Positions 1 to 64,000 of a DNA stretch of 64,000 nt are shown here, in pieces (positions within the stretch are counted from its first letter, which is position 1; each line of letters starts with the position of its first letter). A model generated the notes under the pieces. It saw only the letters and a program-made list of their open reading frames with translations, searched no databases and was not told where the DNA came from. Made by a program: the position numbers and the translations under genes. The stretch is from Christensenella sp. Its GTDB lineage: Bacteria; Bacillota; Clostridia; Christensenellales; CAG-138. The stretch spans positions 34,224 to 98,223 of the forward strand of contig JAYFPQ010000017.1 of the NCBI GenBank assembly GCA_034927595.1, given 5' to 3'.

Positions 1-337
1 GCTCAATGCCGAATTCACCCGGCCAGAACCCCGGTTTTGCCGCGCCGATGTCCACGCCTTTGACAAAGAACGGCTCAAAAGAGCCGCCCTCGGTTCGCAC
101 CAGAAACGTCTTCCCCTCCACGCGGGAAACGGGGCCTATATAGGAGGGCGTTGGCGGCGGTGTGGGCTCGGCGGTCGCGGCCGGTGAGTCGACGACCGCC
201 TGCGCGGCGTTCGCCGGTTCATCGGACGACACCTCGTTTTTTGGCGAACAGGCGAAGGAGCCGAGCAGCCCGCTGATTAAGGCCGCGGTTACCACGAGGT
301 ACATGGCTGTATTCGGAGAAGGCCTTCTGTTTTGCAT
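1..337 (-). CDS. lipoprotein of unknown function (partial; 3' end outside window)
   Basis: Absent from the ORF track because it runs off the window. Reverse-strand ATG at 337..335 follows a GAGGGG RBS. Translation starts MQNRRPSPNTAMYLVVTAALISGLLGSFAC-SPKNE, giving a signal peptide plus lipobox. A Pro/Ala/Thr linker follows, then ...FFVKGVDIGAAKPGFWPGEFGIE continues past position 1. Confidence 0.55.
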   Translation of the reverse strand, partial: MQNRRPSPNTAMYLVVTAALISGLLGSFACSPKNEVSSDEPANAAQAVVDSPAATAEPTPPPTPSYIGPVSRVEGKTFLVRTEGGSFEPFFVKGVDIGAAKPGFWPGEFGIE

Positions 338-386
338 AGGAACCCCTCGCTATCCGCCGGACGTCCATCCGGCGAATGGTATGGTG

Positions 387-414
387 TACGATTGATACAA
401 TACGAATGATACAA
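387..414. repeat. tandem 14-bp direct repeat TACGATTGATACAA / TACGAATGATACAA
   Basis: Two directly adjacent units (387..400 and 401..414) identical at 13 of 14 positions. They lie 50-77 bp upstream of the minus-strand lipoprotein start. Confidence 0.8.
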
Positions 415-551
415 CTAGTATAGGGTATCGTTTCCGCGTGGTCAAATGAATTCCATCTGACTTGTTTCCAACATGCGGCTGAGAATCTGTTGCAAAAGAA
501 AAACAAGCAAAAGGTGTTAACAAACGCGGGGAATCTTCCTTTCCCAGCGCA

Positions 552-580
552 TTGACGGATGGAGTGAACCATACTACAAT
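552..580 (+). promoter_or_regulatory. candidate sigma-70-type promoter for the GGDEF gene
   Basis: TTGACG (552..557), a 17-nt spacer, then TACAAT (575..580). This would give a leader of roughly 260 nt before the ATG at 848. Confidence 0.4.
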
Positions 581-847
581 GGAGGAAAGACGGTTTTTCC
601 AGTGACCGCGCGGCATTGCTGGCGGTGAAGGATTTGCACAAATGGGGAGAACGTCTTGTTTTTGACCCGTCCAACTGTTATAACTGGTTGCAACGCACTT
701 TCGCATCCTTCGATGCATTCATTTCACGATCCGGATGGCGCATCCTCGGCATATGAACGCCGGGCGCACAATCCGCAACGGCGCCGTTCCTGACTGCGGC
801 GGTTCGAACTATAATCCCACAAGAGCGAAACGAAGAGGCGCATCATC

Positions 848-3175
848 ATGTCAAACGACCCAGCACAGAAGACAATCTCCATCTGCGTCATGATTGGCGA
901 CGTCAGCTATGACTTTTCCGCCGAACTGATGAAGGGAATTTTGAGCAAGGCGGAAGAGGAAGGCATTCAACTGCTGTATATGATGGGCATGCCGCGGCAT
1001 GCCGAGCCGGTGGAACCCGGAAGCGAGCTTAAGACCGCCTACCATCACAACAGCATCTATGACTACGCCTATCTCTTTGGCGCGGACGCCTACATTCTGT
1101 CCTGCGGTTCGCTGTCCGGCTTTGAGGCCGAAGATACGTATCAAAAATTTCTGAAGCGGTTTGATGAAACACCGTCCGTCATTTTGCAGGAACGCATTGA
1201 CGACACCCAGCATAAAAAATCCTGCATCACGGTGGATAATTATAATAGCTTTTGCCAGTGCATCGAGCACCTGATTCTGGTACATGGCTGCAAAAAAATC
1301 GCGTTTCTGTCCGGCGTTCGGGATCATCCCGATTCCAAGGAGCGCATGCAGGCATATTTAGACACCATGCATGCGCACAATCTGCCCGTGGAAGACAGCA
1401 TGATCGTCTATGGCGATTTTTCGGAGTTCTCGGATTCACTGGTCGCCCAGCTGCTCGACCAGAATCCCGGACTGGACGCGATTGCGTTTTGCAACGACGA
1501 GATGGCGCGCGGCGGTTATCGGGTTTGCGCAAAGCGCGGCATTCGCATCGGCAAAGACATCGCCTTTACCGGATTTGACAACTTTTCGACAAGCCGTGCG
1601 CTGATGCCCGCGCTGACAACGGTTTCCCAGAACGTCTATCGCATGGGCGAGATGTCCGTTTTGCAAGCGATCGACCATGTGAGAGGCCTTCCCGTAAAAT
1701 CCGCACAATTGGACACGAAACTGGAAATCCGTCGTTCCTGCGGCTGCGAGCCGGATACCGTGCAACAGATCTTTTCACCGGATGAATCCGGCGTTCTTTC
1801 GCTCGACGCTGCTCTGCGGCGCATTCAAAGGGACTTAAAGGAGTGCTATGCCGGTTCGGAAACGGCGTTTAGCGATGCGCTGATCGGCCGCTACATCGAG
1901 ATCATTCGGCGGCTCGCGGACATCGAGCTGCCGTTTGTGGATCGATATCAGATGAGCGACTGGTTTCAGGCGTTTGCGCAGGAATTTGGCAGCATGACGT
2001 TTCTTCTGGCGACGCGCCTGAACGACTACATGATTCAAATGCCAAAGGAAAGCCTGAGTACGCCGCTGATGCGAAAGCTCTACGATATCCTCGGTTTCAG
2101 CCAGGGGTTTCTATTCTCGTACAAAGCGCGCCTGGTGGAGCGTTCGCTGGACGACTTTCGCGCGCAGTCGTGGTTTATTCCGGAGTTCATTCGCGACCTC
2201 GTTGACAGCGATCTGGCGGAGGAGAGCGTTCTGCTCAACGTGGTGAAACGTCTCACGGGGATTGGACTGAACGACGTCTATATCTGCCTGCTGCCCGAGG
2301 CGCAGCCGCTGCATCACACCGATGTCAAGAATCTGCCAAACCGGCTGCTGCTCGCGGCCTACGACAGCGGCGCAGGAGCAAAGTCGTTTCCTCGCCTGCA
2401 GATGCCGGTGATCGACACGAATCACCCGCTGCGGGATCTGCCGGGGCTGGGGGCAACGACGCATCTGATGAGCTTTAGCGTCTTTTCCGGCAATATTCAA
2501 TATGGCATTCTGTTGTGCGAGGTCAATACCACAAAGAGCTCGCTGCTGCATGTCGTCGGTTTGCAGCTTGGCATTTTGATTAACTTTCTGGATCTCAAGC
2601 GCAAGGAAAAGATCATTGGCGACCAGCTCGAGAGCATTCTGGAGCGGAACCAGATTCTCAACTTCCTGTCGGAGTACGATCCGCTTTGCAACATATTAAA
2701 CCGCCGCGGCTTCATTGAGGAGGCGATCCATCTCAACCGCGAGCAGGCGGGCAAACCCGCAATTTGCGTGTTTATGGATCTGGATCACCTCAAGCAGATC
2801 AACGATACCTTCGGGCATACGGAAGGGGACGCCGCTTTGAACGCGTTCTGCTCCATTCTCAAGCAGACGGTTCGGCGGGACGATTTGATTGCGCGCATCG
2901 GCGGGGATGAGTTTGTCGGCATGTTTGTGATTGATCAGCCGGAGTTCGGCTCGGTCTTCCGCAGCCGGATTCGGCAGGCGTTTGACGCGTTCAACCAAAC
3001 GTCCGGCTTGCCATACTATGTCGAGGCGTCGATCGGCATTGCCCACTTCACCTGCGACCACACGCTGGAGATTGGCCGCATCGTGGCCGAGGCGGATCAA
3101 TACTTATATGAAGAAAAGAAGAATAAACGCTTCAGCGCGATCAAAGCGAACGGGCTGAATCAGAAAGAGGCGTAA
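848..3175 (+). CDS. diguanylate cyclase: LacI-type ligand-binding core (no HTH) + unassigned middle region + GGDEF domain
   Basis: 775 aa. The N-terminal ~300 aa read like a LacI/PurR sugar-binding core (ITVDNYNSF, IAFLSG, AIAFCNDEMARG, TTVSQN) with no DNA-binding HTH. The C-terminus is a GGDEF domain (DLDHLKQINDTFGHTEGD ... RIGGDEF). An RxxD I-site (RRDD) sits 5 residues before GGDEF. A GAAGAGG RBS lies 9 nt upstream. Confidence 0.85.
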   Translation: MSNDPAQKTISICVMIGDVSYDFSAELMKGILSKAEEEGIQLLYMMGMPRHAEPVEPGSELKTAYHHNSIYDYAYLFGADAYILSCGSLSGFEAEDTYQKFLKRFDETPSVILQERIDDTQHKKSCITVDNYNSFCQCIEHLILVHGCKKIAFLSGVRDHPDSKERMQAYLDTMHAHNLPVEDSMIVYGDFSEFSDSLVAQLLDQNPGLDAIAFCNDEMARGGYRVCAKRGIRIGKDIAFTGFDNFSTSRALMPALTTVSQNVYRMGEMSVLQAIDHVRGLPVKSAQLDTKLEIRRSCGCEPDTVQQIFSPDESGVLSLDAALRRIQRDLKECYAGSETAFSDALIGRYIEIIRRLADIELPFVDRYQMSDWFQAFAQEFGSMTFLLATRLNDYMIQMPKESLSTPLMRKLYDILGFSQGFLFSYKARLVERSLDDFRAQSWFIPEFIRDLVDSDLAEESVLLNVVKRLTGIGLNDVYICLLPEAQPLHHTDVKNLPNRLLLAAYDSGAGAKSFPRLQMPVIDTNHPLRDLPGLGATTHLMSFSVFSGNIQYGILLCEVNTTKSSLLHVVGLQLGILINFLDLKRKEKIIGDQLESILERNQILNFLSEYDPLCNILNRRGFIEEAIHLNREQAGKPAICVFMDLDHLKQINDTFGHTEGDAALNAFCSILKQTVRRDDLIARIGGDEFVGMFVIDQPEFGSVFRSRIRQAFDAFNQTSGLPYYVEASIGIAHFTCDHTLEIGRIVAEADQYLYEEKKNKRFSAIKANGLNQKEA

Positions 3176-3320
3176 AGCATCGACCGATTCTTAAACGGAT
3201 ATTGATTTTACTTACGATCTGTACATTGTATTCTGCAAATCAAACACATTTGTAAGCGGCCCTTGCCGCAGGCATTCCAATTCCTGACCGGAACAAAACA
3301 ACGGATGGGGGATGACTCGA

Positions 3321-4628
3321 ATGCGACGCAAATCCTTTCTGGCAGTTCTATCGCTGCTACTGGCAACGACCTTTCTGTTTTCCTGTGCAAATTTCAATCA
3401 GTCTGCAGACTCTGCCAACGCTGCGGCATCCGAGCCGGTGCAGCCAATCTCCTTCCGGATTACCTGGACGGACTATTCCGGTCGCGGTCAGGCGATTCAA
3501 GAAATCGTGAACGACTACAACACATCGCAGCCAAGCGCGGCGGTTCAACTGCTGGGCGGAGACGAGGATGCGGAGACGATCCGCGCCCTGCTGGCCAGCC
3601 AGCCGGAGACCGTTTTTGTGCTGCCATATCGCTATGTGCAACACTTTGGCGACCTCGGCTTGCTGCTCGATCTGAGCGATGCGTTTGCCGCGGAGCAGAC
3701 GTTGTTTTATCCCGCCATCTGGAAGCTTGGCACCATGGGAGGCAAGACCTACGGCATTCCATGGCTGGGGCATTCCATGTGCCTGCTCTACAACAAAAGT
3801 CTCTTGAAAGAAGCGGACGTTGACCCCGATTCGATTCAAAGCGTCGACGCACTCGTTGCTGCACTGGAGCAGGTGGAACGGAATACCTCGGCGCGCGGCA
3901 TCGGGCTGGTTGGGGCGGAGAGCAACGACGTCTCCTGGATGGTGAATCAGTTTGTGTATGGCTTTGGCGGCAAGCTGGTCAACGACGCAGGCACGCAGGT
4001 TGCGGTCAATAGCCCGCAGGCGGAAGCCGCGATTGATTTTTATAAGAACGTGCTGGGCGCGCATGCGCAGCCGACCTGGACGGAGGATACCGGCGTCGAG
4101 GTGATGGAGGCGTTCCGCAAGCAGCAGGTCGCGTTTGAGATTCAGGGCATTTGGGGCATTACGGACATTCAAAAGAACGGCTCGCCGTTTGAGGTTGGAG
4201 CCATCGCGCTCAAAGACATTGGGCTATACGCCGAGGTAGGACCCATGATGCTGTCCATTCCCGCCGGCATGAGCGAAGGCGGGAGGGAGCAGGCGGTTTC
4301 GTTCATTCGATACCTGATCTCAAAGGACGCGCAGGAGCAGATCCTCAACGGCGAATACAGCGTGGAACACGACACGTATTATCCGTTTCGAACGCCGATT
4401 CGCACCGATATGACGGATATGCCGTTGGTGCAGATAAATCCGGTCTATCAGATGTTTATCGAGGGGTTTGAACAACCGAGTGTGGATGTTCCCGTTCCGG
4501 CCTGGCAGACGGTGAAGAGCGAGCTCTACGAACCGGGGCTGCATCGGGTGATGACGGGCGAACTGCCGATTTCCGATTTTCTCGCGCAGATGGAGGCGGA
4601 GGGGAACCGAATCCTCGCCGCACAGTAG
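3321..4628 (+). CDS. extracellular solute-binding lipoprotein (ABC family-1 type), no cognate permease or ATPase nearby
   Basis: Track ORF is 3312..4628. The second ATG (3321) is better spaced from the GGGGG RBS. It has a signal peptide and lipobox (LLLATTFLFSC). The length and sequence texture are those of a sugar/oligosaccharide-type binding protein. Confidence 0.8.
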   Translation: MRRKSFLAVLSLLLATTFLFSCANFNQSADSANAAASEPVQPISFRITWTDYSGRGQAIQEIVNDYNTSQPSAAVQLLGGDEDAETIRALLASQPETVFVLPYRYVQHFGDLGLLLDLSDAFAAEQTLFYPAIWKLGTMGGKTYGIPWLGHSMCLLYNKSLLKEADVDPDSIQSVDALVAALEQVERNTSARGIGLVGAESNDVSWMVNQFVYGFGGKLVNDAGTQVAVNSPQAEAAIDFYKNVLGAHAQPTWTEDTGVEVMEAFRKQQVAFEIQGIWGITDIQKNGSPFEVGAIALKDIGLYAEVGPMMLSIPAGMSEGGREQAVSFIRYLISKDAQEQILNGEYSVEHDTYYPFRTPIRTDMTDMPLVQINPVYQMFIEGFEQPSVDVPVPAWQTVKSELYEPGLHRVMTGELPISDFLAQMEAEGNRILAAQ

Positions 4629-4709
4629 AATCTCGGAACCGCGAGACGGGCAAGAACGAACCGAAACACGAGAGTCCAACGGGCAGATCGGCAGAAAGGG
4701 ATGTGCAAC

Positions 4710-5777
4710 ATGAAAATCCTGATTGCGGACGATTCCAAAACGGATGTCGCGCTGATCAGCGGAATACTATCCGCCTATGAGACACTGACGGCATACGACG
4801 GGGTGGAAGCGCTGGAGCGCCTTCGCGAGCACCCGGACATCGATATGTTGATCCTCGACATCAGCATGCCACGCATGAACGGTTTTGAAGTGCTGGAGGC
4901 GATGCGGGCGGACCCGGAATTCAACGACATTGCGACGCTGATTTTGACGAACTCGGACGAGATCGACAACGAGATGCGCGGGCTCGATCTGGGTGCGGTG
5001 GACTACATTCGAAAGCCGCTCAACATTCGCTCGCTGCGTAAACGCGTGGAACTCCACATCAAGCTAAAGAGCGCGCGAAACGAGCTGGCGCAGCAGAACA
5101 GCATTCTCGAAAAGACAGTTCGCGAGCGAACGCGAGAAAGCGTGCTGACGCGAGACGTCACGATTCGCGCGCTGGTCGGGCTATTGGAAGTTCGCAACAT
5201 CGAATCGAGCAACCACACCAAGCGGACGCAGTTGATGATGCGCGCGCTTTGCAACCATCTTCGCGCACAGGAGCCATTTCACACCATTCTCACGGACGCG
5301 TATTCGACGGAGCTGTTTGATACGACGCCGCTGCACGACATCGGAAAAGTCGGCATTCCGGATCATATTTTGCTCAAGCCCGGCAAACTGACGCCGGAGG
5401 AATTCGAAATCATGAAGAAGCATACGACCTACGGCATGGAAGCCCTCCGCGGAAAAGACCGCGAAGGAGATAACTTATCGTTTATTCGCACCGCGGCGGA
5501 AATTGCGGGAACGCACCACGAAAAGTTCGACGGCTCCGGGTATCCAAACGGGCTCGCGGGGAAGGAGATTCCGCTCTCCGGCCGACTGATGGCGATTATT
5601 GACGTATACGACGCGCTCGTGAACAAGCGCGTGTATAAGCCCGCGTTTTCGCACGAAGAGGCGATGAAGATCATTGCGGAGAGCCGCGGCACGCATTTTG
5701 ACCCGGACATCACGGACGCATTTTTCAAGATTGAGGAAAGCATTCGAAAGATCAGCGAAACCTTTGCGCAGCAATAA
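4710..5777 (+). CDS. response regulator with HD-GYP c-di-GMP phosphodiesterase output domain
   Basis: Track ORF is 4701..5777. MKILIADD at 4710 is the typical REC start. REC motifs are present (DMLILDISMPRMNG, KP). The HD-GYP motifs are intact (HDIGKVGIP ... HHEKFDGSGYPNGL). Confidence 0.85.
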   Translation: MKILIADDSKTDVALISGILSAYETLTAYDGVEALERLREHPDIDMLILDISMPRMNGFEVLEAMRADPEFNDIATLILTNSDEIDNEMRGLDLGAVDYIRKPLNIRSLRKRVELHIKLKSARNELAQQNSILEKTVRERTRESVLTRDVTIRALVGLLEVRNIESSNHTKRTQLMMRALCNHLRAQEPFHTILTDAYSTELFDTTPLHDIGKVGIPDHILLKPGKLTPEEFEIMKKHTTYGMEALRGKDREGDNLSFIRTAAEIAGTHHEKFDGSGYPNGLAGKEIPLSGRLMAIIDVYDALVNKRVYKPAFSHEEAMKIIAESRGTHFDPDITDAFFKIEESIRKISETFAQQ

Positions 5778-5795
5778 GCGGAAAGGAATGATTCT

Positions 5796-8726
5796 ATGAG
5801 AAAGGCAAGCATTTTGCTCCTCGGTGTACTGCTCCTAAGTCTGCTGCTCGGGGTGTTCGGCGCTCCGGCGCTGGCTGCGCAGACGGATGCAGCGCCGTTA
5901 CTGAATCTGACCCCGGAGGAACAGGCGTTTCTTCGGGAGCATTCCATGATTCGACTGGGCGTTGATCCGACCTTCGTGCCTTACGAGTTCATCGATCTGG
6001 ACGGAACGTATAAGGGAATTGCGGCGGACTACATCACCCTGATCGAGGAGCGCACCGGCCTGAATATGGTGGTCACGACGGGGCTCACCTGGGCGGAGGC
6101 CTATGATCAGGCGGTCAACGGTAAGATCGATGTGCTGCCCTGCGTTGGGCAGACGCCGGAGCGGGAGAAGTACTTTCTCTTTTCGGATGGGTACTTCACT
6201 TTCCACCGCGCGGTGTTCTTCAACGAGGACACCAAGGGCATCAATCGCTTTGAAGATCTCTACGGCAAAAAGGTCGCCGTTCAGTTCAACAGTTCGCACT
6301 ATAGCTTCATGAAGGATTATCCGCAAATCGAGCTTAGCCTGTATCCAACCGTGGAACAGGGGCTCGGTGCGGTGTCCAGCGGGCTGGAAATCGCGTTTGT
6401 CGGCAATCTCGCGACATCCAGCTATTTGGCAAAATCCATCGGCATTACAAACCTCAAATACATCACGCTTGAGACCGACACAAATGATCCGTCGCAATCC
6501 CTGCATTTCGCGGTTCGAAAGGACTGGCCGGAGCTGGTGAGTATTCTAAACAAAGCACTCGCCAGCATCACGAAGGAGGAGCGCACCCAGATTACCAACA
6601 AGTGGATCGGCGTGGAAAGCACCGTGAATTATGCGGATATTCTGCGGGTGATTGAAATCTCCGGAGCCGTGCTTGTTTTGATCGTTGGCGTATCCTACTT
6701 CTGGATCATCCGGCTACGAAAGGAGATCAAAAAGCGCCGCGAGGCGCAAGACGCGTTGATTGCCGCCAAGGAGGAAGCGGAGTCTGCCAACGAGGTGAAG
6801 TCGCTATTTCTCGCGCGCATGTCGCACGAAATTCGAACGCCTCTCAGCGCGATTCTGGGGATGTCCTACCTGATTCGGAAAACCGAGCTCTCCGTAACGC
6901 AGGGGCTCTACCTGGATAAGCTCACGCAGGCAGCGCACAATATGCTCGGCACGATCAACGATATTCTGGATTTTTCCAAGATCGAAGCCGGAAAGATTAC
7001 GATTGAACGGGTTTCGTTCGATCTGGATTCGGTGCTCCAGCGAATCGTGAACATCTCGTCCGTCAAGGCGGAGGAGCAGGGAATTGAACTTGGCATGGAA
7101 AAGGACGCGAGTCTGCCCTCGTTCTTCCTTGGCGACCCGCTTCGCATTGAGCAGATTCTGCTCAATCTCGTGAACAATGCGGTCAAGTTTACGTCCCAAG
7201 GGTATGTCTGCATTCGTATCCGGGAGAAGGAGCGCGACGGGCGGAATCGCCTGGTCGAGTTCACCGTAGAGGACAGCGGAATCGGCATGAGTCAGGAGCA
7301 GCTCGACCATCTGTTTATCCCGTTCGATCAGGGTGATTCCAGCATCAGCCGCCGCTTCGGCGGGAGCGGGCTGGGGCTCTCCATCGTCAAGAGTCTGACC
7401 GACCTGATGGGCGGAAAGATCGAGGTTTCCAGCGAACTGGGCAAGGGGTCTACGTTTGTCGTGAGCCTGCCGCTGGAGGAAGACCCCCGGCCGGAACGAG
7501 CCGAAATCAAGCAGATGGCGACGAACTACTTTCGGGCCATCCGCGCGCTGGTGGTGGACCCAAACGAATCCTCCGGCGTGCTGCTGACGCAGTACCTCCG
7601 CTCCTTCGGGATTTTGACCGATCTGGCCTCCGCCGAGCAGGAGGCAAGCAAGTTGATTCGTCGGGCAACGGAGGAAGAGGAGAAGCCCTATCAACTGATT
7701 GCGGTGGACTTTGCCCATTCGGTCGACGCCGGAGCCGAGTTTGTGCGGAAACTGCGCAATTCGCCATACTCGAATTCGAAATGCAAGTATATTGCGATTT
7801 TGCCGATGTCCCGCGACGAACTCTGCGAGGAGATGGAGTCCGCCGGGGTGGATTTCAGCATACTCAAGCCGGTGATTCCCTCCGTGTTGTTCAACGGAAT
7901 CGTCGAGATATTCGAAATCGGGCCGCCGGAGTTACAACGCCCCATTCCGCTCGACGAGGACCAGCCGAAACGTGAACAATACTCGATTTTGCTGGTGGAG
8001 GACAACAAGACGAATCAGTTCATCGCAAAAACCATTCTGGAGCAGGCGGGCATGCAGGTTTCGCTAGCTTCCAACGGCGAGGAAGGCTGCCGGTATTTCG
8101 AAGAACACCGAAACGAGATTCACCTGATCCTTATGGACCTGCATATGCCGGTGATGGACGGGTATGCGGCGTCGGACTGCATTCGCGCGCTCGACCCGAA
8201 TGTTCCAATCGTCGCCATGACGGCGGACGCGATTGCCGGCGTGGAAGAGAAATGCAGAGCCCACGGAATCTATCATTATGCGAGCAAGCCCTTTGATCCG
8301 GAGCAATTGATCGATTCGATTGATACCATTCTCCAGAATCAGCGAGCGTCTTTTGCCGAGCAGCAGCCAGTGGCGGACGTCGCCGGAAGCGGCGCACTCG
8401 ACACGGCGGACGGACTCAAACGAATTGGCGGGGACGAAGCGGTCTATCGGCTGGTGCTGGACGCGTTTGCAGAGGAGAACCAGTCGGTCGGCGAGGAACT
8501 AAAGCGCGTAATCGAGGCAAAGGACTTCGACCCGGCAATTCAGATTGTGCATAAGATCAAGAGCAGCTCCGGCAGCATTGGCGCGAGCGGCCTGCACGAC
8601 ACCGCCGCGGAGTTGCAACAGGCATTGAAGGAACGCGACGGCGACGCGATCACGCGCCTGCATGAGTTGTTTCAGCAACAACTATCGCAGTTGCTGCGGG
8701 CGATTGAGGACTATCGAGCCAACTGA
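5796..8726 (+). CDS. hybrid sensor histidine kinase (periplasmic SBP_bac_3-like sensor, HisKA, HATPase, REC-like, REC, HPt)
   Basis: 976 aa. It opens with a signal/TM segment, then an amino-acid-binding-protein-like domain ([14 protein letters not shown]...GIAADY) and a TM segment ([16 protein letters not shown]). The H-box is [11 protein letters not shown], and the ATPase G-boxes are DSGIGM and [11 protein letters not shown] receiver-like region ([17 protein letters not shown]) precedes a canonical REC ([22 protein letters not shown]). The C-terminus is an HPt domain ([12 protein letters not shown]). Confidence 0.85.
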
Positions 8727-8743
8727 TGTAGCGCAACAGAACG

Positions 8744-8792
8744 AAAAAACCGGATTGCGTTTCTCCGTTTCGGAGATCGCAACCCGGTTTTT
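8744..8792. terminator. bidirectional rho-independent terminator between convergent genes
   Basis: AAAAAACCGGATTGCG ... CGCAACCCGGTTTTT forms a stem with one mismatch. An inner TCTCCG-TTTC-GGAGA hairpin sits within it. An A-tract lies upstream and a T-tract downstream. Confidence 0.6.
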
Positions 8793-8805
8793 GCACGCAT
8801 TCGGA

Positions 8806-9369
8806 TTATTCGGTGATCGCTTGCTGTTTTTTCAGCGCACGGATTTTCCTACGAATCGGCATGCCGAGAAAGAAGAACATAAACCCAAGCGCCACCAAAC
8901 AAACGCCCAGAACGAAATTACCGTTCGAAAAATTGCCCAGCTGTCCGTCGACTACCAAGTTGGCGATGCCAACCGCCAGATTGCAGGCACCCACAGACCA
9001 TTCAATTGCGGTCATTGCGTTCAAGAAGGTGCTGACGCGCTTGTAATGCTGAATCTGCGAATTGAGATCGGTATAGATATCGAAGGGACCGTCCGCCGCG
9101 TCTCGTCTTAAGTAGACCCAGCGCATGTAGCTGGTTACGACCTCTACGCCGTTCTCTTCCAGAAAACGCAGGTATGCCTGGCTTTCCGGGTGCGAAGGCA
9201 GGTTCTCGAGCAGCTCGATGCGATAGAGGTATTGTCCCCTCGGTGTTTCTTCAAACGCATAGCGGCACCAGGTGTAGTCCGTCAGCGCGAGCCCCTTAGC
9301 CGCCATGTCGTTGAGCCAGCGTTCTTCCTTTTCAAAATTCCAATAGGCTTTGTAAACAATGTGCTTCAT
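8806..9369 (-). CDS. DUF2812-like membrane protein (usual partner of PadR regulators)
   Basis: 187 aa. The N-terminus (YKAYWNFEKEERWLNDMAAKGLAL) matches my recollection of DUF2812. Two C-terminal hydrophobic helices are present. Its ATG overlaps the PadR stop (ATGA). Confidence 0.65.
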   Translation of the reverse strand: MKHIVYKAYWNFEKEERWLNDMAAKGLALTDYTWCRYAFEETPRGQYLYRIELLENLPSHPESQAYLRFLEENGVEVVTSYMRWVYLRRDAADGPFDIYTDLNSQIQHYKRVSTFLNAMTAIEWSVGACNLAVGIANLVVDGQLGNFSNGNFVLGVCLVALGFMFFFLGMPIRRKIRALKKQQAITE

Positions 9370-9695
9370 GTGCGTTTTCCCTCAACAATCTGTTTTCCGT
9401 TGGAAAGCAGTTCTTCCAGCCGCGTGATTTCGTCGCGGCAGACCTGTTTTCCCAACTCGGTGATTACATATTCCTTCTTGCGCGAGTCTTGCTCGCCGGG
9501 GCGCGCCTCGATCCAGCGTTTCTCCAGCAGCGTGGTAATTGCGCCATAGAGCGTGCCCGCGCCCAATACGACGCGGTCGTGGCTGAGTTCTCGAATGTTC
9601 TGCATCATGCGGTAGCCGTGCATCGGCGTATAGAGCGATAGCAGTATGTAGAAGACCGCTTCAGTCAGCGCACCGCGTTCGGAACTTTCCGGCAT
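9366..9695 (-). CDS. PadR family transcriptional regulator
   Basis: Track ORF is 9366..9779 (137 aa). Its first ~28 codons overlap a consensus promoter, so they are probably not coding. The ATG at 9695 lies 9 nt after AGGAG (9709..9705). The resulting 109-aa product (TEAVFYILLSL..HGYRMMQ..LYGAITTLLEKRWIE) has the typical PadR winged helix and length. Confidence 0.8.
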   Translation of the reverse strand: MPESSERGALTEAVFYILLSLYTPMHGYRMMQNIRELSHDRVVLGAGTLYGAITTLLEKRWIEARPGEQDSRKKEYVITELGKQVCRDEITRLEELLSNGKQIVEGKRT

Positions 9696-9750
9696 TTTCA
9701 TCATCTCCTGATAATTAATACGCTTAGCGATATATCGGTTAACGTAATAG

Positions 9751-9779
9751 ATTATATCGGCATGCGATATAGTTGTCAA
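9751..9779 (-). promoter_or_regulatory. consensus sigma-70-type promoter for the padR-DUF2812 operon with embedded palindromes
   Basis: On the minus strand: TTGACA (9779..9774), a 17-nt spacer, TATAAT (9756..9751). ATATCG-N5-CGATAT (9754..9770) spans the spacer and -10. CGATATATCG (9728..9737) lies just downstream. Confidence 0.6.
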
Positions 9780-9791
9780 GTAGTCATAGCT

Positions 9792-9823
9792 AAAAAAATA
9801 CCCCCGCTCACGAAGCAGGGGTA
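9792..9823 (-). terminator. rho-independent terminator downstream of the LysM gene
   Basis: Minus strand reads TACCCCTGC-TTCGTGA-GCGGGGGTA followed by TTTTTTT. Confidence 0.65.
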
Positions 9824-9844
9824 AATCGTCTACGATGGAAGAAA

Positions 9845-10165
9845 TCAGCGGTAATCCGGCACTTTGAGCACCGTTCCAACATGAATCAGGTTGGGGTCTT
9901 TGATCGAAGGATTCGCTTTTGTGATGTCCGCGACGGTGGTTTTAAACATCTTGGCAATCTTCGAGAGCGAATCGCCGGGAACGACGGTATAACTGGCGTA
10001 CTTCGACGGCGCCGGTTTCGTTACCGGGATATTTAGTTCCCAGCCGATCTCAATATGGCCGGGGTCCTTAATCTTCGGGTTGAGTTTGATGATTTCCTGT
10101 TACGTCGTTTTGTATTTCGCCGCGATTTTCAGCAGGGTATCACCCTTGACAACGTTGTGTACCAT
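9845..10165 (-). pseudogene. two-LysM-domain protein gene interrupted by one in-frame TAA (codon 22)
   Basis: Hand translation of the minus strand gives MVHNVVKGDTLLKIAAKYKTT*QEIIKLNPKIKDPGHIEIGWELNIPVTKPAPSKYASYTVVPGDSLSKIAKMFKTTVADITKANPSIKDPNLIHVGTVLKVPDYR*. Both halves match the LysM consensus. The stop is at 10102..10100. A good RBS (AAGGAGGG) and a terminator are retained. It is missing from the ORF track because both pieces are under 60 aa. Confidence 0.75.
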
Positions 10166-10370
10166 TACAACAAAACCCTCCTTCAATAAATTGCTTTCCT
10201 CACTACGTTTGGATTGTTCAATCAAGTAAACTGTGTTTCACGAGAAATGTCTGTCTGAATTATACAATGGGAATAAACCATGTCGCAATAGATAGATGGA
10301 TGATAGTACCAGAAAGAAAAGTGTTTCGATTTTGGATTTGCTTTTTCACGTAGTTGTGCTATCATGATTT

Positions 10371-10385
10371 CGTTCGTAGGGCGAA
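10371..10385. promoter_or_regulatory. palindrome GTTCGTAGGGCGAAC (copy 1), candidate MarR/FabT-like operator or leader hairpin
   Basis: It extends to a 7-5-7 inverted repeat (TCGTTCG-TAGGG-CGAACGA) followed by ATTTTTTT. It lies about 40 nt upstream of the MarR start. A near-identical copy sits at 11163..11177. Confidence 0.5.
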
Positions 10386-10423
10386 CGATTTTTTTACGCG
10401 AGCTTGGAGAGGAAGTTACACCC

Positions 10424-10873
10424 ATGACCGATCAGGAGATTGAACTGCTGCTGAATCAGGCACTCAAGGATATGTTCTATAGCGTGCTGAGATTGCAGGA
10501 GCAGAGCGTTTCGAAGCTGGCAAAGGGAAACCTGAGCCGAACGGAGATGCACGCGCTGGAGATTGTTCAGGATCTTCCGGAGGCGACGCTTACGCAGATT
10601 TCGGATATTCTCGGCATCACGAAGGCGACGCTGAGCGTCTCCGTGAACCGTCTCGTCGAGAAGGGGTTCCTGCAAAAGCACCGCTCCGAAACGGACGGGC
10701 GAAAGAGCATTCTGCGGCTGACCGAAACCGGCGAGGCAATGTGCAAAAAGCATACCCAGTTTCACGACATGCTCATTCACAGCGTGTTGCGGGATTTCAA
10801 GGTTGCAGAGTATCCCGAGGTGCTTAAATCGATGCAGGCGCTTGTGAACTTTTTCAACCACCTGCGTGTGTGA
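10424..10873 (+). CDS. MarR family transcriptional regulator (FabT-like by position)
   Basis: Track ORF is 10364..10873. The ATG at 10424 follows a GGAGAGGAAG RBS. The winged HTH reads LSRTEMHALEIV..TLTQISDILGITKATLSVSVNRLVEKGFLQK. It sits directly upstream of the acc/fab operon. Confidence 0.8.
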   Translation: MTDQEIELLLNQALKDMFYSVLRLQEQSVSKLAKGNLSRTEMHALEIVQDLPEATLTQISDILGITKATLSVSVNRLVEKGFLQKHRSETDGRKSILRLTETGEAMCKKHTQFHDMLIHSVLRDFKVAEYPEVLKSMQALVNFFNHLRV

Positions 10874-11053
10874 TTCTGCATAACAAGCTCTTACATTCGG
10901 CTCTTCGTTTGCCGGAGATGAAATAGAAATCTCAAAGAAACAAGCGATTTTCTGGAGTTCGAACGAACCGGTCGATCGTTTCTTAACATAACAGAAGAAC
11001 CAGTATATAAAAACCACAACTTCACATTTCACTGTCGGTAAACGGCCATAGCC

Positions 11054-11082
11054 TTGACAAGCGAAAACCCGCGTGCTATGAT
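11054..11082 (+). promoter_or_regulatory. candidate promoter of the acc-fab operon
   Basis: TTGACA (11054..11059), a 17-nt spacer ending in TGC (extended -10), then TATGAT (11077..11082). Confidence 0.55.
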
Positions 11083-11091
11083 TCTGCGCAA

Positions 11092-11110
11092 GTTAGTTAG
11101 CACTACTAAC
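11092..11110. promoter_or_regulatory. inverted repeat GTTAGT-N7-ACTAAC at the predicted transcription start
   Basis: 6-bp arms are perfectly complementary. It lies immediately downstream of the -10 hexamer. Confidence 0.45.
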
Positions 11111-11162
11111 GATAAGCGGGGGATCATTTTTTTATTATTTCCGCAAGTCGTTTACCCAAATA

Positions 11163-11177
11163 GTTCGTAGTGCGAAC
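11163..11177. promoter_or_regulatory. palindrome GTTCGTAGTGCGAAC (copy 2)
   Basis: Identical to 10371..10385 at 14 of 15 positions. It lies about 45 nt upstream of the accB start. Confidence 0.5.
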
Positions 11178-11222
11178 GAAACGCGGACTTATACTTTTTT
11201 ATATCCGAAAGGAACCCATTGA

Positions 11223-11639
11223 ATGGAACTTGACACAATCTTCCGGTTGATGGACCGAGCGGAATCCTCGTCTTTCTCGAAGGTTGAAGTGCAAATGGGC
11301 GATCTGAGGTTGGTGTTGGAACGGGGCGCTTTGGCGTCCGCGCCGGCATTTGCTCCTGTGCCCGCAGCGACCCCGGAACCGGCCGAACCGAAGGAACTGG
11401 ACGCGATTCGCTCGCCCATCTCCGGCGTGTTTTACCTGGCCAAGGAACCCGGCGCGGAGCCGTTTGTTCAACCGGGCAGCCGCGTGAGTAAGGGCGACAC
11501 CCTCTGCATCATCGAAGCCATGAAGACGATGAACGAGATTCGCGCACCGCGTGCGGGCGTTGTTACCGCCATTCTCGCCAAGGACAGCGCAACGGTCACC
11601 GCCGGGGATCCGCTCTTTGCGCTCGGCGAAGGAAACTGA
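11223..11639 (+). CDS. accB: acetyl-CoA carboxylase biotin carboxyl carrier protein
   Basis: 138 aa. A Pro/Ala linker is followed by the biotinyl-lysine motif CIIEAMKTMNEI. Confidence 0.9.
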   Translation: MELDTIFRLMDRAESSSFSKVEVQMGDLRLVLERGALASAPAFAPVPAATPEPAEPKELDAIRSPISGVFYLAKEPGAEPFVQPGSRVSKGDTLCIIEAMKTMNEIRAPRAGVVTAILAKDSATVTAGDPLFALGEGN

Positions 11640-11641
11640 AC

Positions 11642-13003
11642 ATGCAGACCGTATTAGTGGACAACCGCGGCGAAATCGCGGTTCGCGTGATTCGCACCTG
11701 CAAAAAACTGGGACTACGTACCATCGCCGTCTACTCGGAAAACGACGAGGGCGGTCTTCCCGTGCGCCTTGCGGACGAGAGCGTCTGCATCGGCCCGCGC
11801 CCGGCGGAGAAGAGCTATCTCAACATCGACAGCATCCTCGCCGCGGCGAAAGCCTACCGCGCGGATCTGATTCACCCCGGCGTCGGCTTTCTCTCGGAGA
11901 ACGAGGCGTTCGCGCTAGCCTGCGCAGAGGCGGGGATTCGCTTCATCGGCCCCGCGCCGGAGACCATGCTGCTGCTTGGCGACAAGCAGATGGCGCGAAA
12001 GACGATGATTTCTAACGGCTTTCCCGTTGTTCCCGGTTCGGACGGCACGGTGGACAGCCTGAAGGAAGCGCTCGTCATTGCCAAGGCGATTGGCTTTCCG
12101 CTGATGATCAAGGCGGCACGCGGCGGCGGCGGAAAGGGAATCCGCGTCGTCGAAGATGCTTCCGCGCTCGAACGGGAGTATACGCTGGTGCGCCGCGAGG
12201 CGGAGCTGGCGTTTGGCGACGGCAGCGTTTATCTGGAAGCGTACTTGCCCAACGCAAGACACATTGAGGTGCAGATTCTGGCGGACATGCACGGAAACGT
12301 GCTCCACCTCGGCACGCGCGAATGCACCCTGCAACGAAAGAACCAGAAGCTGCTCGAGGAAGCGCCCGCCGCGAACATCGGCGACGCGACGCGCGCGGCC
12401 ATGGAGCAGACCGCGGTGGAGATTGCCCGCTGCGTCGGGTACCAGAACGCGGGTACGGTGGAATGTCTGCTGGCGCAGGACGGGCGTTTCTTCTTTATGG
12501 AGATGAACGCCCGCATTCAGGTGGAACACCCCGTGACGGAGAGCATCTTCGGAATCGATCTGATCAAGGCGCAGATTCAGGTTGCCTTGTCGCACCATAT
12601 TCGCGTTTCACAGGAGCAACTCGTGTCCCGCGGGCACGCGATAGAGTGCCGCATCAACGCGGAGTGCCCCGCCGAGCAGTTCCGGCCTTCGCCGGGCGTG
12701 CTGCTAAACGTGGTGCTGCCGGGCGGACAGGGAATCCGCGTCGACAGCGGCTACGTGGTGGGGGACGAGATTTCGCCATTCTATGATTCCATGGTGCTCA
12801 AACTGATTGCTACGGGGGACGACCGCGACGAGGCGATTCGCCTCAGCAGCGCGGCGCTTTCGGAACTGCGCATCGACGGCATTCTCCACAACGCGGAGTT
12901 TGCGCGCGCCATGCTGGCCGATCCGGACGTGCGCGCGGGCAAGGTGCACACCAAGTGGATTGAAGAGGTCTTTCTGGACCGCTATCTGAGGGCAAGAGTA
13001 TGA
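11642..13003 (+). CDS. accC: acetyl-CoA carboxylase biotin carboxylase
   Basis: 453 aa. Motifs: NRGEIAVRVIRTCKKLG, GGGGKGIRVV, ARIQVEHPVTE. Starts 2 nt after accB. Confidence 0.92.
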   Translation: MQTVLVDNRGEIAVRVIRTCKKLGLRTIAVYSENDEGGLPVRLADESVCIGPRPAEKSYLNIDSILAAAKAYRADLIHPGVGFLSENEAFALACAEAGIRFIGPAPETMLLLGDKQMARKTMISNGFPVVPGSDGTVDSLKEALVIAKAIGFPLMIKAARGGGGKGIRVVEDASALEREYTLVRREAELAFGDGSVYLEAYLPNARHIEVQILADMHGNVLHLGTRECTLQRKNQKLLEEAPAANIGDATRAAMEQTAVEIARCVGYQNAGTVECLLAQDGRFFFMEMNARIQVEHPVTESIFGIDLIKAQIQVALSHHIRVSQEQLVSRGHAIECRINAECPAEQFRPSPGVLLNVVLPGGQGIRVDSGYVVGDEISPFYDSMVLKLIATGDDRDEAIRLSSAALSELRIDGILHNAEFARAMLADPDVRAGKVHTKWIEEVFLDRYLRARV

Positions 13004-13052
13004 ATCTGTTTATGAAAGAATTGATCTCCGATCTGTTTCGGAGGATAAAATC

Positions 13053-13937
13053 ATGAATCTTTTTTCGGAAGAACTCAACACGCTCGTAACCCCGGAGCCG
13101 GAAGCGGCGGCAAGCCCGCTGGACATGCTCCGCTGCGGCGGCTGCGGCCGCGAGATGGTTGCGGACGTGGTGCTCGCCGGGGACGCGACCTGCCCATATT
13201 GCGGCAATCTGTTTCGCCAGCCCGCCTATCGCCGCATTGAGGCGATTGTGGACAGCGGCAGCTTTATCGAAATTGAGCGCGAGGCGGAGGGCAGGGATCC
13301 GCTCTCATTTCCGGGTTATAAGACCAAGATTGAGAAAGAACGCATGAAGTCCAAGATGCAGGAAGGGGTCGTCATTGGCAAGGCGACGATCAAGGGCCTG
13401 CGCACGGCGCTCGCCGTGATGGACTCGTACTTTATGATGTGCAGCATGGGCACCGTGGTTGGCGAAAAAATCGTGATTCTCGCGGAATTCGCGCTGACCA
13501 ACCGCCTGCCGCTCGTGATCTTCTGCGCGTCCGGCGGCGCGCGCATGCAGGAGGGGATTCTCTCGCTCATGCAGATGTCGCGCACGACCATTGCGCTTGC
13601 GCGGCACAGCGCGGCGGGACTGCTGCACGTGAACGTGCTCACGCATCCGACCACGGGCGGCGTGACCGCGAGCTTTGCCATGCAGGGGGACATCACACTC
13701 GCGGAGCCGGGCGCGCTGATTGGCTTTGCCGGGCCGCGCGTGATTGAACAGACCGTGCGCGACAAACTGCCGGAGGGGTTCCAGACGGCGGAATATCTCT
13801 TTGAGCACGGGCTCATCGACCGCATCGTCGAACGAAGGGACCTACGCGAAACGCTGGCGGCGCTGCTCGCGCTGCACAACGGCGACGGCTGCCCGAAAAC
13901 GTATGCAAGGGGGCTGTTTGAACATGGCGTCTCTTAA
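13053..13937 (+). CDS. accD: acetyl-CoA carboxylase carboxyltransferase beta subunit
   Basis: 294 aa. An N-terminal Zn-ribbon (CGGCG...CPYCG) precedes the carboxyltransferase core (GSMGTVVGEK...SGGARMQEG). Confidence 0.9.
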   Translation: MNLFSEELNTLVTPEPEAAASPLDMLRCGGCGREMVADVVLAGDATCPYCGNLFRQPAYRRIEAIVDSGSFIEIEREAEGRDPLSFPGYKTKIEKERMKSKMQEGVVIGKATIKGLRTALAVMDSYFMMCSMGTVVGEKIVILAEFALTNRLPLVIFCASGGARMQEGILSLMQMSRTTIALARHSAAGLLHVNVLTHPTTGGVTASFAMQGDITLAEPGALIGFAGPRVIEQTVRDKLPEGFQTAEYLFEHGLIDRIVERRDLRETLAALLALHNGDGCPKTYARGLFEHGVS

Positions 13938-14760
13938 AAAGATGGAAACAACTCCAACCGTCGAGCCGATGGAACCCGCTTGGGAGCGCGTGATGAACGC
14001 GCGCAAGGAGGATCGCCCGCAGGCGCGGGACTATATGGAGAAGCTCTTTCACGGCGTATTCGAGGTAAAGGGCGACCAGTGCATGGGGGATGACGAGGCA
14101 ATCATCACCGCGATTGCCTGGTTTGAAACATTCCCAGTGACCGTGATCGGCCAGCAAAAGGGACATACCCTCGAGGAGCGCATGCGCTGCAACTTCGGCA
14201 TGCCCTCGCCGGAAGGGTACCGAAAGTCCATGCGCGCGCTCAAGCAGGCGGAGAAATTCCAGCGCCCCGTCATCTGCCTCGTCGATACGCCGGGCGCGTT
14301 TTGCGGCGTGGAGGCGGAGGCAAAGGGGCAGGGGCGCGTAATTGCGGAGCACCTCCGCGCGATGGCGACCGTGAAAACACCTTGCATCTCAATCATCATT
14401 GGCGAAGGCGGCAGCGGCGGCGCGCTCGCGCTGTCCCTTTCGGATCGACTGATCATGCTTGAGAACAGCTATTTTTCGGTCATTTCGCCGGAGGGCGCGG
14501 CTTCGATTCTGTTTAAGGACAGCTCGATGGCCTCCGAAGCGGCGAAGAATCTGAAACTGACCGCAAGTGACCTCAAGGGTTTTCATTTAGTGGACGCGGT
14601 GATTCGCGAACAGAGCGGATTTTCGCGTACACAGATGGACGAAAGTGTAGACGAAATTCGAAAGGCGATTCGCGTCGCGCTCAAGCGCCTGACGCGCATT
14701 CCGCCCGACCGGCTGGTGGAAAACCGCCAGCAGAAATTCCTGAATATGAGGGGGTTCTAA
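13924..14760 (+). CDS. accA: acetyl-CoA carboxylase carboxyltransferase alpha subunit
   Basis: Track ORF is 13744..14760, but its first 60 codons are an alternative frame of accD. The ATG at 13924 (MASLKKME...) overlaps the accD end by 14 nt. Motifs: VDTPGAFCG, EGGSGGALAL. Confidence 0.88.
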   Translation: MASLKKMETTPTVEPMEPAWERVMNARKEDRPQARDYMEKLFHGVFEVKGDQCMGDDEAIITAIAWFETFPVTVIGQQKGHTLEERMRCNFGMPSPEGYRKSMRALKQAEKFQRPVICLVDTPGAFCGVEAEAKGQGRVIAEHLRAMATVKTPCISIIIGEGGSGGALALSLSDRLIMLENSYFSVISPEGAASILFKDSSMASEAAKNLKLTASDLKGFHLVDAVIREQSGFSRTQMDESVDEIRKAIRVALKRLTRIPPDRLVENRQQKFLNMRGF

Positions 14761-15750
14761 TTGTTGGCGAACGTAACGATTGCTGGCGTTGCCAGTTCGA
14801 TCCCGAAAAAAGTCGTAACGAATACGGAACTGGAGTCGCTGGTGGAAACGAGCGACGAATGGATCACGAAGCGCACGGGCATCCGCACGCGCCATATCGC
14901 GGTGGAGGAAACGGCGGTTGGGATGGCGGCCGATTCCGCGGCAAAGGCACTGGCAATGTCCGGCGTACCCAAGGAATCCATTGGACTCATCGTCGCCTGC
15001 ACGATCACCGGCGAGGACCTCACGCCTTCCATGGCGAGCAGCGTGCAAAAGGCGCTCGGTATTTCGACCTGTGCGGCGTTTGACGTTTCCGCCGGATGCA
15101 CCGGGTTCATCTACGCGCTGGTCACCGCCGCGTCGCTGATGGATACGCTGGACGTGGAGACGGCAATCGTCGTTGCGAGCGAGAAAATGTCGAACTATAC
15201 GGACTGGAGCGACCGCTCCACCTGCGTGCTCTTTGGGGACGGCGCGGGCGCGGTGGTGCTGAGACGCAGCGATACGCCGCGCGTGCAGTTTCCAATTTTG
15301 AACGCGGCGCCGGATACGGGCGACGTGATCGTGCTGAAAAAGGACCCGCGCAGCACGCCGTTCTCGCCTACGGACGATACGGCAAAGGAGTACATCCGCA
15401 TGAAGGGCGCGGACGTGTTTACCTACGCGGTGGGCGTGCTCGAAGATACACTCAAGCGGCTCTACGCGCTCTGCGGGGACAAGCCGTTTACAAAGGTGAT
15501 TCCACATCAGGCGAACGAAAAGATCATCGATTACGTAATGCGGACGATGAGCATGAGCCGTGATGCGTTCTTTCTCAACATCGCGAACTACGCAAATACC
15601 TCCTCCGCGACGATTCCGATCGCGCTGTGCGACGCCTGGGAGGCCGGCTGGCTTCGGCGCGGGGATCGCGTTGCGCTCGCCGGGTTCGGCTCCGGACTCA
15701 CGAGCGGCGGCGTGGTAATCGACTGGGATCTGCCGGACAAAACCAAGTAA
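14761..15750 (+). CDS. fabH: 3-oxoacyl-ACP synthase III
   Basis: 329 aa with a TTG start immediately after the accA stop. Catalytic Cys in SAGCTGFIYAL, His in IPHQAN, Asn in NYANTSSATIP. Confidence 0.9.
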   Translation: MLANVTIAGVASSIPKKVVTNTELESLVETSDEWITKRTGIRTRHIAVEETAVGMAADSAAKALAMSGVPKESIGLIVACTITGEDLTPSMASSVQKALGISTCAAFDVSAGCTGFIYALVTAASLMDTLDVETAIVVASEKMSNYTDWSDRSTCVLFGDGAGAVVLRRSDTPRVQFPILNAAPDTGDVIVLKKDPRSTPFSPTDDTAKEYIRMKGADVFTYAVGVLEDTLKRLYALCGDKPFTKVIPHQANEKIIDYVMRTMSMSRDAFFLNIANYANTSSATIPIALCDAWEAGWLRRGDRVALAGFGSGLTSGGVVIDWDLPDKTK

Positions 15751-15805
15751 GAAACGAATTCTACCCAACCATCGATCAATATAAAATCAAAAGGAGAACT
15801 TATTT

Positions 15806-16033
15806 ATGCAGGAAATTATCATCAAGAATCTCATGGCGCAACTGGATCTGGAGCGGGACGCGATCAAGCCGGAGAGCCGGTTTGTCGAGGACTTCTCGAT
15901 GGACTCGCTGGACATGGTCGAAATGCTGATCGACCTCGAAAAGGAAACGGGCATTAAGGTACCCGTGGAGGAAGTCGGGGATATTCACACCGTCGGCGAG
16001 CTGATCAAGCACCTCGAGGGCAAGCAGGCATGA
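15806..16033 (+). CDS. acpP: acyl carrier protein
   Basis: 75 aa. Phosphopantetheine site DSLDMVEM. RBS AAAGGAGA. Confidence 0.9.
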   Translation: MQEIIIKNLMAQLDLERDAIKPESRFVEDFSMDSLDMVEMLIDLEKETGIKVPVEEVGDIHTVGELIKHLEGKQA

Positions 16034-16986
16034 AGTACGGCGGCACCATCTGTGCGCTGACGAAGACGCGGTTTCCGCTGATTCAGGGCGGCATGGCCTG
16101 GGTGTCCGACGCGAACCTCGCCGCCGCCGTCTCGATGGCGGGCGGTCTTGGCGTCATCGCCGCGGGCAACGCGCCGCCGGACTGGGTGGAAACGCAGATT
16201 CGGCTCCTGCGCGAAAAGACCGACCAGCCGTTCGGGCTCAACGTGATGCTGCTCAGCCCCTACGTTGCCGAGGTGGCCCAGCTGGCCGCCGATCTTCGGG
16301 TGCCGGTGGTCATTACGGGCGCGGGCAATCCGGACGCGTACATCGCGCGCTGGAAGGCGGCGGGCTGCGTGGTTGCGCCCGTGGTCGCGAGCCGCGCGCT
16401 CGCGCAGCTCATGGAGCGCATGGGCGCGGATTTCGTGATTGCGGAAGGCTGCGAAGCGGGCGGTCACATTGGCGAGCTCACCTCCATGGTGCTCTGGCCG
16501 GACATCGTGCGCAACGTGAAGATTCCGGTCGTTGCGGCGGGCGGCGTGTTCGACGCGGCAACGGTTGCGGCGGCGTTCACGCTCGGCGCAAAGGGCGTTC
16601 AGGTTGGCACGCGCTTCATTCTGGCCGAGGAGTGCACCGCGCACGCGGAGTATAAGGAACGCGTGATGCGCGCCAAGGACATCGACAGCAAGGTCACAGG
16701 GCGCATCACCGGCCACCCCGTGCGTGTGCTGCGTAGCCCCTTGCAGCGGGAGCTGGCGAGCGCCGAATATGAGCCGAACGGCTTGGCGCAAGTGGAAAAA
16801 CTCGGCGAAGGTTCGCTGATGCGCGCGGTGCTGCATGGCGACAAGGAGCGCGGCTCGTTCATGGCGGGACAGTGCGCCTGTATGGTGAACTGCATTCAAC
16901 CCGCCGCCGAGATCGTCCGCGAGCTCTTTGACGCGGACGGCATCCGCGCGGCGCTGGACGGTGCTTCGGTACTGTTGGAGGATTGA
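16030..16986 (+). CDS. fabK: enoyl-ACP reductase II (FMN-dependent, FabK type)
   Basis: 318 aa. NPD/nitronate-monooxygenase fold motifs: PLIQGGMAWVSDANLAAAVSMAGGLGVIA, AEGCEAGGHIG. ATGA overlap with acpP. Confidence 0.85.
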   Translation: MKYGGTICALTKTRFPLIQGGMAWVSDANLAAAVSMAGGLGVIAAGNAPPDWVETQIRLLREKTDQPFGLNVMLLSPYVAEVAQLAADLRVPVVITGAGNPDAYIARWKAAGCVVAPVVASRALAQLMERMGADFVIAEGCEAGGHIGELTSMVLWPDIVRNVKIPVVAAGGVFDAATVAAAFTLGAKGVQVGTRFILAEECTAHAEYKERVMRAKDIDSKVTGRITGHPVRVLRSPLQRELASAEYEPNGLAQVEKLGEGSLMRAVLHGDKERGSFMAGQCACMVNCIQPAAEIVRELFDADGIRAALDGASVLLED

Positions 16987-16987
16987 C

Positions 16988-17917
16988 ATGAAAACGGCGT
17001 TTTTATTTCCCGGCCAGGGCGCGCAGGCGGTCGGCATGGGAGCGGACTTATACGAATCATCAACTGTTTACCGGTCGATGTTTGACGCCTGTCAGGCGCA
17101 GACCGGACTGGACCTGAAAGCCGCCTGTTTCGAAGGCAAGGGCATGGACAACAGCGGCGTGATTCAGGCGGCGATCTATACCCACACCGTCTCGTTGCTG
17201 AACGTTGTTCAAGCGCAGGGCGTGGACGCGGACGTGTTTGCCGGGCTTTCGCTCGGCGAGTACAGCGCGCTTGCCGCGGCGGGCGTGCTCGACGCCGCGC
17301 GCGGCGCGGCGCTGGTGCGTCAGCGCGGCGAAATCATGGACGGCGCGGTGCCTCCCGGCACGGGCGGCATGCTTTCCGTCGTTGGCCTCACGCTGGAGCA
17401 GGTGGAAGCCTGCATCGTGACCTATGAACATGTCTATGTGTCGAACCATCTGAACGAAACGCAGACGGTGCTCGGCGGGCTGCTGCCGGAGCTGGAAGCG
17501 GTCAAACCCGTGTTGGAAGCGGCGGGCGCGCGGATGGTGTCGCTGCTTGCGATGAAGGGCCCCTCGCACTGCCCGCTGCTGAACGACGCGGCTGCTTGCT
17601 TTGGCTCCGTGCTCGAATCCGAGCGAATGGGGGCCGTCGGCAAAACGGTCTACAGCAACGTGCTTGGCGCGCCGTATCCGGCGGATGCGGACGTGCGCGC
17701 GCTGCTCTGCGAGCAGATGCGATCCCGCGTGCGCTGGCACGACTGCGTGGAGCATATGCTCAATGATGGCGTAACCCGCTTTGTCGAGATTGGCCCCGGC
17801 AACGTGCTGAGCAAGATGCTCAAGCGGCGCGTCGGGGCGGGCGTAGAGGTATATTCCGTATCCAACGCGGCCTCGCTGGACGCGTTCTTAAGCGCAATCG
17901 AAGGAGACGGCAAATGA
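16988..17917 (+). CDS. fabD: malonyl-CoA:ACP transacylase
   Basis: Track ORF is 16928..17917. The ATG at 16988 gives [13 protein letters not shown]. Active site is [10 protein letters not shown]. Confidence 0.9.
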
Positions 17918-18648
17918 GCCGCGCGGCGCTGGTCACCGGCGGTTCCGGCGGAATCGGCCGCGCGATCTGCCGCCGTTTGGCACAGGACGGGTTTGACGTT
18001 GCTGTGCATTACCGCAGCAACGCGGGGGAAGCCGAGGCGGTCTGTGCGGAGATTCGCGCGCTCGGGCAAAGAGCCATTGCGTTCAGCGCGGATTTAACCA
18101 ACTCGGCGGAGTGCGCCGCGCTGGTGCAGGCCTGTGTAACGGAGCTCGGCGGCTTGGACGCGCTGGTCAACAACGCGGGCATCACAAACGACGGACTGTT
18201 GCTGCGTATGACGGATGAGCAGTACCAGAGTGTGCTAAGGGCAAACCTCGACAGCTGCTTCTATTGCACGCGCGAGGGAATTGCCCAGATGGCGCGCCAG
18301 AAGAGCGGGCGGATCGTGAACATTACGTCTGTCATCGGCATGACCGGCAACATCGGTCAGGCGAACTACGCCGCGTCGAAAGCGGGCATCATCGGGCTGA
18401 CGAAGTCGAGCGCGAAGGAGGTTGCCCGCTGGGGCATCTGCGTCAACGCGGTTGCCCCGGGGTATATTGAAACCGCCATGACGCAGAAGATGCCGCAGGC
18501 CGCGCGGGACGCGATGCAGCAGCATATTCCCCTGCGCAGGCTCGGCCAGCCGGAGGACGTTGCGAATCTGGTTGCCTTCCTCTGCGGAGACGGCGCTTCC
18601 TACATCACGGGGCAGGTCTTCGTGGTCGACGGCGGCATGGCAATTTAA
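17914..18648 (+). CDS. fabG: 3-oxoacyl-ACP reductase
   Basis: 244 aa SDR. Motifs: [22 protein letters not shown]. Confidence 0.9.
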
Positions 18649-18671
18649 TCGTTCGAAAGGAAACAGGGAAC

Positions 18672-19919
18672 ATGAACGTTTGTATTACCGGTATGGGCGC
18701 GGTGTCCCCCATTGGCGCAACCGCCACAGAGAGTTTTGCTTCGGCGGCGGCGGGCAAGAGCGGAATTGGCGCGCCGACCTTGTTCAGCGCGGAGGAAACA
18801 CAGATTTTCGCCGCGGGCGAGGTCAAGGATTTTAATCCGGAACCCTATGTCAACAAGCGCGAGGCAAAGCGCATGGCGCGTTTTACGCAGATGGCAATCG
18901 TCGCGGCGGCGCAGGCCTGGGAACAGAGCGGCTTACAGGACGCGGGGTTCGATCCCGAGCGGGTCGGCGTTGTGCTCGGCAGCGGTATGGGCGGGCTGGA
19001 CGTCATCTGCGAGCAGCACGAGGAGCTGCGCACCAACGGGCCAAGGAGCGTTTCGTCGCTCTTTATTCCGAAGACCATCATCAACACGACCGCCGGACTG
19101 ATTGCGATTCGCTACGGCCTCGTCGGGCCGTGTTTCGCGCTCGTGACCGCCTGCGCTTCCGGCGCGGACGCGATTGGCCACGCGTATTATGCGATTCGCG
19201 AGGGTCGCCTGGACGCGGTGCTCGTCGGCGGCGCGGAATCCGTGATGACGGAGCTCGCCGTGCAGGGCTTCCACCAGATGGGTGCGCTGTCGGAGAGCAC
19301 CGATCCTTCCCGCGCGAGCATTCCGTTTGACAAGGAGCGTCAGGGGTTCGTGATGGGCGAAGGAGCGGCGTTTTTGCTGCTCGAAAGCGAGGAGTCCGCG
19401 CGCAAACGCGGCGCAACCGTGCTCGGCGAACTCGCGGGCTACGCGCAGACCTGCGACGCGCACCACATCACCGCGCCGCAGCCGGAGGGCAAGCAGGCCG
19501 CCCGCGCGATGGCGGAGGCAATTCGCGACGCGGGGATCGCGAAGGAGCAAATTGGCTACATCAATGCGCACGGAACGAGCACGCCGCTCAACGACGCGGG
19601 CGAAAGCGCGGCCATCGAAACCTGCTTTGGGGAATATGCCAAAGAACTGAAGATCAGCTCGACCAAGTCGATGACCGGGCACATGCTCGGTGCGGCGGGC
19701 GCATTTGAGGCGGTTCTGTCGCTGCTTGCGCTGAACGAGGGAATTGCGCCGCCGACGATTGGACTCACCGAAGAAGCGGAAGACTGTCGCCTGAACTACG
19801 TGAAGGGCAAGGCGCAGCCGTTGCAGAGCGAATACGCGCTCTCCAATTCCTTTGGCTTTGGCGGGCACAATAGCTGCCTTGTGCTCAAGAAGCAATCAAA
19901 CGGCGGGAAACTGCTATGA
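18672..19919 (+). CDS. fabF: 3-oxoacyl-ACP synthase II
   Basis: 415 aa. Cys-His-His triad contexts: TACASGADAI, NAHGTSTPLND, GHMLGAAG. Confidence 0.92.
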   Translation: MNVCITGMGAVSPIGATATESFASAAAGKSGIGAPTLFSAEETQIFAAGEVKDFNPEPYVNKREAKRMARFTQMAIVAAAQAWEQSGLQDAGFDPERVGVVLGSGMGGLDVICEQHEELRTNGPRSVSSLFIPKTIINTTAGLIAIRYGLVGPCFALVTACASGADAIGHAYYAIREGRLDAVLVGGAESVMTELAVQGFHQMGALSESTDPSRASIPFDKERQGFVMGEGAAFLLLESEESARKRGATVLGELAGYAQTCDAHHITAPQPEGKQAARAMAEAIRDAGIAKEQIGYINAHGTSTPLNDAGESAAIETCFGEYAKELKISSTKSMTGHMLGAAGAFEAVLSLLALNEGIAPPTIGLTEEAEDCRLNYVKGKAQPLQSEYALSNSFGFGGHNSCLVLKKQSNGGKLL

Positions 19920-20350
19920 CGAGATTGAGCGTCGAGGAGATCAAGACAATTCTGCCGCACCGCGAGCCGTTTTTGATGCTGGATCGCGTGGAGGACTACG
20001 TTCCCGGCGAATTCGCAAAGGCGGTGAAGTCCGTCTCCGCGAACGAGTGGTTCTTTCTGGGGCACTTTGCCGAAACCAGGGTGATGCCGGGCGTGCTGAT
20101 TGTCGAGGCGCTCGCGCAGACGGGTGGCATCGCGCTCTTGACGATGGACGCCGTGCGCGGAAAGCTCGCGTTTCTGGGGCGCATCCGCAATGCGCGGTTC
20201 TTTGCCCCCGTCGTACCGGGCGATCGGTTGGAACTCGAAACCAAGATCGACGCAGTCAACGGCGGCATTGGCACCGGAACCGGCATAGCAACGGTGGACG
20301 GACAAAAAGTTGCCGAGTGCGAACTCGTGTTTGCCATTCGGGACGCATAA
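19916..20350 (+). CDS. fabZ: 3-hydroxyacyl-ACP dehydratase
   Basis: 144 aa. Motifs: LPHREPFLMLDRV, GHFAETRVMPGVLIVEALAQ. Confidence 0.9.
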   Translation: MTRLSVEEIKTILPHREPFLMLDRVEDYVPGEFAKAVKSVSANEWFFLGHFAETRVMPGVLIVEALAQTGGIALLTMDAVRGKLAFLGRIRNARFFAPVVPGDRLELETKIDAVNGGIGTGTGIATVDGQKVAECELVFAIRDA

Positions 20351-20383
20351 TGTGACTGGGGGAGGGGAGTTGGGGGACTCCTT

Positions 20384-20409
20384 GCGGCGCTTCGGCGCCG
20401 CATTTTTTG
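20384..20409 (+). terminator. rho-independent terminator of the acc-fab operon
   Basis: GCGGCGC-TTCG-GCGCCGC followed by ATTTTTTGTT. Confidence 0.8.
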
Positions 20410-20456
20410 TTGCGTTTTGCGTGAGCGAAAAAATCGGAAACAAATCCAAAAAACTA

Positions 20457-20507
20457 CTTGACCAACTGGTCAAGAGGTGCTATTCTCTATTTGACCAAGT
20501 GGTCAAG
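20457..20507 (+). promoter_or_regulatory. promoter with twin 7-2-7 palindromic operators TTGACCA-AC/AG-TGGTCAA
   Basis: Operator 1 is 20458..20473 and doubles as the -35 TTGACC. A 17-nt spacer ends in TGC, then TATTCT (20481..20486). Operator 2 is 20491..20506, at the predicted +1. RBS AAGGAGG follows at 20505..20511. Confidence 0.7.
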
Positions 20508-20517
20508 GAGGATGTGT

Positions 20518-21366
20518 ATGATTCAGGTCAACCATGTGTTTCACGATTACGAGGGCAAGGGCAAGTGCGCCGTGTCGGACATCTCCTTTCGCGTAGAGGA
20601 CGGGAGTATCTTCGGCTTTCTGGGCCCTTCCGGCGCGGGCAAGTCGACGATTCAAAACATCATGACGGGCTTGCTGCCGCTGCAACGGGGCGAAGTGCTC
20701 TACGAAGAGACGTCCGTCCACGCGCTGAAGACTCGTTTCTTTCAGCAGATTGGCGTTTCGTTTGAGCAAAACAACCTCTATCCGTCGCTGACCGGGTTCG
20801 AGAACCTCAAGTATTACGCCGCGCTGTTCTCCGTGCCGACCATTTCGCCGATGGAACTGCTCGAGCGGGTGGGACTACGGGACGACGCGAACAAGCGCGT
20901 TTCGAACTACTCCAAGGGTATGCGGCAGCGTCTGACCTTTGCGCGCGCGCTGCTGAACCGTCCGCGGTATCTCTTTCTGGACGAACCGACCAGCGGGCTC
21001 GATCCCAAGACGGCGGTTGGCATCCGCGAGCTGATCAACGAGCAGAAGGCGCGCGGCGCGGCGGTGTTTCTCACTACGCACAGCATGGAGCTTGCGGACG
21101 CGCTCAGCGACACGGTTGCGTTTCTTTACGGTGGAGAAATCGCCGCCTGCGACACGCCGGAGGCACTGAAACGCAAATACGGCAAACGGGATGTCCGCGT
21201 GCGCTATCTCGAAAACGGCGAGGAGCGCGAGAAAACCTTTTCCATGGACGAGAAGGCGGCGCTCTCCGCGTTTCTGACGCAGGCGGAGGTCGTGAAGATT
21301 CATTCGCAGGAGGCGACGCTGGAGGAGATCTTCCTTCAGGTAACCGGAAAGGAGCTCTCCGCGTGA
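20518..21366 (+). CDS. ABC transporter ATP-binding protein (ABC-2 exporter type)
   Basis: Track ORF is 20458..21366. The ATG at 20518 follows AAGGAGG. Walker A GPSGAGKST, signature YSKGMRQRL, Walker B LFLDEPTSGLD. Confidence 0.88.
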   Translation: MIQVNHVFHDYEGKGKCAVSDISFRVEDGSIFGFLGPSGAGKSTIQNIMTGLLPLQRGEVLYEETSVHALKTRFFQQIGVSFEQNNLYPSLTGFENLKYYAALFSVPTISPMELLERVGLRDDANKRVSNYSKGMRQRLTFARALLNRPRYLFLDEPTSGLDPKTAVGIRELINEQKARGAAVFLTTHSMELADALSDTVAFLYGGEIAACDTPEALKRKYGKRDVRVRYLENGEEREKTFSMDEKAALSAFLTQAEVVKIHSQEATLEEIFLQVTGKELSA

Positions 21367-22331
21367 AACGTGTGTTTCTCATCTGTGCGCAGGATATGAA
21401 GCGGCTGCTGACAAACGCGCTGTTCTGGGTGCTGACCGGAACGCTGGCGGTGATTGTACTGGTGGTCGATCTCGCCCTGCCAAAGGAAGCGGCGCAGCAG
21501 AACCTTCGCGTGTACACCTACCAAGCGCCCGCCGCGTTCTCCGCCGGGGAGGCCGTAGAAAGCCGCGATGCGCTGCGGCAGGCCGTGCGCGAGGGGGATG
21601 CGGTCGGCTTCTCGTTTGGCGAGGGCAATACTACGATTGTGCACCCCGGTTATTCCGCGCAAACGCTCGAAGCAATTGCGCTGGAGCTCTCCGGTGTGCA
21701 GCCCGCGCCGGTTGCGACGAAGACGCTCAACGAAACCGCGAAGGAGATTCCCTTTCACTTGACCAGCACGCCGATCTTCATCTGCTTTGAAGCGCTGATG
21801 GTCGGATTTATCCTCGGCGGGGCGCTGATGCTCTCCGAAAAGCAGGATGGAACGGTTCTGGCGCTGCGCGTGTCCCCGCTGAACACCGCAACCTATATCG
21901 TGTCTAAAACGCTGCTGTTTTCGCTGATTGGAACCGTCTATGCGTCGCTGATCGGCGTGCTGACGGTCGGCTTCTCCATTCACTGGGGAATGTTCCTGTT
22001 GCTTTCGTTCGTTGGCACGGCGATCTTTACGATGATTGGTTTGGCGTATACAACGCCGTTTCGCGATATGAGTGGCTGGTTTTTCTCAATGGTCGTGCTG
22101 CTCAGCGTAAACATGCTGCCGGTCATCAGCTACTCTTCGCCCGCGTTCACGCCATTTTGGATGAAGCTGATTCCGTCCTACCCGATTCTAATGGCCTACC
22201 GCAGCGCACTGTTTGGCGAGTCGCTCGACCTGCGGTATACGCTCATCGCAATGGCGGTTTGGCTCGTGGCGTCCTACCTATTGGCGCAGAGGGTTGTCTG
22301 GAAACGGCATTTGAGGAGGGCGAGCAGATGA
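21363..22331 (+). CDS. ABC-2 type transporter permease
   Basis: 322 aa. An N-terminal TM segment and a ~120-aa extracytoplasmic loop precede a C-terminal bundle of hydrophobic helices. Its start overlaps the ATPase stop. Confidence 0.7.
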   Translation: MKRVFLICAQDMKRLLTNALFWVLTGTLAVIVLVVDLALPKEAAQQNLRVYTYQAPAAFSAGEAVESRDALRQAVREGDAVGFSFGEGNTTIVHPGYSAQTLEAIALELSGVQPAPVATKTLNETAKEIPFHLTSTPIFICFEALMVGFILGGALMLSEKQDGTVLALRVSPLNTATYIVSKTLLFSLIGTVYASLIGVLTVGFSIHWGMFLLLSFVGTAIFTMIGLAYTTPFRDMSGWFFSMVVLLSVNMLPVISYSSPAFTPFWMKLIPSYPILMAYRSALFGESLDLRYTLIAMAVWLVASYLLAQRVVWKRHLRRASR

Positions 22332-23323
22332 AGGCGTTCTTTGCATCGGTGGATCAGGAGTTCAAGCGAATCTTTCGCAACGGCATCTCGATTTTCATGG
22401 TGGCGGCTCCGGCCATTCTCGCGTTTGTATTCATTCTCGTGTTTGGCGCGGTGAACCAGACGACGGTGAAACTCGCCGTGGACAGCACGCTGGGTGCCGC
22501 GCTGGTCGAACGGCTGGCGCGTGTCGCCGAGGTGGAGCGCTTTCCCGACACGGCGCGCATGGAAGCGCGCGTGCTCAGCGCGGACGCGGTAGTGGGCGTA
22601 ACCATGCAAAACGGCTTGGTGACCGCGGTGCTTGAGGGCAACGAGGGAACGAACGTGAGAACCTCCGTCGAAAAGGTCATTGGTCTTGCGTTGAACGCGC
22701 CGCCGGACGGGGTGTCCTACCAGAGCGAAACGGTGGAAGCCAAGGGCGGAATGGCGTATACTCTGTCTATGATCAGCATGCTGCTCATGTCGCTGTTCAT
22801 CGGCGGCGCGACGGTTGGGCTATCCATTGTGGACGAGCGGGAGAGCGGCGCAATCCGCGCCATCACGGTGAGCCCCACGCGGCTTTCGGGCTATGTGGTG
22901 TCCAAGCTTGCGCCCGCGCTGATTCTCGGACTAGTTGGCATCGGCGCGGCGGCGCTGATCATTGGAAAAGCCGAGCTGGTGCCGCGTTATCTGCTGCTCG
23001 CGCTCTCCAGCGTGCTGGTTTCGGGCATGATGACGTTTGCGCTTGGCTCGTTTGCGAACAATCAAATCGCGGCAATCGGCGTGCTGAAGATACTGATTCC
23101 GCTGAGCATGATTCTGCCGGTTTCGGCAATGTTCGTTCCGGATCAATGGCAGTTTTTCTACTATGTACTACCGATGTATTGGCAGTATCGCGCGCTCAGC
23201 GCGGTGCTCGCCGGGGCGCCGTGGCTCTGGCCGGCGCTGCTCACGCTGCTGGTCAGCGTGCCGTGGTTTCTGGCGGCGGTTTTGCATTTTGCGAACAAGA
23301 CAAAGTTTCGAATGGGGAGGTGA
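22328..23323 (+). CDS. ABC-2 type transporter permease (second subunit)
   Basis: Track ORF is 22157..23323. The ATG at 22328 (MKAFFASVDQEFKRIF) forms an ATGA overlap with the upstream stop. Topology is the same as the preceding permease. Confidence 0.7.
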   Translation: MKAFFASVDQEFKRIFRNGISIFMVAAPAILAFVFILVFGAVNQTTVKLAVDSTLGAALVERLARVAEVERFPDTARMEARVLSADAVVGVTMQNGLVTAVLEGNEGTNVRTSVEKVIGLALNAPPDGVSYQSETVEAKGGMAYTLSMISMLLMSLFIGGATVGLSIVDERESGAIRAITVSPTRLSGYVVSKLAPALILGLVGIGAAALIIGKAELVPRYLLLALSSVLVSGMMTFALGSFANNQIAAIGVLKILIPLSMILPVSAMFVPDQWQFFYYVLPMYWQYRALSAVLAGAPWLWPALLTLLVSVPWFLAAVLHFANKTKFRMGR

Positions 23324-23329
23324 ACGAAC

Positions 23330-23467
23330 ATGGCATGGTATTGGTGGGCACTGATCGCGGTTGGCGTGGCGATCATCGTTTGGCTGAAGATCCTGTTTGT
23401 GCCGAAGTATCTGAAAAAACAGCAGGAGAAACGAGAGCAGCGCGCTCGCATGGAGGATGAGGACTGA
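23330..23467 (+). CDS. 45-aa single-pass membrane peptide (not in ORF track)
   Basis: MAWYWWALIAVGVAIIVWLKILFVPKYLKKQQEKREQRARMEDED. A GGAGG RBS (23316..23320) lies 9 nt upstream. Its stop overlaps the TetR ATG (TGATG). Confidence 0.5.
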   Translation: MAWYWWALIAVGVAIIVWLKILFVPKYLKKQQEKREQRARMEDED

Positions 23468-24096
23468 TGGGGGAACCCCTGAAACTAAAATGGATGGCCG
23501 CCGGGCTTGGTAACCCGCTCGATCAGTCGCAGGCGCTCTATGAAGCGGCGTTGACGGAGTTTGCCGCGCACTCCTTTCAGGATGCGTCGCTCAACGATAT
23601 CCTCAAGGCGGCGGACATGAACAAAGGAAGCTTCTACTACCGTTTCTCGGATAAGATGGAGCTCTATCTTTCACTGCTCTATCGCGTTGGAATGGAGAAG
23701 CTGAAGCTTTTCGAGGAGGCCGGGGTGTCCAAATCATCCGGCGGGTTCTTTGACGAGTTTCGAAACATGGCGATTCTCGGTCTTCGAATGGCACAAAAGG
23801 ACGTCCGGTTCCTCGTCTTCTCGCGGAGAATTCTGCAGGAGGACCCGTCCGTTCGCGAACAGATCACAAAGACGTTCGGAAACCTCAGCGGAACGCTTCT
23901 GACCGACATGGTGGAGCGCGCAAAAGCGGCCGGGGAGTTCCGGCCGGATTTGCCGACCGAAACCGTTGTGTTTGTGATTGAAACGCTGCTGAACCACCTG
24001 GATTCCATGATTCCGCCGGACTGGGACAACGAATCCGTACTTCAGGCGGTCGACCGGTTGCTGGATGTGATACGTTCCGGCGTGGGAGCAAAGTAA
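23467..24096 (+). CDS. TetR/AcrR family transcriptional regulator
   Basis: 209 aa. N-terminal HTH: AALTEFAAHSFQDASLNDILKAADMNKGSFYYRFSDKMELY. Confidence 0.85.
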   Translation: MGEPLKLKWMAAGLGNPLDQSQALYEAALTEFAAHSFQDASLNDILKAADMNKGSFYYRFSDKMELYLSLLYRVGMEKLKLFEEAGVSKSSGGFFDEFRNMAILGLRMAQKDVRFLVFSRRILQEDPSVREQITKTFGNLSGTLLTDMVERAKAAGEFRPDLPTETVVFVIETLLNHLDSMIPPDWDNESVLQAVDRLLDVIRSGVGAK

Positions 24097-24118
24097 CAGA
24101 AGAATCGTCTCAAAAATT

Positions 24119-24157
24119 CCTCGAACTCGCGTTGTGCGCTGGTTCGGGGATTTTTTT
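24119..24157 (+). terminator. rho-independent terminator after the TetR gene
   Basis: CCTCGAAC ... GTTCGGGG stem with an inner CGC/GCG helix, followed by ATTTTTTT. Confidence 0.6.
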
Positions 24158-24178
24158 GTAACGCTGTCACTTTTCAGA

Positions 24179-24221
24179 TTGACAAATCTTGATTTGACGA
24201 GTAAGATGAATATAAATCAAG
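24179..24221 (+). promoter_or_regulatory. promoter plus inverted repeat upstream of arsR
   Basis: TTGACA (24179..24184), a 17-nt spacer, TAAGAT (24202..24207). The inverted repeat CTTGATTT (24188..24195) / AAATCAAG (24214..24221) brackets the -10. Confidence 0.55.
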
Positions 24222-24244
24222 TATTTTTGATGTGAGGAAATGGA

Positions 24245-24559
24245 ATGGAATCTTCTTATCTGCGCGACGCCAAGGTGTTTAAGGCGTTTTGCGACGAAAA
24301 CCGGCTGCGTATTTTGGAGCGATTGCGCGGCGGGGAGAAGTGCGCCTGCAAACTGACCGAGGATCTTGAGATTGGCCAGAGCGCGCTGTCCTACCACATG
24401 AAGATTCTCGTGGAGTCCGGCGTGGTAGCCGCGCGGCAGGAGGGCAAGTGGACGCACTATAGCCTCTGCGAAACGGGCAGCGCGTATGCGCTCTCTCTGC
24501 TTCGGGCAATCACCACCCCGCTGGAGACGCAGGACGAAGACGCCTGCTGCAATCAATAA
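24245..24559 (+). CDS. arsR: ArsR/SmtB family metalloregulator
   Basis: 104 aa. FKAFCDENRLRILERLRGGEKCACKLTEDL carries a CxC metalloid site in the position of the ELCVCDL motif. Also SALSYHMKILVESG. The C-terminal tail is DEDACCNQ. Confidence 0.85.
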   Translation: MESSYLRDAKVFKAFCDENRLRILERLRGGEKCACKLTEDLEIGQSALSYHMKILVESGVVAARQEGKWTHYSLCETGSAYALSLLRAITTPLETQDEDACCNQ

Positions 24560-24583
24560 TAGAGAATAGAAAGATAGACGAAC

Positions 24584-25606
24584 ATGACCTTTGTGCAAGT
24601 GTTAAAAACAATTTGGGACTTTTTCCAACATCAGGTGCTCGCCATGCAGTGGCTCAACGAGTTGCTGGGGCGGATGCTGACCTCGTTCGGACTGGACACG
24701 GCGAACCGCTGGGTCGGCAGCCTGCAATTTTTCCTTTACGACGTGATTAAGATTACGATTCTGCTCTGCACGCTGATCTTTGTGATCAGCTACATTCAGA
24801 GCTTCTTTCCGCCGGAACGCAGCAAAAAAATCCTCGGCCGGTTTCGTGGCATCGGCGCAAACATCGTCGCCGCGCTGCTGGGTACGGTTACGCCGTTTTG
24901 CTCCTGCTCGTCCATTCCGCTGTTCATCGGCTTTACCTCGGCGGGGCTGCCGGTCGGCGTTACGTTTTCGTTTCTGATTTCGTCGCCCATGGTCGATCTG
25001 GGTTCTTTGGTGCTCTTAATGAGCATCTTCGGCGCGAAGGTTGCGGTGATCTATGTGGTATTTGGCCTCGTCATCGCGGTGCTCGGCGGCACGCTGATCG
25101 AGAAACTGCACATGGAGCGGCATGTCGAAAGTTTTATTCTCACCGCGGGCAGTGTGGACATCGACTCGCCCACGCTGACCATTCGCGAACGGTTGATCTA
25201 CGCCAAAGAGCAGATGGTCAATACCTTCAAGAAGGTGTTTCCATATATCCTGATCGGCGTCGGCATCGGCGCGGTGATTCATAACTGGATTCCGGAAACG
25301 TGGATCGTCACCGTGCTGGGCAACAAAAACCCCTTTGGCGTCGTGCTGGCTACGTTGATTGGCGTGCCGATGTACGCGGACATCTTTGGCACGATTCCCA
25401 TCGCGGAGGCGCTGTTTACCAAGGGGGCGCAGCTTGGGTCGGTGCTGTCGTTTATGATGGCGGTGACCACGCTCTCGCTGCCGTCGATGATCATGCTTCG
25501 TAAGGCCGTCAAGCCGAAACTCCTCGCGCTGTTCATCGCAATCTGCACCGCAGGGATCATTCTGGTTGGTTATTTATTCAACGCGCTTCAGCCGTTGATT
25601 GCATAG
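24584..25606 (+). CDS. arsP: ArsP-type permease (DUF318 family)
   Basis: 340 aa polytopic protein. It contains the vicinal-Cys motif TPFCSCSSIPLF characteristic of ArsP organoarsenical permeases. Confidence 0.75.
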   Translation: MTFVQVLKTIWDFFQHQVLAMQWLNELLGRMLTSFGLDTANRWVGSLQFFLYDVIKITILLCTLIFVISYIQSFFPPERSKKILGRFRGIGANIVAALLGTVTPFCSCSSIPLFIGFTSAGLPVGVTFSFLISSPMVDLGSLVLLMSIFGAKVAVIYVVFGLVIAVLGGTLIEKLHMERHVESFILTAGSVDIDSPTLTIRERLIYAKEQMVNTFKKVFPYILIGVGIGAVIHNWIPETWIVTVLGNKNPFGVVLATLIGVPMYADIFGTIPIAEALFTKGAQLGSVLSFMMAVTTLSLPSMIMLRKAVKPKLLALFIAICTAGIILVGYLFNALQPLIA

Positions 25607-25618
25607 GAGAAGAAACGT

Positions 25619-25897
25619 ATGGCAAAAACTTGGTACCCCGTTGTGGACTATTCCATCTGCTCGGAATGCGGCAGCTGCGTGGAGAAATGCCCGCACGCCG
25701 TCTACGACACGAACAAAGCCCCGACTCCGGTGGTGGTAGCTCCGGACGACTGCGTGGATCACTGCCACGGCTGCGGAAACCGCTGCCCGGTCGGTGCGAT
25801 TACCTATGTCGGAGAAGATACGGACTGGACGCCGCCGAACGGCGCGAAGACGCAGGAAGAAGAGGCTTGCTCCTGTGGGGGAAGCTGCTGTGGATGA
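25619..25897 (+). CDS. small 4Fe-4S ferredoxin-like protein with Cys-rich C-terminal tail
   Basis: 92 aa. CSECGSCVEKCP and CVDHCHGCGNRCP cluster motifs. The tail is EEEACSCGGSCCG. Confidence 0.75.
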   Translation: MAKTWYPVVDYSICSECGSCVEKCPHAVYDTNKAPTPVVVAPDDCVDHCHGCGNRCPVGAITYVGEDTDWTPPNGAKTQEEEACSCGGSCCG

Positions 25898-26468
25898 GGA
25901 GCAAAAGGACAAAAGAAGCATTCTTCTGAAAATCCTGGTGCTGACGATGATTCTCGTGGCGATTGGTACCATCTGGGTCATCAAAAACGGGATTCCTGTT
26001 CGAAACGCCGCCGAAACGCAGACACTGGAACCAAGCGCTACAGCAGCGGACACGACGACGGAAAACACCGGCTTTGCGCTGGAGGTGGAGTCCATCGATC
26101 TGGCGGCGCTGCTGTCTGCCCGGCTTCCAATCGTTCTCGACTTTGGGTCGGATTCCTGCATTCCCTGTCAGCAGATGGCGCCGGTGCTGCAAAGCGCCAA
26201 TGCGGACTATCAGGGCAAGGCGATCGTCCAGTTTCTGGATGTTCGAAAATATCCGGACGCGGTGGGCAACTTTCCCGTGCAGGTGATTCCGACGCAGTTT
26301 TTCATCAACGCGGACGGAACGCCTTATGTTCCGAATGAGGAACTGGGCGTGGAGTTTATCCTGTATCGTACCAAGGACACGCAGCAGCACGTATTTACCG
26401 CGCATCAGGGCGCTCTGACCAGCGAGGCGCTGGACGCAATTCTGGCGGACATGGGTGCGGGCAAATGA
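25890..26468 (+). CDS. membrane-anchored thioredoxin-fold protein (TlpA/ResA-like, CxxC)
   Basis: Track ORF is 25794..26468 and overlaps the ferredoxin gene. GTG at 25890 follows GGGGGAAG. TM anchor ILLKILVLTMILVAIGTIWVI. Redox motif DFGSDSCIPCQ. The start codon is uncertain. Confidence 0.7.
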   Translation: MDEEQKDKRSILLKILVLTMILVAIGTIWVIKNGIPVRNAAETQTLEPSATAADTTTENTGFALEVESIDLAALLSARLPIVLDFGSDSCIPCQQMAPVLQSANADYQGKAIVQFLDVRKYPDAVGNFPVQVIPTQFFINADGTPYVPNEELGVEFILYRTKDTQQHVFTAHQGALTSEALDAILADMGAGK

Positions 26469-27154
26469 TCGACGCTTGGCTGGAACAGATTGGTCAGCTC
26501 ATCGGTCAGAGTCTTTGGCTGGCGCCGTTGCTTGCCTTGCTCGCGGGGGTGCTCACCTCGTTTACGCCCTGCGCGCTGTCCAGCATTCCTCTCGTGATTG
26601 CGTATGTTGGCGGCACCGGCGTCGAGCCGAAGAAAGCGGCGAAGCTTTCGCTCGTCTTTGCGCTCGGTTCGGCGGTTACGTTTACGGTGCTTGGCGTGGT
26701 TGCCGCGAGCATCGGGTATCTCATCGGCGTTGGCGCGAAGTGGTGGTACCTCGTGCTCGGCGCGCTGATGGTGCTCATGGCGCTACAGACATGGGGAATC
26801 GTGAACCTTGTTCCCTCGACCTATCTGACCGGAAGGAGCAAACGGCGCGGATATCTCGGTGCGTTGCTCACGGGAATGCTCGGCGGGCTGTTCTCGTCTC
26901 CTTGTGCAACGCCCGTATTGGTTGCTTTGCTGGCGGTCGCGGCGGGCAGCGGCAGTCTGCTCCGGGGAACTATGCTCCTGCTGCTCTACGGCGTCGGCCA
27001 CGGCGCGCTTGCTGTTCTGGCGGGGTCGTCGATTGGCGCGGTGAACAAGCTCACACAAAGCGAGCGGTATGGTGCACTCTCCTGTGTACTCAAGATTGTG
27101 TTGGGCGTGCTGATCTTGCTCATTGGACTGTACCTGTTCTATTTGGGATTCTAA
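26465..27154 (+). CDS. ccdA: CcdA/DsbD-family transmembrane thiol:disulfide electron transporter
   Basis: 229 aa. Motifs: LAGVLTSFTPCALSSIPLVIAYV and GGLFSSPCATPVL (two conserved Cys in TM helices). ATGA overlap with the upstream gene. Confidence 0.85.
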   Translation: MIDAWLEQIGQLIGQSLWLAPLLALLAGVLTSFTPCALSSIPLVIAYVGGTGVEPKKAAKLSLVFALGSAVTFTVLGVVAASIGYLIGVGAKWWYLVLGALMVLMALQTWGIVNLVPSTYLTGRSKRRGYLGALLTGMLGGLFSSPCATPVLVALLAVAAGSGSLLRGTMLLLLYGVGHGALAVLAGSSIGAVNKLTQSERYGALSCVLKIVLGVLILLIGLYLFYLGF

Positions 27155-27238
27155 AGGCAAGAATTCCAAATTAGGATTTAACAAAACGAAAACAAAATTG
27201 ATTTAGAATAAAAGAGAATTCGAAAGGAAATAATTATT

Positions 27239-27592
27239 ATGGCACTCTTTGGAAAACGGAAAGAAAAAGAAGAACCGAAATCTTCCTGCTGCTGCGGCGC
27301 GGGCTGCGACTGCAACAGCATGGAACAAGCGGAAAGCGCGAAGACGGAAGGTGCTTCCGTAAAGGTGCTCGGCAGCGGCTGCCAGAAGTGCAACGCGCTG
27401 GAAGCGGCGACCAAGGAAGCGCTCGCCCAGCTTGGTATGGACACCACGATTGAGCACGTAACCGATTTTGCGAAGATCGCAAGTTATGGCGTGATGACGA
27501 CGCCCGCGCTGGTCGTGGACGGCAAAGTCGTTTCCTACGGCAAGGTGCTCAAGACCGAGGAAGTCGTCGCGATTCTCAAGAAAATTCGATAA
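27239..27592 (+). CDS. thioredoxin_3-type redox-active disulfide protein with Cys-rich N-terminal extension
   Basis: 117 aa. The core VKVLGSGCQKCNALE...YGVMTTPALVVDGKVV resembles the small glutaredoxin-like proteins common next to ArsP-type permeases. The N-terminal extension is KSSCCCGAGCDCNS. Confidence 0.75.
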   Translation: MALFGKRKEKEEPKSSCCCGAGCDCNSMEQAESAKTEGASVKVLGSGCQKCNALEAATKEALAQLGMDTTIEHVTDFAKIASYGVMTTPALVVDGKVVSYGKVLKTEEVVAILKKIR

Positions 27593-27622
27593 CAAGAACG
27601 AACGAGGGGGACAGGGATTTGT

Positions 27623-28678
27623 ATGGAAGCGAAAAAAAGCTCCGGCATTGGTTTCTTTGAAAAATATCTGACGCTCTGGGTCATTCTCTGCATGGTTGCC
27701 GGCGTATTGATCGGGCGGTTTTTGCCCGACGTTCCGGCGTTTTTAGGCAAGTTTGAGTACGCGAACGTTTCCATTCCCATTGCGATTCTGATTTGGCTGA
27801 TGATTTACCCCATGATGCTCAAGGTGGATTTCCAGAGCATTCGGGACGTCGGCAAAAATCCAAAGGGGCTGTTCGTCACGTGGGTCACCAACAGGCGGAT
27901 CAAACCGTTTACGATGTTTGGCATCGCCTGGCTGTTTTTCTTCGTAATTTTCAAGACACTGATTCCGGCCGACCTGGCCAAGGACTATCTCGCGGGGGCA
28001 ATTCTGCTTGGCGCCGCGCCCTGCACGGCAATGGTCTTCGTTTGGAGCCATCTGACCAAGGGCAACGCGGCCTATACGGTGGTGCAGGTTGCGACGAACG
28101 ACCTGATCATCCTCGTCGCGTTTACGCCGATTGTCGCACTGTTGCTCGGCATTGGCGGGGTAAAGATTCCCTGGGACACGCTGCTGCTCTCCGTTGCGCT
28201 GTTTGTCGTGATTCCGCTCGTCGGCGGCATGCTCACGCGAAACACCGTGATTAAAAAGCGCGGGCTGGAATACTTTGAAAAAGGCTTTCTGCCGAAGTTC
28301 AGCAATGTCACCATCGCGGGGCTGCTGCTTACGCTCGTGATCATCTTCTCTTTCCAGGGCAAGGTGATTCTGGAAAACCCGCTGCACATCGTGCTGATCG
28401 CCGTGCCGCTCGTGATTCAGACGTTCCTGATCTTCTTTATCGCCTATGGCGCAAGTAGGCTTCTCAAACTGCCGCACGACATCGCCGCGCCCGCGGGCAT
28501 GATTGGCGCTTCCAACTTCTTTGAACTCGCGGTTGCGGTTGCGATATCGCTGTTTGGGGCGAAGAGCCCCGTTGCGCTGGCAACCATCGTTGGCGTGCTG
28601 GTGGAGGTCCCCGTTATGCTGACGCTGGTGAAAATTGCAAATCGAACCACGCACTGGTTCCCCGAATCGAACAAATAG
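27623..28678 (+). CDS. acr3: ACR3 family arsenite efflux transporter
   Basis: 351 aa. Motifs: FFEKYLTLWVILCMVAGVLIG, GAAPCTAMVFVW (conserved Cys), NFFELAVAVA (conserved Glu). Confidence 0.88.
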   Translation: MEAKKSSGIGFFEKYLTLWVILCMVAGVLIGRFLPDVPAFLGKFEYANVSIPIAILIWLMIYPMMLKVDFQSIRDVGKNPKGLFVTWVTNRRIKPFTMFGIAWLFFFVIFKTLIPADLAKDYLAGAILLGAAPCTAMVFVWSHLTKGNAAYTVVQVATNDLIILVAFTPIVALLLGIGGVKIPWDTLLLSVALFVVIPLVGGMLTRNTVIKKRGLEYFEKGFLPKFSNVTIAGLLLTLVIIFSFQGKVILENPLHIVLIAVPLVIQTFLIFFIAYGASRLLKLPHDIAAPAGMIGASNFFELAVAVAISLFGAKSPVALATIVGVLVEVPVMLTLVKIANRTTHWFPESNK

Positions 28679-28722
28679 GATAGAATGAATTCATCAGAAA
28701 TTCGCTTGAGGAGGCGCGGCAT

Positions 28723-30369
28723 ATGAGAATTGTCATCATTGGCGCAGTGGCGGCGGGAACGTCCGCCGCGGCGAAGGCCAGACGCAACACCGAGGACGCG
28801 CAGATTACGGTCTACGAGAAGGATCGCTTCATTTCGTATTCCGGCTGCGGCATGCCGTATTTCCTCGGCGGCGAGGTTGCGCATGCCGAAGAACTGACTC
28901 CGCGTGACCCTGCATTCTTTTTGAGTAAGTACAACGTTGAGATCAAAACCGAGCACGAGGTGCTTGCCGTTTCGCCGGGGACCAAGAGCCTCTCGGTGAA
29001 GAATCTGCGCACAGGTGAGTTCTTTACGGACGTTTACGACAAGCTCATCCTCGCGACGGGCGCGCGCGCGGTCACCCCGCCGATTCCCGGACGCGATCTG
29101 GAGCACGTGTTCACGCTGCGCAACATCAACGACATGCTGAAGATTCACGCGTTTCTCGATTTGCACAAGCCGAAGACGGCGGCGATTGTCGGCACGGGGT
29201 TCATCGGACTGGAGATGTGCGAAAACCTTCGCAATCTTGGCGTTTCGGTAACCCTGCTCGAGAAACTCCCGCAGGTCACGCCGGGGCTGGACCCCGACAT
29301 GGCGGTGCACGTGGAAGAGCATCTCAAGTCAAGCGGAGTTGCGGTGTATACCGGAGCGTCGATTCAGGAGATCACCCAAGATGCGGTGCTACTCGCGGAC
29401 GGAACGCGCATACCCTCCGAACTAACCCTGCTTTCCACGGGTGTTCGCCCGAACGTCGATCTCGCTTCGGACGCGGGCGTGAAGCTCGGCACCTCCGGTG
29501 CAATTCTCGTCAACGACCGAATGGAGACCAACGTGGCCGACGTCTCCGCCTGCGGGGACTGCGTTGAGCAGTTTCACGTGGTGACCGGCAAGCAGGTCTA
29601 TCGCCCGCTGGGGTCCACCGCGAACAAGACGGGCCGCATCGCGGGGGATTGCATCACCGGCGGATCGCTGCGCTACCGCGGCACGCTCGGTACGGGCATC
29701 TTCCGCGTGCTGGGGCTCACCGTCGGGCAGACGGGACTGAGTGAACGCGAAGCGCGCGAGGCGGGCTACGACGTCGTCTTTTGCCACAACACCAAACCGG
29801 ACAAACCGGAATACCTCGGCGGCAGGGAGATGACGATCAAAGCGGTTGCCGACCGCGCGACCGGGCGGATGCTCGGCGCACAGATCGTCGGCGAGAGCGG
29901 CGTGGACAAGCGAATTGACGTGTTTGCCACCGCGATTACCTATGGCGCGAAGGCGGAGGATCTGTTTCATCTGGATCTGGCGTATGCGCCACCGTTTGCC
30001 ACAACAAAGGATCCGGTCGCGTATACCGGCATGATCCTCGAGAACGCGATTCATGGCGGTAAGCCGTTGATGGGAGCCACCGAGCTGGATGCAAGAAAAA
30101 ACGCAGGTGAGTCGGTAATCGTGATCGACACACGCGTACCGGCTCAGTATGAAAAAGCTCATGTCGACGGCGCGAGGAACATTCCGCATTCGGATGTTCG
30201 AGCGGCTGTGGGTTCGCTGGACAAGGATTCCATCATCGTGACCTACTGCAACAAGGGGGTAACCGGCAACGCCGTGCAGAACATTCTGCTCAATCGCGGC
30301 TTCAAGCGCGTGTACAACCTCTCCGGCGGATTCAAGCAGTACTCCGCCGTGCGGAGAAAGCGCATCTAG
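28723..30369 (+). CDS. CoA-disulfide reductase-type FAD/NAD(P)H oxidoreductase with C-terminal rhodanese domain
   Basis: 548 aa. Motifs: IVIIGAVAAGTSAAAKARR, redox Cys in SYSGCGMPY, second dinucleotide fold AAIVGTGFIGLE. The C-terminal rhodanese has VTYCNKGVTG. Confidence 0.85.
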   Translation: MRIVIIGAVAAGTSAAAKARRNTEDAQITVYEKDRFISYSGCGMPYFLGGEVAHAEELTPRDPAFFLSKYNVEIKTEHEVLAVSPGTKSLSVKNLRTGEFFTDVYDKLILATGARAVTPPIPGRDLEHVFTLRNINDMLKIHAFLDLHKPKTAAIVGTGFIGLEMCENLRNLGVSVTLLEKLPQVTPGLDPDMAVHVEEHLKSSGVAVYTGASIQEITQDAVLLADGTRIPSELTLLSTGVRPNVDLASDAGVKLGTSGAILVNDRMETNVADVSACGDCVEQFHVVTGKQVYRPLGSTANKTGRIAGDCITGGSLRYRGTLGTGIFRVLGLTVGQTGLSEREAREAGYDVVFCHNTKPDKPEYLGGREMTIKAVADRATGRMLGAQIVGESGVDKRIDVFATAITYGAKAEDLFHLDLAYAPPFATTKDPVAYTGMILENAIHGGKPLMGATELDARKNAGESVIVIDTRVPAQYEKAHVDGARNIPHSDVRAAVGSLDKDSIIVTYCNKGVTGNAVQNILLNRGFKRVYNLSGGFKQYSAVRRKRI

Positions 30370-30407
30370 ACGGATTCGATAGAAACAACAGATTGCATCG
30401 AAAACAT

Positions 30408-30440
30408 AAAACCACGCGGGAGATTCCTGCGTGGTTTCTT
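30408..30440. terminator. bidirectional terminator between the ars island and the VOC gene
   Basis: AAAACCACGCGGGA-GAT-TCCTGCGTGGTTT forms a 13-bp stem with one G-T pair. It is flanked by A and T runs. Confidence 0.7.
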
Positions 30441-30460
30441 CATACAAACGATCATCGAGT

Positions 30461-30838
30461 TTATTCGTGCGATTTGTCGCCGATTTCGACGATATGGCCA
30501 TCCGGGTCGTACACGCGAAATAGCGTCTCGCCCCAGGCCGTGAGTTGCAGCGGAAAGAACACCTCAAAGCCCGCGGTAATCAGGCGCTCCTGCAGTTCCG
30601 GCAAATGGTCGGAGGTAAAGTAGAGGTCGAGATTATCCCGCCCCATTGCCTCGCCAGAATAGGGCTTCTGTAGATACTCATAAAACAGGTCCGCGCGATG
30701 CAGCCCCAGATTTCCTTCGAGCAGCACAAACGTGTCAAAGTCCTCTTTGATCCCGATGCCAAGCAGACCGTGGTAAAAGGCCTTCGACGCCTCCATGTCC
30801 CGAACAAACAGAATGGGGTTGCGAAATTGAACCGGCAT
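30461..30838 (-). CDS. VOC (glyoxalase/bleomycin-resistance fold) family protein
   Basis: 125 aa. PILFVRDMEASKAFYHGLLG ... DPDGHIVEI. Confidence 0.75.
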   Translation of the reverse strand: MPVQFRNPILFVRDMEASKAFYHGLLGIGIKEDFDTFVLLEGNLGLHRADLFYEYLQKPYSGEAMGRDNLDLYFTSDHLPELQERLITAGFEVFFPLQLTAWGETLFRVYDPDGHIVEIGDKSHE

Positions 30839-30885
30839 ATTTGGTCTTCCTTTCGTGTGACAATTATTTAGCGGGTTGAGTCGGG

Positions 30886-31434
30886 TTACTCGCCCAGAAG
30901 GCGCGAAACGGCCTCGACCGCGCGCTCCGGCTCGTTCGCCTTGATGCCGATCATGGGCAGCGAAATCCCGCGCGCATCCAGCTCCTGTTTCAGCGCGGCG
31001 AAAAAGAGCCCCTGACCGGCTACCTCTTCGCCGTGGTCCGAGGTGGTCTCAACGCCGCAGCTTGGCGAGCGATTGATTCCGATGACGCCGACGATGGCAA
31101 AACCGTTCTTGCGGTATTCCTCAATCTGATAGACGACCTGCTCCGCGAGCTGTTGCAGCTTCTTTGCAGGAGTTTGCGCTTGCAGCGCGGCGCGAATTCG
31201 CGTGTTTTCGACAATGACCGGGCGCTCGCCGCCGTGCACGTCCCCGCGGTCGAGCCCGAGGCAGAGCAGCTCCGGGCAGGGCATCTGCACGATGCCGACG
31301 TTGTACTCTAGCAACAGCGACACGACGGGAAGATTTGCGGCGGGAAAATCCGCGGTGCCGTCCGAGATGGAATTTTGATTCAGAAAACAGTGCGAAACAA
31401 AAACGACCTTGCGGCTTCTGGCGTCGTGAAACAT
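30886..31434 (-). CDS. DUF523/TudS-like three-Cys protein (putative Fe-S enzyme)
   Basis: 182 aa. VFVSHCFLNQNSISDG, MPCPE and NRSPSCG resemble the C..L......DG / CPE / third-Cys pattern I recall for the DUF523 family. The assignment is tentative. Confidence 0.4.
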   Translation of the reverse strand: MFHDARSRKVVFVSHCFLNQNSISDGTADFPAANLPVVSLLLEYNVGIVQMPCPELLCLGLDRGDVHGGERPVIVENTRIRAALQAQTPAKKLQQLAEQVVYQIEEYRKNGFAIVGVIGINRSPSCGVETTSDHGEEVAGQGLFFAALKQELDARGISLPMIGIKANEPERAVEAVSRLLGE

Positions 31435-31583
31435 AACCTATCTCCTCGGTACTCGTTCAACTTGGTGATCAGGTTCAGGATAGAACCGCTACGGCAGTCT
31501 GTCAAGCATCGATCGCAACGAGCAATAGGAAGTCCATCCCGCTTGACGGCATATGCCTGCCGATAGCTTCGCACTGGAAAATA

Positions 31584-31611
31584 TGGTAGAATTATTTGAA
31601 CAGTTTGTTCA
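31584..31611 (+). promoter_or_regulatory. extended -10 promoter (TGgTAGAAT) with palindrome TGAACA-GTT-TGTTCA at +1
   Basis: TG at 31584..31585 and TAGAAT at 31587..31592. The palindrome is at 31597..31611, about 50 nt upstream of the MoaD-like start. Confidence 0.4.
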
Positions 31612-31662
31612 GAATTGTTGAGAAAGAACCGCACTCGCTCGAACGAAAGATGGTAATGACGC

Positions 31663-31929
31663 ATGGTTGTGTATCTTCGGTTTCTCGCGTTTTCGGATCG
31701 CCTGCCGCGGTCGTTTGCGCCGTTTACCCTGCCGGATGGTTCTAGGACGGAGGATTTACTCCGCGAAGTTCGGCGTCAATGGACGGAAACGGGCGTTGGC
31801 ACGGCCGAGGAACGGGACAATTTGGAAGAGCAGGCTTTGTTGGCTTCGGGGGGCAGGGTGCTGCAACCGGAGGAAGCATTGACGGAAGGACAGCAAATCA
31901 GCGTGATCGGATCGATTCTCGGCGGCTGA
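31663..31929 (+). CDS. MoaD/ThiS-like ubiquitin-fold sulfur-carrier protein
   Basis: 88 aa ending ...GQQISVIGSILGG-stop. The C-terminal Gly-Gly and the ...G(D/Q)x(I/V)xxxxxxxGG pattern are typical of MoaD. The RBS is weak. Confidence 0.55.
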   Translation: MVVYLRFLAFSDRLPRSFAPFTLPDGSRTEDLLREVRRQWTETGVGTAEERDNLEEQALLASGGRVLQPEEALTEGQQISVIGSILGG

Positions 31930-32064
31930 ATACCTGCCGGCTAACCGGCGAACGACGAATTTAAGCAACACCGCAGCTATAATGTGATTGACAGAAGAAA
32001 ACGTTTGTGTATACTAATCGGTAACAAGAAATCGATTCAAACGAAAGAAGAATGAGGAAGAGCT

Positions 32065-32472
32065 ATGGCAAAGGTTTTGCGAGCGAACGGCATGAACAAG
32101 TGCATCGGGTGTTTCACCTGCATGCTCACGTGTGCCGCGGTCAATAAAAAGGAGCATACGACGTTTAAGAGCGCGATTCGCGTCCGCACCACGGGCGGTT
32201 TAACAAGCAGCTTTGTCAGCATCGTCTGCCTTGCCTGCACGGACGAGCGCGCCTGCGCGGAGGCCTGCCCGACGGGCGCGCTGAAGCCGAGAAAGGGTGG
32301 CGGCGTGCTGCTGGAACCGGACAAGTGCATCGGCTGCCGCAAGTGCATCGACGCCTGCATCGTCGGCGCCGTTGGGTTCGACGAGGATTTGAAGGTGCCT
32401 ATCATCTGCAAACACTGCGGCATCTGCGCGCAGTTCTGCCCGCATGAGTGCCTGACGATGGAGGAGGTTTGA
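32065..32472 (+). CDS. 4Fe-4S dicluster ferredoxin-type electron-transfer subunit
   Basis: 135 aa with several CxxCxxCxxxC motifs (CIGCFTCMLTC, CIGCRKCIDAC, CKHCGICAQFCP). Own promoter candidate is TTGACA..TATACT near 31989..32016. Confidence 0.85.
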   Translation: MAKVLRANGMNKCIGCFTCMLTCAAVNKKEHTTFKSAIRVRTTGGLTSSFVSIVCLACTDERACAEACPTGALKPRKGGGVLLEPDKCIGCRKCIDACIVGAVGFDEDLKVPIICKHCGICAQFCPHECLTMEEV

Positions 32473-32475
32473 GCC

Positions 32476-34260
32476 ATGTTCAACGAAGACAAACGCATCC
32501 TGTTCATCGACTTAAACACCGAAAAGCTGCGCATTGAGAAGCGTCCGGACCTCAACGAATATCTCGGCGGGGTCGGCATCGCGATGAAGCTCTTCGAAGA
32601 GAACGTTCACGTAGACCTTCCGCCGCTGCATGAAACCCAGCCGGTGGTCTTTGCCGTAGGCGCGCTGACCTCGATTTTCCCCGTCATGACCAAGACGGTT
32701 GCCGTGTTCTACTCGCCGCATACCGGCGAACTGGGCGAGAGCTACGCGGGCGGCCGCCTCGCGTTTGCGATGATGGACGCCGGGTTCGACGCCATCGTCA
32801 TCACCGGAAAATCGAAGAAACCGACCTACATTTCGGTTCGCTCGGACAGCGTTTCGTTTCGCGATGCGCGCGCCCTCTGGGGACTGCCGAGCACGGTCAT
32901 CGGCCGCATCATTCGCGAGCGGGAGCCGGGCCCCGGCAAGCGCAGCATCATTCGCATCGGCCCCGCGGGCGAAAACGGCGTGACCTACGCGAGCGTCTGC
33001 GTGGACACCTATCGCCACTTTGGGCGGCTTGGTCTCGGCGCGGTGCTGGGGTCGAAGAACCTCAAAGCGATGCAGGTCTATGGCACGACGTCGATTCCGA
33101 TCAAGGACTTTACGGCGTACTGGAAGGCCTATCGCGAAATCTACAAGAAATGCACGGACACCGAGCTCATGCAGAAGTATCACGACCTCGGCACGTCCAT
33201 CAACATTGAGCCGCTCAACGCGCTCGGCGTATTGCCGACCAAGAACCTCAAGCAGGCGGTGTTTGAGCATGGCGACAAGATCAGCGGCGAGCAGTTTGCC
33301 GAGTGCAATCTGGTTCGAAAGATGGCCTGCGTCGGCTGCCCGGTGGGCTGCATCCACATTGGTCAGTTCCGCCGCGAGTTTGACAAGGCGGGGCACGAGT
33401 ACGAGTCCATCAGTGTCGGCTACGATTACGAGCTGATCTTTGCGCTCGGCAGCTACCTTGGCATCAAGTCGACGGACGAAATTCTGGAGCTGATCGACGA
33501 GGTCGAGGAGCTGGGCATGGACGCGATGTCCGCCGGTGTTGCGCTCGGTTGGGCGACGGAAGCGTTCCAGCGGGGGCTCGTCACCGAAAAAGAAACCCTC
33601 GTTCCGCTCAAATTCGGCGAGAAGGACAACTACCTCAAGGCGCTGCGCTACATCGCCTGCATGGAAAACGACTTTTACTCCGCGCTGGGCAAGGGCGTTG
33701 CCCATGCGTCGAGCGTCTATGGCGGCAAGGACTATGCCATGCAGATTGCGGGCAACGAGATGGCGGGGTATCATACGGGCTACGGCGCGCTGATCGGCAT
33801 GGCCTGCGGCGCGCGGCACTCGCACCTTTGCAACGGCGGGTACTCGATTGACCAGGGCTTGAAGACGCCGGACGTCGACGTGATCGTCGACAAGATGTTC
33901 AAGGAAGAGGTCGACCGCTGCATGCTCAACTCCCTTGTCATGTGCCTCTTTGCGCGAAAGGTCTACGACCGTGACACGATTCTTTTGGCGCTCAACTCGG
34001 TTGGGTACCAGTTTACGAGCGACGATTTGTCGCACATTGCCGAGAAAATCTATGCAACGAAGATTCGCGTCAAGCGCGCCATGGGATTTGAGCAGGAGAA
34101 GGTGGAGTTTCCGAAGCGCTTCTTCGAAACACCCAGCCTGCACGGTCTGCTGGATGAGGCAACCGCCTACGAAGCGCAGCGTAAGTTCAACGCACTGACC
34201 AACGCGCTGGTATCGAAATACGAACCCGCGCCCGAACCGAAAGCGGCAAGCGACAAGTAA
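32476..34260 (+). CDS. aldehyde:ferredoxin oxidoreductase family (tungsto/molybdopterin) enzyme
   Basis: 594 aa. AOR N-terminal domain (ILFIDLNTEKLRIEKRPDLNEYLGGVGIAMKL). The Fe-S ligand region is ACVGCPVGCIH. Starts 3 nt after the ferredoxin gene. Confidence 0.88.
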   Translation: MFNEDKRILFIDLNTEKLRIEKRPDLNEYLGGVGIAMKLFEENVHVDLPPLHETQPVVFAVGALTSIFPVMTKTVAVFYSPHTGELGESYAGGRLAFAMMDAGFDAIVITGKSKKPTYISVRSDSVSFRDARALWGLPSTVIGRIIREREPGPGKRSIIRIGPAGENGVTYASVCVDTYRHFGRLGLGAVLGSKNLKAMQVYGTTSIPIKDFTAYWKAYREIYKKCTDTELMQKYHDLGTSINIEPLNALGVLPTKNLKQAVFEHGDKISGEQFAECNLVRKMACVGCPVGCIHIGQFRREFDKAGHEYESISVGYDYELIFALGSYLGIKSTDEILELIDEVEELGMDAMSAGVALGWATEAFQRGLVTEKETLVPLKFGEKDNYLKALRYIACMENDFYSALGKGVAHASSVYGGKDYAMQIAGNEMAGYHTGYGALIGMACGARHSHLCNGGYSIDQGLKTPDVDVIVDKMFKEEVDRCMLNSLVMCLFARKVYDRDTILLALNSVGYQFTSDDLSHIAEKIYATKIRVKRAMGFEQEKVEFPKRFFETPSLHGLLDEATAYEAQRKFNALTNALVSKYEPAPEPKAASDK

Positions 34261-34277
34261 GACAAAACACGGTAAAT

Positions 34278-34312
34278 AAAACGAGCGCTCCGTCGATGGA
34301 GCGCTCGTTTTC
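34278..34312. terminator. bidirectional rho-independent terminator
   Basis: AAAACGAGCGCTCC-GTCGAT-GGAGCGCTCGTTTT, an 11-bp GC-rich stem with flanking A and T tracts, between convergent genes. Confidence 0.8.
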
Positions 34313-34358
34313 TGTTTGTCATTCGTTCTTGATCGTTCGTCAACTCGAAGGCTGTTTT

Positions 34359-36041
34359 CTATTGATCGTACGGCAGGCCAAACGCGGTTTGATACTCTTT
34401 GTAAAGGTCGTTGCCCGTCCAGCCGCCCTCGCCGGAACTGCTCGCCTTGAAGCAAATCTGGCAGTCCGGCAGCGCTTTGACGAGCTGGTCGCGCTGTTCC
34501 TTGGTTACGTTCTTCACGCTCACAAACCAGAGCATTTCGAGGTCCTTGAGCCCTAGCAGCGGAGTAATGTCGTTAAACAGCGTAGCGCTGCAATTGAGAT
34601 AGCGCAGCTTGGGCAGCGCCGTGACCGTAGAGATGTCCGTTATGGGGTTCTGGTAGATTTCGAGACACTCCAGATTGGTCAGCGATTTAAGAGGGGAGAT
34701 GTCCACGATTTTGTTCATCGAAACAATCAGCGCGCGGAGCTTCGTGAGTCCGGACAGCGGAGTTAAATCGGTGATCCGGTTTCCGTGCCCCAGATCGAGA
34801 AAGACCAGATCCGTGCAGTACTTGAGCGGAACAATGTCCTCGTCGTGCAGGTTTGCCAGATTCTCGTCGACGAACCGACCCATATCATTGGGAAACACCT
34901 TGCGGTTCCCCTTGGAAAATGCCGTGATGTCCGTTCGCATTTCCCAGGCGCCGACCTGAATCATCCAGACGAACTTGACGTTTGGAAACGCCGCCATGAG
35001 CTGCTCCATCTGCTCGTTGGTTAGCCCGCAGTTGCACAAATTCGCATACGTCAGATTCGGCAGGTATTGCAACGCCGCCTCAACTTCCTCCGGCGAGGTC
35101 AGCGGGTAGCCGTTGAGCTCCAGCCGCGTCGCGTCGGTCGAAACCGTCTGCCCGAACAGCTCGATGGAGCAGATGAACACGACGTTCGGTAGTGCCGCTT
35201 TCAGCGCGCCCAGTTGCTCCAGCGTAAGCGTGTGCCCTTGCAGATTGACGCTCTTGAGCGCGGGGAACGCGCCTAGGAGCTCCGGCAATGCGGCAATGTC
35301 CACGTCCGCCGCGGACGAGAGATCAATCGACTCCGCAGTCGAAGGAATCTGCTGACCAAACAGCGATACGCCGTTGAGAAACGTCTTGTCGGGGTAAGCG
35401 CTTTGGAGCGCGGCAACCTGCTCCGCCGTCCAGCCCGTTTCGTTGAGGTCAATCTGCGCCAGCGCGGGCAGGCCAAACAGATACGCGCCGAACTGTTCCG
35501 GCGTCAGATCGCCGCCACCCCGAAGGACGACGGAGGTATCCGTGCTTTGGATCGTAATATCGCCAACGGTCACGTTCCAGGTAAAGGAGACGTTCGGGTA
35601 CGCCTGCGCGGCGGTTGCGAACGCATCGTTGACGAAGCAGAGCGTCGCGTCGACCTTTTTCAGCGAGGGAAAGCTGCGAAGCGTCGCCAGATCTGCGTCG
35701 CTGCAACCCGTTGGCAGCGTGAGCTCGGTTGCGCCGCTGTCAAAGCGCTCTCCACAGAGCGGAACGTTCCAAAGAATCGTGCAGTTCGGCAGCGCGGCAG
35801 ACAGGCGTTCGACCAGAGCCGCGTCCGCTTCCACGGCGCGCAGGTCCAGCGTCTTGAGCCGGTCAAATCCTTCGAACGACTCCGACTCCACCTGGGCAAT
35901 GTTGGAAACGACAATGGTCTCCGCGTTTTTGTCCAGCGTAGCCGCCGCACAGCCAGCGGAGAACAAAGCGATTGCAAAAACAAGGCTGAAACAAGCGAGC
36001 AGAACTATTCTTTTGGTGTGCCGATGAATTGATTGATTCAA
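34359..36041 (-). CDS. leucine-rich-repeat surface lipoprotein
   Basis: 560 aa. Signal peptide plus lipobox (FAIALFSAGC). Five ~70-aa modules share the ...A(L/Y/F)PN(V/C)xFxW... signature. Classic C-terminal LRRs follow (LTxLxxLxxLxxLxIxxNxIxDISPL). Confidence 0.8.
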   Translation of the reverse strand: MNQSIHRHTKRIVLLACFSLVFAIALFSAGCAAATLDKNAETIVVSNIAQVESESFEGFDRLKTLDLRAVEADAALVERLSAALPNCTILWNVPLCGERFDSGATELTLPTGCSDADLATLRSFPSLKKVDATLCFVNDAFATAAQAYPNVSFTWNVTVGDITIQSTDTSVVLRGGGDLTPEQFGAYLFGLPALAQIDLNETGWTAEQVAALQSAYPDKTFLNGVSLFGQQIPSTAESIDLSSAADVDIAALPELLGAFPALKSVNLQGHTLTLEQLGALKAALPNVVFICSIELFGQTVSTDATRLELNGYPLTSPEEVEAALQYLPNLTYANLCNCGLTNEQMEQLMAAFPNVKFVWMIQVGAWEMRTDITAFSKGNRKVFPNDMGRFVDENLANLHDEDIVPLKYCTDLVFLDLGHGNRITDLTPLSGLTKLRALIVSMNKIVDISPLKSLTNLECLEIYQNPITDISTVTALPKLRYLNCSATLFNDITPLLGLKDLEMLWFVSVKNVTKEQRDQLVKALPDCQICFKASSSGEGGWTGNDLYKEYQTAFGLPYDQ

Positions 36042-36080
36042 AATAACATCAGTCCGTTTCTATTCAAATAATCAATTGCT

Positions 36081-36959
36081 TTAGAGGTATAGAATCGCCA
36101 GCATGGCAACGACCAGCAGCCCAACCATCGCCAGCAGCCAACGGTCGCCAAAGAGCACTTCGACCGGGTCGCCGTCCGAGCGTCCCTCGGCGGTCAGGCT
36201 GTATTTCAGGCAGATTAAAATTACGAGCGGAACCGTCCAGAGCAGGTAGTCCCCGGAGGCGTGCTTCGCGGAAATCCCGTCCACGCACCAGAGGGAGTAA
36301 AACAGAATTCCGAGCGTCAGGCACATATACATGCCCTTGTCGAGAAACGAGTAGCTGTACCAGTTCAGCACCGCGCGCGTCTCTCCCTGCGTTTCGCCGG
36401 ACTGCAGCGCGCGCAGCTCGTTTCTGCGCTTGCCAAGCCCCATGAAGAACGACAGCGCGACGACGGTGAGATACAGCCAGTCGGAAATCGAAATCGAAAC
36501 GAGCGCCGAGCCATACAGCAGACGCAGTAGGAAACCGAGCATCAGAATCGTGATGTCCAGAATGGGCACGTTCTTCAGCCCCAGACTGTAGCCGACGTTG
36601 AACAACAGGTAGACCACCATGAAGATCCACGGCAGCAGCGCGCGCCCGCAGGCAAACGCGTTGACCACCAGCGCGAGAACGAGCAGCACCGCCGCGATGA
36701 CACGCGCCGTCGCAATCGGCACCGCACCGCTCGCGATGGGGCGGTTCTTCTTCGTCGGATGCAGGCGATCCTTCTCCACGTCCCGAATGTCATTGATGAT
36801 GTACACGGCGGACGACAGCAGCGAGAATGCGACGAAGCCAAGTAACACCGGAATCAGTAGCGACAGGTTGGAGAGCTGACGCCCGAACACGAGCGGCAGA
36901 AACAGCAGGACGTTCTTGCTGTAGTGCTTTACGCGCAATAGCTTAAAATACGGCTTCAT
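36081..36959 (-). CDS. UbiA-family prenyltransferase, decaprenyl-phosphate phosphoribosyltransferase-like
   Basis: 292 aa polytopic protein. MKPYFKLLRVKHYSKNVLLFLPLVFG plus the Asp-rich motif YIINDIRDVEKDRLHPTKKNRPIASG, as in DPPR synthases. Confidence 0.75.
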   Translation of the reverse strand: MKPYFKLLRVKHYSKNVLLFLPLVFGRQLSNLSLLIPVLLGFVAFSLLSSAVYIINDIRDVEKDRLHPTKKNRPIASGAVPIATARVIAAVLLVLALVVNAFACGRALLPWIFMVVYLLFNVGYSLGLKNVPILDITILMLGFLLRLLYGSALVSISISDWLYLTVVALSFFMGLGKRRNELRALQSGETQGETRAVLNWYSYSFLDKGMYMCLTLGILFYSLWCVDGISAKHASGDYLLWTVPLVILICLKYSLTAEGRSDGDPVEVLFGDRWLLAMVGLLVVAMLAILYL

Positions 36960-37009
36960 GCGTCACCTCCAAAATAGATGGGTGTTCGGCGATTCTCGTT
37001 GAAAGGGGG

Positions 37010-38677
37010 TCAGGAAACGGGGTAGTATTGCAGTCCAAAGCGAAGGATGTCCGCAAGACCCAGCGTATTCAGGTAAGCCAGCGCGAGGATACCCGCGCCA
37101 AGCAGACCATATTGCAGCGGGCGAATCTGCCGGAACAACCGCTTGATCAGCAGCAGAATCAACGACACAAACGCCCAGCCAAAGTAGAGCGTATAGAGCA
37201 CCAGCCCGTTTTCCGAGGTGCCCCAGCCGAGCACGCAGAGCAGCAGAAACGAGCAGGCGACCCATGCGGCGCAGATGCGCGCAAAGACGCTCTTCCGGTT
37301 CAGCAGGAATCCGGCGATTGCCGCGGCAAGAACGGCAAACCCGCCGACGCTCCAGCTCGTTACCTCCAGTTGATGGTACACGGCCATGCCGGAGTCGTAA
37401 TGGAACACCTGCGCCGCCGGGGCAACGAAGCACGAGGCGACAAAGCGGATGTACTGCATCAGCCGGGCAAGGAACGGAAGCTTATCTCCCGCAAATTGGA
37501 GCAGAAACTGAAGGTTCGCGGCGGTGGTCATCACCATGGCCGCGCGCCCGAACAGAAGGGCGATCAGCACAAACCAGAGAACGGCGAGCGCGCCTTGCTG
37601 AAACCGCTGCTTCCAGGATTTGCCGCTTGGAACGAGAACAATCGACACGCCGCTGATCAAAATCGAGCCGGTGGCGGCGATCCAGGCGGTGTCCCGACCC
37701 TCGGTTTCGCCGGACACAAACAGCCAGACCAGCAAGATCAGCCAGAACACGGAGAAGATGTATTGCTCCATGTTCAGCAAAAACAACAGCGTTGGAAACA
37801 TGACACTCAGCAGAACCAGCGACAGCGCCTTGCCTCCGCCGGACGTGCCGAACATGCGAACGATCAGAATCAAAGCCAGCAACAAAAGCGCAGCCTGCAC
37901 AATTTGAAGCAGCGGCAGGTATACTGCCGGAAGCAACAGCAGGCGGGAAACGAGCGAAGCGCCGAGCGCAAACGGCGCGGCGAACACCCCAAAGAGCGGC
38001 TGGCGGATGTCGTTTTCCGACGCGGCAACGTTGAGAAACACGTTTTGTTCCGTCAGGGAAGACGTATCACTCGTGTAGAGAATGTCGACTTTTTTCCAAA
38101 CGTTATCCGCCGAAGCATTCGGGTTTGAAAACACGCTTGTCTGGGAATAGACGACTACGATGGCGACGACGCAGAGCGCGAGCGCGACGAGAAAGAACCA
38201 GCGCTCGACCGCGTCCGTCTTTTGCAAAATGGCGCGCATCCGTGCGGAAAGCCAGCCAAGAAACCAGTAGAGATACACAAATAGCGCGAGAACGGCGACC
38301 AGCCCCGCAAGCGCGGAGGCTGCGGCGCCGTAGCGGCCGGCCAGATCGAGAATCAGCGGCTTTGCGCTTTCGGCGGCAAAGCTGTTGAGGTGCACCAGAA
38401 AGAGATTCGCATAAACCTCGGCCGCATAGGCGGCGAGCACGAGACTCAGCGCCGCGCGCCCCAGATGGAACGAGGCGAACACCCGCTCGAGAAACCGAAA
38501 GCGAAAGACGAGGAAGATCAGCGCGAGCACAACGAGCGGCAGGCTGGCCACGACCCAGACGAGTTCGCCCTTGACGGAGAGCAGCCCGGCAAGCGCGGTT
38601 GCCGAGAGCAAGAACAGCCAGCGAAACGCCTTGGTCGGCGTTTGATCTGCCTGTAGGAACAGATGGTTCATTCCCAA
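37010..38677 (-). CDS. large polytopic membrane protein, possible GT-C-type glycosyltransferase
   Basis: 555 aa, with at least 12 hydrophobic segments by eye. One hydrophilic loop contains ...VAASENDIRQPLFG. I recognise no family motif with certainty. It lies 50 nt upstream of the UbiA gene on the same strand. Confidence 0.5.
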   Translation of the reverse strand: MGMNHLFLQADQTPTKAFRWLFLLSATALAGLLSVKGELVWVVASLPLVVLALIFLVFRFRFLERVFASFHLGRAALSLVLAAYAAEVYANLFLVHLNSFAAESAKPLILDLAGRYGAAASALAGLVAVLALFVYLYWFLGWLSARMRAILQKTDAVERWFFLVALALCVVAIVVVYSQTSVFSNPNASADNVWKKVDILYTSDTSSLTEQNVFLNVAASENDIRQPLFGVFAAPFALGASLVSRLLLLPAVYLPLLQIVQAALLLLALILIVRMFGTSGGGKALSLVLLSVMFPTLLFLLNMEQYIFSVFWLILLVWLFVSGETEGRDTAWIAATGSILISGVSIVLVPSGKSWKQRFQQGALAVLWFVLIALLFGRAAMVMTTAANLQFLLQFAGDKLPFLARLMQYIRFVASCFVAPAAQVFHYDSGMAVYHQLEVTSWSVGGFAVLAAAIAGFLLNRKSVFARICAAWVACSFLLLCVLGWGTSENGLVLYTLYFGWAFVSLILLLIKRLFRQIRPLQYGLLGAGILALAYLNTLGLADILRFGLQYYPVS

Positions 38678-38827
38678 ATCCCCCCGTCGGCGCGCGCAGC
38701 CGGACGACTGCCGATGCAGAGCGCCTTATTTCGATTTTTACCTCTGGTCGATACCGGATATTATAGCATACCGCCGCGAATACTGACAATCGAAGCGGCG
38801 ACGAGCCGTAGGAACGCGGCATGCATT

Positions 38828-38875
38828 CCGCCGGATGAATTTCGGTTTGATTTCCGGTTGCAGACGCGATAGAAT
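38828..38875 (+). promoter_or_regulatory. conserved box + promoter upstream of the yesN-like operon
   Basis: CGCCGGATGAATTTCGGTTTGATTTCCGG. The TTGATT (38847..38852) can serve as -35, then a 17-nt spacer and TAGAAT (38870..38875). The 12-mer TTCGGTTTGATT recurs at 44521..44532. Confidence 0.5.
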
Positions 38876-39007
38876 AGTCCACAGGTTAGACACATCCGTA
38901 AGAATCACATGAGATATTGCTTGTTTTCCATTCAAAATCACGTATCATTCGAAATACGCAGTATGGTATAAGTGTATTTACATCATTTGTTTAGGGGAAA
39001 GAACCGT

Positions 39008-40606
39008 ATGCCGGAATACCGCATCATGATTGTGGACGACGAAACCGAGGTTCGCGAGGGCATTGCCAGCCGCGTGGACTGGAAAGCCGCCGGGTTTACG
39101 ATTGTCGCCACTGCCGAAAACGGACAGGATGCGCTGGAGAAGGCGGAGTTTCTGGATCTCGACGTCGTGCTGACGGACATCAAGATGCCGTATATGGACG
39201 GACTGACCCTCGGGGCGGAGCTGCTCAGCCGATACCCGGCAACGAAGCTGATCATCCTCTCCGGGTTCGACGAGTTTGAGTACGCCAAGGAGGCAATCAA
39301 GCTCAACGTGCTGGAGTATGTGCTCAAGCCCGTGAATGCGGACGAGCTGCTGCTGGTGTTGCAGCGGGCAAAGGCAAGGCTCGACGCGGAGTTCAACGCA
39401 AAGCAGGATATCGAGTCCCTACGCTCGCGCTACGAGCAGGCGCTGCCGCTGCTGCGGGACCAGAGCCTGCGCGAAATCCTCGCGGGGTCCGTTCCGGCGG
39501 AAGAGGTATCGCGGCTGTTCGAACTCTACGGCGTCCACCTCGATATCACAAACCCGATGATCGTCGCCGTATTCGACACGAGCGGGCAGATTCCGGCCGG
39601 GTCGATGATTACGCGGGAACTGCTGCCCGTTTCGGTGCGCGCGCTGGTGGAAGCGGCGCTGGAAGGCAAGTGCTCCTACGCTACGTTTTTGAGTTTTTAC
39701 AACGTCATCGTCGTTTCCAGCTGGGTGAGCGATCCGGTGGATCATATGATGATGGCGGCAAATGAAATCTGCGGCGAGTGCAAATCGCTCTTCGGCGTCG
39801 AGGTGACGGCGGGGGTCGGGCGCCGCTGCGGCGAGGTTTCGCTGCTGCGCGAGTCGCTCTTTGAAGCGCGTTCCGCGCTGGAATATCAGCGCGTGGTCGG
39901 TGGCGGCAAGGCGATCTATATTCGGGACGTCGAGCGCATGACGCGCCACCCCGCGACGCTGGACAGCCGTTATGAGCAGCGCCTGACCGCGGCGGTGAAG
40001 TTCGGCTCCGGCGAGCAGATTGAAACCGAGATTGGAGAGATTCTCGAAGGACTCAGCGACGCCGCGCCCGGCGACTGGAAGTACCGCGCCTATGTGACGG
40101 GCATTCTCAACGCGCTCAACCAGATCATCGCGCGCTACGACCTGCCCGCGGAAGAGGTAATGGGCGACGAAGGCATGCTGCTGTTTCAAGAGGGCGGCAG
40201 GCTGGGCGTTCCCTCACTCCAGAAAGCCCTGTTGGAGGTTTGCCTTCGCATCGGCGGCTACATGAACCAGCGCCGCTCCTCCATGGCGGGCACACTCGTA
40301 GAAAAGGCGAAGCAGTTCATTCTCAAGCACTTTGCAGACGTCGATCTTTCCGTCGAGAAGGTCTGCGAACACCTGCACATCAGCCAGTCCTACTTTTCCT
40401 CCATCTTCAAGCAGGACACGGGGCGCAGCTTTGTGCAGTATTTAATCGATCTTCGCATGGATCACGCCGCGGAACTGCTGCGTGAGTCCGACGAAAAGAC
40501 CTATGTCATTGCCCAGCGGGTCGGCTACGACGAGCCGAACTATTTTTCCTACGTGTTTAAACGCAAATTCGGCGTATCACCCTCGCAATTCCGAAACGGG
40601 AACTAG
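39008..40606 (+). CDS. YesN-type response regulator (REC + AraC-family HTH)
   Basis: Track ORF is 38972..40606 (GTG). The ATG at 39008 (MPEYRIMIVDDE) follows AGGGGAAAG. REC motif DVVLTDIKMPYMDG. C-terminal AraC HTH: GYDEPNYFSYVFKRKFGVSPSQFR. Confidence 0.88.
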   Translation: MPEYRIMIVDDETEVREGIASRVDWKAAGFTIVATAENGQDALEKAEFLDLDVVLTDIKMPYMDGLTLGAELLSRYPATKLIILSGFDEFEYAKEAIKLNVLEYVLKPVNADELLLVLQRAKARLDAEFNAKQDIESLRSRYEQALPLLRDQSLREILAGSVPAEEVSRLFELYGVHLDITNPMIVAVFDTSGQIPAGSMITRELLPVSVRALVEAALEGKCSYATFLSFYNVIVVSSWVSDPVDHMMMAANEICGECKSLFGVEVTAGVGRRCGEVSLLRESLFEARSALEYQRVVGGGKAIYIRDVERMTRHPATLDSRYEQRLTAAVKFGSGEQIETEIGEILEGLSDAAPGDWKYRAYVTGILNALNQIIARYDLPAEEVMGDEGMLLFQEGGRLGVPSLQKALLEVCLRIGGYMNQRRSSMAGTLVEKAKQFILKHFADVDLSVEKVCEHLHISQSYFSSIFKQDTGRSFVQYLIDLRMDHAAELLRESDEKTYVIAQRVGYDEPNYFSYVFKRKFGVSPSQFRNGN

Positions 40607-40683
40607 CGCGTTTCGTGCGGCCTAAGAGGGAAGGACAAACCGGCAAACATCAGCCGGCGCATACCATACGGGAGTGGATCGAA

Positions 40684-42495
40684 ATGGGAAAGTCACTGGT
40701 TCGTGCGCTTTCCGGCAGGCTCGTTTCGCAATCGGAGCGTTCGAGCATCCGCTATACGGTCTTTCTGTCGTTCACCATCAGCGCAATCGCCGCGATGGTG
40801 CTGACCGGCATGCTGTTCTATTTCAATTTTTCACGTCAGTTGGAGCAAACGATCCAGAGTGAGAACGAAATGCTCGTCAAGCAGGTCAACCAATCGGTCG
40901 ATACGTACCTGCGCGACATGCTCCGGCTCTCGAACTCCATCTACTACAACGTCATCAAGAATGTGGATATCGACAGCGACCCGATCAACTCCGAATTGCA
41001 GCTGCTCTACGGAACCTATTCGAGCTATGTGGAGAACATCGCTCTGTACGATCTGGATGGAAACCTGCTCGCCACCGCGCCGCCCGCGCTCAGTAAGCCC
41101 GGCGTGGACGTCCGGCAGGCGCAGTGGTTTCAAAAGGCGCTCAACCGAACGGAGAACCTGCACTTTGCAACGCCGGAGATTCAAAATCTGTTTGTCAACG
41201 CGGAGCATCGCTACATCCGCGTGATTTCGCTTTCCTCCGCCGTGGAAATCACGAGCGGAAAGAGCACCATGGGCGGCGTGCTGCTGATTGACCTCAAGTA
41301 CAACAGCCTTACGGAGCTGTTTGACCACATGTCGCTGGCAAATGGCGGCTATCTGTACCTGATGGACGCCAACGGAGAATTGATCTACCATCCGGAGCAG
41401 CAGCTGATCGCCTCGGGACTCGCGAAGGAAAACAACCTCGTCGCGGCAACGTATGACGACGGCGGGCATCAGGAGACGTTTAACGGAGAAGCGCGTTCCA
41501 TCATCGTGCGCACGGTCGGGTACACCGGCTGGCGCATTGTCGGCGTGATTCCGCAGCAGGGCATCGTGCTCAATCAGCTGGACAATGTGCTCATCATCAT
41601 TGCAATATTCCTGATGCTGTTTGACATCGTCATTCTGATCAATTCGTTTATCTCAACCAAGCTCACCGCGCCGATCAAGCACCTGGAGGAGTCCGTCCAG
41701 ACGCTGGAATACGGGGACGCGAGCAAGGCCATCTATCAGGGCGGTTCCTACGAGATCCGTCACCTCGGCGCGTCGATTCAGGGCATGGTCGACCAACTCC
41801 AGCAACTGACGGACGACATCGTCCGCGAGCACGAACAAAAGCAGAAGAGCGAGCTGGACGCGCTGCAAAGCCAGATCAACCCGCATTTCCTCTACAACGC
41901 GCTCGACATCATCGTTTGGATGATTGAGCGGGAGCAGCCGCGCGAAGCGGTGAACATCGTCACTGCGCTGGCGAGGCTCTTCCGCATCAGCCTCAGCCGC
42001 GGCAAGAACATCATTCCCGTTCGGGACGAGCTGGAGCACGTGCAGAACTACCTGACCATTCAGACGATGCGCTATAAGAACAAGTTCTCCTATGTCATCG
42101 AGATGGATGACGAGGTGAAGGACCTCGCGATCATCAAGCTCGTTGTCCAGCCGCTCGTGGAAAACGCAATCTACCACGGCATGGACTTTATGGACGGCGA
42201 CGGAATGATCACGATCTCGGCAAAGATCGTTGGCGACGAGCTGCATCTGACGGTCGCGGACAACGGCCTCGGCATGAAGCCGGAGGTCGTCGAGCGATTA
42301 TTGGTTGAATACACACCCGTCTCCAAAGGTTCCGGCGTCGGGCTGAAGAACGTCAACGAGCGCATCAAACTCTACTTTGGCGACCGCTACGGGGTACTGA
42401 TCAAGAGCGAACCGGACGAGGGCACCTGGATTACGCTTGTGCTGCCGATCATTCGCTACGAAACAGAGGAGGCGAGCGACGTTGGGCAAAAGTGA
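40684..42495 (+). CDS. YesM/LytS-type sensor histidine kinase (two TM segments, extracytoplasmic domain, HAMP, His_kinase, HATPase)
   Basis: Track ORF is 40615..42495. The ATG at 40684 gives MGKSLVRAL. TM1 is FTISAIAAMVLTGMLFYF. A ~270-aa external domain is followed by TM2 (LIIIAIFLMLFDIVILI). H-box QINPHFLYNALD. ATPase motif GSGVGLKNVNERI. Confidence 0.88.
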   Translation: MGKSLVRALSGRLVSQSERSSIRYTVFLSFTISAIAAMVLTGMLFYFNFSRQLEQTIQSENEMLVKQVNQSVDTYLRDMLRLSNSIYYNVIKNVDIDSDPINSELQLLYGTYSSYVENIALYDLDGNLLATAPPALSKPGVDVRQAQWFQKALNRTENLHFATPEIQNLFVNAEHRYIRVISLSSAVEITSGKSTMGGVLLIDLKYNSLTELFDHMSLANGGYLYLMDANGELIYHPEQQLIASGLAKENNLVAATYDDGGHQETFNGEARSIIVRTVGYTGWRIVGVIPQQGIVLNQLDNVLIIIAIFLMLFDIVILINSFISTKLTAPIKHLEESVQTLEYGDASKAIYQGGSYEIRHLGASIQGMVDQLQQLTDDIVREHEQKQKSELDALQSQINPHFLYNALDIIVWMIEREQPREAVNIVTALARLFRISLSRGKNIIPVRDELEHVQNYLTIQTMRYKNKFSYVIEMDDEVKDLAIIKLVVQPLVENAIYHGMDFMDGDGMITISAKIVGDELHLTVADNGLGMKPEVVERLLVEYTPVSKGSGVGLKNVNERIKLYFGDRYGVLIKSEPDEGTWITLVLPIIRYETEEASDVGQK

Positions 42496-43402
42496 GAAAT
42501 CCGCGTTTATTCTGATTACGGCGCTGCTCGTGCTGCTGATCGGCTTTATTCTGATTCGCGCGCTGACGAGCCACGACGCGGTGCGCGTTTACCGCGTTTC
42601 GATCATTACGGACGACGTGCAGGGGGACTACAGCGCAAACGTGCTCAAGGGTCTCGACCGCGCGGCGCGGGACTATAACATCGACCTGCAGGTCATTGCC
42701 CTGCACAGCGGCATGACGACGGAGCAGCAGAAGAACTCGCTCGAGCGCGAGCTGGAGTCGGAGACGGATGCGATCATCCTCAACCTCCAGCAAAACCCGA
42801 ACCTCTCCGAACAGCTCGACCTTTCGGCCATGTCGGTGCCGGTCATTTCGCTTGGCACCGCCTGGGACGGCTCTTCCTCCATTCGCAGCATATCGACAGA
42901 CGACGCCGCCATGGGGCGCATGCTTGCCGAGGAGATGATTAAGGACGGGGTTACCTCCTGCGCGATTCGCGCGAGCCTGGACAACGCGCGTGTTCGCCTG
43001 CGGGAACAGGGGTTTATTGAAGCGATCGAAGCGGCCGGCATTCCGTATGCGAGCGAGTGGAACCCGGAGTCAATTGCCTGGGGCAGCTTTCCCGCCGGGG
43101 TTGCCGTAGCCGCGCTGGACGAACCGTCGCTGGAGATGGTGCTTGACCAGCGCATGCTCAATCGTCCCGCGCTGTATGGAATCGGCTACACAAACACGTT
43201 GCTGTCGAATCTGGAGTCCGGCGTCATCCGCCGCCTGATTGTGGAGGACGACTACGCGATGGGGTATCTTGCGCTGCAGAGCGCCGTGGACGCGATTGAA
43301 AACCACGGAAAGGTTTACGAACAGATCTTGGAGTGCTATGTGGCCGACGCGGAGCACCTCTATCAGGAACCGCTGAAGCACATTCTGTTTCCAATTTCGT
43401 AA
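42482..43402 (+). CDS. membrane-anchored type-I periplasmic-binding-protein-fold protein (sensor-associated)
   Basis: Track ORF is 42437..43402. A TTG at 42482 follows GAGGAGG and overlaps the kinase stop. The N-terminal uncleaved-looking TM segment is AFILITALLVLLIGFILI. An RbsB/LacI-core-like domain follows (RVSIITDD...DAIILN...VPVISLG). The start is uncertain. Confidence 0.7.
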   Translation: MGKSEKSAFILITALLVLLIGFILIRALTSHDAVRVYRVSIITDDVQGDYSANVLKGLDRAARDYNIDLQVIALHSGMTTEQQKNSLERELESETDAIILNLQQNPNLSEQLDLSAMSVPVISLGTAWDGSSSIRSISTDDAAMGRMLAEEMIKDGVTSCAIRASLDNARVRLREQGFIEAIEAAGIPYASEWNPESIAWGSFPAGVAVAALDEPSLEMVLDQRMLNRPALYGIGYTNTLLSNLESGVIRRLIVEDDYAMGYLALQSAVDAIENHGKVYEQILECYVADAEHLYQEPLKHILFPIS

Positions 43403-43453
43403 GAGCATTCACTCGGATCACGTTTTTCAGATATACAGAATGGAGGGATCGCG

Positions 43454-44479
43454 ATGGAATGGAAGCGCGCCGCGCGCTCAGCCCTGGCGCTTGTAATGGT
43501 TTTGGCAAGCTTGCCTCTGCTGGGGTGCTCCCGCGGGAACACCGAGCAGGGACCTTCGATTAGCCTCGGCGTGGCGATTTACAACGGGGACGACACGTTC
43601 ATTTCGAACATGATGCTCTCGCTCACCGAGATTGCCGCGCGCTACGAGCAGGACACGGGTACCCGCGTCTACGTGAACCTCACGGACGCGCAGGAGAACC
43701 AGACGAACCAAAACAAGCAGATCGACCGGTTCGTTTCAATGAACTACGACGTGCTCTGCGTCAACCTCGTGGATCGCACGGACGCTTCCTACACGATTGA
43801 CCGCGCAATGGACGCGGACATCCCGGTGGTCTTCTTTAACCGCGAGCCGGTGCAGGAGGACCTCCAAAAATGGGATCGAATTTACTACGTCGGCACCGAC
43901 CCGGCGGAGAACGGGCGGCTGGAGGGGCAGATCGTCGTGGACGCCTACAAGGCGGACCCCGCGCGCTTCGATAAAAACGGCGACGGCATCGTGCAATACA
44001 TCATCATCGAGGGCGAAATTCGCCATCAGGACGCGATGATTCGAACGGAGGTATCCGTCCAAACGCTCAAGGACGCGGGCATTGAACTCGAAAAGCTCGA
44101 CGGCGGCATCGCAAGCTGGGTGCGCAGTCAGGCGGCGGCACTCTCCGATCAGTATTTTGAAAAGTACGGCGATCAGATTGAGCTGATCATCTGCAACAAC
44201 GACGACATGGCGCTTGGCGTAATCGACACGGTCGAGCGGCGGGGGCTTTCGTTTAACAACATCGTCGGCATCGACGGGACGCCCGCGGGGCTAGCCGCCG
44301 TGGAGCAGGGCAAGATGCTTGGCACGGTGGTCATCGACTACGCCACGCAGGCCAAGCTCATCTTTGACCTCGCCAGCACCCTCGCGGTGGACGGCGACCC
44401 GAAGCAGGTCGTCGATATGGGCGCCGACCGAACGGTACGCGCACCAATGTATGTGGTAAAGGCGGATTTCATTCCGTAA
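43454..44479 (+). CDS. MglB-like galactose/glucose-binding lipoprotein paralogue (in the sensor operon)
   Basis: 341 aa. Lipobox LPLLGC. ISLGVAIYNGDDTFIS..., NKQIDRFVSMNYDVLCVNLVD, DIPVVFFNREP and ICNNDDMALG align by eye with the downstream MglB. Confidence 0.8.
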   Translation: MEWKRAARSALALVMVLASLPLLGCSRGNTEQGPSISLGVAIYNGDDTFISNMMLSLTEIAARYEQDTGTRVYVNLTDAQENQTNQNKQIDRFVSMNYDVLCVNLVDRTDASYTIDRAMDADIPVVFFNREPVQEDLQKWDRIYYVGTDPAENGRLEGQIVVDAYKADPARFDKNGDGIVQYIIIEGEIRHQDAMIRTEVSVQTLKDAGIELEKLDGGIASWVRSQAAALSDQYFEKYGDQIELIICNNDDMALGVIDTVERRGLSFNNIVGIDGTPAGLAAVEQGKMLGTVVIDYATQAKLIFDLASTLAVDGDPKQVVDMGADRTVRAPMYVVKADFIP

Positions 44480-44516
44480 CGGCGGGTTTTGCCGCGTTTC
44501 GCCGGACGAAACCGGA

Positions 44517-44537
44517 GAAATTCGGTTTGATTCCTGG
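44517..44537 (+). promoter_or_regulatory. second copy of the conserved box GAAATTCGGTTTGATTCCTGG
   Basis: The exact 12-mer TTCGGTTTGATT (44521..44532) is shared with 38841..38852. CGCCGGA(C/T)GAA precedes both copies (44500..44510 here). Confidence 0.5.
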
Positions 44538-44574
44538 AAATCGGGATTTTATCGGTAAAATCGCGAAAAAATGG

Positions 44575-44604
44575 ATTGTTGCCGACTCGAAAATCTATTA
44601 TAAT
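44575..44604 (+). promoter_or_regulatory. candidate promoter upstream of mglB
   Basis: TTGTTG (44575..44580), an 18-nt spacer, TATAAT (44599..44604). Confidence 0.4.
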
Positions 44605-44645
44605 CCTAGCAAGAACTAAAACAATTCCTCCGAAATCACAGTAGA

Positions 44646-44681
44646 TTTTTCATGGATTCAGCGAGAATTTTGCATGGAATT
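44646..44681 (+). repeat. direct repeat TTTTTCATGGATT / ATTTTGCATGGAATT (CATGGA cores 22 bp apart)
   Basis: CATGGA occurs at 44651..44656 and 44673..44678 with similar T-rich flanks. Spacing is two helical turns, as expected for an AraC-type activator site. Confidence 0.45.
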
Positions 44682-44698
44682 TACAATTGATCGCCGTT

Positions 44699-44736
44699 AA
44701 GATGTGGATGTACCCGGATGACGGGTATCACATCTT
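44699..44736 (+). promoter_or_regulatory. long leader stem-loop just upstream of the mglB RBS
   Basis: AAGATGTGGAT(G)TACCCG-GATGA-CGGGTATCCACATCTT-type pairing: 16 bp with one bulge. It ends 8 nt before AGGAGG. Confidence 0.6.
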
Positions 44737-44757
44737 ATCTTATCAGGAGGAAATCAA

Positions 44758-45780
44758 ATGAAGAAGATTCTTGTGTTCGTGTTGCTTCTTGCGTTGGCTT
44801 TCAGCACGATCGCCTGCGCAGCGCCGGCAGCCGCACCCGCCGAAGAGGCGAAGACGGAAGCCGCTACCGAACCCGCCGCTGAACCCGCTGCCGCGGTTAC
44901 CACCTACAAAGTAGGCGTCAGCATCTACAAGTTTGACGACAACTTCATGACCCTCTATCGTCAGGAACTCGAAAGCTACTTCAAGAGCCTTGAGACCGAC
45001 GCTGTGAAGTACGAAGTTACGATCGTAGACGGCAAAGGCGACATGGCCGAGCAGACCAATCAGGTTGACACGTTCCTTGCTCAGGGCGTGGATGTGCTGA
45101 TCGTGAACCTCGTTCAGTCCTCCTCCGCTGCCACCATCACGGACAAGGCCAAGGCCGCCGGCGTGCCGGTTGTCTACATCAACCGTGAACCCTCCGCCGA
45201 CGATATGAAGGCCTGGGACAAGATCTGCTACGTTGGTGCGGATGCCCGCCAGAGCGGCACCTACCAGGGCGAGATCATCGCGAGCCTGCCGAACAAGGGC
45301 GACCAGAACGGCGACGGCGTGGTCAGCTACGTCATGATCATGGGCGACCCGGAGAACGTGGATGCCCAGTATCGTACCGAGTTCTCCATCAAGGCGCTCA
45401 CGGACGCCGGCATCAAGGTCGAAGAGCTGTTCAAACAGCGCGGCGACTGGGCGCAGGAAAAGGGCCAGGAACTGGCCGCGAACGCTCTTGCGCAGTTCGG
45501 CGATAAGATCGACGTCATCTTCTGCAACAACGACGGCATGGCGCTTGGCGCCTACCAGGCGATCGTCGCCGCGGGCCGTACGGTTGGCACGGATATCTAC
45601 CTGGTCGGCGTTGATGCGCTGCCCGAGTGCGTCCAGATGGTTAAGGACGGCACCATGACCGGTACCGTGCTCAACGACCACATTGGACAGTCCCACACCG
45701 CGGTTGACGCCGCCGTGAAGTACATCATGGGCGAGACCGTTGACACCTACCTCTGGGTTGACTACCAGAAGGTTGCGTAA
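44758..45780 (+). CDS. mglB: galactose/glucose ABC transporter substrate-binding lipoprotein
   Basis: 340 aa. Lipobox FSTIAC, then an Ala/Glu/Pro tether. YKVGVSIYKFDDNFMTLYRQ, VDVLIVNLV, VPVVYINREP, FCNNDGMALG and VGVDALPE closely track E. coli MglB as I recall it. Confidence 0.88.
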   Translation: MKKILVFVLLLALAFSTIACAAPAAAPAEEAKTEAATEPAAEPAAAVTTYKVGVSIYKFDDNFMTLYRQELESYFKSLETDAVKYEVTIVDGKGDMAEQTNQVDTFLAQGVDVLIVNLVQSSSAATITDKAKAAGVPVVYINREPSADDMKAWDKICYVGADARQSGTYQGEIIASLPNKGDQNGDGVVSYVMIMGDPENVDAQYRTEFSIKALTDAGIKVEELFKQRGDWAQEKGQELAANALAQFGDKIDVIFCNNDGMALGAYQAIVAAGRTVGTDIYLVGVDALPECVQMVKDGTMTGTVLNDHIGQSHTAVDAAVKYIMGETVDTYLWVDYQKVA

Positions 45781-45809
45781 GCGACTTCGCATCGGACTAC
45801 TGGAACAAA

Positions 45810-45844
45810 GGAATTGCGTGCGGTATCATGCCGCACGCAATTCC
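45810..45844 (+). promoter_or_regulatory. intercistronic 14-bp stem-loop after mglB (no U-tract)
   Basis: GGAATTGCGTGCGG-TATCATG-CCGCACGCAATTCC, a perfect stem. Confidence 0.7.
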
Positions 45845-45883
45845 GCATATCATCGTTCAACTCGAACAAGGGGATAACAAGCA

Positions 45884-47398
45884 ATGCAGGAATACGTGCT
45901 AGAGATGAAGGGCGTATGCAAGTCCTTTCCGGGCGTTAAGGCGCTCGACATGGCTCAATTGCATCTTCGGCCCGGAACCGTCCATGCGCTGATGGGAGAA
46001 AACGGCGCGGGGAAATCCACGCTCATGAAATGCCTGTTCGGTGTTTACAAGATGGACGAAGGGGAAATCATTTACAACGGCGAACACGTAAAGATTGACA
46101 ACCCGTTTGACGCGCTGCAAAAAGGAATCGCGATGGTGCACCAGGAGCTGCAGCCGATTCCAGAGCGGTCGATCGCGGAGAACATCTATTGCGGGCGCTA
46201 TCCGGAAACGAAAATTCTCGGTCTGATTCGGACCGTCAACCATAAGAAAATGTACGAACAGACCGGGGCGCTGCTCAAGAGCCTCGGCCTGAACTTTGAC
46301 CCGAAGGCCAAGCTCGGCTCGCTCTCGGTTTCGCAGATGCAGCTCGTGGAAATCGCCAAAGCGGTGTCCGCAAACGCGAAGATCGTGATCATGGACGAGC
46401 CGACCTCCTCGTTGACGCGAAACGAGGTCGACACGCTGTTTTCGATTATCCACCGCCTCAAGGAAAGCGGCTGCTCGATTATCTATATCTCCCACAAGAT
46501 GGAGGAGATCCTCCAGATTTCGGATGAAGTCACCATCATGCGGGACGGGAAATACATTGGTACATGGACGAGCAAGGAGCTCACAACGGATCTGATCATC
46601 ACCAGAATGGTCGGCCGCGAACTGACCAATCTGTATCCGAAACGTGAAAACGTGCCCGGGGACGTGATTCTTCAGGTCGAGGACTTTACCTCGATTCACC
46701 CGAAATCCTTTCGCAACGTCAATTTCGAGCTGCGCAAGGGCGAAATCCTCGGCGTTTCCGGCCTGGTTGGCGCGCAGCGCACGGAGCTCATGGAGGGTAT
46801 CTTCGGCCTTCGCGCGAGCGAACGCGGAACGATTACCTACCTTGGCAAGAAACTGCACATCACACGCCCGAAGGCGGCAATTGAAAACGGTATCGCGCTA
46901 CTGACCGAGGATCGGCGCGGCAGCGGCATCTTTGGCGTACTCAGCGTGGCGGACAACGTATCCGTCGCATCGCTGCAGCAATATCTGCTATTTCGCATCA
47001 TGCTCAACGACAAGAAGATCGCGCAGCTCGTCAAGGACAACGTGAAAAAACTCAGCATCAAAACGCCGAGCATCAAAACGCCGATTCAGTCGCTTTCCGG
47101 CGGCAACCAGCAGAAGGTCATCATCAGCCGCTGGCTGGCAAACGATCCGGACGTGCTGATTATGGACGAACCGACGCGCGGCATTGACGTTGGCGCGAAA
47201 TACGAAATCTACTGCATCATTGCGGAGCTCGCCAAGCAGGGCAAGAGCATCATCATGATCAGCTCGGAGATGCCGGAGCTCATCGGCATGGCGGACCGCA
47301 TTATGGTTATGTGCGACGGGCGGGTAACCGGCTTTGTCGACGGCGAACAAATGAACCAGGAAACCATTATGGAGCTGGCCACGCGCTTTGCTTCCTGA
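45884..47398 (+). CDS. mglA: galactose/methyl-galactoside ABC transporter ATP-binding protein (duplicated ABC domains)
   Basis: 504 aa. GENGAGKSTL, LSVSQMQLVEIAKA, VIMDEPTSSL, and a second LSGGNQQKV / LIMDEPTRGID. Confidence 0.9.
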   Translation: MQEYVLEMKGVCKSFPGVKALDMAQLHLRPGTVHALMGENGAGKSTLMKCLFGVYKMDEGEIIYNGEHVKIDNPFDALQKGIAMVHQELQPIPERSIAENIYCGRYPETKILGLIRTVNHKKMYEQTGALLKSLGLNFDPKAKLGSLSVSQMQLVEIAKAVSANAKIVIMDEPTSSLTRNEVDTLFSIIHRLKESGCSIIYISHKMEEILQISDEVTIMRDGKYIGTWTSKELTTDLIITRMVGRELTNLYPKRENVPGDVILQVEDFTSIHPKSFRNVNFELRKGEILGVSGLVGAQRTELMEGIFGLRASERGTITYLGKKLHITRPKAAIENGIALLTEDRRGSGIFGVLSVADNVSVASLQQYLLFRIMLNDKKIAQLVKDNVKKLSIKTPSIKTPIQSLSGGNQQKVIISRWLANDPDVLIMDEPTRGIDVGAKYEIYCIIAELAKQGKSIIMISSEMPELIGMADRIMVMCDGRVTGFVDGEQMNQETIMELATRFAS

Positions 47399-47413
47399 TT
47401 TACGGAGGACGAC

Positions 47414-48406
47414 ATGAGAGAAAAGCAATCTTTCGGCAATTTTCTGCTCAACAACGCAATGATCATTTTCATGATCGGCGCGGCAATCGTGGTTGGGCTT
47501 TTGCGATCCACGTTCTTTTCGATGTATAACTTTAAAAACCTCATCAGCAACACCGCGATTCGGTTCATCATCGCCGTCGGCGTCTCCGGCTGCCTGATTA
47601 CGAAGGGCACCGACCTCTCCGCCGGACGAACCGTAGGCCTCGCGGCCTGTATCGCGGCTACGTTCATGCAGGCGGCGGACTACTCCTCGAAGGTGTATCC
47701 GAACCTTGGCGAACTGCCGATGCTATTGGTACTGCTGGGCGTCATTTTTGTCTCCGTCCTAGTCGGCCTGCTCAATGGCCTGGTCATCGCGCTGCTCAAC
47801 GTACCGCCGTTCATCGCGACGCTTGGCATGCAGACCATTGTCTACGGCGCGTGCCTCGTCTTCACCGGCGCGCAGCCGATTGGCGGCCTTCGCAAGGATT
47901 ATACGAACCTCTCTTCGGGGTCGATCTTCAACGTTCAGATGTTGCCGTACCTCGGCTTGTTTGCGCTGATCATCGGCGTGATCATGTGGTTTGTTTACAA
48001 CAAGACGCCGCACGGTAAATACATGTACGCCATCGGCGGCAACGAGAACTCCGCCGAGGTTTCCGGCATCAACACCGTGAAAACGAAGCTCATCATCTAC
48101 ATGACCGCCGGTCTGATGTACGGCATTGCGGGATTCCTGCTTGGCGCGAAGTCGGGCGGCGCGTCCGTGAACATGGGCATGGGCTACGAACTCGAGGCGA
48201 TTGCGGGTTGTACGATCGGCGGCGTTTCCACCAACGGCGGCGTCGGACGCATCAGTGGCATCCTCATTGGCGTATTGGTGTTTGAACTGCTCAAGATTGC
48301 CATGCAGTTCATGGGCGTTGAAACTTCCTATACCTATATTGTACAAGGTATCGTCATCATCATCGCCGTTGCGCTCGACATTCGCAAGTACGTTGCAAAG
48401 CGGTAG
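47414..48406 (+). CDS. mglC: galactose/methyl-galactoside ABC transporter permease
   Basis: 330 aa. Typical RbsC/MglC texture (TDLSAGRTVGLAA..., PPFIATLGMQ, GGTSxxGG-like GGVSTNGGVG). Confidence 0.88.
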   Translation: MREKQSFGNFLLNNAMIIFMIGAAIVVGLLRSTFFSMYNFKNLISNTAIRFIIAVGVSGCLITKGTDLSAGRTVGLAACIAATFMQAADYSSKVYPNLGELPMLLVLLGVIFVSVLVGLLNGLVIALLNVPPFIATLGMQTIVYGACLVFTGAQPIGGLRKDYTNLSSGSIFNVQMLPYLGLFALIIGVIMWFVYNKTPHGKYMYAIGGNENSAEVSGINTVKTKLIIYMTAGLMYGIAGFLLGAKSGGASVNMGMGYELEAIAGCTIGGVSTNGGVGRISGILIGVLVFELLKIAMQFMGVETSYTYIVQGIVIIIAVALDIRKYVAKR

Positions 48407-48411
48407 TATAT

Positions 48412-48609
48412 ATGGAGCAGAAGAACGACAACCAGTGGGACGGTAAGCGACCGGACCCCATCACGCAGGTCAAGGAAGGCTGGTATGAAAAGCTGCTTGC
48501 CCGCGTACCGCTGACGGTGAAATCGCTTAACATCATCATTGCAATTCTGTTTCTGCTGCTCGTTGCGGCGCTCGTGATCGGCACGCTCAAGGGAAACGGA
48601 ATCCTATAA
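48412..48609 (+). CDS. 65-aa tail-anchored membrane protein, unknown function
   Basis: Starts 6 nt after mglC. A hydrophilic N-terminus precedes a single C-terminal TM segment (IIIAILFLLLVAALVIG). The RBS is weak. Confidence 0.4.
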   Translation: MEQKNDNQWDGKRPDPITQVKEGWYEKLLARVPLTVKSLNIIIAILFLLLVAALVIGTLKGNGIL

Positions 48610-48656
48610 CCGTGCTTCGTTCGCTTCAATACAGCGAGCCAACGAAGAAAACTATA

Positions 48657-48689
48657 CGCAAAAGCCACCCGGTAAGGGTGGCTTTTGCG
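48657..48689. terminator. hairpin 1 of a tandem pair (bidirectional terminator)
   Basis: CGCAAAAGCCACCC-GGTAA-GGGTGGCTTTTGCG, a perfect 14-bp stem. Confidence 0.75.
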
Positions 48690-48706
48690 ACTAAAAAACA
48701 CTTACA

Positions 48707-48739
48707 CGCAAAAACCACCCTTATGAGGTGGTTTTTGCG
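48707..48739. terminator. hairpin 2 of the tandem pair (sequence-related to hairpin 1)
   Basis: CGCAAAAACCACC-CTTATGA-GGTGGTTTTTGCG, a perfect 13-bp stem. It shares the CGCAAAA.CCACC / GGTGG.TTTTGCG arms with hairpin 1. Confidence 0.75.
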
Positions 48740-48873
48740 ATCTTGGAGGATGGCCCCGAAGCAATTGCACTTTCATACCTGTATGGTTCCAAAGCCGCCG
48801 TGCTGCCGTTTCCTGCTCCCTGTCACAGGAAGCGACCGGCTGGCTTTTAAGAAGAACTCCCGCAAAATCCTTC

Positions 48874-49821
48874 TTACAGTTCGAAAATGCGTTTGTAATT
48901 GTCGTCTATGGTCTGGACTTCCGCGGCGGTGAGTTCCCAGTCGCCCGCTTTGGCGTTTTCAATCGCCATTTCCGGCGTGGTCGCGCCCATCAGTGCGCAG
49001 GTGATGCCGGGCTGGGCGAGCACCCAGTTGATCGCGACTTCCGGAATGGTTGCGCCGCGTTTGTCGCCAATGTCCTTCAGAATCTTGAGCAGCTCCTGCG
49101 CCTTGCTCCAGCCGGGTTCCTCAAAGCAGTTGTAGAACCCGACGCGCTGCTCCTTGCCGCCGACCGCGGGCTTTTCGAGCTTGCCGGAGAGAATGCCGCC
49201 GCCCAGCGCGCCATAGGTGACGCAGCCGATGTTGTTCTTGCGGCAGAAGTCGACAACTCCGTTGTTCAGGCTGACCTGATTGAGCAGGCTCAGCGGCGGC
49301 TGGCAGCTGACGATACCGGCCAGCTCGATGCCAACCTGCATCTGTTCCGGCGAGAAGTTGGAGACGCCAACCTCACGGCAGAGGCCTTCCTTCTTCATCT
49401 TGGCGAGCTCGATCAGCGCGCCTTCGATGCCGAAGTTCGCGTCCGGCCAGTGAATCATGTACAGGTCGATGTAGTCCGTCTGCAGGCGCTTGAGCGACTG
49501 CTCCATCTCCCAACGGACGAGCTTCGGGCTCAGGCACTTCACGTACTCGCCCGCGATGCGGTGAATGCCGCACTTCGTCGCGAGGCAGACCTTGTCCCGG
49601 CGACCCTGAATTGCTTTGCCGACCGCGATTTCGGACTCGAAATGCGGGCCGTAACCCGGCGCGGTGTCGACCATGTTGATGCCGACGTCGATGGCTGCCT
49701 GAATGGCCTTGATGCCCTGATCGACGTCCACCTCGCCGAAGAAATCGTTGCCAAGCGCCCAGGTGCCCTGACCGACGACCGAAACCTTCAGACTGCTGTT
49801 TCCAAGCTGTTTATACCGCAT
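48874..49821 (-). CDS. aldo/keto reductase
   Basis: 315 aa. MRYKQLGNSSLKVSVVGQGTWALG, DTAPGYG, HWPD; typical AKR. Confidence 0.88.
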   Translation of the reverse strand: MRYKQLGNSSLKVSVVGQGTWALGNDFFGEVDVDQGIKAIQAAIDVGINMVDTAPGYGPHFESEIAVGKAIQGRRDKVCLATKCGIHRIAGEYVKCLSPKLVRWEMEQSLKRLQTDYIDLYMIHWPDANFGIEGALIELAKMKKEGLCREVGVSNFSPEQMQVGIELAGIVSCQPPLSLLNQVSLNNGVVDFCRKNNIGCVTYGALGGGILSGKLEKPAVGGKEQRVGFYNCFEEPGWSKAQELLKILKDIGDKRGATIPEVAINWVLAQPGITCALMGATTPEMAIENAKAGDWELTAAEVQTIDDNYKRIFEL

Positions 49822-49961
49822 GTTGTCTTCTCCTTATGTCGATTTTTTGATGATCGGATGATGAATGATGACCAAATTCCGGACGGTGCGTCGCCGGTCA
49901 TTTCGAATGTACTACGGTTGAACAACCGCGAAAGAACAGGCGCTTTCCACGCTTTATCCAG

Positions 49962-49990
49962 ATTATGACATATGCTTTGACAAATGTCAA
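49962..49990 (-). promoter_or_regulatory. promoter of the AKR gene overlapping operator copy 1 (TTGACAAATGTCAA)
   Basis: Minus strand: TTGACA (49990..49985), a 17-nt spacer, CATAAT (49967..49962). The 6-2-6 palindrome TTGACA-AA-TGTCAA occupies 49977..49990. Confidence 0.55.
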
Positions 49991-50250
49991 TGCAAACTGT
50001 AAAAAGAATTCCGTATGATTTTTACCCCAAATGGATACGAAAGAAAGCGCAGGAAGGGGATCCCTGTGAAGACAGGTTTTTGAAATGAGAAACGCAAGCA
50101 ACCGCGAAAAATTACACGGCTCAATTTCTTTCTTGCATCGACTGCGATACAATAGCAGAGAACATATCCTTAATTATGTAACAAGTCGAACGACGAAGTG
50201 CAAACCGGAAGACAGGCAAAAAATCTTCCCGGAAATTCGTGAAAAATGTG

Positions 50251-50309
50251 TTGACAAACGTCAAAGCGTTTGATACGATGACGCCAACAAACGTTATGAC
50301 AAATGTCAA
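50251..50309 (+). promoter_or_regulatory. promoter of the sugar ABC operon with operator copies 2 and 3
   Basis: TTGACA (50251..50256), a 17-nt spacer, TACGAT (50274..50279). TTGACAAACGTCAA (50251..50264) overlaps the -35. ATGACAAATGTCAA (50296..50309) lies just downstream of +1. Confidence 0.6.
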
Positions 50310-50622
50310 AACAGCAAGAAACACAAATCCGCAAGAGATTCTATTGTAATTCAGAAGAACCACGATCCTTCGACAATCCAAGAACAACCCCTACAAGAAT
50401 AATTTGAACTCATAGTTGAGAAACACTCTTTTACGCAAACGGTAACGGCTTTCTTTTGCAACGCCCTTTAACGAAAGCAGAACAAAAAACACTCTTCCGA
50501 AAACAAATTCCGCAGGATATACGCGAAGCAAACCACCTAATCAAAAAAATCATACACCAATATGGATTTAGCCAGAGGCGATATCTGGTTGAACATAAAA
50601 ACAATTAGGAGGAAGACACAGG

Positions 50623-51753
50623 ATGAAGAAATTGGTTCTGATCGTTCTGAGCATGCTCATGGTTCTTTCGATGTTTGCTTGCCAGAACACGCAACCGGCA
50701 GCGACGACCGAAGAGGCTCCCGCAGCAGCTGCTGCGACCGAAGCCCCCGCCGCTGAAGCGGCAGCCCCGGCGGAGAAGACCACCGAGGGAATGAAGATTG
50801 CTTACTTCGTTTCCACAATGGCCAACGAGTTCCACCAGGCGCGTGCCGCGGCAGCCATCAAGTATGCCAAAGAAAAGTATGGCGCCGAAGTCACGATCCT
50901 CGATGGCAAGTCGGATGACAACACCATGATCAACAACGTCGATATGCTTGCTACCTCCGACTATGATGCGGCGGTGCTGCATGTCTGGCAGCCGGATGCG
51001 GTCGCTCCCCTCGTGGAGAACGCAATTGATGCCGGCGTAGCCATGATGACCTTCTTCAGCCCGCTCGCGGACACCGGCATCCCGGTCTTCCGTTCGGACG
51101 AAGCAGGCGGTTCCTTCGCGATGGGCGCCAGCGCTGCGGAGCAGTGGGTTGCCGCGCATCCGGACAAGCCGGTCGTTACCGTTCAGCTTGGCTGGCCGGA
51201 TCACACGGAAGTGAAGAGCGGCCGTACCGATCCGTTCGTTGCCGGTATTGAGAGCGTTGTTGGCGCGGGCAACTACACCAACCTCGGCTGCATCGATTCC
51301 AAGGGCAGCGCGGACGCGACCAAGGAAGCAATGGCAAACATCCTGATCTCCAATCCGGAAGTCAACATCATCTACTCCGAAGCGGGCGACCTCACCCCGG
51401 GCTGCATGGCGGCTCTCGTGGATGCCGGCAGAGGCACGATGGACAACGGCGTACCCAAGACGGAAATCGTCGTGAGCGTCGACTGCCCGGTTAGCGAACT
51501 CAAGTCGATCTACGATCCCAGCAGCTCGCTGAAGATGTCCCTCGGCCTCCCGCCGATTCAGACGTCTGAAAAGATCATCGACATCATCGTCGGCGTCTAC
51601 CTTGGCGAAATCCCGCAGAAGTCGGTTCCCGCTGAGGAACTCTTCGGTGAAGTCTACCCGGTCGACTACTACAAACTGAAGCTCGCGGACGTCATCACCT
51701 GGTACAACACGCAGTTTGGCACCAGCCTGGTGGAAGCGGATATCATGGGCTAA
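50623..51753 (+). CDS. sugar ABC transporter substrate-binding lipoprotein (type-I PBP, RbsB-like)
   Basis: 376 aa. Lipobox LSMFAC and an Ala/Glu/Pro tether, then MKIAYFVSTMANEFHQ... RBS AGGAGGAAG. Confidence 0.85.
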   Translation: MKKLVLIVLSMLMVLSMFACQNTQPAATTEEAPAAAAATEAPAAEAAAPAEKTTEGMKIAYFVSTMANEFHQARAAAAIKYAKEKYGAEVTILDGKSDDNTMINNVDMLATSDYDAAVLHVWQPDAVAPLVENAIDAGVAMMTFFSPLADTGIPVFRSDEAGGSFAMGASAAEQWVAAHPDKPVVTVQLGWPDHTEVKSGRTDPFVAGIESVVGAGNYTNLGCIDSKGSADATKEAMANILISNPEVNIIYSEAGDLTPGCMAALVDAGRGTMDNGVPKTEIVVSVDCPVSELKSIYDPSSSLKMSLGLPPIQTSEKIIDIIVGVYLGEIPQKSVPAEELFGEVYPVDYYKLKLADVITWYNTQFGTSLVEADIMG

Positions 51754-51780
51754 CAACAAGATAGGTAAATCGCGAATCGC

Positions 51781-51810
51781 TTGGGAGGAGTCTAACTAGG
51801 CTCCTCCCAA
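51781..51810 (+). promoter_or_regulatory. intercistronic 10-bp stem-loop after the binding-protein gene
   Basis: TTGGGAGGAG-(10 nt)-CTCCTCCCAA, perfect arms, no U-tract. Confidence 0.65.
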
Positions 51811-51836
51811 GAAATGGATTGGATGGAGACAAGTCA

Positions 51837-53327
51837 ATGGAAAGTAATGTGTTGGAGATCAAGGGGCTGGTCAAGGATTATCCGGGCGTACGCGCGGTGA
51901 ACGAAGTCAGCTTCGAGATCAAGCGAAATGTGGTGCACTGCCTGGTTGGCGAAAACGGGGCGGGCAAATCCACGTTGATTAAGATACTCACTGGCGCCTG
52001 CGAGCGGACCTGCGGCGAAATCACGCTCAACGGCGCGGACTATTGCGCGAGAAACCCGAAGGAAGCAAGAGAAAAGGGAATCAGCACGCTGTTTCAGGAG
52101 CTGAACGTCGTCGACCAATTGACGGTGGAAGAGAACCTGACCCTCGGCATCGAAGACACGATTTGCGGGTTTCTGCGTAAGACGGACAAGATCAAGAAGA
52201 TCATTGCCGTCCTAAAGGATCTGGAACCCAGCATCAACCCCAAGGAGCGGGTTTCCCGACTCAGCGTTGCCAAGAAGCAGATCATTGAAATTGCCAAGGC
52301 GGTTGCGGCGGAGACGGATATCATCATCATGGACGAACCGACGGCGGCGCTCTCGGAATCGGAAATCAACCGACTGTTTACGATTATAAAACGACTGCGC
52401 GATAAAGGCGTTACCGTTATCTATATATCCCATCGACTGGATGAGATTTTTACACTGGGGGATTACGTCACCGTCATGCGAGATGGCAAGCACGTTGCGA
52501 CCAAGCCGATTGCAGAGGTGAAGGATCGCTCGGAGCTGGTGCAGCTCATGATTGGCAAAACCGTCATCGAGGCATATACGCCAAAGGAGAAACCGGCGGA
52601 AGAACTGCTGCTCGAGCTCAAGGACGTTTGCAACCATAAACTGCGCAATGTTTCGCTCCGGGTCAACCGCGGCGAGATCGTCGGGTTCTACGGCCTGATT
52701 GGCGCCGGCAAAACCGAGCTTGCCCGCGCGATCTACGGCGCGGATGAGTACTCCGGCGAAATCCGGCTCAATGGCGAAAAACTCGGCAAATCGCCGGAGA
52801 AGACCATCCGCGCGGGCATAGCGCTGGTTCCGGAAGAGCGCCGGACGCAAGGGCTCTTTACGCTCTTAACCATCAAACAGAACATCTCCGCGATGAACCT
52901 GACGCGCATCTCGAAGCTCGGCATGATCAATGCCATGCAGGAGCGCAACACCGCGAAGGATTACATTGCCAAGCTCAATATCAAAACGGACTCCATGGAC
53001 AAGGAGACCTCGAAGCTTTCCGGCGGAAATCAGCAAAAGGTCGTCTTCTCCAAGTGCCTGTTTGCCAACGCCGACCTGCTGATTCTGGACGAACCCACGC
53101 GCGGAATCGACGTTGGCGCCAAGGCGGAAATCTACGCGATTGTTCGCGGCCTTGTGGAACAAGGAAAAACCATCCTGTTCTTTTCGTCTGAACTACCTGA
53201 GATCCTCAACTCCTGTGATCGGATATTCCTGCTGTATGAGGGTGAAATCAAAGCAGAACTTCAGAACGGAATTGATATTAACAGCCAGGATATCATTCAC
53301 ATCGTTACGGGAGGAACTGCATCGTGA
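51837..53327 (+). CDS. sugar ABC transporter ATP-binding protein (duplicated ABC domains)
   Basis: Track ORF is 51819..53327 (TTG). The ATG at 51837 gives MESNVLEIKGL. GENGAGKSTL, LSVAKKQIIEIAKA, IIMDEPTAAL, LSGGNQQKV, LILDEPTRGID. Confidence 0.9.
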   Translation: MESNVLEIKGLVKDYPGVRAVNEVSFEIKRNVVHCLVGENGAGKSTLIKILTGACERTCGEITLNGADYCARNPKEAREKGISTLFQELNVVDQLTVEENLTLGIEDTICGFLRKTDKIKKIIAVLKDLEPSINPKERVSRLSVAKKQIIEIAKAVAAETDIIIMDEPTAALSESEINRLFTIIKRLRDKGVTVIYISHRLDEIFTLGDYVTVMRDGKHVATKPIAEVKDRSELVQLMIGKTVIEAYTPKEKPAEELLLELKDVCNHKLRNVSLRVNRGEIVGFYGLIGAGKTELARAIYGADEYSGEIRLNGEKLGKSPEKTIRAGIALVPEERRTQGLFTLLTIKQNISAMNLTRISKLGMINAMQERNTAKDYIAKLNIKTDSMDKETSKLSGGNQQKVVFSKCLFANADLLILDEPTRGIDVGAKAEIYAIVRGLVEQGKTILFFSSELPEILNSCDRIFLLYEGEIKAELQNGIDINSQDIIHIVTGGTAS

Positions 53328-54346
53328 GCAAACAATTAGAGGGAAAGAATCTGTCGCTCGCAGGCAAGATCAGCAACGAGTCCTACCTCAACCGTGTGAT
53401 GTTTCTGGTACTGATCGCGCTGTTTGGCATTGCGAGTCTGACGATTGGAAATTACTTTTCTACGGCGACGGCGCTGAACCTGATTGCCAACAACTGGTAC
53501 ATCGTGATCCTCGGCGTTGGAGTCACGTTCCTGCTCGTGTCCGGGCATCTGGATATGTCCGTCGGCGGCATCGTCGCGATGGCGGGCGTGCTCTCCGCGT
53601 ATTTTTGCCAGCCGGCAAACGAAGGCTTTTCCGAGTTGGGACAGGGCCTCGGCCTGCCATATGGGGTTGCGGTTGTCCTGACGCTGGTCTGTTGCCTCGG
53701 AATTGGCGCACTCAACGCGCTGTTCATCGCGAAGATGCGCGTGGCGTCGATCATCGTGACGCTGGGAACCATGTCGATTGCGCGCGGCATCGGCCAAGTG
53801 GCTGCCCTCGGCGCGCAGCGCAGCGCGGGCATGCCGGACATCTTTGGTGTCATCGGCAACGTGCCGCTCTTCGGGCCAATCAAGATTGCCGCGGCCATTG
53901 CCGCAATCCTCGTGGTCATTGCGCTCTACATTGAGAAGAACACGACCTTCGGACGCAGGACCTACCTCATCGGCGCAAATCGCGAAGCTGCGCGGCTCTC
54001 CGGCATCAAGGTGGAACGGCACATCGCGCTCTTGTACCTGCTCAGCTCTTTGCTCGCGGGTATTACGGGAATTCTGCTCGCCTCCGAAATGAAGGCCGGC
54101 ATCTCCACGCGCGGTACCGGGTTTGAGTTCAGCGCGCTGGTGGTTACGCTGCTTGGCGGCGCGAGCATCGACGGCGGCGTCGGCTCCGTGCTGGGCATGG
54201 TGATTGGCGCCATGATTCTGGGCGTCGTCTCCTCGGCGGCGTACAGCATGCTGCTGCGTCCGGAATGGCAGTTCATTCTGAAAGCGACGGTAACGTTCCT
54301 GGCAATCATTGCGCAGCGCTACCTGCTGGATCGAAGAAGCAGATAG
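53324..54346 (+). CDS. sugar ABC transporter permease
   Basis: 340 aa RbsC-like polytopic protein. ATGA-type overlap with the ATPase gene. Confidence 0.85.
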   Translation: MSKQLEGKNLSLAGKISNESYLNRVMFLVLIALFGIASLTIGNYFSTATALNLIANNWYIVILGVGVTFLLVSGHLDMSVGGIVAMAGVLSAYFCQPANEGFSELGQGLGLPYGVAVVLTLVCCLGIGALNALFIAKMRVASIIVTLGTMSIARGIGQVAALGAQRSAGMPDIFGVIGNVPLFGPIKIAAAIAAILVVIALYIEKNTTFGRRTYLIGANREAARLSGIKVERHIALLYLLSSLLAGITGILLASEMKAGISTRGTGFEFSALVVTLLGGASIDGGVGSVLGMVIGAMILGVVSSAAYSMLLRPEWQFILKATVTFLAIIAQRYLLDRRSR

Positions 54347-54385
54347 CGGGCGGGATTGAACGGACGAGTTGAAAGGATAAAAACT

Positions 54386-55402
54386 ATGTCGGCTAATTGC
54401 AATACGACAAATCTTCGAGGCGTAAAAGCCAAGAGATTGATCAAACAAATATATGTCTACGTGATTCTGGCAATCGTGGTTGCCGTACTGAGCTTGCTCA
54501 AGGGTGACCTGTTCCAGCGAGGGAACTTCCTGTTTCCGCCGAACATTGCAAACCTCTTGCGTATGTCGGCCCCGATTCTGATGATCAGCAGCGCGTTTAC
54601 GCTGATTTTCATCACCGGCAACATGGATCTTTCCGTGGGCAGCATCCTGAGTCTGACGACCGTGGTCAACGCGATCCTGCTGCTCAACGGGTTCTCGTTT
54701 CTTACCGCGATGGTCATCGTTCTTGCTCTTGGTGTCGTGCTCGGCTTCGTCAACGGCTTTCTCGTGATGAAACTGCGCATTACTCCCGTCATCGCAACGC
54801 TGATCACGATGAACGCCTATCAGGGACTGGCGCGTTATCTGGTTCCGCCGGGAATCTCGTCTATCACGAATACGGACACGCTGACCATGCCGGAATGGAT
54901 GGGGCATTTCGCAAAAGGACAGGTGTTTCTGGGGCTTTCGTGGGCGTTTATCGTGGCGATTGCGCTGTTGATCGGTCTCGTGATTCTGCAGCGGTGTACG
55001 GTCTTTGGAAAATACCTCGTCGCGGCGGGTGGAAACCGCACCGCGGCGGAACTCTCCGGCATCAACGTGGTCAAGGTGGTCTGGGGCGTATACATTCTGC
55101 TCGGCGCGGTCTCCGCATTGGCGGGCGTTGCGCGGGCAAGCTACCTGCTCATTGGCGAGCCGTACACCGGCACTGGCGCGGAAACGGAGGCGATCATCGC
55201 CTGCCTGCTGGGCGGAACGGTGTTCTCCGGCGGCGAGGGTTCCGTGGTGAAATCGTTCGTCGGCGCGCTGATCATCGTTTGCCTGACGTTCGGACTTAAG
55301 TCCGTCATACCGGAGTACTGGCAAATGCTGGCCAAGGGCGCGGTGCTCGTGTTCGCGGTGGTGCTCAACCACCTGCTCTCCAAGGAGACCGCCGTCGCGT
55401 AA
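54386..55402 (+). CDS. sugar ABC transporter permease (second subunit)
   Basis: Track ORF is 54356..55402 (TTG). The ATG at 54386 follows GAAAGGA. RbsC-like. Confidence 0.85.
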   Translation: MSANCNTTNLRGVKAKRLIKQIYVYVILAIVVAVLSLLKGDLFQRGNFLFPPNIANLLRMSAPILMISSAFTLIFITGNMDLSVGSILSLTTVVNAILLLNGFSFLTAMVIVLALGVVLGFVNGFLVMKLRITPVIATLITMNAYQGLARYLVPPGISSITNTDTLTMPEWMGHFAKGQVFLGLSWAFIVAIALLIGLVILQRCTVFGKYLVAAGGNRTAAELSGINVVKVVWGVYILLGAVSALAGVARASYLLIGEPYTGTGAETEAIIACLLGGTVFSGGEGSVVKSFVGALIIVCLTFGLKSVIPEYWQMLAKGAVLVFAVVLNHLLSKETAVA

Positions 55403-55465
55403 GGACGAATACCGATTTAATTAATCTGAAACTGATCTGAATGGATTTGATCTGGGGGAACTAGT

Positions 55466-56107
55466 ATGTACGAACAGGATAAGCGTGAGATCATTCACGC
55501 GGCAATGGAGATTAAGAATTACGGGCTCATTGCGCTCTCCGGCGGCAACGTCAGCGTCCGCAAGGAGAACGGCGATGTGATTGTTACGCCTTCCGGCACG
55601 GCTTATGAGACGATGAAGGAAGACGACCTGATTGTGTTCAACGCCAAGGGCGAGCGAATCGAAGGTACGCTGCGTGAGTCCGTCGATACGGTGGCGCTGC
55701 AGTATATTTTCAACGAACTGCCGGAGGTCAACGCGATCATCCATACGCATCAGCCGTACGCAACGGCGGTCGGTCTGATTGGGGACACGTTTCCCGCCGC
55801 GCTGACCACGCTGGCAAACGTGACGCTGGGCGCGATCAACGTCGCTCCCTATTGCTCGGCGGCGAGCCTGGACATGGGCGTGCAGAGCGTGAAGTACCTT
55901 GGCGGAAAACGCGCCGTCATCCTCAAGCACCACGGCGTCATCGCCGTTGGCGGCAACCTGAAGGAAGCGCTCTATGCCGCAATATATATGGAAGAAGCTG
56001 CCAAGGCGTACCTTGCGGCGAAGGCCGCGGGCGACGTCGCCATCATGACCGACGAACAGACCCGGGACGCGGTGGAGATCCACAGAACCTACGGGCAGGG
56101 GCATTAA
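55466..56107 (+). CDS. class II aldolase/adducin fold, L-ribulose-5-phosphate 4-epimerase-like (AraD/SgbE/UlaF family)
   Basis: 213 aa. ALSGGNVSVR, VIVTPSG, HTHQPYATAV, ILKHHGVIAVG. Confidence 0.8.
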   Translation: MYEQDKREIIHAAMEIKNYGLIALSGGNVSVRKENGDVIVTPSGTAYETMKEDDLIVFNAKGERIEGTLRESVDTVALQYIFNELPEVNAIIHTHQPYATAVGLIGDTFPAALTTLANVTLGAINVAPYCSAASLDMGVQSVKYLGGKRAVILKHHGVIAVGGNLKEALYAAIYMEEAAKAYLAAKAAGDVAIMTDEQTRDAVEIHRTYGQGH

Positions 56108-56164
56108 CCATCGCGGCGGAACACGCCAAGTTTGGTCCGGATACGATACGTTGGAGGCAGGCAG

Positions 56165-57013
56165 TTGAACAACAAGCAGGACAACCTAATTGGACTCTAC
56201 GAAAAGGCGCTGCCAAAGCAGCTGAGCTGGGAAGAACGGCTCTCCACGGCGAAAGACGCGGGCTATGATTTCATGGAAATCAGCATCGACGAGACGGATG
56301 GACGGATTGCGCGCCTTTCCTGGAACAAGCAGGAACGCACGAAGCTGATGGAGACGATTCACCGGCTGAATATGCCGATCTTGACCATGTGCCTCAGCGG
56401 CAACCGGCGATACCCCATTGGCAGCGAGGACGAAAAGACCCGCCAAAACGGGCTTCAATTGATTCGAAACGCAATCGACTTTGCTCTTGACTGTGGAATC
56501 CGCGTGATTCAGCTCGCGGGCTACGACGAATACGCAAACCCGAGCACGGAAGCTACGATTCGGAATTTTCACGATTCCCTCGCGCTCAGCGCGCGCTATG
56601 CGCAGGAGAAAGCGGTCATGCTCGCGCTGGAGACGATGGAAAACGACCTCATGGACTCCATCACAAAGGCCAAGGCGTTTGTCGATTCCATTCAGTCTCC
56701 CTGGCTCAAGATTTATCCCGATCTGGGCAATCTCTACGCAACGGGGCAGGACGTAGAGAGTGAGTTCCGGCTCGGCATGCAGGACATCGTTTCGATTCAC
56801 CTGAAGGACACGCTGCCCGGCATCGTTCGGGAGATTCCGTTCGGAAGCGGCAACGTCGATTTCGTTTCGTTCTTTCGGCTCATGGAGCAGGAGCACTACA
56901 GCGGCCTCTACGTGGCCGAAATGTGGACGGACGAAACACAGGAGTCCATCCGCGCCGCGAAGGATGCGCGCAAGTTCCTCGCGGACAAGCTCGCGCAGGC
57001 AAGGCAACGTTGA
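56165..57013 (+). CDS. L-xylulose-5-phosphate/L-ribulose-5-phosphate 3-epimerase-like (UlaE/SgbU family, TIM barrel)
   Basis: Track ORF is 56132..57013. A TTG at 56165 lies 7 nt after GGAGG. IGLYEKALPKQLSWEERLSTAKDAGYDFMEISIDETDGRIARLSWNKQER parallels E. coli UlaE/SgbU as I recall it. Confidence 0.8.
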   Translation: MNNKQDNLIGLYEKALPKQLSWEERLSTAKDAGYDFMEISIDETDGRIARLSWNKQERTKLMETIHRLNMPILTMCLSGNRRYPIGSEDEKTRQNGLQLIRNAIDFALDCGIRVIQLAGYDEYANPSTEATIRNFHDSLALSARYAQEKAVMLALETMENDLMDSITKAKAFVDSIQSPWLKIYPDLGNLYATGQDVESEFRLGMQDIVSIHLKDTLPGIVREIPFGSGNVDFVSFFRLMEQEHYSGLYVAEMWTDETQESIRAAKDARKFLADKLAQARQR

Positions 57014-57049
57014 CCGCGCAAAGATAGAAACCGATCACAGGAGGACAAG

Positions 57050-57559
57050 ATGCGAAAGACGGGAATCAAGCGCCTGACCAAGGATAACTTTGAACCATAC
57101 GGCTCCTTTGCGAGCATTCTGGAACCGACCGGCGAGAGCTTTGGCGAGGCACCGGTGGTGTTCTATCGGGATATGGTGCAGCAGAGTCTTGGCTTTGCAA
57201 CGAGCGCTTCCTACTCGACCTGCGTGGTCGAGCAGCGCCCGTGGGTCATTACGAATTCGGAAGTGCACGATTACTGCCACGAGACCATACTCTGCCTCGA
57301 TGGCGATTATCTGATGCACGTTGCCCCGGCGACGTTTGACAAGCAGATTCCGGCGGACAAAATCGAAGTGTTCCTGATTCCGAAAGGAACGCTGGTGAAC
57401 GTGAAAGCGGGTGTCTGGCATCAGGCGGGGTTCCCCTATCAGTGCGAACGCGTGCACATTCTCTGCGTGCTGCCGGAGCGCACCTACGCGCGGGACTGCT
57501 ACTGCTTCGATCTTTCCAAGAAGGATCAAATTGAGGTTTCGCCGGAGTTTATCGAGTAA
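57050..57559 (+). CDS. cupin-fold protein of the ureidoglycolate-lyase (AllA)/DUF4867-like family, function unknown here
   Basis: 169 aa. LTKDNFEPYGSFASILEP ..., EVHDYCHETILCLDGDYLMHVAP ... and GVWHQAGFP echo the AllA pattern (F..YG, ERHP....F.P, G.WHH). Confidence 0.5.
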   Translation: MRKTGIKRLTKDNFEPYGSFASILEPTGESFGEAPVVFYRDMVQQSLGFATSASYSTCVVEQRPWVITNSEVHDYCHETILCLDGDYLMHVAPATFDKQIPADKIEVFLIPKGTLVNVKAGVWHQAGFPYQCERVHILCVLPERTYARDCYCFDLSKKDQIEVSPEFIE

Positions 57560-57562
57560 CAC

Positions 57563-57666
57563 ATTCCGGCATTAACGGGTTTCGGCGGCAACTCTCGCCG
57601 GAATTGATTTGTTCGAATGTTCCATGTATGATGACAGTAGGCGGTGTCTTTGGCGAACGCGTTCGC
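57563..57666 (+). promoter_or_regulatory. structured intercistronic region (hairpin + perfect 14-bp palindrome)
   Basis: ATTCCGGC (57563..57570) pairs with GCCGGAAT (57597..57604). The perfect palindrome GCGAACGCGTTCGC is at 57653..57666. GGCAA-GA-TTGCC lies further on. Confidence 0.5.
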
Positions 57667-57741
57667 TTGTTTCGTCGTACGGCAAGATTGCCAAAGGTCG
57701 CGAGCAAACTTGGAATGTCTCGCTGTTTGGGAGGGGAATGG

Positions 57742-59274
57742 ATGCGTCGGACCTATCTATTGGGGCTGGACAACGGCGGCACGGTGACGAAAGCCGCTTT
57801 ATATGGAACGGACGGCGCGGAGATTGCGGTTGCCAGCGCGCGGGTGAAACCGATTATGGAAAAGGTCGGCTTTGTGGAGCGCGATATGGACGAGCTCTGG
57901 GCGGCAAACGCAAAGGCCATTCGGGACGTGATTCAAAAATCGAATGTAAATCCAAAGGATATTCTGGGCGTTGCGGTATCCGGACACGGCTGCGGCGCTT
58001 ATTTTGTAGACGAAAACGGCCACCCGGCGGCAAACGGCATTATCTCGACCGACACGCGCGCGAAGGATTACGTGGAGCGCTGGAACGCGGACGGCACCTA
58101 CGAAACGCTGCTGCCGATGACCATGCAGATCATCTGGGCGGGGCAAACGCCGTCCATCGTTGCCTGGCATCGGGACGAGAAGCCGGAGGTGCTCCGGCGC
58201 GCAAAGTGGGTGCTTTCCTGCAAGGACTATATCCGCTTTTGCCTGACGGGGGAGGCCTATCGCGAGCTGACGGATGTTTCCGTTGCCAACACCATCAACC
58301 TCAACACGATTGATTATGACGACGCGATCTTTGACGCGTTTGGACTACAGGAATACAAGCACCTGTTTGCGCCGCTTCGAAAGTGCACAGACGTCTGCGG
58401 AACGGTCACGGAGAAAGCTGCGCGGGAAACCGGGCTGGTCGAAGGTACACCCGTTGCGGGCGGGCTCTGCGACGTTGCGGCCTGCTGCATCGGCACGGGC
58501 GTGACCACGCCGGAAAAGATGTGCATGGTCGCGGGCACCTGGAGCATCAACGAGTTCATCTCCGACAAACCGATTTGCTCAAAGGAGCTGTTCCAGTCCG
58601 CGCTGTATTGCATGGACGACTACTGGATGATTCTCGAAAACAGCATGACCTCCGCCAGCAACCTCGAATGGTTTATTCAGAACCTGATGACGGAGGAAAA
58701 GGCGCGCGCGGAGCAGTCCGGCGCCAGCGTGTTTCAAACGGCGGACGCGATGGTCGCGTCCATTGCGCCGGAGGATTGCCCGGTGCTCTTTCTGCCGTTT
58801 CTGTTTGGCACAAACGTCAACGCGGATGCGAAGGCCTGCTTCCTTGGCATCAGCGGGCTGCACACAAAGGCACATTTGATTCGCGCGGTCTACGAGGGCG
58901 TTGTGTTTTCGCACCGCACGCATATGGAAAACCTCCTGCGCTTTCGCGACCGGCCGACGAGCATTCGCATCTCCGGCGGCGCGGCGCGCTCGCGCGACTG
59001 GATTCAGATCTTCGCGGATGCGTTTCAGATTCCGATTGAAGTTTCCGCCGCGTCGGAGCTCGGTGCGATGGGCGCCGCCATGTGCGCGGGCATTGCCGCG
59101 GGCGAGTTTGGAGATTTCCAGAGCGCAGTGGATACGTTTTCCAAGGTGAGCTATACCTGCCTGCCGAATCCGGATAAGGAGAAAATCTACGACGACAAGT
59201 TCCGACTCTATCAAAAACTGAGCCGACAGTTGGATGAAACGTGGAAAGACTGGGAAGATATTTTTAATAGTTGA
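57742..59274 (+). CDS. FGGY-family carbohydrate kinase (L-xylulose/ribulose kinase-like)
   Basis: Track ORF is 57604..59274. The ATG at 57742 follows GGGAGGGGAA and gives MRRTYLLGLDNGGTVTKAALY. C-terminal FGGY motif IRISGGAARSRDWIQIFADAF. Confidence 0.85.
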   Translation: MRRTYLLGLDNGGTVTKAALYGTDGAEIAVASARVKPIMEKVGFVERDMDELWAANAKAIRDVIQKSNVNPKDILGVAVSGHGCGAYFVDENGHPAANGIISTDTRAKDYVERWNADGTYETLLPMTMQIIWAGQTPSIVAWHRDEKPEVLRRAKWVLSCKDYIRFCLTGEAYRELTDVSVANTINLNTIDYDDAIFDAFGLQEYKHLFAPLRKCTDVCGTVTEKAARETGLVEGTPVAGGLCDVAACCIGTGVTTPEKMCMVAGTWSINEFISDKPICSKELFQSALYCMDDYWMILENSMTSASNLEWFIQNLMTEEKARAEQSGASVFQTADAMVASIAPEDCPVLFLPFLFGTNVNADAKACFLGISGLHTKAHLIRAVYEGVVFSHRTHMENLLRFRDRPTSIRISGGAARSRDWIQIFADAFQIPIEVSAASELGAMGAAMCAGIAAGEFGDFQSAVDTFSKVSYTCLPNPDKEKIYDDKFRLYQKLSRQLDETWKDWEDIFNS

Positions 59275-59275
59275 T

Positions 59276-59303
59276 AAAGCAATGATAAATCATCATTTGC
59301 TTT
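59276..59303 (+). terminator. weak AT-rich hairpin after the kinase gene
   Basis: AAAGCAATGAT-AAATC-ATCATTTGCTTT with one bulge. The U-tract is short. Confidence 0.35.
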
Positions 59304-59425
59304 AAAATAGCAGAAAAGCATACGATAAATACTCCCCGACACCTGTAGAGCATGAAAACCGTTTTCAAACACGGCGAATTATGGTACGATATCTCATTAT
59401 TGAATCTTGCGGATGAGGGTGCCGA

Positions 59426-60379
59426 ATGGAATCTCGATATGACATGCAAATGATGGTACATGTTGCGAAGATGTACTACATGGAAGGGCTCACGCAGCAG
59501 AGCATTGCGAAGGAGCTTGGTATCTCCCGGTCCTATATCTCCATGATTCTGTCCGAAGCCAGAGAACTGGGCATTGTCGAAATCAACATCAAAAACCCGC
59601 TCGCAAGCAACGAAGAACTGGCCGGCGAGCTTTCGAGCGCCTTTGGAATCTCCAACTGCTACGTGACCCCGACCGTGGTCACCGCGCTGACGCCGTTGAC
59701 CAAAATTCTCGCCGCGCAGGGCGCAATCGTTGCCGAAAAGCTCATCGAAAACCACTCGACGGTCGGCGTTGCCTGGGGCATGACCTGCTACGAGTTCATG
59801 AAGGCATTTTCAAACGATTCCGGCCTGTTCGACGTCAACGTGGTTCCGCTCATCGGCGGGTCGCACCACCTTTCGTCGGAGTATCAGCTCAACGAGATGG
59901 TTCGCCTGTTTGCGGAGAAACTACGCGGAACGCCGTCGTTTATCTATGCGCCCGCGCTGGCGGAGTCCATTGAGGACAAGGCGCTGCACCTCAAGAGCCA
60001 ATACATGCAGTCCATCGCGGAAAAATGGCGTAAGATCGACGTTGCAATCGTCGGCGTCGGCTCCCCGCCGGAGTATTACAGCGACAAGAGCCAGTTTGAT
60101 CCCGTTGCAATGCGGCAGTCCTACGAGAGCAATCCGGAGAAGACGGTCGGGGACATTGGCGCCCGCCGCTTCAACATTCAGGGGGAGTTCCTCAAGAACG
60201 ACTACAACGACCGCATCATGGGCATCGACGAGGAAGGCCTCAAGAGCGCGAAAAACGTGCTGAGCATTGCGGCTGGACACCACAAGGTGCTCTCGATCAT
60301 CGGCGCGCTTCGCCTGAACATCATTACGCACTTTGTGACGGACGAGAACACGGCAAAGACGATTCTCTCGCTCGTATAA
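59426..60379 (+). CDS. SorC/DeoR(Bsu)-family sugar-binding transcriptional regulator
   Basis: 317 aa. N-terminal HTH: VAKMYYMEGLTQQSIAKELGISRSYISMILSEARELGIVEI. A C-terminal sugar-phosphate-binding domain follows. Confidence 0.85.
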   Translation: MESRYDMQMMVHVAKMYYMEGLTQQSIAKELGISRSYISMILSEARELGIVEINIKNPLASNEELAGELSSAFGISNCYVTPTVVTALTPLTKILAAQGAIVAEKLIENHSTVGVAWGMTCYEFMKAFSNDSGLFDVNVVPLIGGSHHLSSEYQLNEMVRLFAEKLRGTPSFIYAPALAESIEDKALHLKSQYMQSIAEKWRKIDVAIVGVGSPPEYYSDKSQFDPVAMRQSYESNPEKTVGDIGARRFNIQGEFLKNDYNDRIMGIDEEGLKSAKNVLSIAAGHHKVLSIIGALRLNIITHFVTDENTAKTILSLV

Positions 60380-60435
60380 CCGAATTTCAACGAAGCCTCC
60401 CATTTTAACTCCACACGAATTTATAGCGTAGAACA

Positions 60436-60471
60436 AAAGAACAGAACCGCGGGGTAACCCGCGGTTCTTTG
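60436..60471. terminator. bidirectional terminator between the convergent SorC genes
   Basis: AGAACCGCGGG-GTAA-CCCGCGGTTCT, a perfect 11-bp stem flanked by AAAAGA and TTTG. Confidence 0.75.
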
Positions 60472-60486
60472 CGTTGTGATCGCTCT

Positions 60487-61440
60487 TTATTTCTCGCTCA
60501 GAATTGCCAGAGCGGCACTGCGATCCGTAATCAGCACGTCGATGTACTTTCCCTTGAGCGCGCCGGTGATGATGTCCTTCTTTTCCTCGCCGCAGGCAAC
60601 GCCGATGACGGTTGGAATTCGCTTGAGGTCGTCCAGCGAGGCGGAGATGATTCGATCCATGAGCGGGGTTTCGCAGCGGTGCCCGTCAATATCGATGTAC
60701 CGCCCGCAGATGTCCCCAACCGCGCCCTCGTTGCGCAGGGACTGCGCGTCCTCCATGCTGATGTGGCCGGAGCGGAACTGTGCGCTGAGTTCCGGCCGCG
60801 TGGAGCCGAGACCGACGACGGCGACGTTTGCGCTCGAAAGCCGCTGAAAATGCTCCTGAATGTGCGGCTCGTCCATTAGCAGGTCGCGCAGCACCTTGCT
60901 TTTGACCATAAACGGCGCCTGCAGCAGGTAGCTGTCCCCGTTGAACGCGCTGGCGAGCGTCAGCGCGAGGGCGTTTGCGTCCGTATCCGTGGTTTTGTTG
61001 CCAATGCCGCCGAGCAGTTGAATCACGTCCACCCGCTTATAGGCGTTGTGCCGAATGTTCTTGACCACGTAGCTCAGCGTGGTGCCCCAGGCGATTGCCA
61101 GCAGCGAGCCGTTTTCGAGGAACGACTCCAGATAGATCGCCGCCGCGGCGCCGACGTTTTGCTTGCTTTCCTCAAGATTGTGGCTGCTGGGCGCAACGAT
61201 GACATGGCGAATACCAAAGCGATCCTGAATGCGCTTGGCCCGCTCAATACCGAAGGAAGAGATGTCATCGATGCGAATCTGTACGATACCGGAGGAGATG
61301 GAGCTTTTCAGCAGGCGCGAAACCGTTGGGCGCGAAACGTGAACCTCCTGGGCGATCTCCTCCTGCGAGTGACCTTCCAGGTAGTAGAGCTTGGCGACCT
61401 TGATCAATAAATCGCGTTTTTCATCCAGCGGTTGCGTCAT
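60487..61440 (-). CDS. SorC/DeoR(Bsu)-family sugar-binding transcriptional regulator (second, diverged paralogue)
   Basis: 317 aa. VAKLYYLEGHSQEEIAQEVHVSRPTVSRLLKSSISSGIVQI, and the same domain order as 59426..60379. Confidence 0.85.
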   Translation of the reverse strand: MTQPLDEKRDLLIKVAKLYYLEGHSQEEIAQEVHVSRPTVSRLLKSSISSGIVQIRIDDISSFGIERAKRIQDRFGIRHVIVAPSSHNLEESKQNVGAAAAIYLESFLENGSLLAIAWGTTLSYVVKNIRHNAYKRVDVIQLLGGIGNKTTDTDANALALTLASAFNGDSYLLQAPFMVKSKVLRDLLMDEPHIQEHFQRLSSANVAVVGLGSTRPELSAQFRSGHISMEDAQSLRNEGAVGDICGRYIDIDGHRCETPLMDRIISASLDDLKRIPTVIGVACGEEKKDIITGALKGKYIDVLITDRSAALAILSEK

Positions 61441-61587
61441 TCAAACACCCCTTACGTCGATAATCTGAATATAGTGCATCGAGTTTCGCTTGTCAAGGGA
61501 AATGCGAGCAAATGTTATGAATGGAGAACAAAATGAACGCAAATGCGAATATAACAAACGAATTAGACCGTTGTAACATCTATTAGA

Positions 61588-61601
61588 TGAACATATGTTC
61601 A
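61588..61601. promoter_or_regulatory. perfect 14-bp palindrome TGAACATATGTTCA (SOS/Cheo-box-like core GAAC-N4-GTTC)
   Basis: It lies in the divergent region between the minus-strand SorC gene and rpe, 17 bp upstream of the rpe -35. Confidence 0.6.
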
Positions 61602-61617
61602 ATAAGCCGCAATAATA

Positions 61618-61646
61618 TTGACATAAAAACCCTTCGTGCCTATATT
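61618..61646 (+). promoter_or_regulatory. candidate promoter of the rpe-SDR-SDR operon
   Basis: TTGACA (61618..61623), a 17-nt spacer, TATATT (61641..61646). Confidence 0.55.
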
Positions 61647-61677
61647 GATAACAGAACGAATCAACGGGGTATTCCGC

Positions 61678-62322
61678 ATGAAACAAGTATCGGCGTCCAT
61701 TCTTTCCGCAAACTGGCTTTGCCTTGGCGAAGAGCTCCGGCGGGCGGAGAACGCAGGCTGCGACTGCATCCATGTCGACGTGACGGACGGGCACTTCGTC
61801 TCCAACCTGACCATGGGCATGGACATTACGCGCGCGGTGTGCAAGGCGACGAGCCTTCGCGTGGACGTGCATCTAATGATTGCCGAGCCCGGCCGGTTCA
61901 TCGCCGCGTTTGCCGAGGCGGGCGCGGACTCGATTACCTTTCACGCCGAGGCGACCACGCACGCGTTTGAGCTGATCAAGGCGATCAAGAAAGAGGGCAA
62001 GCTCGTTGGCGTCGCGCTCGACCCGGCAACCCCGGTGGAGACGATTGAGCACTATCTCGACCAGCTCGACCTCGTGCTGCTCGTTTCCGTCTGCGTCGGC
62101 TTTGGCGGACAGAAGTTCATCGACGCGGTGGACGAGAAGATCAAACGCCTCGCGAAGATGCGCGAGGAGCGCGGATTGCACTTCGAGATTCAGGTGGACG
62201 GCGGCATCAACACCGAAAACGGCAGCGAGAAGCGTGCACTCGGCGTGGACAATCTCGTCGGCGGGTCGATGATCTTCCTCGCGGAGGACATCGACGATAC
62301 GGTTCGTCGGTTAAAAGCCTGA
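61678..62322 (+). CDS. rpe: ribulose-phosphate 3-epimerase
   Basis: Track ORF is 61636..62322 (GTG). The ATG at 61678 gives MKQVSASILSANWLCLGEELRRAENAGCDCIHVDVTDGHFVSNLTMG. VDGGIN near the C-terminus. Confidence 0.88.
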   Translation: MKQVSASILSANWLCLGEELRRAENAGCDCIHVDVTDGHFVSNLTMGMDITRAVCKATSLRVDVHLMIAEPGRFIAAFAEAGADSITFHAEATTHAFELIKAIKKEGKLVGVALDPATPVETIEHYLDQLDLVLLVSVCVGFGGQKFIDAVDEKIKRLAKMREERGLHFEIQVDGGINTENGSEKRALGVDNLVGGSMIFLAEDIDDTVRRLKA

Positions 62323-62400
62323 CATCGATTCCGCTTCAAAATAGTTTATCCATATAAATAAAACTTCATAAAGAAATGATAGCAAACAGGAGGAACCAAT

Positions 62401-63189
62401 ATGAGTCTCACAAGTGATCGAATCCAGGGTAAGGTTTGCGTCGTCACCGGCGCGGCAAAGAGCATCGGCTTTGCCATTGCGGAGAAATACGCGCAGTCGG
62501 GCGCGAAGGTCGTGTTGATCGACATCGACCCGCTCGTGGAAGCCTCCGCCAAATCGCTGGCGGACAAGGGCTACACCGCAAAGGCGTATGTGCTGAACAT
62601 TACGAACCGTGACGCGGTGCTCAAGTGCTTTGAGGACATCGTGGCGACCTACGGCGATGTTTTCGCGCTGGTCAACAATGCGGGCGTCGTCGATACCCGC
62701 CCGTTCGAAGAGAACGACGAGGCCATTCTGGACAAGATGTTCAAGGTAAACGTCTACGGCACGACCTATTGCATGCAGGGCGCGCTGCCGAGCATGAAGA
62801 AGAGCAAGCAGGGCAAGATCATCAACTTCGCGTCGAAGTCCGGCAAGACCGGCTCCGCGTTGATGGGGCCCTATAGCGCAGCAAAGGGCGCGGTCATTGT
62901 GCTGACGCAGGCGCTGGCGTTTGAATATGCCGCCGACAACCTCAACATCAACGCCGTCTGCCCCGGCATTACGGACGCGACGGGCGTTTGGTCCTCCGTC
63001 AGCAAAGGCTACGTCGAGAACATGAAGATGGAGCGCGACGAGATCGTGAAAAAGTTCACCGCCAAGGTGCCGCTTGGCCGCCTGACGGACATTCAGGACG
63101 TGGTGGAATTCGTCTTCTTCCTCACCGTGTCCGGCGACTACTGCACGGGTCAGGCGTTTAACATCACCGGCGGACGCGAAATGCACTAA
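62401..63189 (+). CDS. short-chain dehydrogenase/reductase (polyol or sugar-acid dehydrogenase-like)
   Basis: 262 aa. VVTGAAKSIGFAIA, NNAG, YSAAKGAV. RBS AGGAGGAA. Confidence 0.8.
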   Translation: MSLTSDRIQGKVCVVTGAAKSIGFAIAEKYAQSGAKVVLIDIDPLVEASAKSLADKGYTAKAYVLNITNRDAVLKCFEDIVATYGDVFALVNNAGVVDTRPFEENDEAILDKMFKVNVYGTTYCMQGALPSMKKSKQGKIINFASKSGKTGSALMGPYSAAKGAVIVLTQALAFEYAADNLNINAVCPGITDATGVWSSVSKGYVENMKMERDEIVKKFTAKVPLGRLTDIQDVVEFVFFLTVSGDYCTGQAFNITGGREMH

Positions 63190-63213
63190 GCGGCAAAGCA
63201 AAGGAGCACGGCT

Positions 63214-63978
63214 ATGGAATTAAATCTGAAGGGCAAAACCGCCATCGTTACTGGCGGAACCACCGGACTTGGCGCGGGCATCTGCGACGTTCTCGCGGAA
63301 GAGGGCATGAACATCATCGCGAACTATCTCTTCGACGAAGAGAGTTCCGTTCGCTTTGCCAAGGAACTCGGCGAGAAATACGGCACGAAGTGTGTTGCCA
63401 TGTACGGCGACATCTCCAAGGCGGAGGACATCGATAAAATCTTTGAGCAGGCGGAGCAGGAGTTTGGCCATGTGGATGTTCTCGTGAACAACGCGGGCAT
63501 CTGGCCCACCACGCCGGTGGAAAAGATGACCGATGAGGAATGGAAAAAGGTCATCGACATCGATCTCAACGGCACATTCATGTTCTCCAAGCGCGCAATT
63601 CTGCATTTTCTCAAGCACGATGTCAAAGGTCACGTCGTGAGCATTTCGTCCAAGTCCGGCTTTACCGTTTCCTCGCCGGACCACGCGCATTATGTCGCGG
63701 CCAAGGGCGCGGTAAACATGATGACCAAAGCGCTTGCGCGCGAATTCTCCTCCCGCGGGATCATCGTCAACGGCGTTGCGCCGGGCATGGTGCGCACCCC
63801 GCTCAACGAGGACAAGCTCTCCCAGCCAGAGTGGCTGAAGTACTACGAGGACCGCATTCCGGTCGGCCGTGTTTCGACCGCACGTGAAGTGGCCTATACG
63901 GTCGCCTTCCTCGCCTCGGAAAAGGGCATGTACATCACCGGCGCAATTGTGGACGTTACCGGCGGCATGTTGATCTAA
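63214..63978 (+). CDS. short-chain dehydrogenase/reductase (second, tandem)
   Basis: 254 aa. IVTGGTTGLGAGI, NNAG, YVAAKGAV. RBS AAAGGAG. Confidence 0.8.
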   Translation: MELNLKGKTAIVTGGTTGLGAGICDVLAEEGMNIIANYLFDEESSVRFAKELGEKYGTKCVAMYGDISKAEDIDKIFEQAEQEFGHVDVLVNNAGIWPTTPVEKMTDEEWKKVIDIDLNGTFMFSKRAILHFLKHDVKGHVVSISSKSGFTVSSPDHAHYVAAKGAVNMMTKALAREFSSRGIIVNGVAPGMVRTPLNEDKLSQPEWLKYYEDRIPVGRVSTAREVAYTVAFLASEKGMYITGAIVDVTGGMLI

Positions 63979-64000
63979 CGCGACAATTCGAATAACAGCA

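Follow-up and report, generated by a model that had tools for sequence, protein, structure and literature searches.

A modular arsenic-resistance operon of Clostridia with uncharacterised redox modules

How does an arsenic-resistance operon that has no arsenate reductase gene and carries a series of thiol-redox genes operate, and does one of these genes take the place of arsC? These questions are raised by a segment of the 64-kb stretch of DNA analysed here (the window), in which the listing of open reading frames and family scans revealed eight co-directional genes on the + strand (24245-30369). Their order is arsR, an ArsP-family permease gene (arsP), a 2x[4Fe-4S] ferredoxin gene, the gene of a membrane-anchored thioredoxin, ccdA, a Thioredoxin_3 gene (trx3), acr3 and the gene of a CoA-disulfide-reductase-like protein fused to a rhodanese (CoADR-RHD), with intergenic distances from an 8-base overlap up to 84 bases. 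An earlier note on this DNA had described co-directional, tightly spaced genes, which was borne out, and had counted nine of them, which was not, its own list containing eight. The family scans also agreed with its description of a single operon of the ArsR type that has two efflux permeases and a relay of CcdA and an anchored thioredoxin, and, as it had stated, a tblastn search of the window found no arsC of the LMW-PTP or Grx type and no arsD, arsA or arsM.

The promoter and a probable ArsR operator were placed at 24174..24235 (+ strand) by a promoter scan and an inverted-repeat search. The sigma-70-like promoter, TTGACA (24179)-17-TAAGAT (24207), is situated within a 22-nt imperfect inverted repeat with the half-sites TTGATTTGA / AAATCAAG, which, judging from the sequence, is probably bound by ArsR; the layout TTGACA...TTGATTTGA...ATATCAA...TTTGATATGAGG precedes arsR in some 35 related loci. 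A terminator-like hairpin lies 3' of the upstream tetR gene and 5' of the operon promoter. After the last gene, where the CoADR-RHD gene and a glyoxalase-like gene converge, another hairpin (AAACCACGC ... GCGTGGTTT, 30409..30437) was read from the sequence; it was not flagged by a consensus terminator scan and probably represents the operon end. No terminator-like sites were found at the gene junctions of the operon. Along the operon, arsP is followed after 12 nt by the ferredoxin gene, which shares 8 nt with the thioredoxin gene; the latter in turn shares 4 nt with ccdA. Between ccdA and trx3, an AT-rich intergenic element of 84 nt (27155..27238, + strand) is conserved only in the clade of the window (L001, L006 and L008-L010, with a duplication in L004), while other clades have a gap of 22-27 nt at this place. 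Because the genes are overlapping or tightly spaced, one promoter/operator precedes them and hairpins follow both tetR and the last gene, we conclude that the eight genes form one genuine arsenic-resistance operon; its type is common among anaerobic Clostridia. The gene overlaps, the conserved operator and a gene order shared by more than 30 species-level genomes show that the redox genes are an integral part of it, as the earlier note had assumed.

The gene arsR (24245..24559) encodes an ArsR/SmtB repressor of 104 aa (HTH_5 PF01022, 2.5e-14; NF033788, 82 bits vs a cut-off of 55) with the motif EKCACKL, in which Cys33-x-Cys35 falls in helix alpha3, and with a C-terminal Cys101-Cys102 pair. Cys33 and Cys35 are invariant in 49/49 orthologues, and the C-terminal pair is present in about 80-88%. 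The ArsP-family permease (ArsP_1, PF03773, 3.2e-66; 24584..25606, 340 aa) has the vicinal-cysteine motif TPFCSC and gave no equivalog above cut-off in an NCBIfam scan. Stand-alone trios of arsR, this permease and Thioredoxin_3 occur in Monoglobus and on a plasmid of C. botulinum, and an arsR-arsP-arsE operon of P. mercurii is arsenic-induced (bioRxiv 10.1101/2022.10.17.512643). The arsenite/antimonite efflux permease Acr3 (27623..28678, 351 aa) is well above its model's cut-off (TIGR00832, 384.5 bits vs 282.8; PF01758, 4e-40).

The redox genes begin with the small ferredoxin (25619..25897, 92 aa, Fer4 families), which carries the 4Fe-4S motifs CX2CX2CX3CP and CX3CX2CX3CP and a Cys-rich tail, CSCGGSCCG. 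Its likeness to the HgcB model is weak and sub-threshold (29 bits vs a cut-off of 99). Some relatives carry a fused CxxC domain, DUF2703 (29 loci), and others a fused LMW-PTP ArsC (L041, L042 and L057); direct disulfide reduction is not known for a plain 2x[4Fe-4S] ferredoxin. The anchored thioredoxin (25890..26468, 192 aa, PF00085, 3e-10), with a putative GTG start, comprises a transmembrane helix (residues 6-33), a linker and a classical thioredoxin fold that contains CIPC and a cis-Pro loop, and its predicted topology is N-in, C-out. It has 943 homologues; DSCxPC and VIPTQ are invariant in the alignment, and the best Foldseek matches of its AlphaFold model (pLDDT 80, above 90 in the thioredoxin domain) were thioredoxins. 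CcdA (DsbD transmembrane-domain family, 26465..27154, 229 aa, PF02683, 1.6e-22) retains both PC-motif cysteines, in FTPCALSS and SSPCATP, and does not reach the ArsG model (39.8 bits vs a cut-off of 200). The Thioredoxin_3 protein of the MTH895-ArsE family (27239..27592, 117 aa; PF13192, 6.5e-28; TIGR00412.2, 99 bits vs a cut-off of 62) has a CQKC active site and an N-terminal tail, CCCGAGCDC; a Cys-rich tail with 4-5 Cys is kept in most orthologues.

To what extent do these genes travel together? A search of species-representative genomes with a profile of the anchored thioredoxin yielded 297 stretches. Among the best 80, which were inspected, ccdA was present in 77, adjoining the anchored-thioredoxin gene in each, arsR in 56, trx3 in 55, arsP in 45, the ferredoxin gene in 44, acr3 in 39, arsC in 25 and CoADR-RHD in 12; the locus samples of this analysis are biased, being drawn from the best matches and from peptide patterns of the window's own protein, and phylogenetically non-independent. 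Architectures were counted in 42 species-representative relay loci whose flanks were complete. The commonest was the eight-gene order ending in acr3-arsC (11/42), the window's layout, ending in acr3-CoADR-RHD, was next among ars layouts (4/42), and the pair of anchored thioredoxin and ccdA stood alone, with no ars gene, in 7/42. This operon family is thus widespread among Clostridia and modular, with three recurrent units: M1 (arsR, ArsP-family permease and ArsE-type Thioredoxin_3), which is found alone; M2 (ferredoxin, anchored thioredoxin and CcdA), found alone or with arsR only; and M3 (acr3 plus arsC or CoADR-RHD), found alone as arsR-acr3-CoADR-RHD. Thioredoxin_3 accompanies the relay in ~30/33 ars-context loci. 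ArsP-Thioredoxin_3 pairs without the relay are nevertheless common, and relays without arsP also occur; therefore, keeping the ArsP cysteines reduced, one of the functions suggested previously, cannot be the general role of the relay.

The relay had also been proposed as an extracellular alternative to ArsC. However, relay and arsC occur together in 17/32 ArsR-linked relay loci with full flanks and in 18/42 of all relay loci, including the commonest architecture; thus, the relay is no substitute for ArsC. Beside acr3, it is CoADR-RHD with which arsC alternates: arsC adjoins acr3 in 0/15 loci with CoADR-RHD vs 13/18 lacking that gene (Fisher p = 3e-5, with no correction for relatedness). No arsC was found within 8 kb of CoADR-RHD in the 44 loci examined, 31 of which contain ars transporter or enzyme genes. 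The link with acr3 and arsR also exists without the relay, in arsR-acr3-CoADR trios and in a conjugative island, arsM-arsN-arsR-CoADR-arsR-acr3-arsD-arsA, that is devoid of arsC. The exclusivity of arsC and CoADR-RHD is not absolute: Fusibacter sp. 3D3 has a CoADR-rhodanese, 'Pno' (WP_069871897), in the cluster arsD-arsR-pno-acr3-arsC-2, and arsC was seen elsewhere in the genomes compared by its authors (Serrano 2017, PMC5525254; Acosta-Grinok 2022, PMC9751042). Pno was proposed, and later doubted, as an ACR2-like arsenate reductase (PMC5525254; PMC9751042).

CoADR-RHD (28723..30369, 548 aa; Pyr_redox_2, Pyr_redox_dim and Rhodanese domains) possesses one redox cysteine, in SYSGCGMPY, instead of a CxxxxC dithiol. 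Its closest solved relatives are Npsr (3NTA), CoAPR (8A56) and BaCoADR-RHD (3ICR), with E-values of 1e-108 to 1e-112, and it falls below the cut-offs of the NCBIfam CoADR equivalogs. The rhodanese loop CNKGVTG, common to all 120 best homologues, differs from those of Npsr (CQVGLRG) and CoAPR (CHSGLRS) and resembles CRKGVTA, the loop of thiosulfate sulfurtransferase. It is of the short sulfurtransferase type, whereas arsenate reductases of the Acr2/Cdc25 kind have a CX5R loop (PMC5525254).

Taken as a whole, the locus is explained best, and with moderate probability, as one ArsR-repressed modular operon in which the relay is accessory and CoADR-RHD occupies the ArsC slot. Trivalent arsenicals would bind Cys33/Cys35 of ArsR, which would then leave the operator overlapping the promoter. 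Acr3, whose family assignment is firm, would pump out arsenite, and the ArsP-type permease with its Cys-tailed Thioredoxin_3 partner would handle trivalent organoarsenicals. CcdA may carry reducing equivalents to the external anchored thioredoxin from a cytoplasmic thiol protein, probably Thioredoxin_3, which the ferredoxin may charge, and the relay would hold exofacial thiols reduced during arsenical efflux, as an accessory and not as a replacement of ArsC. For CoADR-RHD, which would fill the place that ArsC has in sister operons, two roles are plausible. With NAD(P)H as the reductant, and FAD, Cys42 and the rhodanese cysteine as intermediates, it may convert an As(V)-level species to arsenite for Acr3, the substrate being monothioarsenate (by sulfane-sulfur transfer, as with thiosulfate) or arsenate itself; alternatively, it may reduce persulfides or disulfides as an enzyme without an arsenite-sensitive dithiol. 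The thioarsenate/persulfide idea of the earlier note is still viable for CoADR-RHD, acting in the cytoplasm; the most promising view of this enzyme is as a reductase of (thio)arsenate or persulfide, driven by NAD(P)H, that would feed Acr3.

Could CoADR-RHD never touch arsenic at all? It might be a CoA-persulfide/disulfide reductase induced under arsenic stress, either to stand in for dithiol flavoenzymes, being itself insensitive to arsenite, or to manage sulfide/persulfide in sulfidic arsenic habitats. Its nearest characterised relatives, at roughly 40% identity, are indeed the persulfide reductases Npsr and E. faecalis CoAPR; it has the one redox cysteine, its loop recurs in some members away from ars clusters (L089, L109, L090, L091 and L092), and pno and arsC share the Fusibacter cluster. 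However, its strict complementarity to arsC beside acr3 in the sampled loci, the minimal arsR-acr3-CoADR trios, which parallel the classical arsR-acr3-arsC operon, and a loop unlike those of characterised persulfide reductases make this a possible but rather unlikely explanation.

Two further explanations assign the central function to the relay. According to one, it would itself reduce arsenate, thioarsenates or organoarsenicals outside the cytoplasm, so that ArsC is unneeded; the relay is complete and under the ArsR promoter, its thioredoxin domain is predicted to face outward and the operon has no arsC. We consider this improbable in view of the frequent company of arsC, the pairs of anchored thioredoxin and ccdA without ars genes, the lack of an exported arsenate-binding enzyme in the operon and the lack of an obvious benefit of trivalent species made outside the cell. 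According to the other, the cytoplasmic, Cys-tailed Thioredoxin_3, CcdA with its two membrane cysteines and the anchored thioredoxin would pass a thiol-bound trivalent arsenical across the membrane, in the manner of MerT/MerP (mercury) or of ArsG, the DsbD-family permease of ArsEFG. NCBIfam names a DsbD-family ArsG 'aromatic aminobenzylarsenical efflux permease' and the Thioredoxin_3 family 'MTH895/ArsE', trx3 nearly always accompanies the relay in ars contexts, and As(III) could ride on the Cys-rich tails. Such export seems no less improbable: CcdA, far below the ArsG cut-off, does pass the Pfam model of CcdA/DsbD and has both PC motifs, its partner is a classical thioredoxin, as in electron-transfer systems, and the operon already has two dedicated arsenical permeases. 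Finally, that the redox genes form a separately regulated unit placed here by chance, as M2 and M3 found alone elsewhere and the 84-nt gap ahead of trx3 might suggest, is highly improbable given the overlaps of 8 and 4 nt, the 12-nt arsP-ferredoxin gap, junctions without terminator-like sites and the same order in dozens of species.

Among known systems, ArsEFG of Shewanella putrefaciens (Chen, Zhang, Rosen 2019; cited in PMC9144182) shares with the window an ArsE-family Thioredoxin_3 and a DsbD-family membrane protein in an ars operon (NCBIfam names), whereas the window's CcdA does not reach the ArsG model (39.8 bits vs 200); ArsEF reportedly performs nitro-reduction. CcdA-dependent extracytoplasmic thioredoxin pathways include CcdA-ResA/StoA of Bacillus and CcdA-Etrx of streptococci, where, as here, a CcdA with two membrane cysteines is encoded beside a signal-anchored thioredoxin; the window differs in its ArsR operator, its nesting in an ars operon and a classical thioredoxin without the ResA/TlpA insert. 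Npsr, CoAPR and BaCoADR-RHD have in common with CoADR-RHD the FAD/NAD(P)H disulfide-reductase fold, the single redox Cys and, at the C-terminus, a rhodanese domain that has a catalytic Cys, but they carry CxxGLR[GS] instead of CNKGVTG and SFANCGLPY instead of SYSGCGMPY, and their context is cst/sulfur rather than ars. Pno has the same domain architecture as CoADR-RHD, the CNKGVTG(N) loop and a Firmicutes link to regulators and arsenical transporters; its cluster includes arsC-2, unlike the window and all 44 loci examined, which have no arsC nearby. Both accessory sets were noted earlier from genome context, without experiments (PMC2963123; PMC5525254). A previous survey reported three of the same determinants in ars operons, proposed as redox partners from genome context, with arsC in 7/8 instances, and read them as ArsC helpers (PMC2963123); compared with those operons, the window lacks arsC and has an added ferredoxin and CoADR-RHD. 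With the classical arsR-acr3(arsB)-arsC operon of Firmicutes, whose ArsC is a thioredoxin-coupled LMW-PTP, the window shares a CxC ArsR, Acr3 and a third gene right after the pump. It differs in five further genes before acr3 (arsP and those of the ferredoxin, anchored thioredoxin, CcdA and Thioredoxin_3) and in having no arsC in 64 kb and a CoADR-rhodanese in that slot, where sister operons with an identical upstream order have LMW-PTP arsC; the locus is thus a variant ars operon whose redox modules are uncharacterised.

The arsenic-type island at 24179-30369 of the window consists of eight genes on the + strand. The first, arsR (24245-24559; HTH_5, NF033788 above cut-off, EKCACKL), is followed by genes for an ArsP-family permease (24584-25606; PF03773, 3e-66, TPFCSC), a 92-aa ferredoxin (25619-25897; two 4Fe-4S motifs and a CSCGGSCCG tail), a membrane-anchored thioredoxin (tmTrx; 25890-26468; PF00085, CIPC), CcdA (26465-27154; PF02683, both Pro-Cys motifs), a Thioredoxin_3 protein of the MTH895-ArsE type (Trx_3; 27239-27592; TIGR00412 above cut-off, CQKC, N-terminal CCCGAGCDC), Acr3 (27623-28678; TIGR00832, 384 bits vs. 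283) and a CoA-disulfide-reductase-like flavoprotein fused to a rhodanese domain (CoADR-RHD; 28723-30369; Pyr_redox_2, dimerisation and Rhodanese domains). All motifs quoted in an earlier note on this sequence were found, but its count of nine genes was one too many, and the list in that note names eight; the ORF listing leaves no gap large enough for a hidden ninth. For the thioredoxin gene, the most plausible start is GTG 25890, preceded by a GGGGGA ribosome-binding site; from there the gene would share 8 nt with the end of the ferredoxin gene, including the stop codon of the latter. The overlap of ccdA with the thioredoxin gene is 4 nt. The promoter scan identified a single good sigma-70-like promoter in the region, TTGACA-17-TAAGAT at 24179-24207, within a 22-nt inverted repeat, and no internal promoter ahead of trx3. 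Just upstream, 3' of tetR, an 8-bp GC-rich hairpin with a run of seven T was read by eye, and a further hairpin (30409-30437) lies between the last island gene and a convergent glyoxalase-fold gene. Searches with tblastn using ArsC queries of the B. subtilis (LMW-PTP), R773 (Grx-coupled) and clostridial types gave no match at E<1 or E<0.01 in the 64-kb window, and ArsA, ArsD and ArsM gave zero matches across it. The lack of ArsC, ArsD/ArsA and ArsM proposed earlier therefore holds for the whole window, and the island itself is confirmed by ORFs, family scans, promoter, boundary hairpins and these absences. Rfam gave no matches anywhere in the window.

The glyoxalase-fold gene (30461-30838, - strand) encodes a 125-aa protein of the glyoxalase/bleomycin-resistance fold, and it is also kept downstream of the island in two related loci, L001 and L010. 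Since the protein has no cysteine at all, it is not a C-As lyase of the ArsI type. Outside the island, a 4Fe-4S protein gene followed by that of a 594-aa protein (32065-34260), which appears aldehyde:ferredoxin-oxidoreductase-like from its translation alone, forms a pair shared with L001. Next to a UbiA-type prenyltransferase, the - strand encodes a Leu/Phe-rich 555-aa polytopic membrane protein (36081-38677), which accounts for the strong but ordinary AT skew (0.40) at 37-38 kb. The GC content is markedly lower at 10001-11000 (0.47) and 50001-51000 (0.46) than the window mean of ~0.57. A mobile-element origin of the island was rejected: the flanks carry no integrase or transfer gene and are syntenic with L001, and the GC content of the island matches that of its surroundings.

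Is this gene set singular, or does it belong to a wider family? For the anchored thioredoxin, 943 homologues are known from the search, and a profile built on 23 of these (A1) recovered 297 stretches in species-representative genomes. Of these 297, the best 80 (L001-L080) are nearly all Clostridia/Bacillota metagenome bins, with three isolates among them (Anaerotignum neopropionicum, Robinsoniella peoriensis and Clostridium sp. C105KSO13). In L001, a Clostridia MAG, the entire island is present together with its flanks (95-100% amino-acid identity); L002 and L010 (uncultured Christensenella sp.) are also among the nearest relatives, which suggest a Christensenellales-like member of the Clostridia as the host. 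Among cultured carriers of the operon family, Anaerotignum neopropionicum DSM 3847 (L061) and Robinsoniella peoriensis (L075) represent the version with arsC, and Clostridium sp. BNL1100 the version with CoADR-RHD. In the tblastn matrix of the best 80 of 297 loci, ccdA was present in 77, arsR in 56, trx3 in 55, arsP in 45, the ferredoxin gene (fdx) in 44, acr3 in 39, LMW-PTP arsC in 25 and CoADR-RHD in 12. The conserved order is arsR-arsP-fdx-tmTrx-ccdA-trx3-acr3-(X). Flanks of at least 3 kb upstream and 6 kb downstream were available for 42 loci. In 11 of these, the full order ends in arsC, and the window's version, with CoADR-RHD at the end, occurs in four; tmTrx-ccdA stands alone in seven, and two have only arsR-tmTrx-ccdA. 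ORF clustering placed ArsA, ArsD and ArsM in some of the loci, and stand-alone trios of arsR, permease and 'thioredoxin family protein' genes exist in annotated records of Monoglobus pectinilyticus and a C. botulinum plasmid. From the conserved order and these partial and stand-alone architectures, it follows that the island is a mosaic whose three building blocks recur elsewhere: M1 (arsR-arsP-trx3), M2 ((fdx)-tmTrx-ccdA) and M3 (acr3 with arsC or CoADR-RHD). It is a genuine ars island, beyond chance, and a widespread operon variant rather than a singular one; we are highly confident that it forms one ArsR-controlled ars operon of this family, of which the redox genes are an integral part.

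The regulator belongs to the ArsR family (PF01022, 53 bits vs. a cut-off of 22; NF033788, 82 bits vs. 55) and carries the Cys-x-Cys site of helix alpha3 (EKCACKL, of the R773 ELCVCDLC type), whose Cys33 and Cys35 are invariant in 49/49 orthologues. The site lacks the third Cys found in R773; a C-terminal CC pair is present. Upstream of arsR, ~35 related loci share an operator layout consisting of TTGACA, TTGATTTGA, the -10 box and ATATCAA...TTTGATATGAGG, which the promoter/operator of the window matches. Together with the arsenic-induced arsR-arsP-arsE operon of P. mercurii, this conserved layout lends indirect support to a putative derepression by arsenite or organoarsenicals. A conserved AT-rich element of ~80 nt (84 nt in the window, 27155-27238; …gatttaacaaaacgaaaacaaaattgatttagaataaaag…) fills the ccdA-trx3 gap in the window's clade only (L001, L006 and L008-L010; duplicated in L004), compared with gaps of 22-27 nt in other clades; it includes TTGATTTAG, which is similar to the operator half-site.

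Two efflux permeases are encoded. Acr3 passes the TIGR00832 equivalog model (384.5 bits vs. a cut-off of 282.8), has the conserved Cys within GAAPCTAMV and can be assigned, at the family level, as an arsenite exporter. The second permease has the PF03773 fold (224 bits) and, in TPFCSC, the vicinal cysteine pair that Chen reportedly described as important in ArsP in 2015. It scores below the NCBIfam equivalog cut-offs, the SaoE and SO_0444 models both being sub-threshold, and the literature divides arsP into two clusters that may differ in function (PMC6205960). In P. mercurii, arsenic induces an arsR-arsP-arsE operon according to a transcriptome preprint, which equates PF13192 proteins with ArsE (bioRxiv 10.1101/2022.10.17.512643); by analogy with these and C. 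jejuni data, we infer that ArsP and Trx_3 may form an organoarsenical unit.

The central part of the operon encodes the redox relay of tmTrx and CcdA. CcdA (PF02683, DsbD_TM; 80 bits vs. a cut-off of 27) has two Pro-Cys cysteines, in FTPCALSS and SSPCATP, and its gene directly follows that of the anchored thioredoxin, a pair that is adjacent in 77/80 of the best loci (of 297). Its identification as the aromatic aminoarsenical efflux permease ArsG was rejected (NF040495, 39.8 bits vs. a cut-off of 200); the functions of ArsE, ArsF and ArsG are presumably those given by their NCBIfam names. In the AlphaFold model of the anchored thioredoxin (mean pLDDT 80, domain >90), a TM helix spans residues 6-33 and is joined by a disordered linker to a domain of classical thioredoxin fold; the best structural matches are TrxA/Trx2-type thioredoxins. 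Because Lys and Arg cluster N-terminal of the TM helix, the domain is predicted to face outward, the usual arrangement of CcdA clients. Trx_3 (TIGR00412, 99.2 bits vs. 62) has the CxxC active site GSGCQKC and a conserved N-terminal tail, MALFGKK...CCCGGxCD, with 4-5 cysteines in most orthologues.

The ferredoxin resembles the mercury-methylation ferredoxin HgcB in its two 4Fe-4S motifs and Cys-rich tail only, and this identity was rejected (NF040864, 29.4 bits vs. a cut-off of 99). Compared with the short 92-aa form of the window, the gene is usually a 254-aa fusion to DUF2703 (PF10865; 29/80 tmTrx-anchored loci), as in L044, where the ORF runs from 788 to 24 nt upstream of tmTrx, and in L120 (4706-5476). 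The fused form has a CxxC motif, a Cys-rich C-terminus and a weak likeness to the NCBIfam 'DF family (seleno)protein'. In other loci (L057, 11792-12466; L041, 1756-2409; L042), the same ferredoxin type is fused to LMW-PTP ArsC (Pfam Fer4 and LMWPc), a Rosetta-stone link between the ferredoxin family of the island and arsenate reductase. The fusions tie this family to thiol chemistry and arsenate reduction.

Does the relay replace ArsC? The earlier note held that the operon 'instead invests' in it. This idea is contradicted by the 42 full-flank loci, in which operons with the relay usually carry arsC as well, and by the occurrence of the relay without any ars gene: relay and ArsC are not alternatives. 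Our tentative reading is a canonical path from CcdA to an external thioredoxin, with Trx_3, which is present in ~30/33 ars-context relay loci, as its probable cytoplasmic partner, and with the protection or repair of exofacial thiols during arsenical export as its probable role. Thiol-relay export is an improbable use of the same proteins, and extracellular reduction an equally improbable one. The maintenance of the ArsP cysteines, also suggested earlier, fails as a general role, as ArsP-Trx_3 without the relay and the relay without ArsP both occur.

The gene that does alternate with arsC next to acr3 is CoADR-RHD. Its loci, found by scanning metagenomes and by two exact look-ups, include many ars layouts without the relay: arsR-acr3-CoADR (L083, L085, L112), acr3-CoADR (L081, L082, L088, L097, L100), arsR-CoADR-arsR-acr3 with an ArsN-like acetyltransferase gene (L087), arsM-arsR-CoADR...acr3-arsD (L093), arsR-arsD-arsA-CoADR (L101), arsR-arsP-trx3-acr3-CoADR (L098), arsR-arsP-fdx::DUF2703-trx3-acr3-CoADR (L120) and, on a conjugative element, MarR-arsM-arsN-arsR-CoADR-arsR-acr3-arsD-arsA (L117, L118). 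Among 44 loci with a CoADR-RHD of at least 50% identity, genes for ars transporters or enzymes lie within 8 kb of it in 31, and arsC lies within that distance in none. Among acr3 loci with adequate flanks, which are mutually related and were sampled in two different ways, arsC was present in 0/15 with CoADR-RHD vs. 13/18 without it (Fisher p = 3e-5). A few genes with the same rhodanese loop stand in non-ars contexts (L089, L109, L090, L091, L092), so the idea that the loop marks just the ars-linked subset was rejected.

The element in L117 and L118 (4528-12439) carries MobL and a TraG-type coupling protein; its arsN encodes an ArsN-like GNAT, arsC is absent, the island adjoins a unit of arsR and an HMA-P-type ATPase gene, and the same CoADR-RHD sequence occurs on 23 contigs. 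A different ars-like layout precedes CoADR-RHD in L099 (1941-4876) and L100 (5703-8986), comprising a DsbD-like membrane protein (no Pfam match, weak TsoB likeness), two half-size permease genes and a 394-aa ArsP_1 permease with an insert; in L100, acr3 precedes it as well.

In CoADR-RHD, Pyr_redox_2 and dimerisation domains are joined to a rhodanese domain; the protein has one redox Cys (Cys42, in SYSGCGMPY) and a rhodanese Cys (in CNKGVTG). It has thousands of close homologues, and SYSGCGMPY and CNKG[VT]TG are common to all of the 120 best (at least 68% identity); an exact-sequence look-up of the window's protein returned no record. The loop resembles what we take to be that of bovine thiosulfate sulfurtransferase, CRKGVTA. 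For the protein as a functional ArsC alternative, a persulfide/disulfide reductase without an arsenite-sensitive dithiol is a somewhat doubtful candidate function, and direct action on thioarsenate or arsenate is unlikely, if conceivable; the remaining probability falls to other roles. An arsenate reductase of the Acr2/Cdc25 type was rejected, as the loop, with six residues like that of sulfurtransferases, is shorter than the seven-residue HCX5R and has no Arg at +6. We put forward, as a speculative proposal that is itself rather unlikely, that the CNKG[VT][TS]G clade is a self-contained NAD(P)H-driven As(V)-level reductase. Monothioarsenate would be its most plausible substrate, arsenate itself being possible; the sulfane sulfur would pass to the rhodanese cysteine, and the persulfide would then be reduced to H2S. 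The arsenite would feed Acr3, displacing ArsC in anaerobic Firmicutes of sulfidic habitats, with the ferredoxin-fed CcdA relay as a separate accessory. Such an enzyme would add one more class of detoxifying arsenic reductase, distinct in its mechanism.

Thioarsenates dominate arsenic speciation under sulfidic anoxic conditions, and we know of no enzyme that converts them back to exportable arsenite. Most of the related genomes belong to anaerobic Clostridia and were binned from metagenomes. If the ars-linked CoADR-RHD reduces thioarsenates or arsenate, it would represent a new enzyme class for the arsenic cycle and would also account for ars operons without arsC, which are common in Clostridia and travel on conjugative elements. 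The ArsR-controlled relay, together with the ferredoxin fusions to DUF2703 and ArsC in relatives, may point to an anaerobe-specific ferredoxin-to-thiol electron route. Should the ideas on CoADR-RHD and the relay prove wrong, what remains is a well-defined, widespread but ordinary ars operon variant.

Literature searches revealed no experimental work on the relay or the flavoprotein, nothing relevant on CoADR-RHD and arsenic or on cytochrome c biogenesis protein and acr3, and no enzymology on thioarsenate and rhodanese. The unusual parts of the island have already been noticed from genome context. Eight instances of the relay accessory set in ars operons, 7/8 with arsC, were described and proposed to support ArsC (PMC2963123). 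Serrano et al. (2017; PMC5525254) reported a CoADR-rhodanese of Fusibacter sp. 3D3 (WP_069871897, the product of 'pno'; loop CNKGVTGN) whose family is conserved in Firmicutes and adjoins regulators and arsenical transporters, with its function unassigned there; an ACR2-like arsenate reductase role was weighed and doubted because of the differing loop and the arsC in those genomes, and the loop was likewise concluded not to be of the Acr2/Cdc25 type. New here are the decomposition into M1, M2 and M3, the evidence that the relay does not stand in for ArsC, the complementary occurrence of arsC and CoADR-RHD beside acr3, the fusion of the ferredoxin with DUF2703 and with ArsC, and the conserved operator. 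Counter to this complementarity, the Fusibacter cluster arsD-arsR-pno-acr3-arsC-2 (Acosta-Grinok et al. 2022; PMC9751042) carries both CoADR-RHD and arsC-2. Among characterised enzymes, CoADR-RHD aligns end to end with Npsr (3NTA), the E. faecalis CoA-persulfide reductase (8A56) and the B. anthracis CoADR-RHD (3ICR), although it scores below the CoADR equivalog cut-offs (TIGR03385, 419 bits vs. 579; NF007123, 374 vs. 458) and has the loop CNKGVTG where those enzymes have CxxGxR (CQVGLRG, CHSGLRS).

What the first reader, a model, noticed from the sequence alone, without database searches (positions are those of the whole stretch)
34359..38677. Minus-strand operon: polytopic (GT-C-like?) membrane protein + DPPR-synthase-like UbiA + LRR lipoprotein, a possible polyprenyl-phosphoribose-dependent envelope glycosylation system in a Firmicute
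Three genes lie on the same strand with 50-nt and 39-nt gaps and end at a strong bidirectional terminator.
- The UbiA homologue has the signature of decaprenyl-phosphate 5-phosphoribosyltransferases (NDIRDVEKD...KNRPIASG). These make the lipid-linked pentose donor for arabinan in Corynebacteriales.
- Upstream lies a 555-aa protein with at least 12 TM segments and an acidic loop (SENDIRQPLF). This is the general look of GT-C transferases that use such lipid donors.
- Downstream lies a surface LRR lipoprotein.

No DprE1/DprE2-type epimerase is present, so the donor could stay at the ribose stage. A lipid-linked pentofuranose pathway is not, to my knowledge, a described feature of Clostridia-type envelopes. 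The LRR protein could be the glycosylated target or an adhesin displayed with the polymer.
Basis: partly seen in the sequence, partly recalled or inferred. Interest (0 to 1): 0.6.

Follow-up and report, generated by a model that had tools for sequence, protein, structure and literature searches.

The report
Lipid-linked ribose glycosylation operon in Clostridia
A three-gene operon in a gut-type Clostridia bacterium most likely makes a lipid-linked ribose donor and uses an uncharacterised membrane enzyme family to attach that sugar to something on the cell surface; this extends a pathway described in 2024 to new enzymes and new bacteria.

Summary
Three minus-strand genes (37010-38677, 36081-36959, 34359-36041) lie 50 and 39 nt apart, between a near-consensus promoter and a bidirectional hairpin terminator.

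- **Gene 2** is a polyprenyl-phosphate 5-phosphoribosyltransferase of the Rv3806c type. It passes one NCBIfam cut-off, matches PDB 8j8j at E 1.4e-35, and keeps the PRPP-contact residues.
- **Gene 1** is a roughly 15-TM protein of an uncharacterised family distantly related to DUF6080, with about 950 clusters at 50% identity. In 49 of 79 related loci it sits within 3 kb of such a UbiA gene on the same strand. It is often next to a HAD phosphatase, with or without a fused GtrA, or next to MATE/SMR flippase candidates, and is sometimes fused to the HAD itself. Its high-confidence model has structural similarity above background only to GT-C glycosyltransferases in the PDB, but weakly (E at best 0.048, TM 0.3-0.42).
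- **Gene 3** is an LRR lipoprotein that is co-conserved with gene 1 only in a Christensenellales-like clade.

The best reading is a pentofuranose (probably ribofuranose) surface-glycosylation module. It follows the logic of the three-component systems of Kelly et al. 2024, but with a different putative transferase family. I rate it a new variant of a known kind, of moderate interest. The acceptor and the role of the LRR protein remain open.

The parts
38760..38789 (-). Promoter-like site: TTGTCA, 18-nt spacer, TATAAT with an upstream TG. It lies 83-112 nt upstream of the TTG ORF start of the first gene (89-118 nt upstream of the preferred ATG at 38671).
   Evidence: 11 of 12 consensus matches; sequence read.
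37010..38677 (-). Gene 1: polytopic membrane protein of about 15 TM helices (553 aa from the ATG at 38671). It belongs to an uncharacterised family distantly related to DUF6080 and is the putative GT-C-type pentofuranosyltransferase.
   Evidence: ORF. No Pfam hit for this protein itself, but 14 of 49 family members hit PF19558. Model pLDDT 93, pTM 0.93. The only PDB structures with TM above 0.25 are GT-C superfamily enzymes and the structurally related PIG-U. Synteny with UbiA, HAD, GtrA, MATE and SMR genes.
37991..38020 (-). Codons for the SENDIRQPLF loop motif (residues 220-229). This is the most conserved element of the family and is predicted to lie on the extracytoplasmic side after TM5.
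   Evidence: N222, D223, R225 and P227 are invariant. The pattern ND[IL]RQPLF was picked automatically. Topology model.
36081..36959 (-). Gene 2: polyprenyl-phosphate 5-phosphoribosyltransferase (PPPRS/DPPRS, UbiA superfamily), preceded by a GGAGGTG ribosome-binding site.
   Evidence: Pfam UbiA 1.5e-18. NCBIfam NF008978 208.8 bits against a cut-off of 207. PDB 8j8j E 1.4e-35. RBS read.
36768..36794 (-). Codons for N56-D64 (NDIRDVEKD), the Mg2+/PRPP-binding motif of the phosphoribosyltransferase.
   Evidence: The alignment places N56 and D60 opposite Rv3806c N73 and D77. PMC10994848 shows these residues bind Mg2+-PRPP.
34359..36041 (-). Gene 3: LRR lipoprotein of 560 aa with a TTG start. The lipobox Cys31 is encoded at 35949-35951.
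   Evidence: LRR_4 2.7e-22 and LRR_8. Cys31 invariant. All-LRR solenoid model with pLDDT 91.4; best PDB match is internalin A at E 5.7e-12.
34278..34311 (.). Bidirectional intrinsic terminator hairpin: 15-bp stem and 4-nt loop, flanked by A4 and T4. It is shared with the convergent aldehyde:ferredoxin oxidoreductase gene.
   Evidence: The sub-threshold Rfam sraL matches on both strands are just this hairpin.

Best explanation
The operon encodes a module that decorates the cell envelope with a pentofuranose, most likely ribofuranose.

**Step 1 (well supported).** The UbiA-family enzyme transfers ribose-5-phosphate from PRPP to a polyprenyl phosphate, presumably undecaprenyl phosphate, at the cytoplasmic face of the membrane.

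**Step 2 (inferred).** The 5-phosphate is removed and the lipid-linked ribose is flipped outwards. These functions are not encoded in this operon. In many related loci they are supplied by a HAD-IB phosphatase, often fused to a GtrA flippase-like domain, or by MATE or SMR/EamA proteins.

**Step 3 (inferred from synteny, fold and conservation).** The 553-aa, roughly 15-TM protein is a GT-C-like glycosyltransferase. Its invariant acidic and polar residues (D198, D204, N222-D223-x-R225, E304-Q305, E489-N490) lie in three predicted extracytoplasmic loops. It would transfer the pentofuranose from the lipid carrier to an acceptor outside the membrane.

**Step 4 (open).** The LRR lipoprotein is tethered to the outer face of the membrane. 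It is either an acceptor-binding or scaffolding partner of the transferase, or the acceptor itself. Because no epimerase is linked to the module, the sugar probably stays as ribose.
For: **UbiA enzyme**
- NCBIfam decaprenyl-phosphate phosphoribosyltransferase models score 214 and 208.8 bits, and one of them passes its cut-off. Haem-O and ubiquinone models score about 30 bits.
- The PDB match to 8j8j (Rv3806c) has E 1.4e-35 over residues 6-282.
- The Rv3806c PRPP/Mg contact residues K28, Y70, N73, D77, Q135 and Y157 (PMC10994848) align with K15, Y53, N56, D60, N121 and F143.

**Pathway link for gene 1**
- Of 79 loci encoding relatives of gene 1, 50 contain a DPPRS-like UbiA gene. In 49 it lies within 3 kb on the same strand, and in 35 within 150 nt. 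The loci come from Clostridia, Paenibacillus, Bacilli, Treponema, Planctomycetes and Anaerolineae.
- 29 loci contain a HAD phosphatase, and 58 contain UbiA or HAD.
- The HAD gene is frequently fused to GtrA (PF12710 + PF04138). Paenibacillus loci add MatE and EamA/SMR genes.
- Some family members carry the HAD domain fused to their own N-terminus: P0109, P0308 and P0326.
- A Lactococcus cremoris EPS plasmid carries Wzy-like, Wzx, gene-1 homologue (hhalign probability 100, E 3.7e-63), DPPRS, HAD-IB and GtrA genes in a row.
- Some genomes carry two gene-1 paralogues at separate loci but only one adjacent UbiA gene: L005/L032 and L051/L071. This is what is expected of transferases that share one donor.

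**Fold and topology**
- The model has pLDDT 93.
- All PDB hits with TM above 0.25 are GT-C superfamily enzymes, apart from the structurally related PIG-U.
- The invariant polar residues all map to loops predicted to face outwards.

**Precedent**
- PMC11127046 demonstrated this logic experimentally: PPPRS, then phosphatase, then flippase, then GT-C.
Against: - No significant sequence or profile similarity links gene 1 to any characterised GT-C. The profile search against the PDB found nothing. hhalign against AftB, PMT_2-like and DUF6020 proteins gave probabilities below 2%.
- The conserved acidic loop follows the fifth helix, not the first as in canonical GT-C enzymes.
- The window (64 kb) and a 79%-identical relative with the same synteny encode no HAD, GtrA, MATE or SMR partner nearby.
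- No polysaccharide gene cluster lies beside the operon, so the acceptor is unknown.
- Nothing has been tested biochemically.
Confidence: 0.62

Rival explanations
1. Gene 1 is not a transferase. It is instead the flippase or translocase for the polyprenyl-phosphate-ribose(-5-phosphate) made by gene 2, and the glycosyltransferase is encoded elsewhere.
For: - No dedicated flippase gene is present in this operon or within 10 kb in the closest syntenic relative.
- There is no sequence-level similarity to any GT family.
- The Foldseek hits are statistically weak.
Against: - In at least 25-29 related loci gene 1 co-occurs with separate flippase-type proteins: GtrA fusions, MatE and EamA/SMR.
- Some genomes carry several gene-1 paralogues, which fits transferases with different acceptors better than redundant flippases.
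- The invariant residues are charged or polar and lie in predicted extracytoplasmic loops, not along a transmembrane pathway.
- The structural neighbours are GT-C enzymes, not MOP, MATE or ABC transporters.
Confidence: 0.12
2. The system is a protein glycosylation system. The co-transcribed LRR lipoprotein is the acceptor and is O-pentofuranosylated by gene 1, much as the GT-C enzyme TfpW arabinosylates the adjacent pilin in Pseudomonas aeruginosa.
For: - The LRR gene is adjacent to gene 1, upstream or downstream, in 23-24 of 79 loci.
- Paralogous LRR lipoproteins (40-46% identity) sit beside a different polytopic protein that has a weak PMT_2 match, E 2.7e-4. PMT_2 is the family that includes protein O-mannosyltransferases.
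- The lipoprotein is on the correct side of the membrane, since its lipobox Cys is invariant.
- PMC11127046 cites the P. aeruginosa pilin precedent, in which a PPPRS-derived donor is used for pilin O-glycosylation.
Against: - Most gene-1/UbiA pairs have no LRR gene nearby. This holds for Oscillospiraceae, Paenibacillus, Treponema, Acetanaerobacterium and Lactococcus.
- The Lactococcus copy sits inside a Wzx/Wzy polysaccharide cluster.
- The LRR model shows a compact solenoid without an obvious Ser/Thr-rich linker.
- Other LRR paralogues sit next to NAGPA, PGA_cap and Branch genes rather than next to a transferase. This suggests a general partner role in glycan processing.
Confidence: 0.18
3. 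The donor is converted to another pentofuranose (arabinofuranose or xylofuranose) by epimerases encoded elsewhere in the genome, as in the mycobacterial decaprenyl-phosphate-arabinose pathway.
For: - In every characterised pathway, epimerisation acts on the same polyprenyl-phosphate-ribose intermediate (PMC11127046).
- Other pathway genes (phosphatase, flippase) are also unlinked from this operon, so an unlinked epimerase cannot be excluded.
Against: - No VAO-type flavoprotein is found in the window or in any of the 79 related loci.
- None of the recurrent neighbour gene clusters that I inspected or scanned is an epimerase.
- According to Kelly et al., epimerase genes were present within the candidate modification systems wherever the glycan contained Xylf or Araf.
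Confidence: 0.15
4. The three genes are merely neighbours. The UbiA enzyme supplies a lipid-linked sugar for an unrelated pathway, and gene 1 and the LRR protein have an unrelated surface function such as adhesion.
For: - No function of gene 1 has been tested, and it has no Pfam annotation.
- LRR proteins are classically adhesins; the best structural match is internalin A.
Against: - Adjacency of gene 1 and UbiA in 49 of 79 loci across phyla cannot be coincidence. The gaps are often 4-60 nt, and HAD fusions to gene-1 homologues also occur.
Confidence: 0.03

Closest known systems
Three-component pentofuranose side-chain systems (Citrobacter youngae O1 ORF15 PPPRS-PRP, ORF14 MATE flippase, ORF12 GT-C = GT136; Kelly et al. 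2024, PMC11127046)
   Same: - The same first enzyme, a PRPP-dependent UbiA-family polyprenyl-phosphate phosphoribosyltransferase.
- The same accessory logic in related loci: a HAD-type phosphoribose phosphatase, a MATE/SMR/GtrA-type flippase and a large polytopic protein in the transferase slot.
- The Lactococcus copy sits in a Wzx/Wzy polysaccharide cluster, as expected for a side-chain modification.
- No epimerase is linked, as in the ribofuranose (O1) version.
   Different: - The polytopic protein belongs to a different family, related to DUF6080, with no EpsG or GT136 signal and no C-terminal carbohydrate-binding domain.
- The HAD domain is not fused to UbiA. It is a separate gene, fused to GtrA, or fused to the polytopic protein.
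- This particular operon has neither a phosphatase nor a flippase, and adds an LRR lipoprotein.
- The host is a monoderm Clostridia organism without an O antigen.
Mycobacterial decaprenyl-phosphate-arabinose pathway (Rv3806c, Rv3807c, DprE1/DprE2, Rv3789; Emb/Aft GT-C arabinosyltransferases)
   Same: - Gene 2 is a clear homologue of Rv3806c and keeps the PRPP- and Mg-binding residues.
- The donor would be a polyprenyl-phosphate pentofuranose used outside the membrane by polytopic transferases.
- Several transferase paralogues can share one donor synthase.
   Different: - There is no DprE1/DprE2, so arabinose is unlikely.
- The phosphatase in related loci is HAD-IB rather than PAP2.
- Gene 1 shows no detectable sequence similarity to Emb/Aft proteins.
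- The lipid is presumably undecaprenyl, not decaprenyl.
Pseudomonas aeruginosa TfpW pilin arabinosylation
   Same: A PPPRS-derived lipid-linked pentofuranose is used by a GT-C enzyme, and the protein substrate gene lies beside the transferase gene. This is a possible analogy for the LRR lipoprotein.
   Different: That system includes DprE1/E2-type epimerases and targets pilin. Here there is no evidence yet that a protein is the acceptor.
Gtr-type and Gram-positive three-component glycosylation (GtrA/GtrB/GtrC; CsbB-GtcA-YfhO for teichoic acids) - from general knowledge
   Same: Both involve extracytoplasmic decoration of envelope polymers from an undecaprenyl-phosphate-sugar donor, with a GtrA-family flippase and a GT-C-fold transferase. 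Some Bacilli loci place a GtrB-like GT2 and a DUF6020/PMT_2-like protein next to the gene-1/UbiA module.
   Different: In those systems the donor synthase is a GT2 enzyme that uses a UDP-hexose, not a UbiA-type enzyme that uses PRPP.
Pfam DUF6080 (PF19558)
   Same: 14 of 49 family members match this model (best E 1.3e-10), so gene 1 belongs to the same broad superfamily of bacterial polytopic proteins.
   Different: The window protein itself does not match. DUF6080 has no assigned function, and no paper in the searchable library mentions it.

Membership tests
Polyprenyl-phosphate 5-phosphoribosyltransferase (Rv3806c/DPPRS, PPPRS; UbiA superfamily) | UbiA-fold membrane protein with the first Asp-rich motif NDxxDxxxD | tested here: met
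   Pfam UbiA 1.5e-18. N56-D57-I-R-D60-V-E-K-D64 aligns with Rv3806c N73-D74...D77...D81.
Polyprenyl-phosphate 5-phosphoribosyltransferase (Rv3806c/DPPRS, PPPRS; UbiA superfamily) | Scores above the curated cut-off of an NCBIfam equivalog model for this enzyme, and far above the models for other UbiA enzymes | tested here: met
   NF008978 scores 208.8 against a cut-off of 207, so it only just passes. NF008977 scores 214 against 234 and fails. The haem-O, ubiA and menA models score 20-33 bits.
Polyprenyl-phosphate 5-phosphoribosyltransferase (Rv3806c/DPPRS, PPPRS; UbiA superfamily) | Conservation of the residues that contact PRPP and Mg2+ in the Rv3806c structure (K28, Y70, N73, D77, Q135, Y157) | tested here: met
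   K15, Y53, N56 and D60 are identical. Q135 is replaced by N121 and Y157 by F143; the paper contrasts Y157 with the conserved, important K28 and Y70.
Polyprenyl-phosphate 5-phosphoribosyltransferase (Rv3806c/DPPRS, PPPRS; UbiA superfamily) | Catalyses PRPP + polyprenyl-phosphate -> polyprenyl-phosphate-ribose-5-phosphate | not testable with these tools
   Needs a membrane assay with PRPP and farnesyl or undecaprenyl phosphate, as in PMC11127046.
GT-C fold glycosyltransferases | Large polytopic membrane domain (about 7-13 or more TM helices) | tested here: met
   The AlphaFold model (pLDDT 93) has about 15 membrane-length helices.
GT-C fold glycosyltransferases | Significant structural similarity to solved GT-C enzymes | tested here: inconclusive
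GT-C fold glycosyltransferases | Catalytic acidic residue in the first long extracytoplasmic loop, next to the membrane surface | tested here: inconclusive
   The invariant residues D204 and D223 (with D198 and R225) lie in a 49-residue loop predicted to face outwards. That loop follows TM5 of this protein; it is the first long loop of the region conserved across the family, since the Lactococcus homologue starts aligning at residue 128. I could not superpose the model on a GT-C active site.
GT-C fold glycosyltransferases | Uses a polyprenyl-phosphate-linked sugar donor | not testable with these tools
   Inferred only from synteny with the donor synthase.
CAZy GT136 (C. youngae ORF12 type) | Sequence similarity to ORF12 (EpsG-like by CDD) and a C-terminal carbohydrate-binding module | tested here: not met
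   None of the 49 family members hits an EpsG model or any other GT Pfam model at E <= 1. The protein ends with a TM helix and has no extra domain. I could not obtain the ORF12 sequence for a direct comparison.
Emb/Aft arabinofuranosyltransferases (GT53/GT85/GT89) | Detectable sequence or profile similarity | tested here: not met
   The profile search against all PDB sequences found no GT-C. hhalign against a Tsukamurella AftB homologue gave probability 0.9%.
Three-component pentofuranose modification system (Kelly et al. 2024) | PPPRS gene present | tested here: met
   Gene 2.
Three-component pentofuranose modification system (Kelly et al. 2024) | Phosphoribose phosphatase (HAD PRP) linked to the synthase | tested here: not met
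   Absent from the 64-kb window and from +-10 kb in the syntenic relative L090. Present in 29 of 79 related loci.
Three-component pentofuranose modification system (Kelly et al. 2024) | Dedicated flippase (MATE or SMR type) in the locus | tested here: not met
   None in the window. GtrA fusions, MatE and EamA/SMR genes are present in related loci.
Three-component pentofuranose modification system (Kelly et al. 2024) | GT-C transferase in the locus | tested here: inconclusive
   Gene 1 occupies that slot, but its GT-C fold is only weakly supported.
Pfam DUF6080 (PF19558) | Match to the Pfam model above the gathering score | tested here: not met
   The window protein has no hit at E <= 1. 14 of 49 relatives match, with best E 1.3e-10. 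The relation is therefore distant.
Bacterial LRR lipoprotein (internalin-like LRR) | Leucine-rich repeats, plus a signal peptide with a lipobox cysteine | tested here: met
   LRR_4 2.7e-22 and LRR_8. Cys31 after ...LFSAG is invariant in 49 homologues. Foldseek match to internalin A at E 5.7e-12. The protein has none of the curated internalin class signatures: its NCBIfam scores are far below the cut-offs.

The most novel reading that the evidence does not exclude
Gene 1 founds a new glycosyltransferase family that uses undecaprenyl-phosphate-ribofuranose. In Christensenellales-type gut Clostridia its acceptor is the co-transcribed LRR lipoprotein. This would make it a protein O-ribofuranosylation system, with several LRR-lipoprotein paralogues each paired with its own membrane glycosyltransferase.
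Probability: 0.15. Interest if true: 0.75.

Novelty: new variant of a known kind. Interest (0 to 1): 0.45.

Why it matters
If the inference holds, three things follow.

- **A new candidate enzyme family.** A family of about 950 sequence clusters, currently annotated as hypothetical, would become a candidate glycosyltransferase family for lipid-linked pentofuranoses. It is spread over gut Clostridia, Paenibacillus, spirochaetes and dairy lactococci.
- **A surface sugar not reported for these bacteria.** In the literature I could search, I found no report of ribofuranose (or another pentofuranose) on the surface of abundant but poorly studied gut anaerobes. Such a sugar would bear on phage receptors, immune recognition and serotyping.
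- **Tractable test systems.** The Lactococcus cremoris plasmid pF27D and the cultured strains Acetanaerobacterium elongatum CGMCC 1.5012 and Paenibacillus glycanilyticus NBRC 16618 all carry the gene pair. A knockout combined with sugar analysis would test the prediction directly.

The recurrent pairing of LRR lipoproteins with envelope-glycan enzymes is a separate lead on what these very common "internalin-like" proteins of Clostridia do.

Tried and rejected
- **Profile search of the family against all PDB sequences.** It returned only a designed coiled coil at E 8.7.
- **hhalign of the family against other polytopic proteins.** The targets were a PMT_2-like 500-aa family, the "c9" 504-aa family, DUF6020 proteins from the fetched loci and a Tsukamurella AftB. 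All probabilities were below 2%. These alignments were thin, so this is weak negative evidence.
- **Partner genes in the window.** I found no HAD, GtrA, MATE, SMR, DUF6020 or c9-type homologue in the 64-kb window.
- **Epimerase search.** A VAO-type flavoprotein query found nothing in the window or the 79 loci. The query was a generic FAD oxidase, not DprE1 itself, and SDR-type enzymes were not searched for.
- **Phage carriage of gene 1.** There was no match in the GenBank phage collection or in IMG/VR. I therefore dropped the idea of a phage-borne seroconversion module for this family.
- **Rfam scan of the operon and its leader.** Only sub-threshold sraL matches appeared, and both are the terminator hairpin. 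There is no riboswitch.
- **Literature.** No paper mentions DUF6080. I found nothing on the Lactococcus module or on ribofuranose in lactococcal EPS. One badly designed search gave nothing useful.
- **Horizontal transfer.** I considered whether the operon is a recent acquisition. Its GC content (0.57-0.58) matches the rest of the window, and the synteny is conserved in a 79%-identical relative, so I rejected this.

Full report
**1. What is in the sequence**

Three minus-strand ORFs occupy 37010-38677 (555 aa), 36081-36959 (292 aa) and 34359-36041 (560 aa). The gaps between them are 50 and 39 nt.

- **Promoter.** A near-consensus extended -10 promoter (TTGTCA, 18 nt, TG-n-TATAAT) lies at 38789-38760.
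- **Terminator.** A 15-bp hairpin at 34278-34311, flanked by A and T runs, separates the operon from a convergent aldehyde:ferredoxin oxidoreductase gene. It can terminate transcription in both directions.
- **Start of gene 1.** The first gene probably starts at the ATG at 38671, which is preceded by GGGGGGA. This gives 553 aa, the length of almost all close homologues.
- **Flanking genes.** They are unrelated to glycan synthesis. Upstream and divergent lie an AraC-type response regulator, a Cache histidine kinase and a sugar ABC transporter. Downstream lie a ferredoxin and the oxidoreductase. The same synteny is found on a 487-kb metagenomic contig whose gene-1 product is 79% identical.
- **Composition and host.** GC content is uniform across the region. 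The nearest relatives are MAGs labelled Clostridia, Christensenella or Eubacteriales, so the host is a Firmicute.

**2. Gene 2 is a phosphoribosyltransferase**

- It hits Pfam UbiA.
- In NCBIfam it scores 214 and 208.8 bits on two decaprenyl-phosphate phosphoribosyltransferase equivalog models. It passes the cut-off of one (207) and just misses the other (234). Haem-O synthase, UbiA and MenA models score only 20-33 bits.
- It matches the solved M. tuberculosis enzyme Rv3806c (PDB 8j8j) at E 1.4e-35 over almost its whole length.
- The structure paper (PMC10994848) names K28, Y70, N73, D77, Q135 and Y157 as contacts for PRPP and Mg2+. In the alignment these correspond to K15, Y53, N56, D60, N121 and F143. 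Four are identical, one is an amide-for-amide change, and the sixth is the residue the paper contrasts with the conserved, important K28 and Y70.

I therefore regard the assignment as a polyprenyl-phosphate 5-phosphoribosyltransferase as well supported, though it is untested biochemically.

**3. Gene 1: family and genomic company**

*Family size and annotation.*
- The protein has no Pfam hit itself.
- A word-indexed search found 116 relatives. A full HMM search found 954 cluster representatives at E <= 0.001, of which 704 are at E <= 1e-30.
- 14 of 49 aligned members weakly match DUF6080. No paper in the searchable library mentions that family.
- Alignment of 49 members shows the invariant residues D204, N222, D223, R225, P227, E304, Q305, Y306, G484 and G486, and the nearly invariant D198, Y201, E489 and N490.

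*Synteny.* A scan of one genome per species returned 246 relatives, and I fetched 79 loci. tblastn and ORF clustering gave the counts below.

| Neighbour of gene 1 | Loci (of 79) |
|---|---|
| DPPRS-like UbiA gene anywhere in the locus | 50 |
| UbiA within 3 kb, same strand | 49 |
| UbiA within 150 nt, usually immediately downstream | 35 |
| HAD (PF12710) phosphatase | 29 |
| UbiA or HAD | 58 |

- The HAD gene is often fused to a GtrA domain (PF04138).
- Paenibacillus loci contain two tandem gene-1 paralogues plus UbiA, an EamA/SMR-like small membrane protein, a MatE transporter and an ABC exporter.
- Several family members carry the HAD domain fused to their own N-terminus.
- The taxa include Oscillospiraceae, Christensenellaceae, Acetanaerobacterium, Paenibacillus, uncultured Bacilli, Treponema, Planctomycetaceae and Anaerolineaceae.
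- Other recurrent neighbours are envelope-glycan genes: a GtrB-like GT2, Acyl_transf_3, Branch, NAGPA/PIG-L, a polysaccharide deacetylase, a WecA-like GT4 and UDP-GlcNAc 2-epimerase.

*A cultured example.* Plasmid pF27D of Lactococcus cremoris F.2.7 carries an EPS cluster with the following genes in a row, followed by an LCP gene:
1. a Wzy-like gene
2. Wzx
3. a 462-aa hypothetical protein
4. DPPRS (50% identical to gene 2)
5. a HAD-IB phosphatase
6. GtrA

The hypothetical protein is a gene-1 homologue: hhalign probability 100, E 3.7e-63, aligned from residue 128 to the end.

*Paralogues.* Some genomes hold two gene-1 paralogues at different loci but only one adjacent UbiA gene. L005 and L032 lie on one contig, and L051 and L071 on one chromosome.

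**4. Gene 1: fold and topology**

- **Model quality.** AlphaFold with the 49-sequence alignment gave pLDDT 93 and pTM 0.93, with about 15 membrane-length helices.
- **Fold search.** Foldseek against the PDB gave no hit at E <= 0.001. The ranking is nevertheless informative.
  - Every hit with TM above 0.25 is a GT-C superfamily enzyme, apart from the structurally related PIG-U: ALG12 (E 0.048, probability 1.0, TM 0.37/0.42), STT3A, PglB, AglB, PimE, ALG9 (TM 0.40), Pmt1/2, AftA and EmbB.
  - The interleaved GPCRs and transporters have TM about 0.1 and probability about 0.1.
- **Topology.** I built a simple model from the predicted helices. The N-terminus faces inwards, consistent with the N-terminal HAD fusions and with a twofold higher Lys+Arg density in the loops assigned as inside. 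In this model every invariant polar residue falls in one of three outside loops: after TM5, after TM7 and after TM13.
- **Sequence-level links.** None could be found to characterised GT-C families. There was no EpsG/GT136-type signal either.

I conclude that a GT-C-like transferase is the best reading. Family membership is not demonstrated.

**5. Gene 3**

- It is an LRR protein with an invariant lipobox cysteine.
- Its all-solenoid model has pLDDT 91.4, and the best PDB match is internalin A.
- Homologues are adjacent to gene 1 in 23-24 of 79 loci, either downstream (the clade at 54% identity or more) or upstream (a second gene-1 subfamily). In that first clade the usual order is HAD-GtrA, gene 1, LRR, with no UbiA in the locus. 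The window's lineage instead has UbiA inserted between gene 1 and the LRR gene.
- The LRR family is larger than this association, with 627 hits. More distant paralogues lie beside other envelope genes:
  - a 500-aa polytopic protein with a sub-threshold PMT_2 match, plus an NAGPA phosphodiester glycosidase;
  - NAGPA, PGA_cap, Branch and Wzy_C genes.
- Most gene-1/UbiA pairs elsewhere have no LRR neighbour.

The LRR protein is therefore a lineage-specific partner or target, not a core component.

**6. Mechanism proposed**

1. PRPP plus polyprenyl phosphate gives polyprenyl-phosphate-ribose-5-phosphate (gene 2; well supported).
2. The intermediate is dephosphorylated and flipped. These functions are encoded elsewhere in this genome and next to the pair in many relatives (inferred).
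3. The pentofuranose is transferred to an extracytoplasmic acceptor by gene 1 (inferred from synteny, fusions, paralogy, fold and the placement of conserved residues).
4. The LRR lipoprotein acts as a partner or as the acceptor (open).

No epimerase is linked to the module in any locus, so ribofuranose is the default sugar.

**7. Comparison with what is known**

Kelly et al. 2024 (PMC11127046) showed experimentally that C. youngae uses three components to add alpha-ribofuranose or xylofuranose side chains: a UbiA-type PPPRS fused to a HAD phosphatase, a MATE flippase and a GT-C enzyme (GT136). They state that such systems are widespread, including in gram-positive bacteria (Bacillus sp. NP157) and a phage.

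The present operon follows that logic. It differs in three respects:
- the transferase family;
- the arrangement of the phosphatase and flippase (absent here; HAD-GtrA or HAD-transferase fusions in relatives);
- the LRR lipoprotein.

It also resembles the mycobacterial arabinan donor pathway, but it lacks DprE1/E2 and Emb/Aft-type enzymes. I therefore rate it a new variant of a known kind.

**8. Confidence**

| Statement | Probability |
|---|---|
| Gene 2 is a PPPRS | about 0.9 |
| Genes 1 and 2 act in one pathway | about 0.9 |
| Gene 1 is the transferase | about 0.65 |
| The sugar is ribofuranose | about 0.5 |
| The LRR protein is the acceptor | about 0.15-0.2 |

Noticed in passing
L080 (Lactococcus cremoris F.2.7 plasmid pF27D, NZ_CP068515.2) 4228-10715; also Lactococcus sp. 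plasmid NZ_PP589792.1: A dairy lactococcal EPS plasmid carries the module gene-1 homologue, DPPRS, HAD-IB phosphatase and GtrA directly after the Wzy-like and Wzx genes. This predicts a pentofuranose side chain on that EPS. I found no paper describing it.
   Followed up: partly
L081 4527-7812; L086 3431-6641; L088 3533-6692: Paralogues of the LRR lipoprotein (40-46% identity) are translationally coupled to a different 500-aa polytopic protein with a weak PMT_2 match (E 2.7e-4). In two of the three loci (L086, L088) a roughly 840-aa protein follows, and the L086 one is an NAGPA phosphodiester glycosidase. All three loci lie just downstream of rpmB. LRR lipoproteins in this lineage seem to be regular partners of envelope-glycan enzymes.
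   Followed up: partly
L084 and L089 (LRR paralogues of 498 aa): A third LRR subfamily sits between NAGPA (about 835 aa) and a lipoprotein of about 430 aa (a PGA_cap match in L089 only), next to a Branch (GT14-like) gene; L084 also has a Wzy_C gene.
   Followed up: no
L029 9678-10652, L004 1268-2236, L002 4755-5723 and about 20 other loci: Single polypeptides fuse a HAD-IB phosphatase to a GtrA four-helix domain. This would join the dephosphorylation and flipping steps of a lipid-linked sugar in one protein. Other relatives fuse the HAD domain to the gene-1 family protein instead (P0109, P0308, P0326).
   Followed up: partly
L016, L018, L026 (Paenibacillus spp.) about 500-9635: Two tandem gene-1 paralogues lie with UbiA, an EamA/SMR-like 117-aa protein and an ABC exporter; L016 also shows a MatE transporter upstream. 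This elaborate version resembles the multi-GT-C Bacillus system that Kelly et al. mention.
   Followed up: partly
L005 and L032 (same contig CAXXUL010000003.1); L051 and L071 (OW818651.1); L009 and L045 (OY762290.1): Single genomes carry two gene-1 loci, in most cases with an LRR gene beside them (not at L051), and at most one has an adjacent UbiA gene. In OY762290.1 neither fetched locus contains UbiA.
   Followed up: no
MT837543.1 4925-5746 (Bacteriophage sp., human faeces, 6.6-kb record): A short phage record encodes a DPPRS-like UbiA homologue (34.5% identity, E 4e-26). No gene-1 relative is found in any phage collection.
   Followed up: no
window 38972-48406 (+): Divergent from the operon lie an AraC-type response regulator with a GGDEF-like domain, a Cache histidine kinase, periplasmic sugar-binding proteins (two scanned; a third in the syntenic L090) and an ABC ATPase/permease. 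The arrangement is conserved in the 79%-identical relative L090. There is no evidence that it regulates the operon.
   Followed up: no
window 34186-34418: Sub-threshold Rfam sraL matches on both strands (28.4 and 24.2 bits; gathering score 39) coincide with the terminator hairpin and are artefacts of it.
   Followed up: yes
window 36001-38000: AT skew on the plus strand is unusually high here (0.284, against about 0.05 elsewhere). The probable cause is that the two membrane-protein genes on the minus strand are rich in T-containing hydrophobic codons.
   Followed up: no
L091 (Tsukamurella tyrosinosolvens 'plasmid 12') 8836-10842: The GT-C gene downstream of DPPRS in the canonical glf-glfT2-PAP2-DPPRS locus is annotated "flagellar motor control protein ZomB". 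By position it corresponds to AftB (Rv3805c), so this looks like a misannotation.
   Followed up: no
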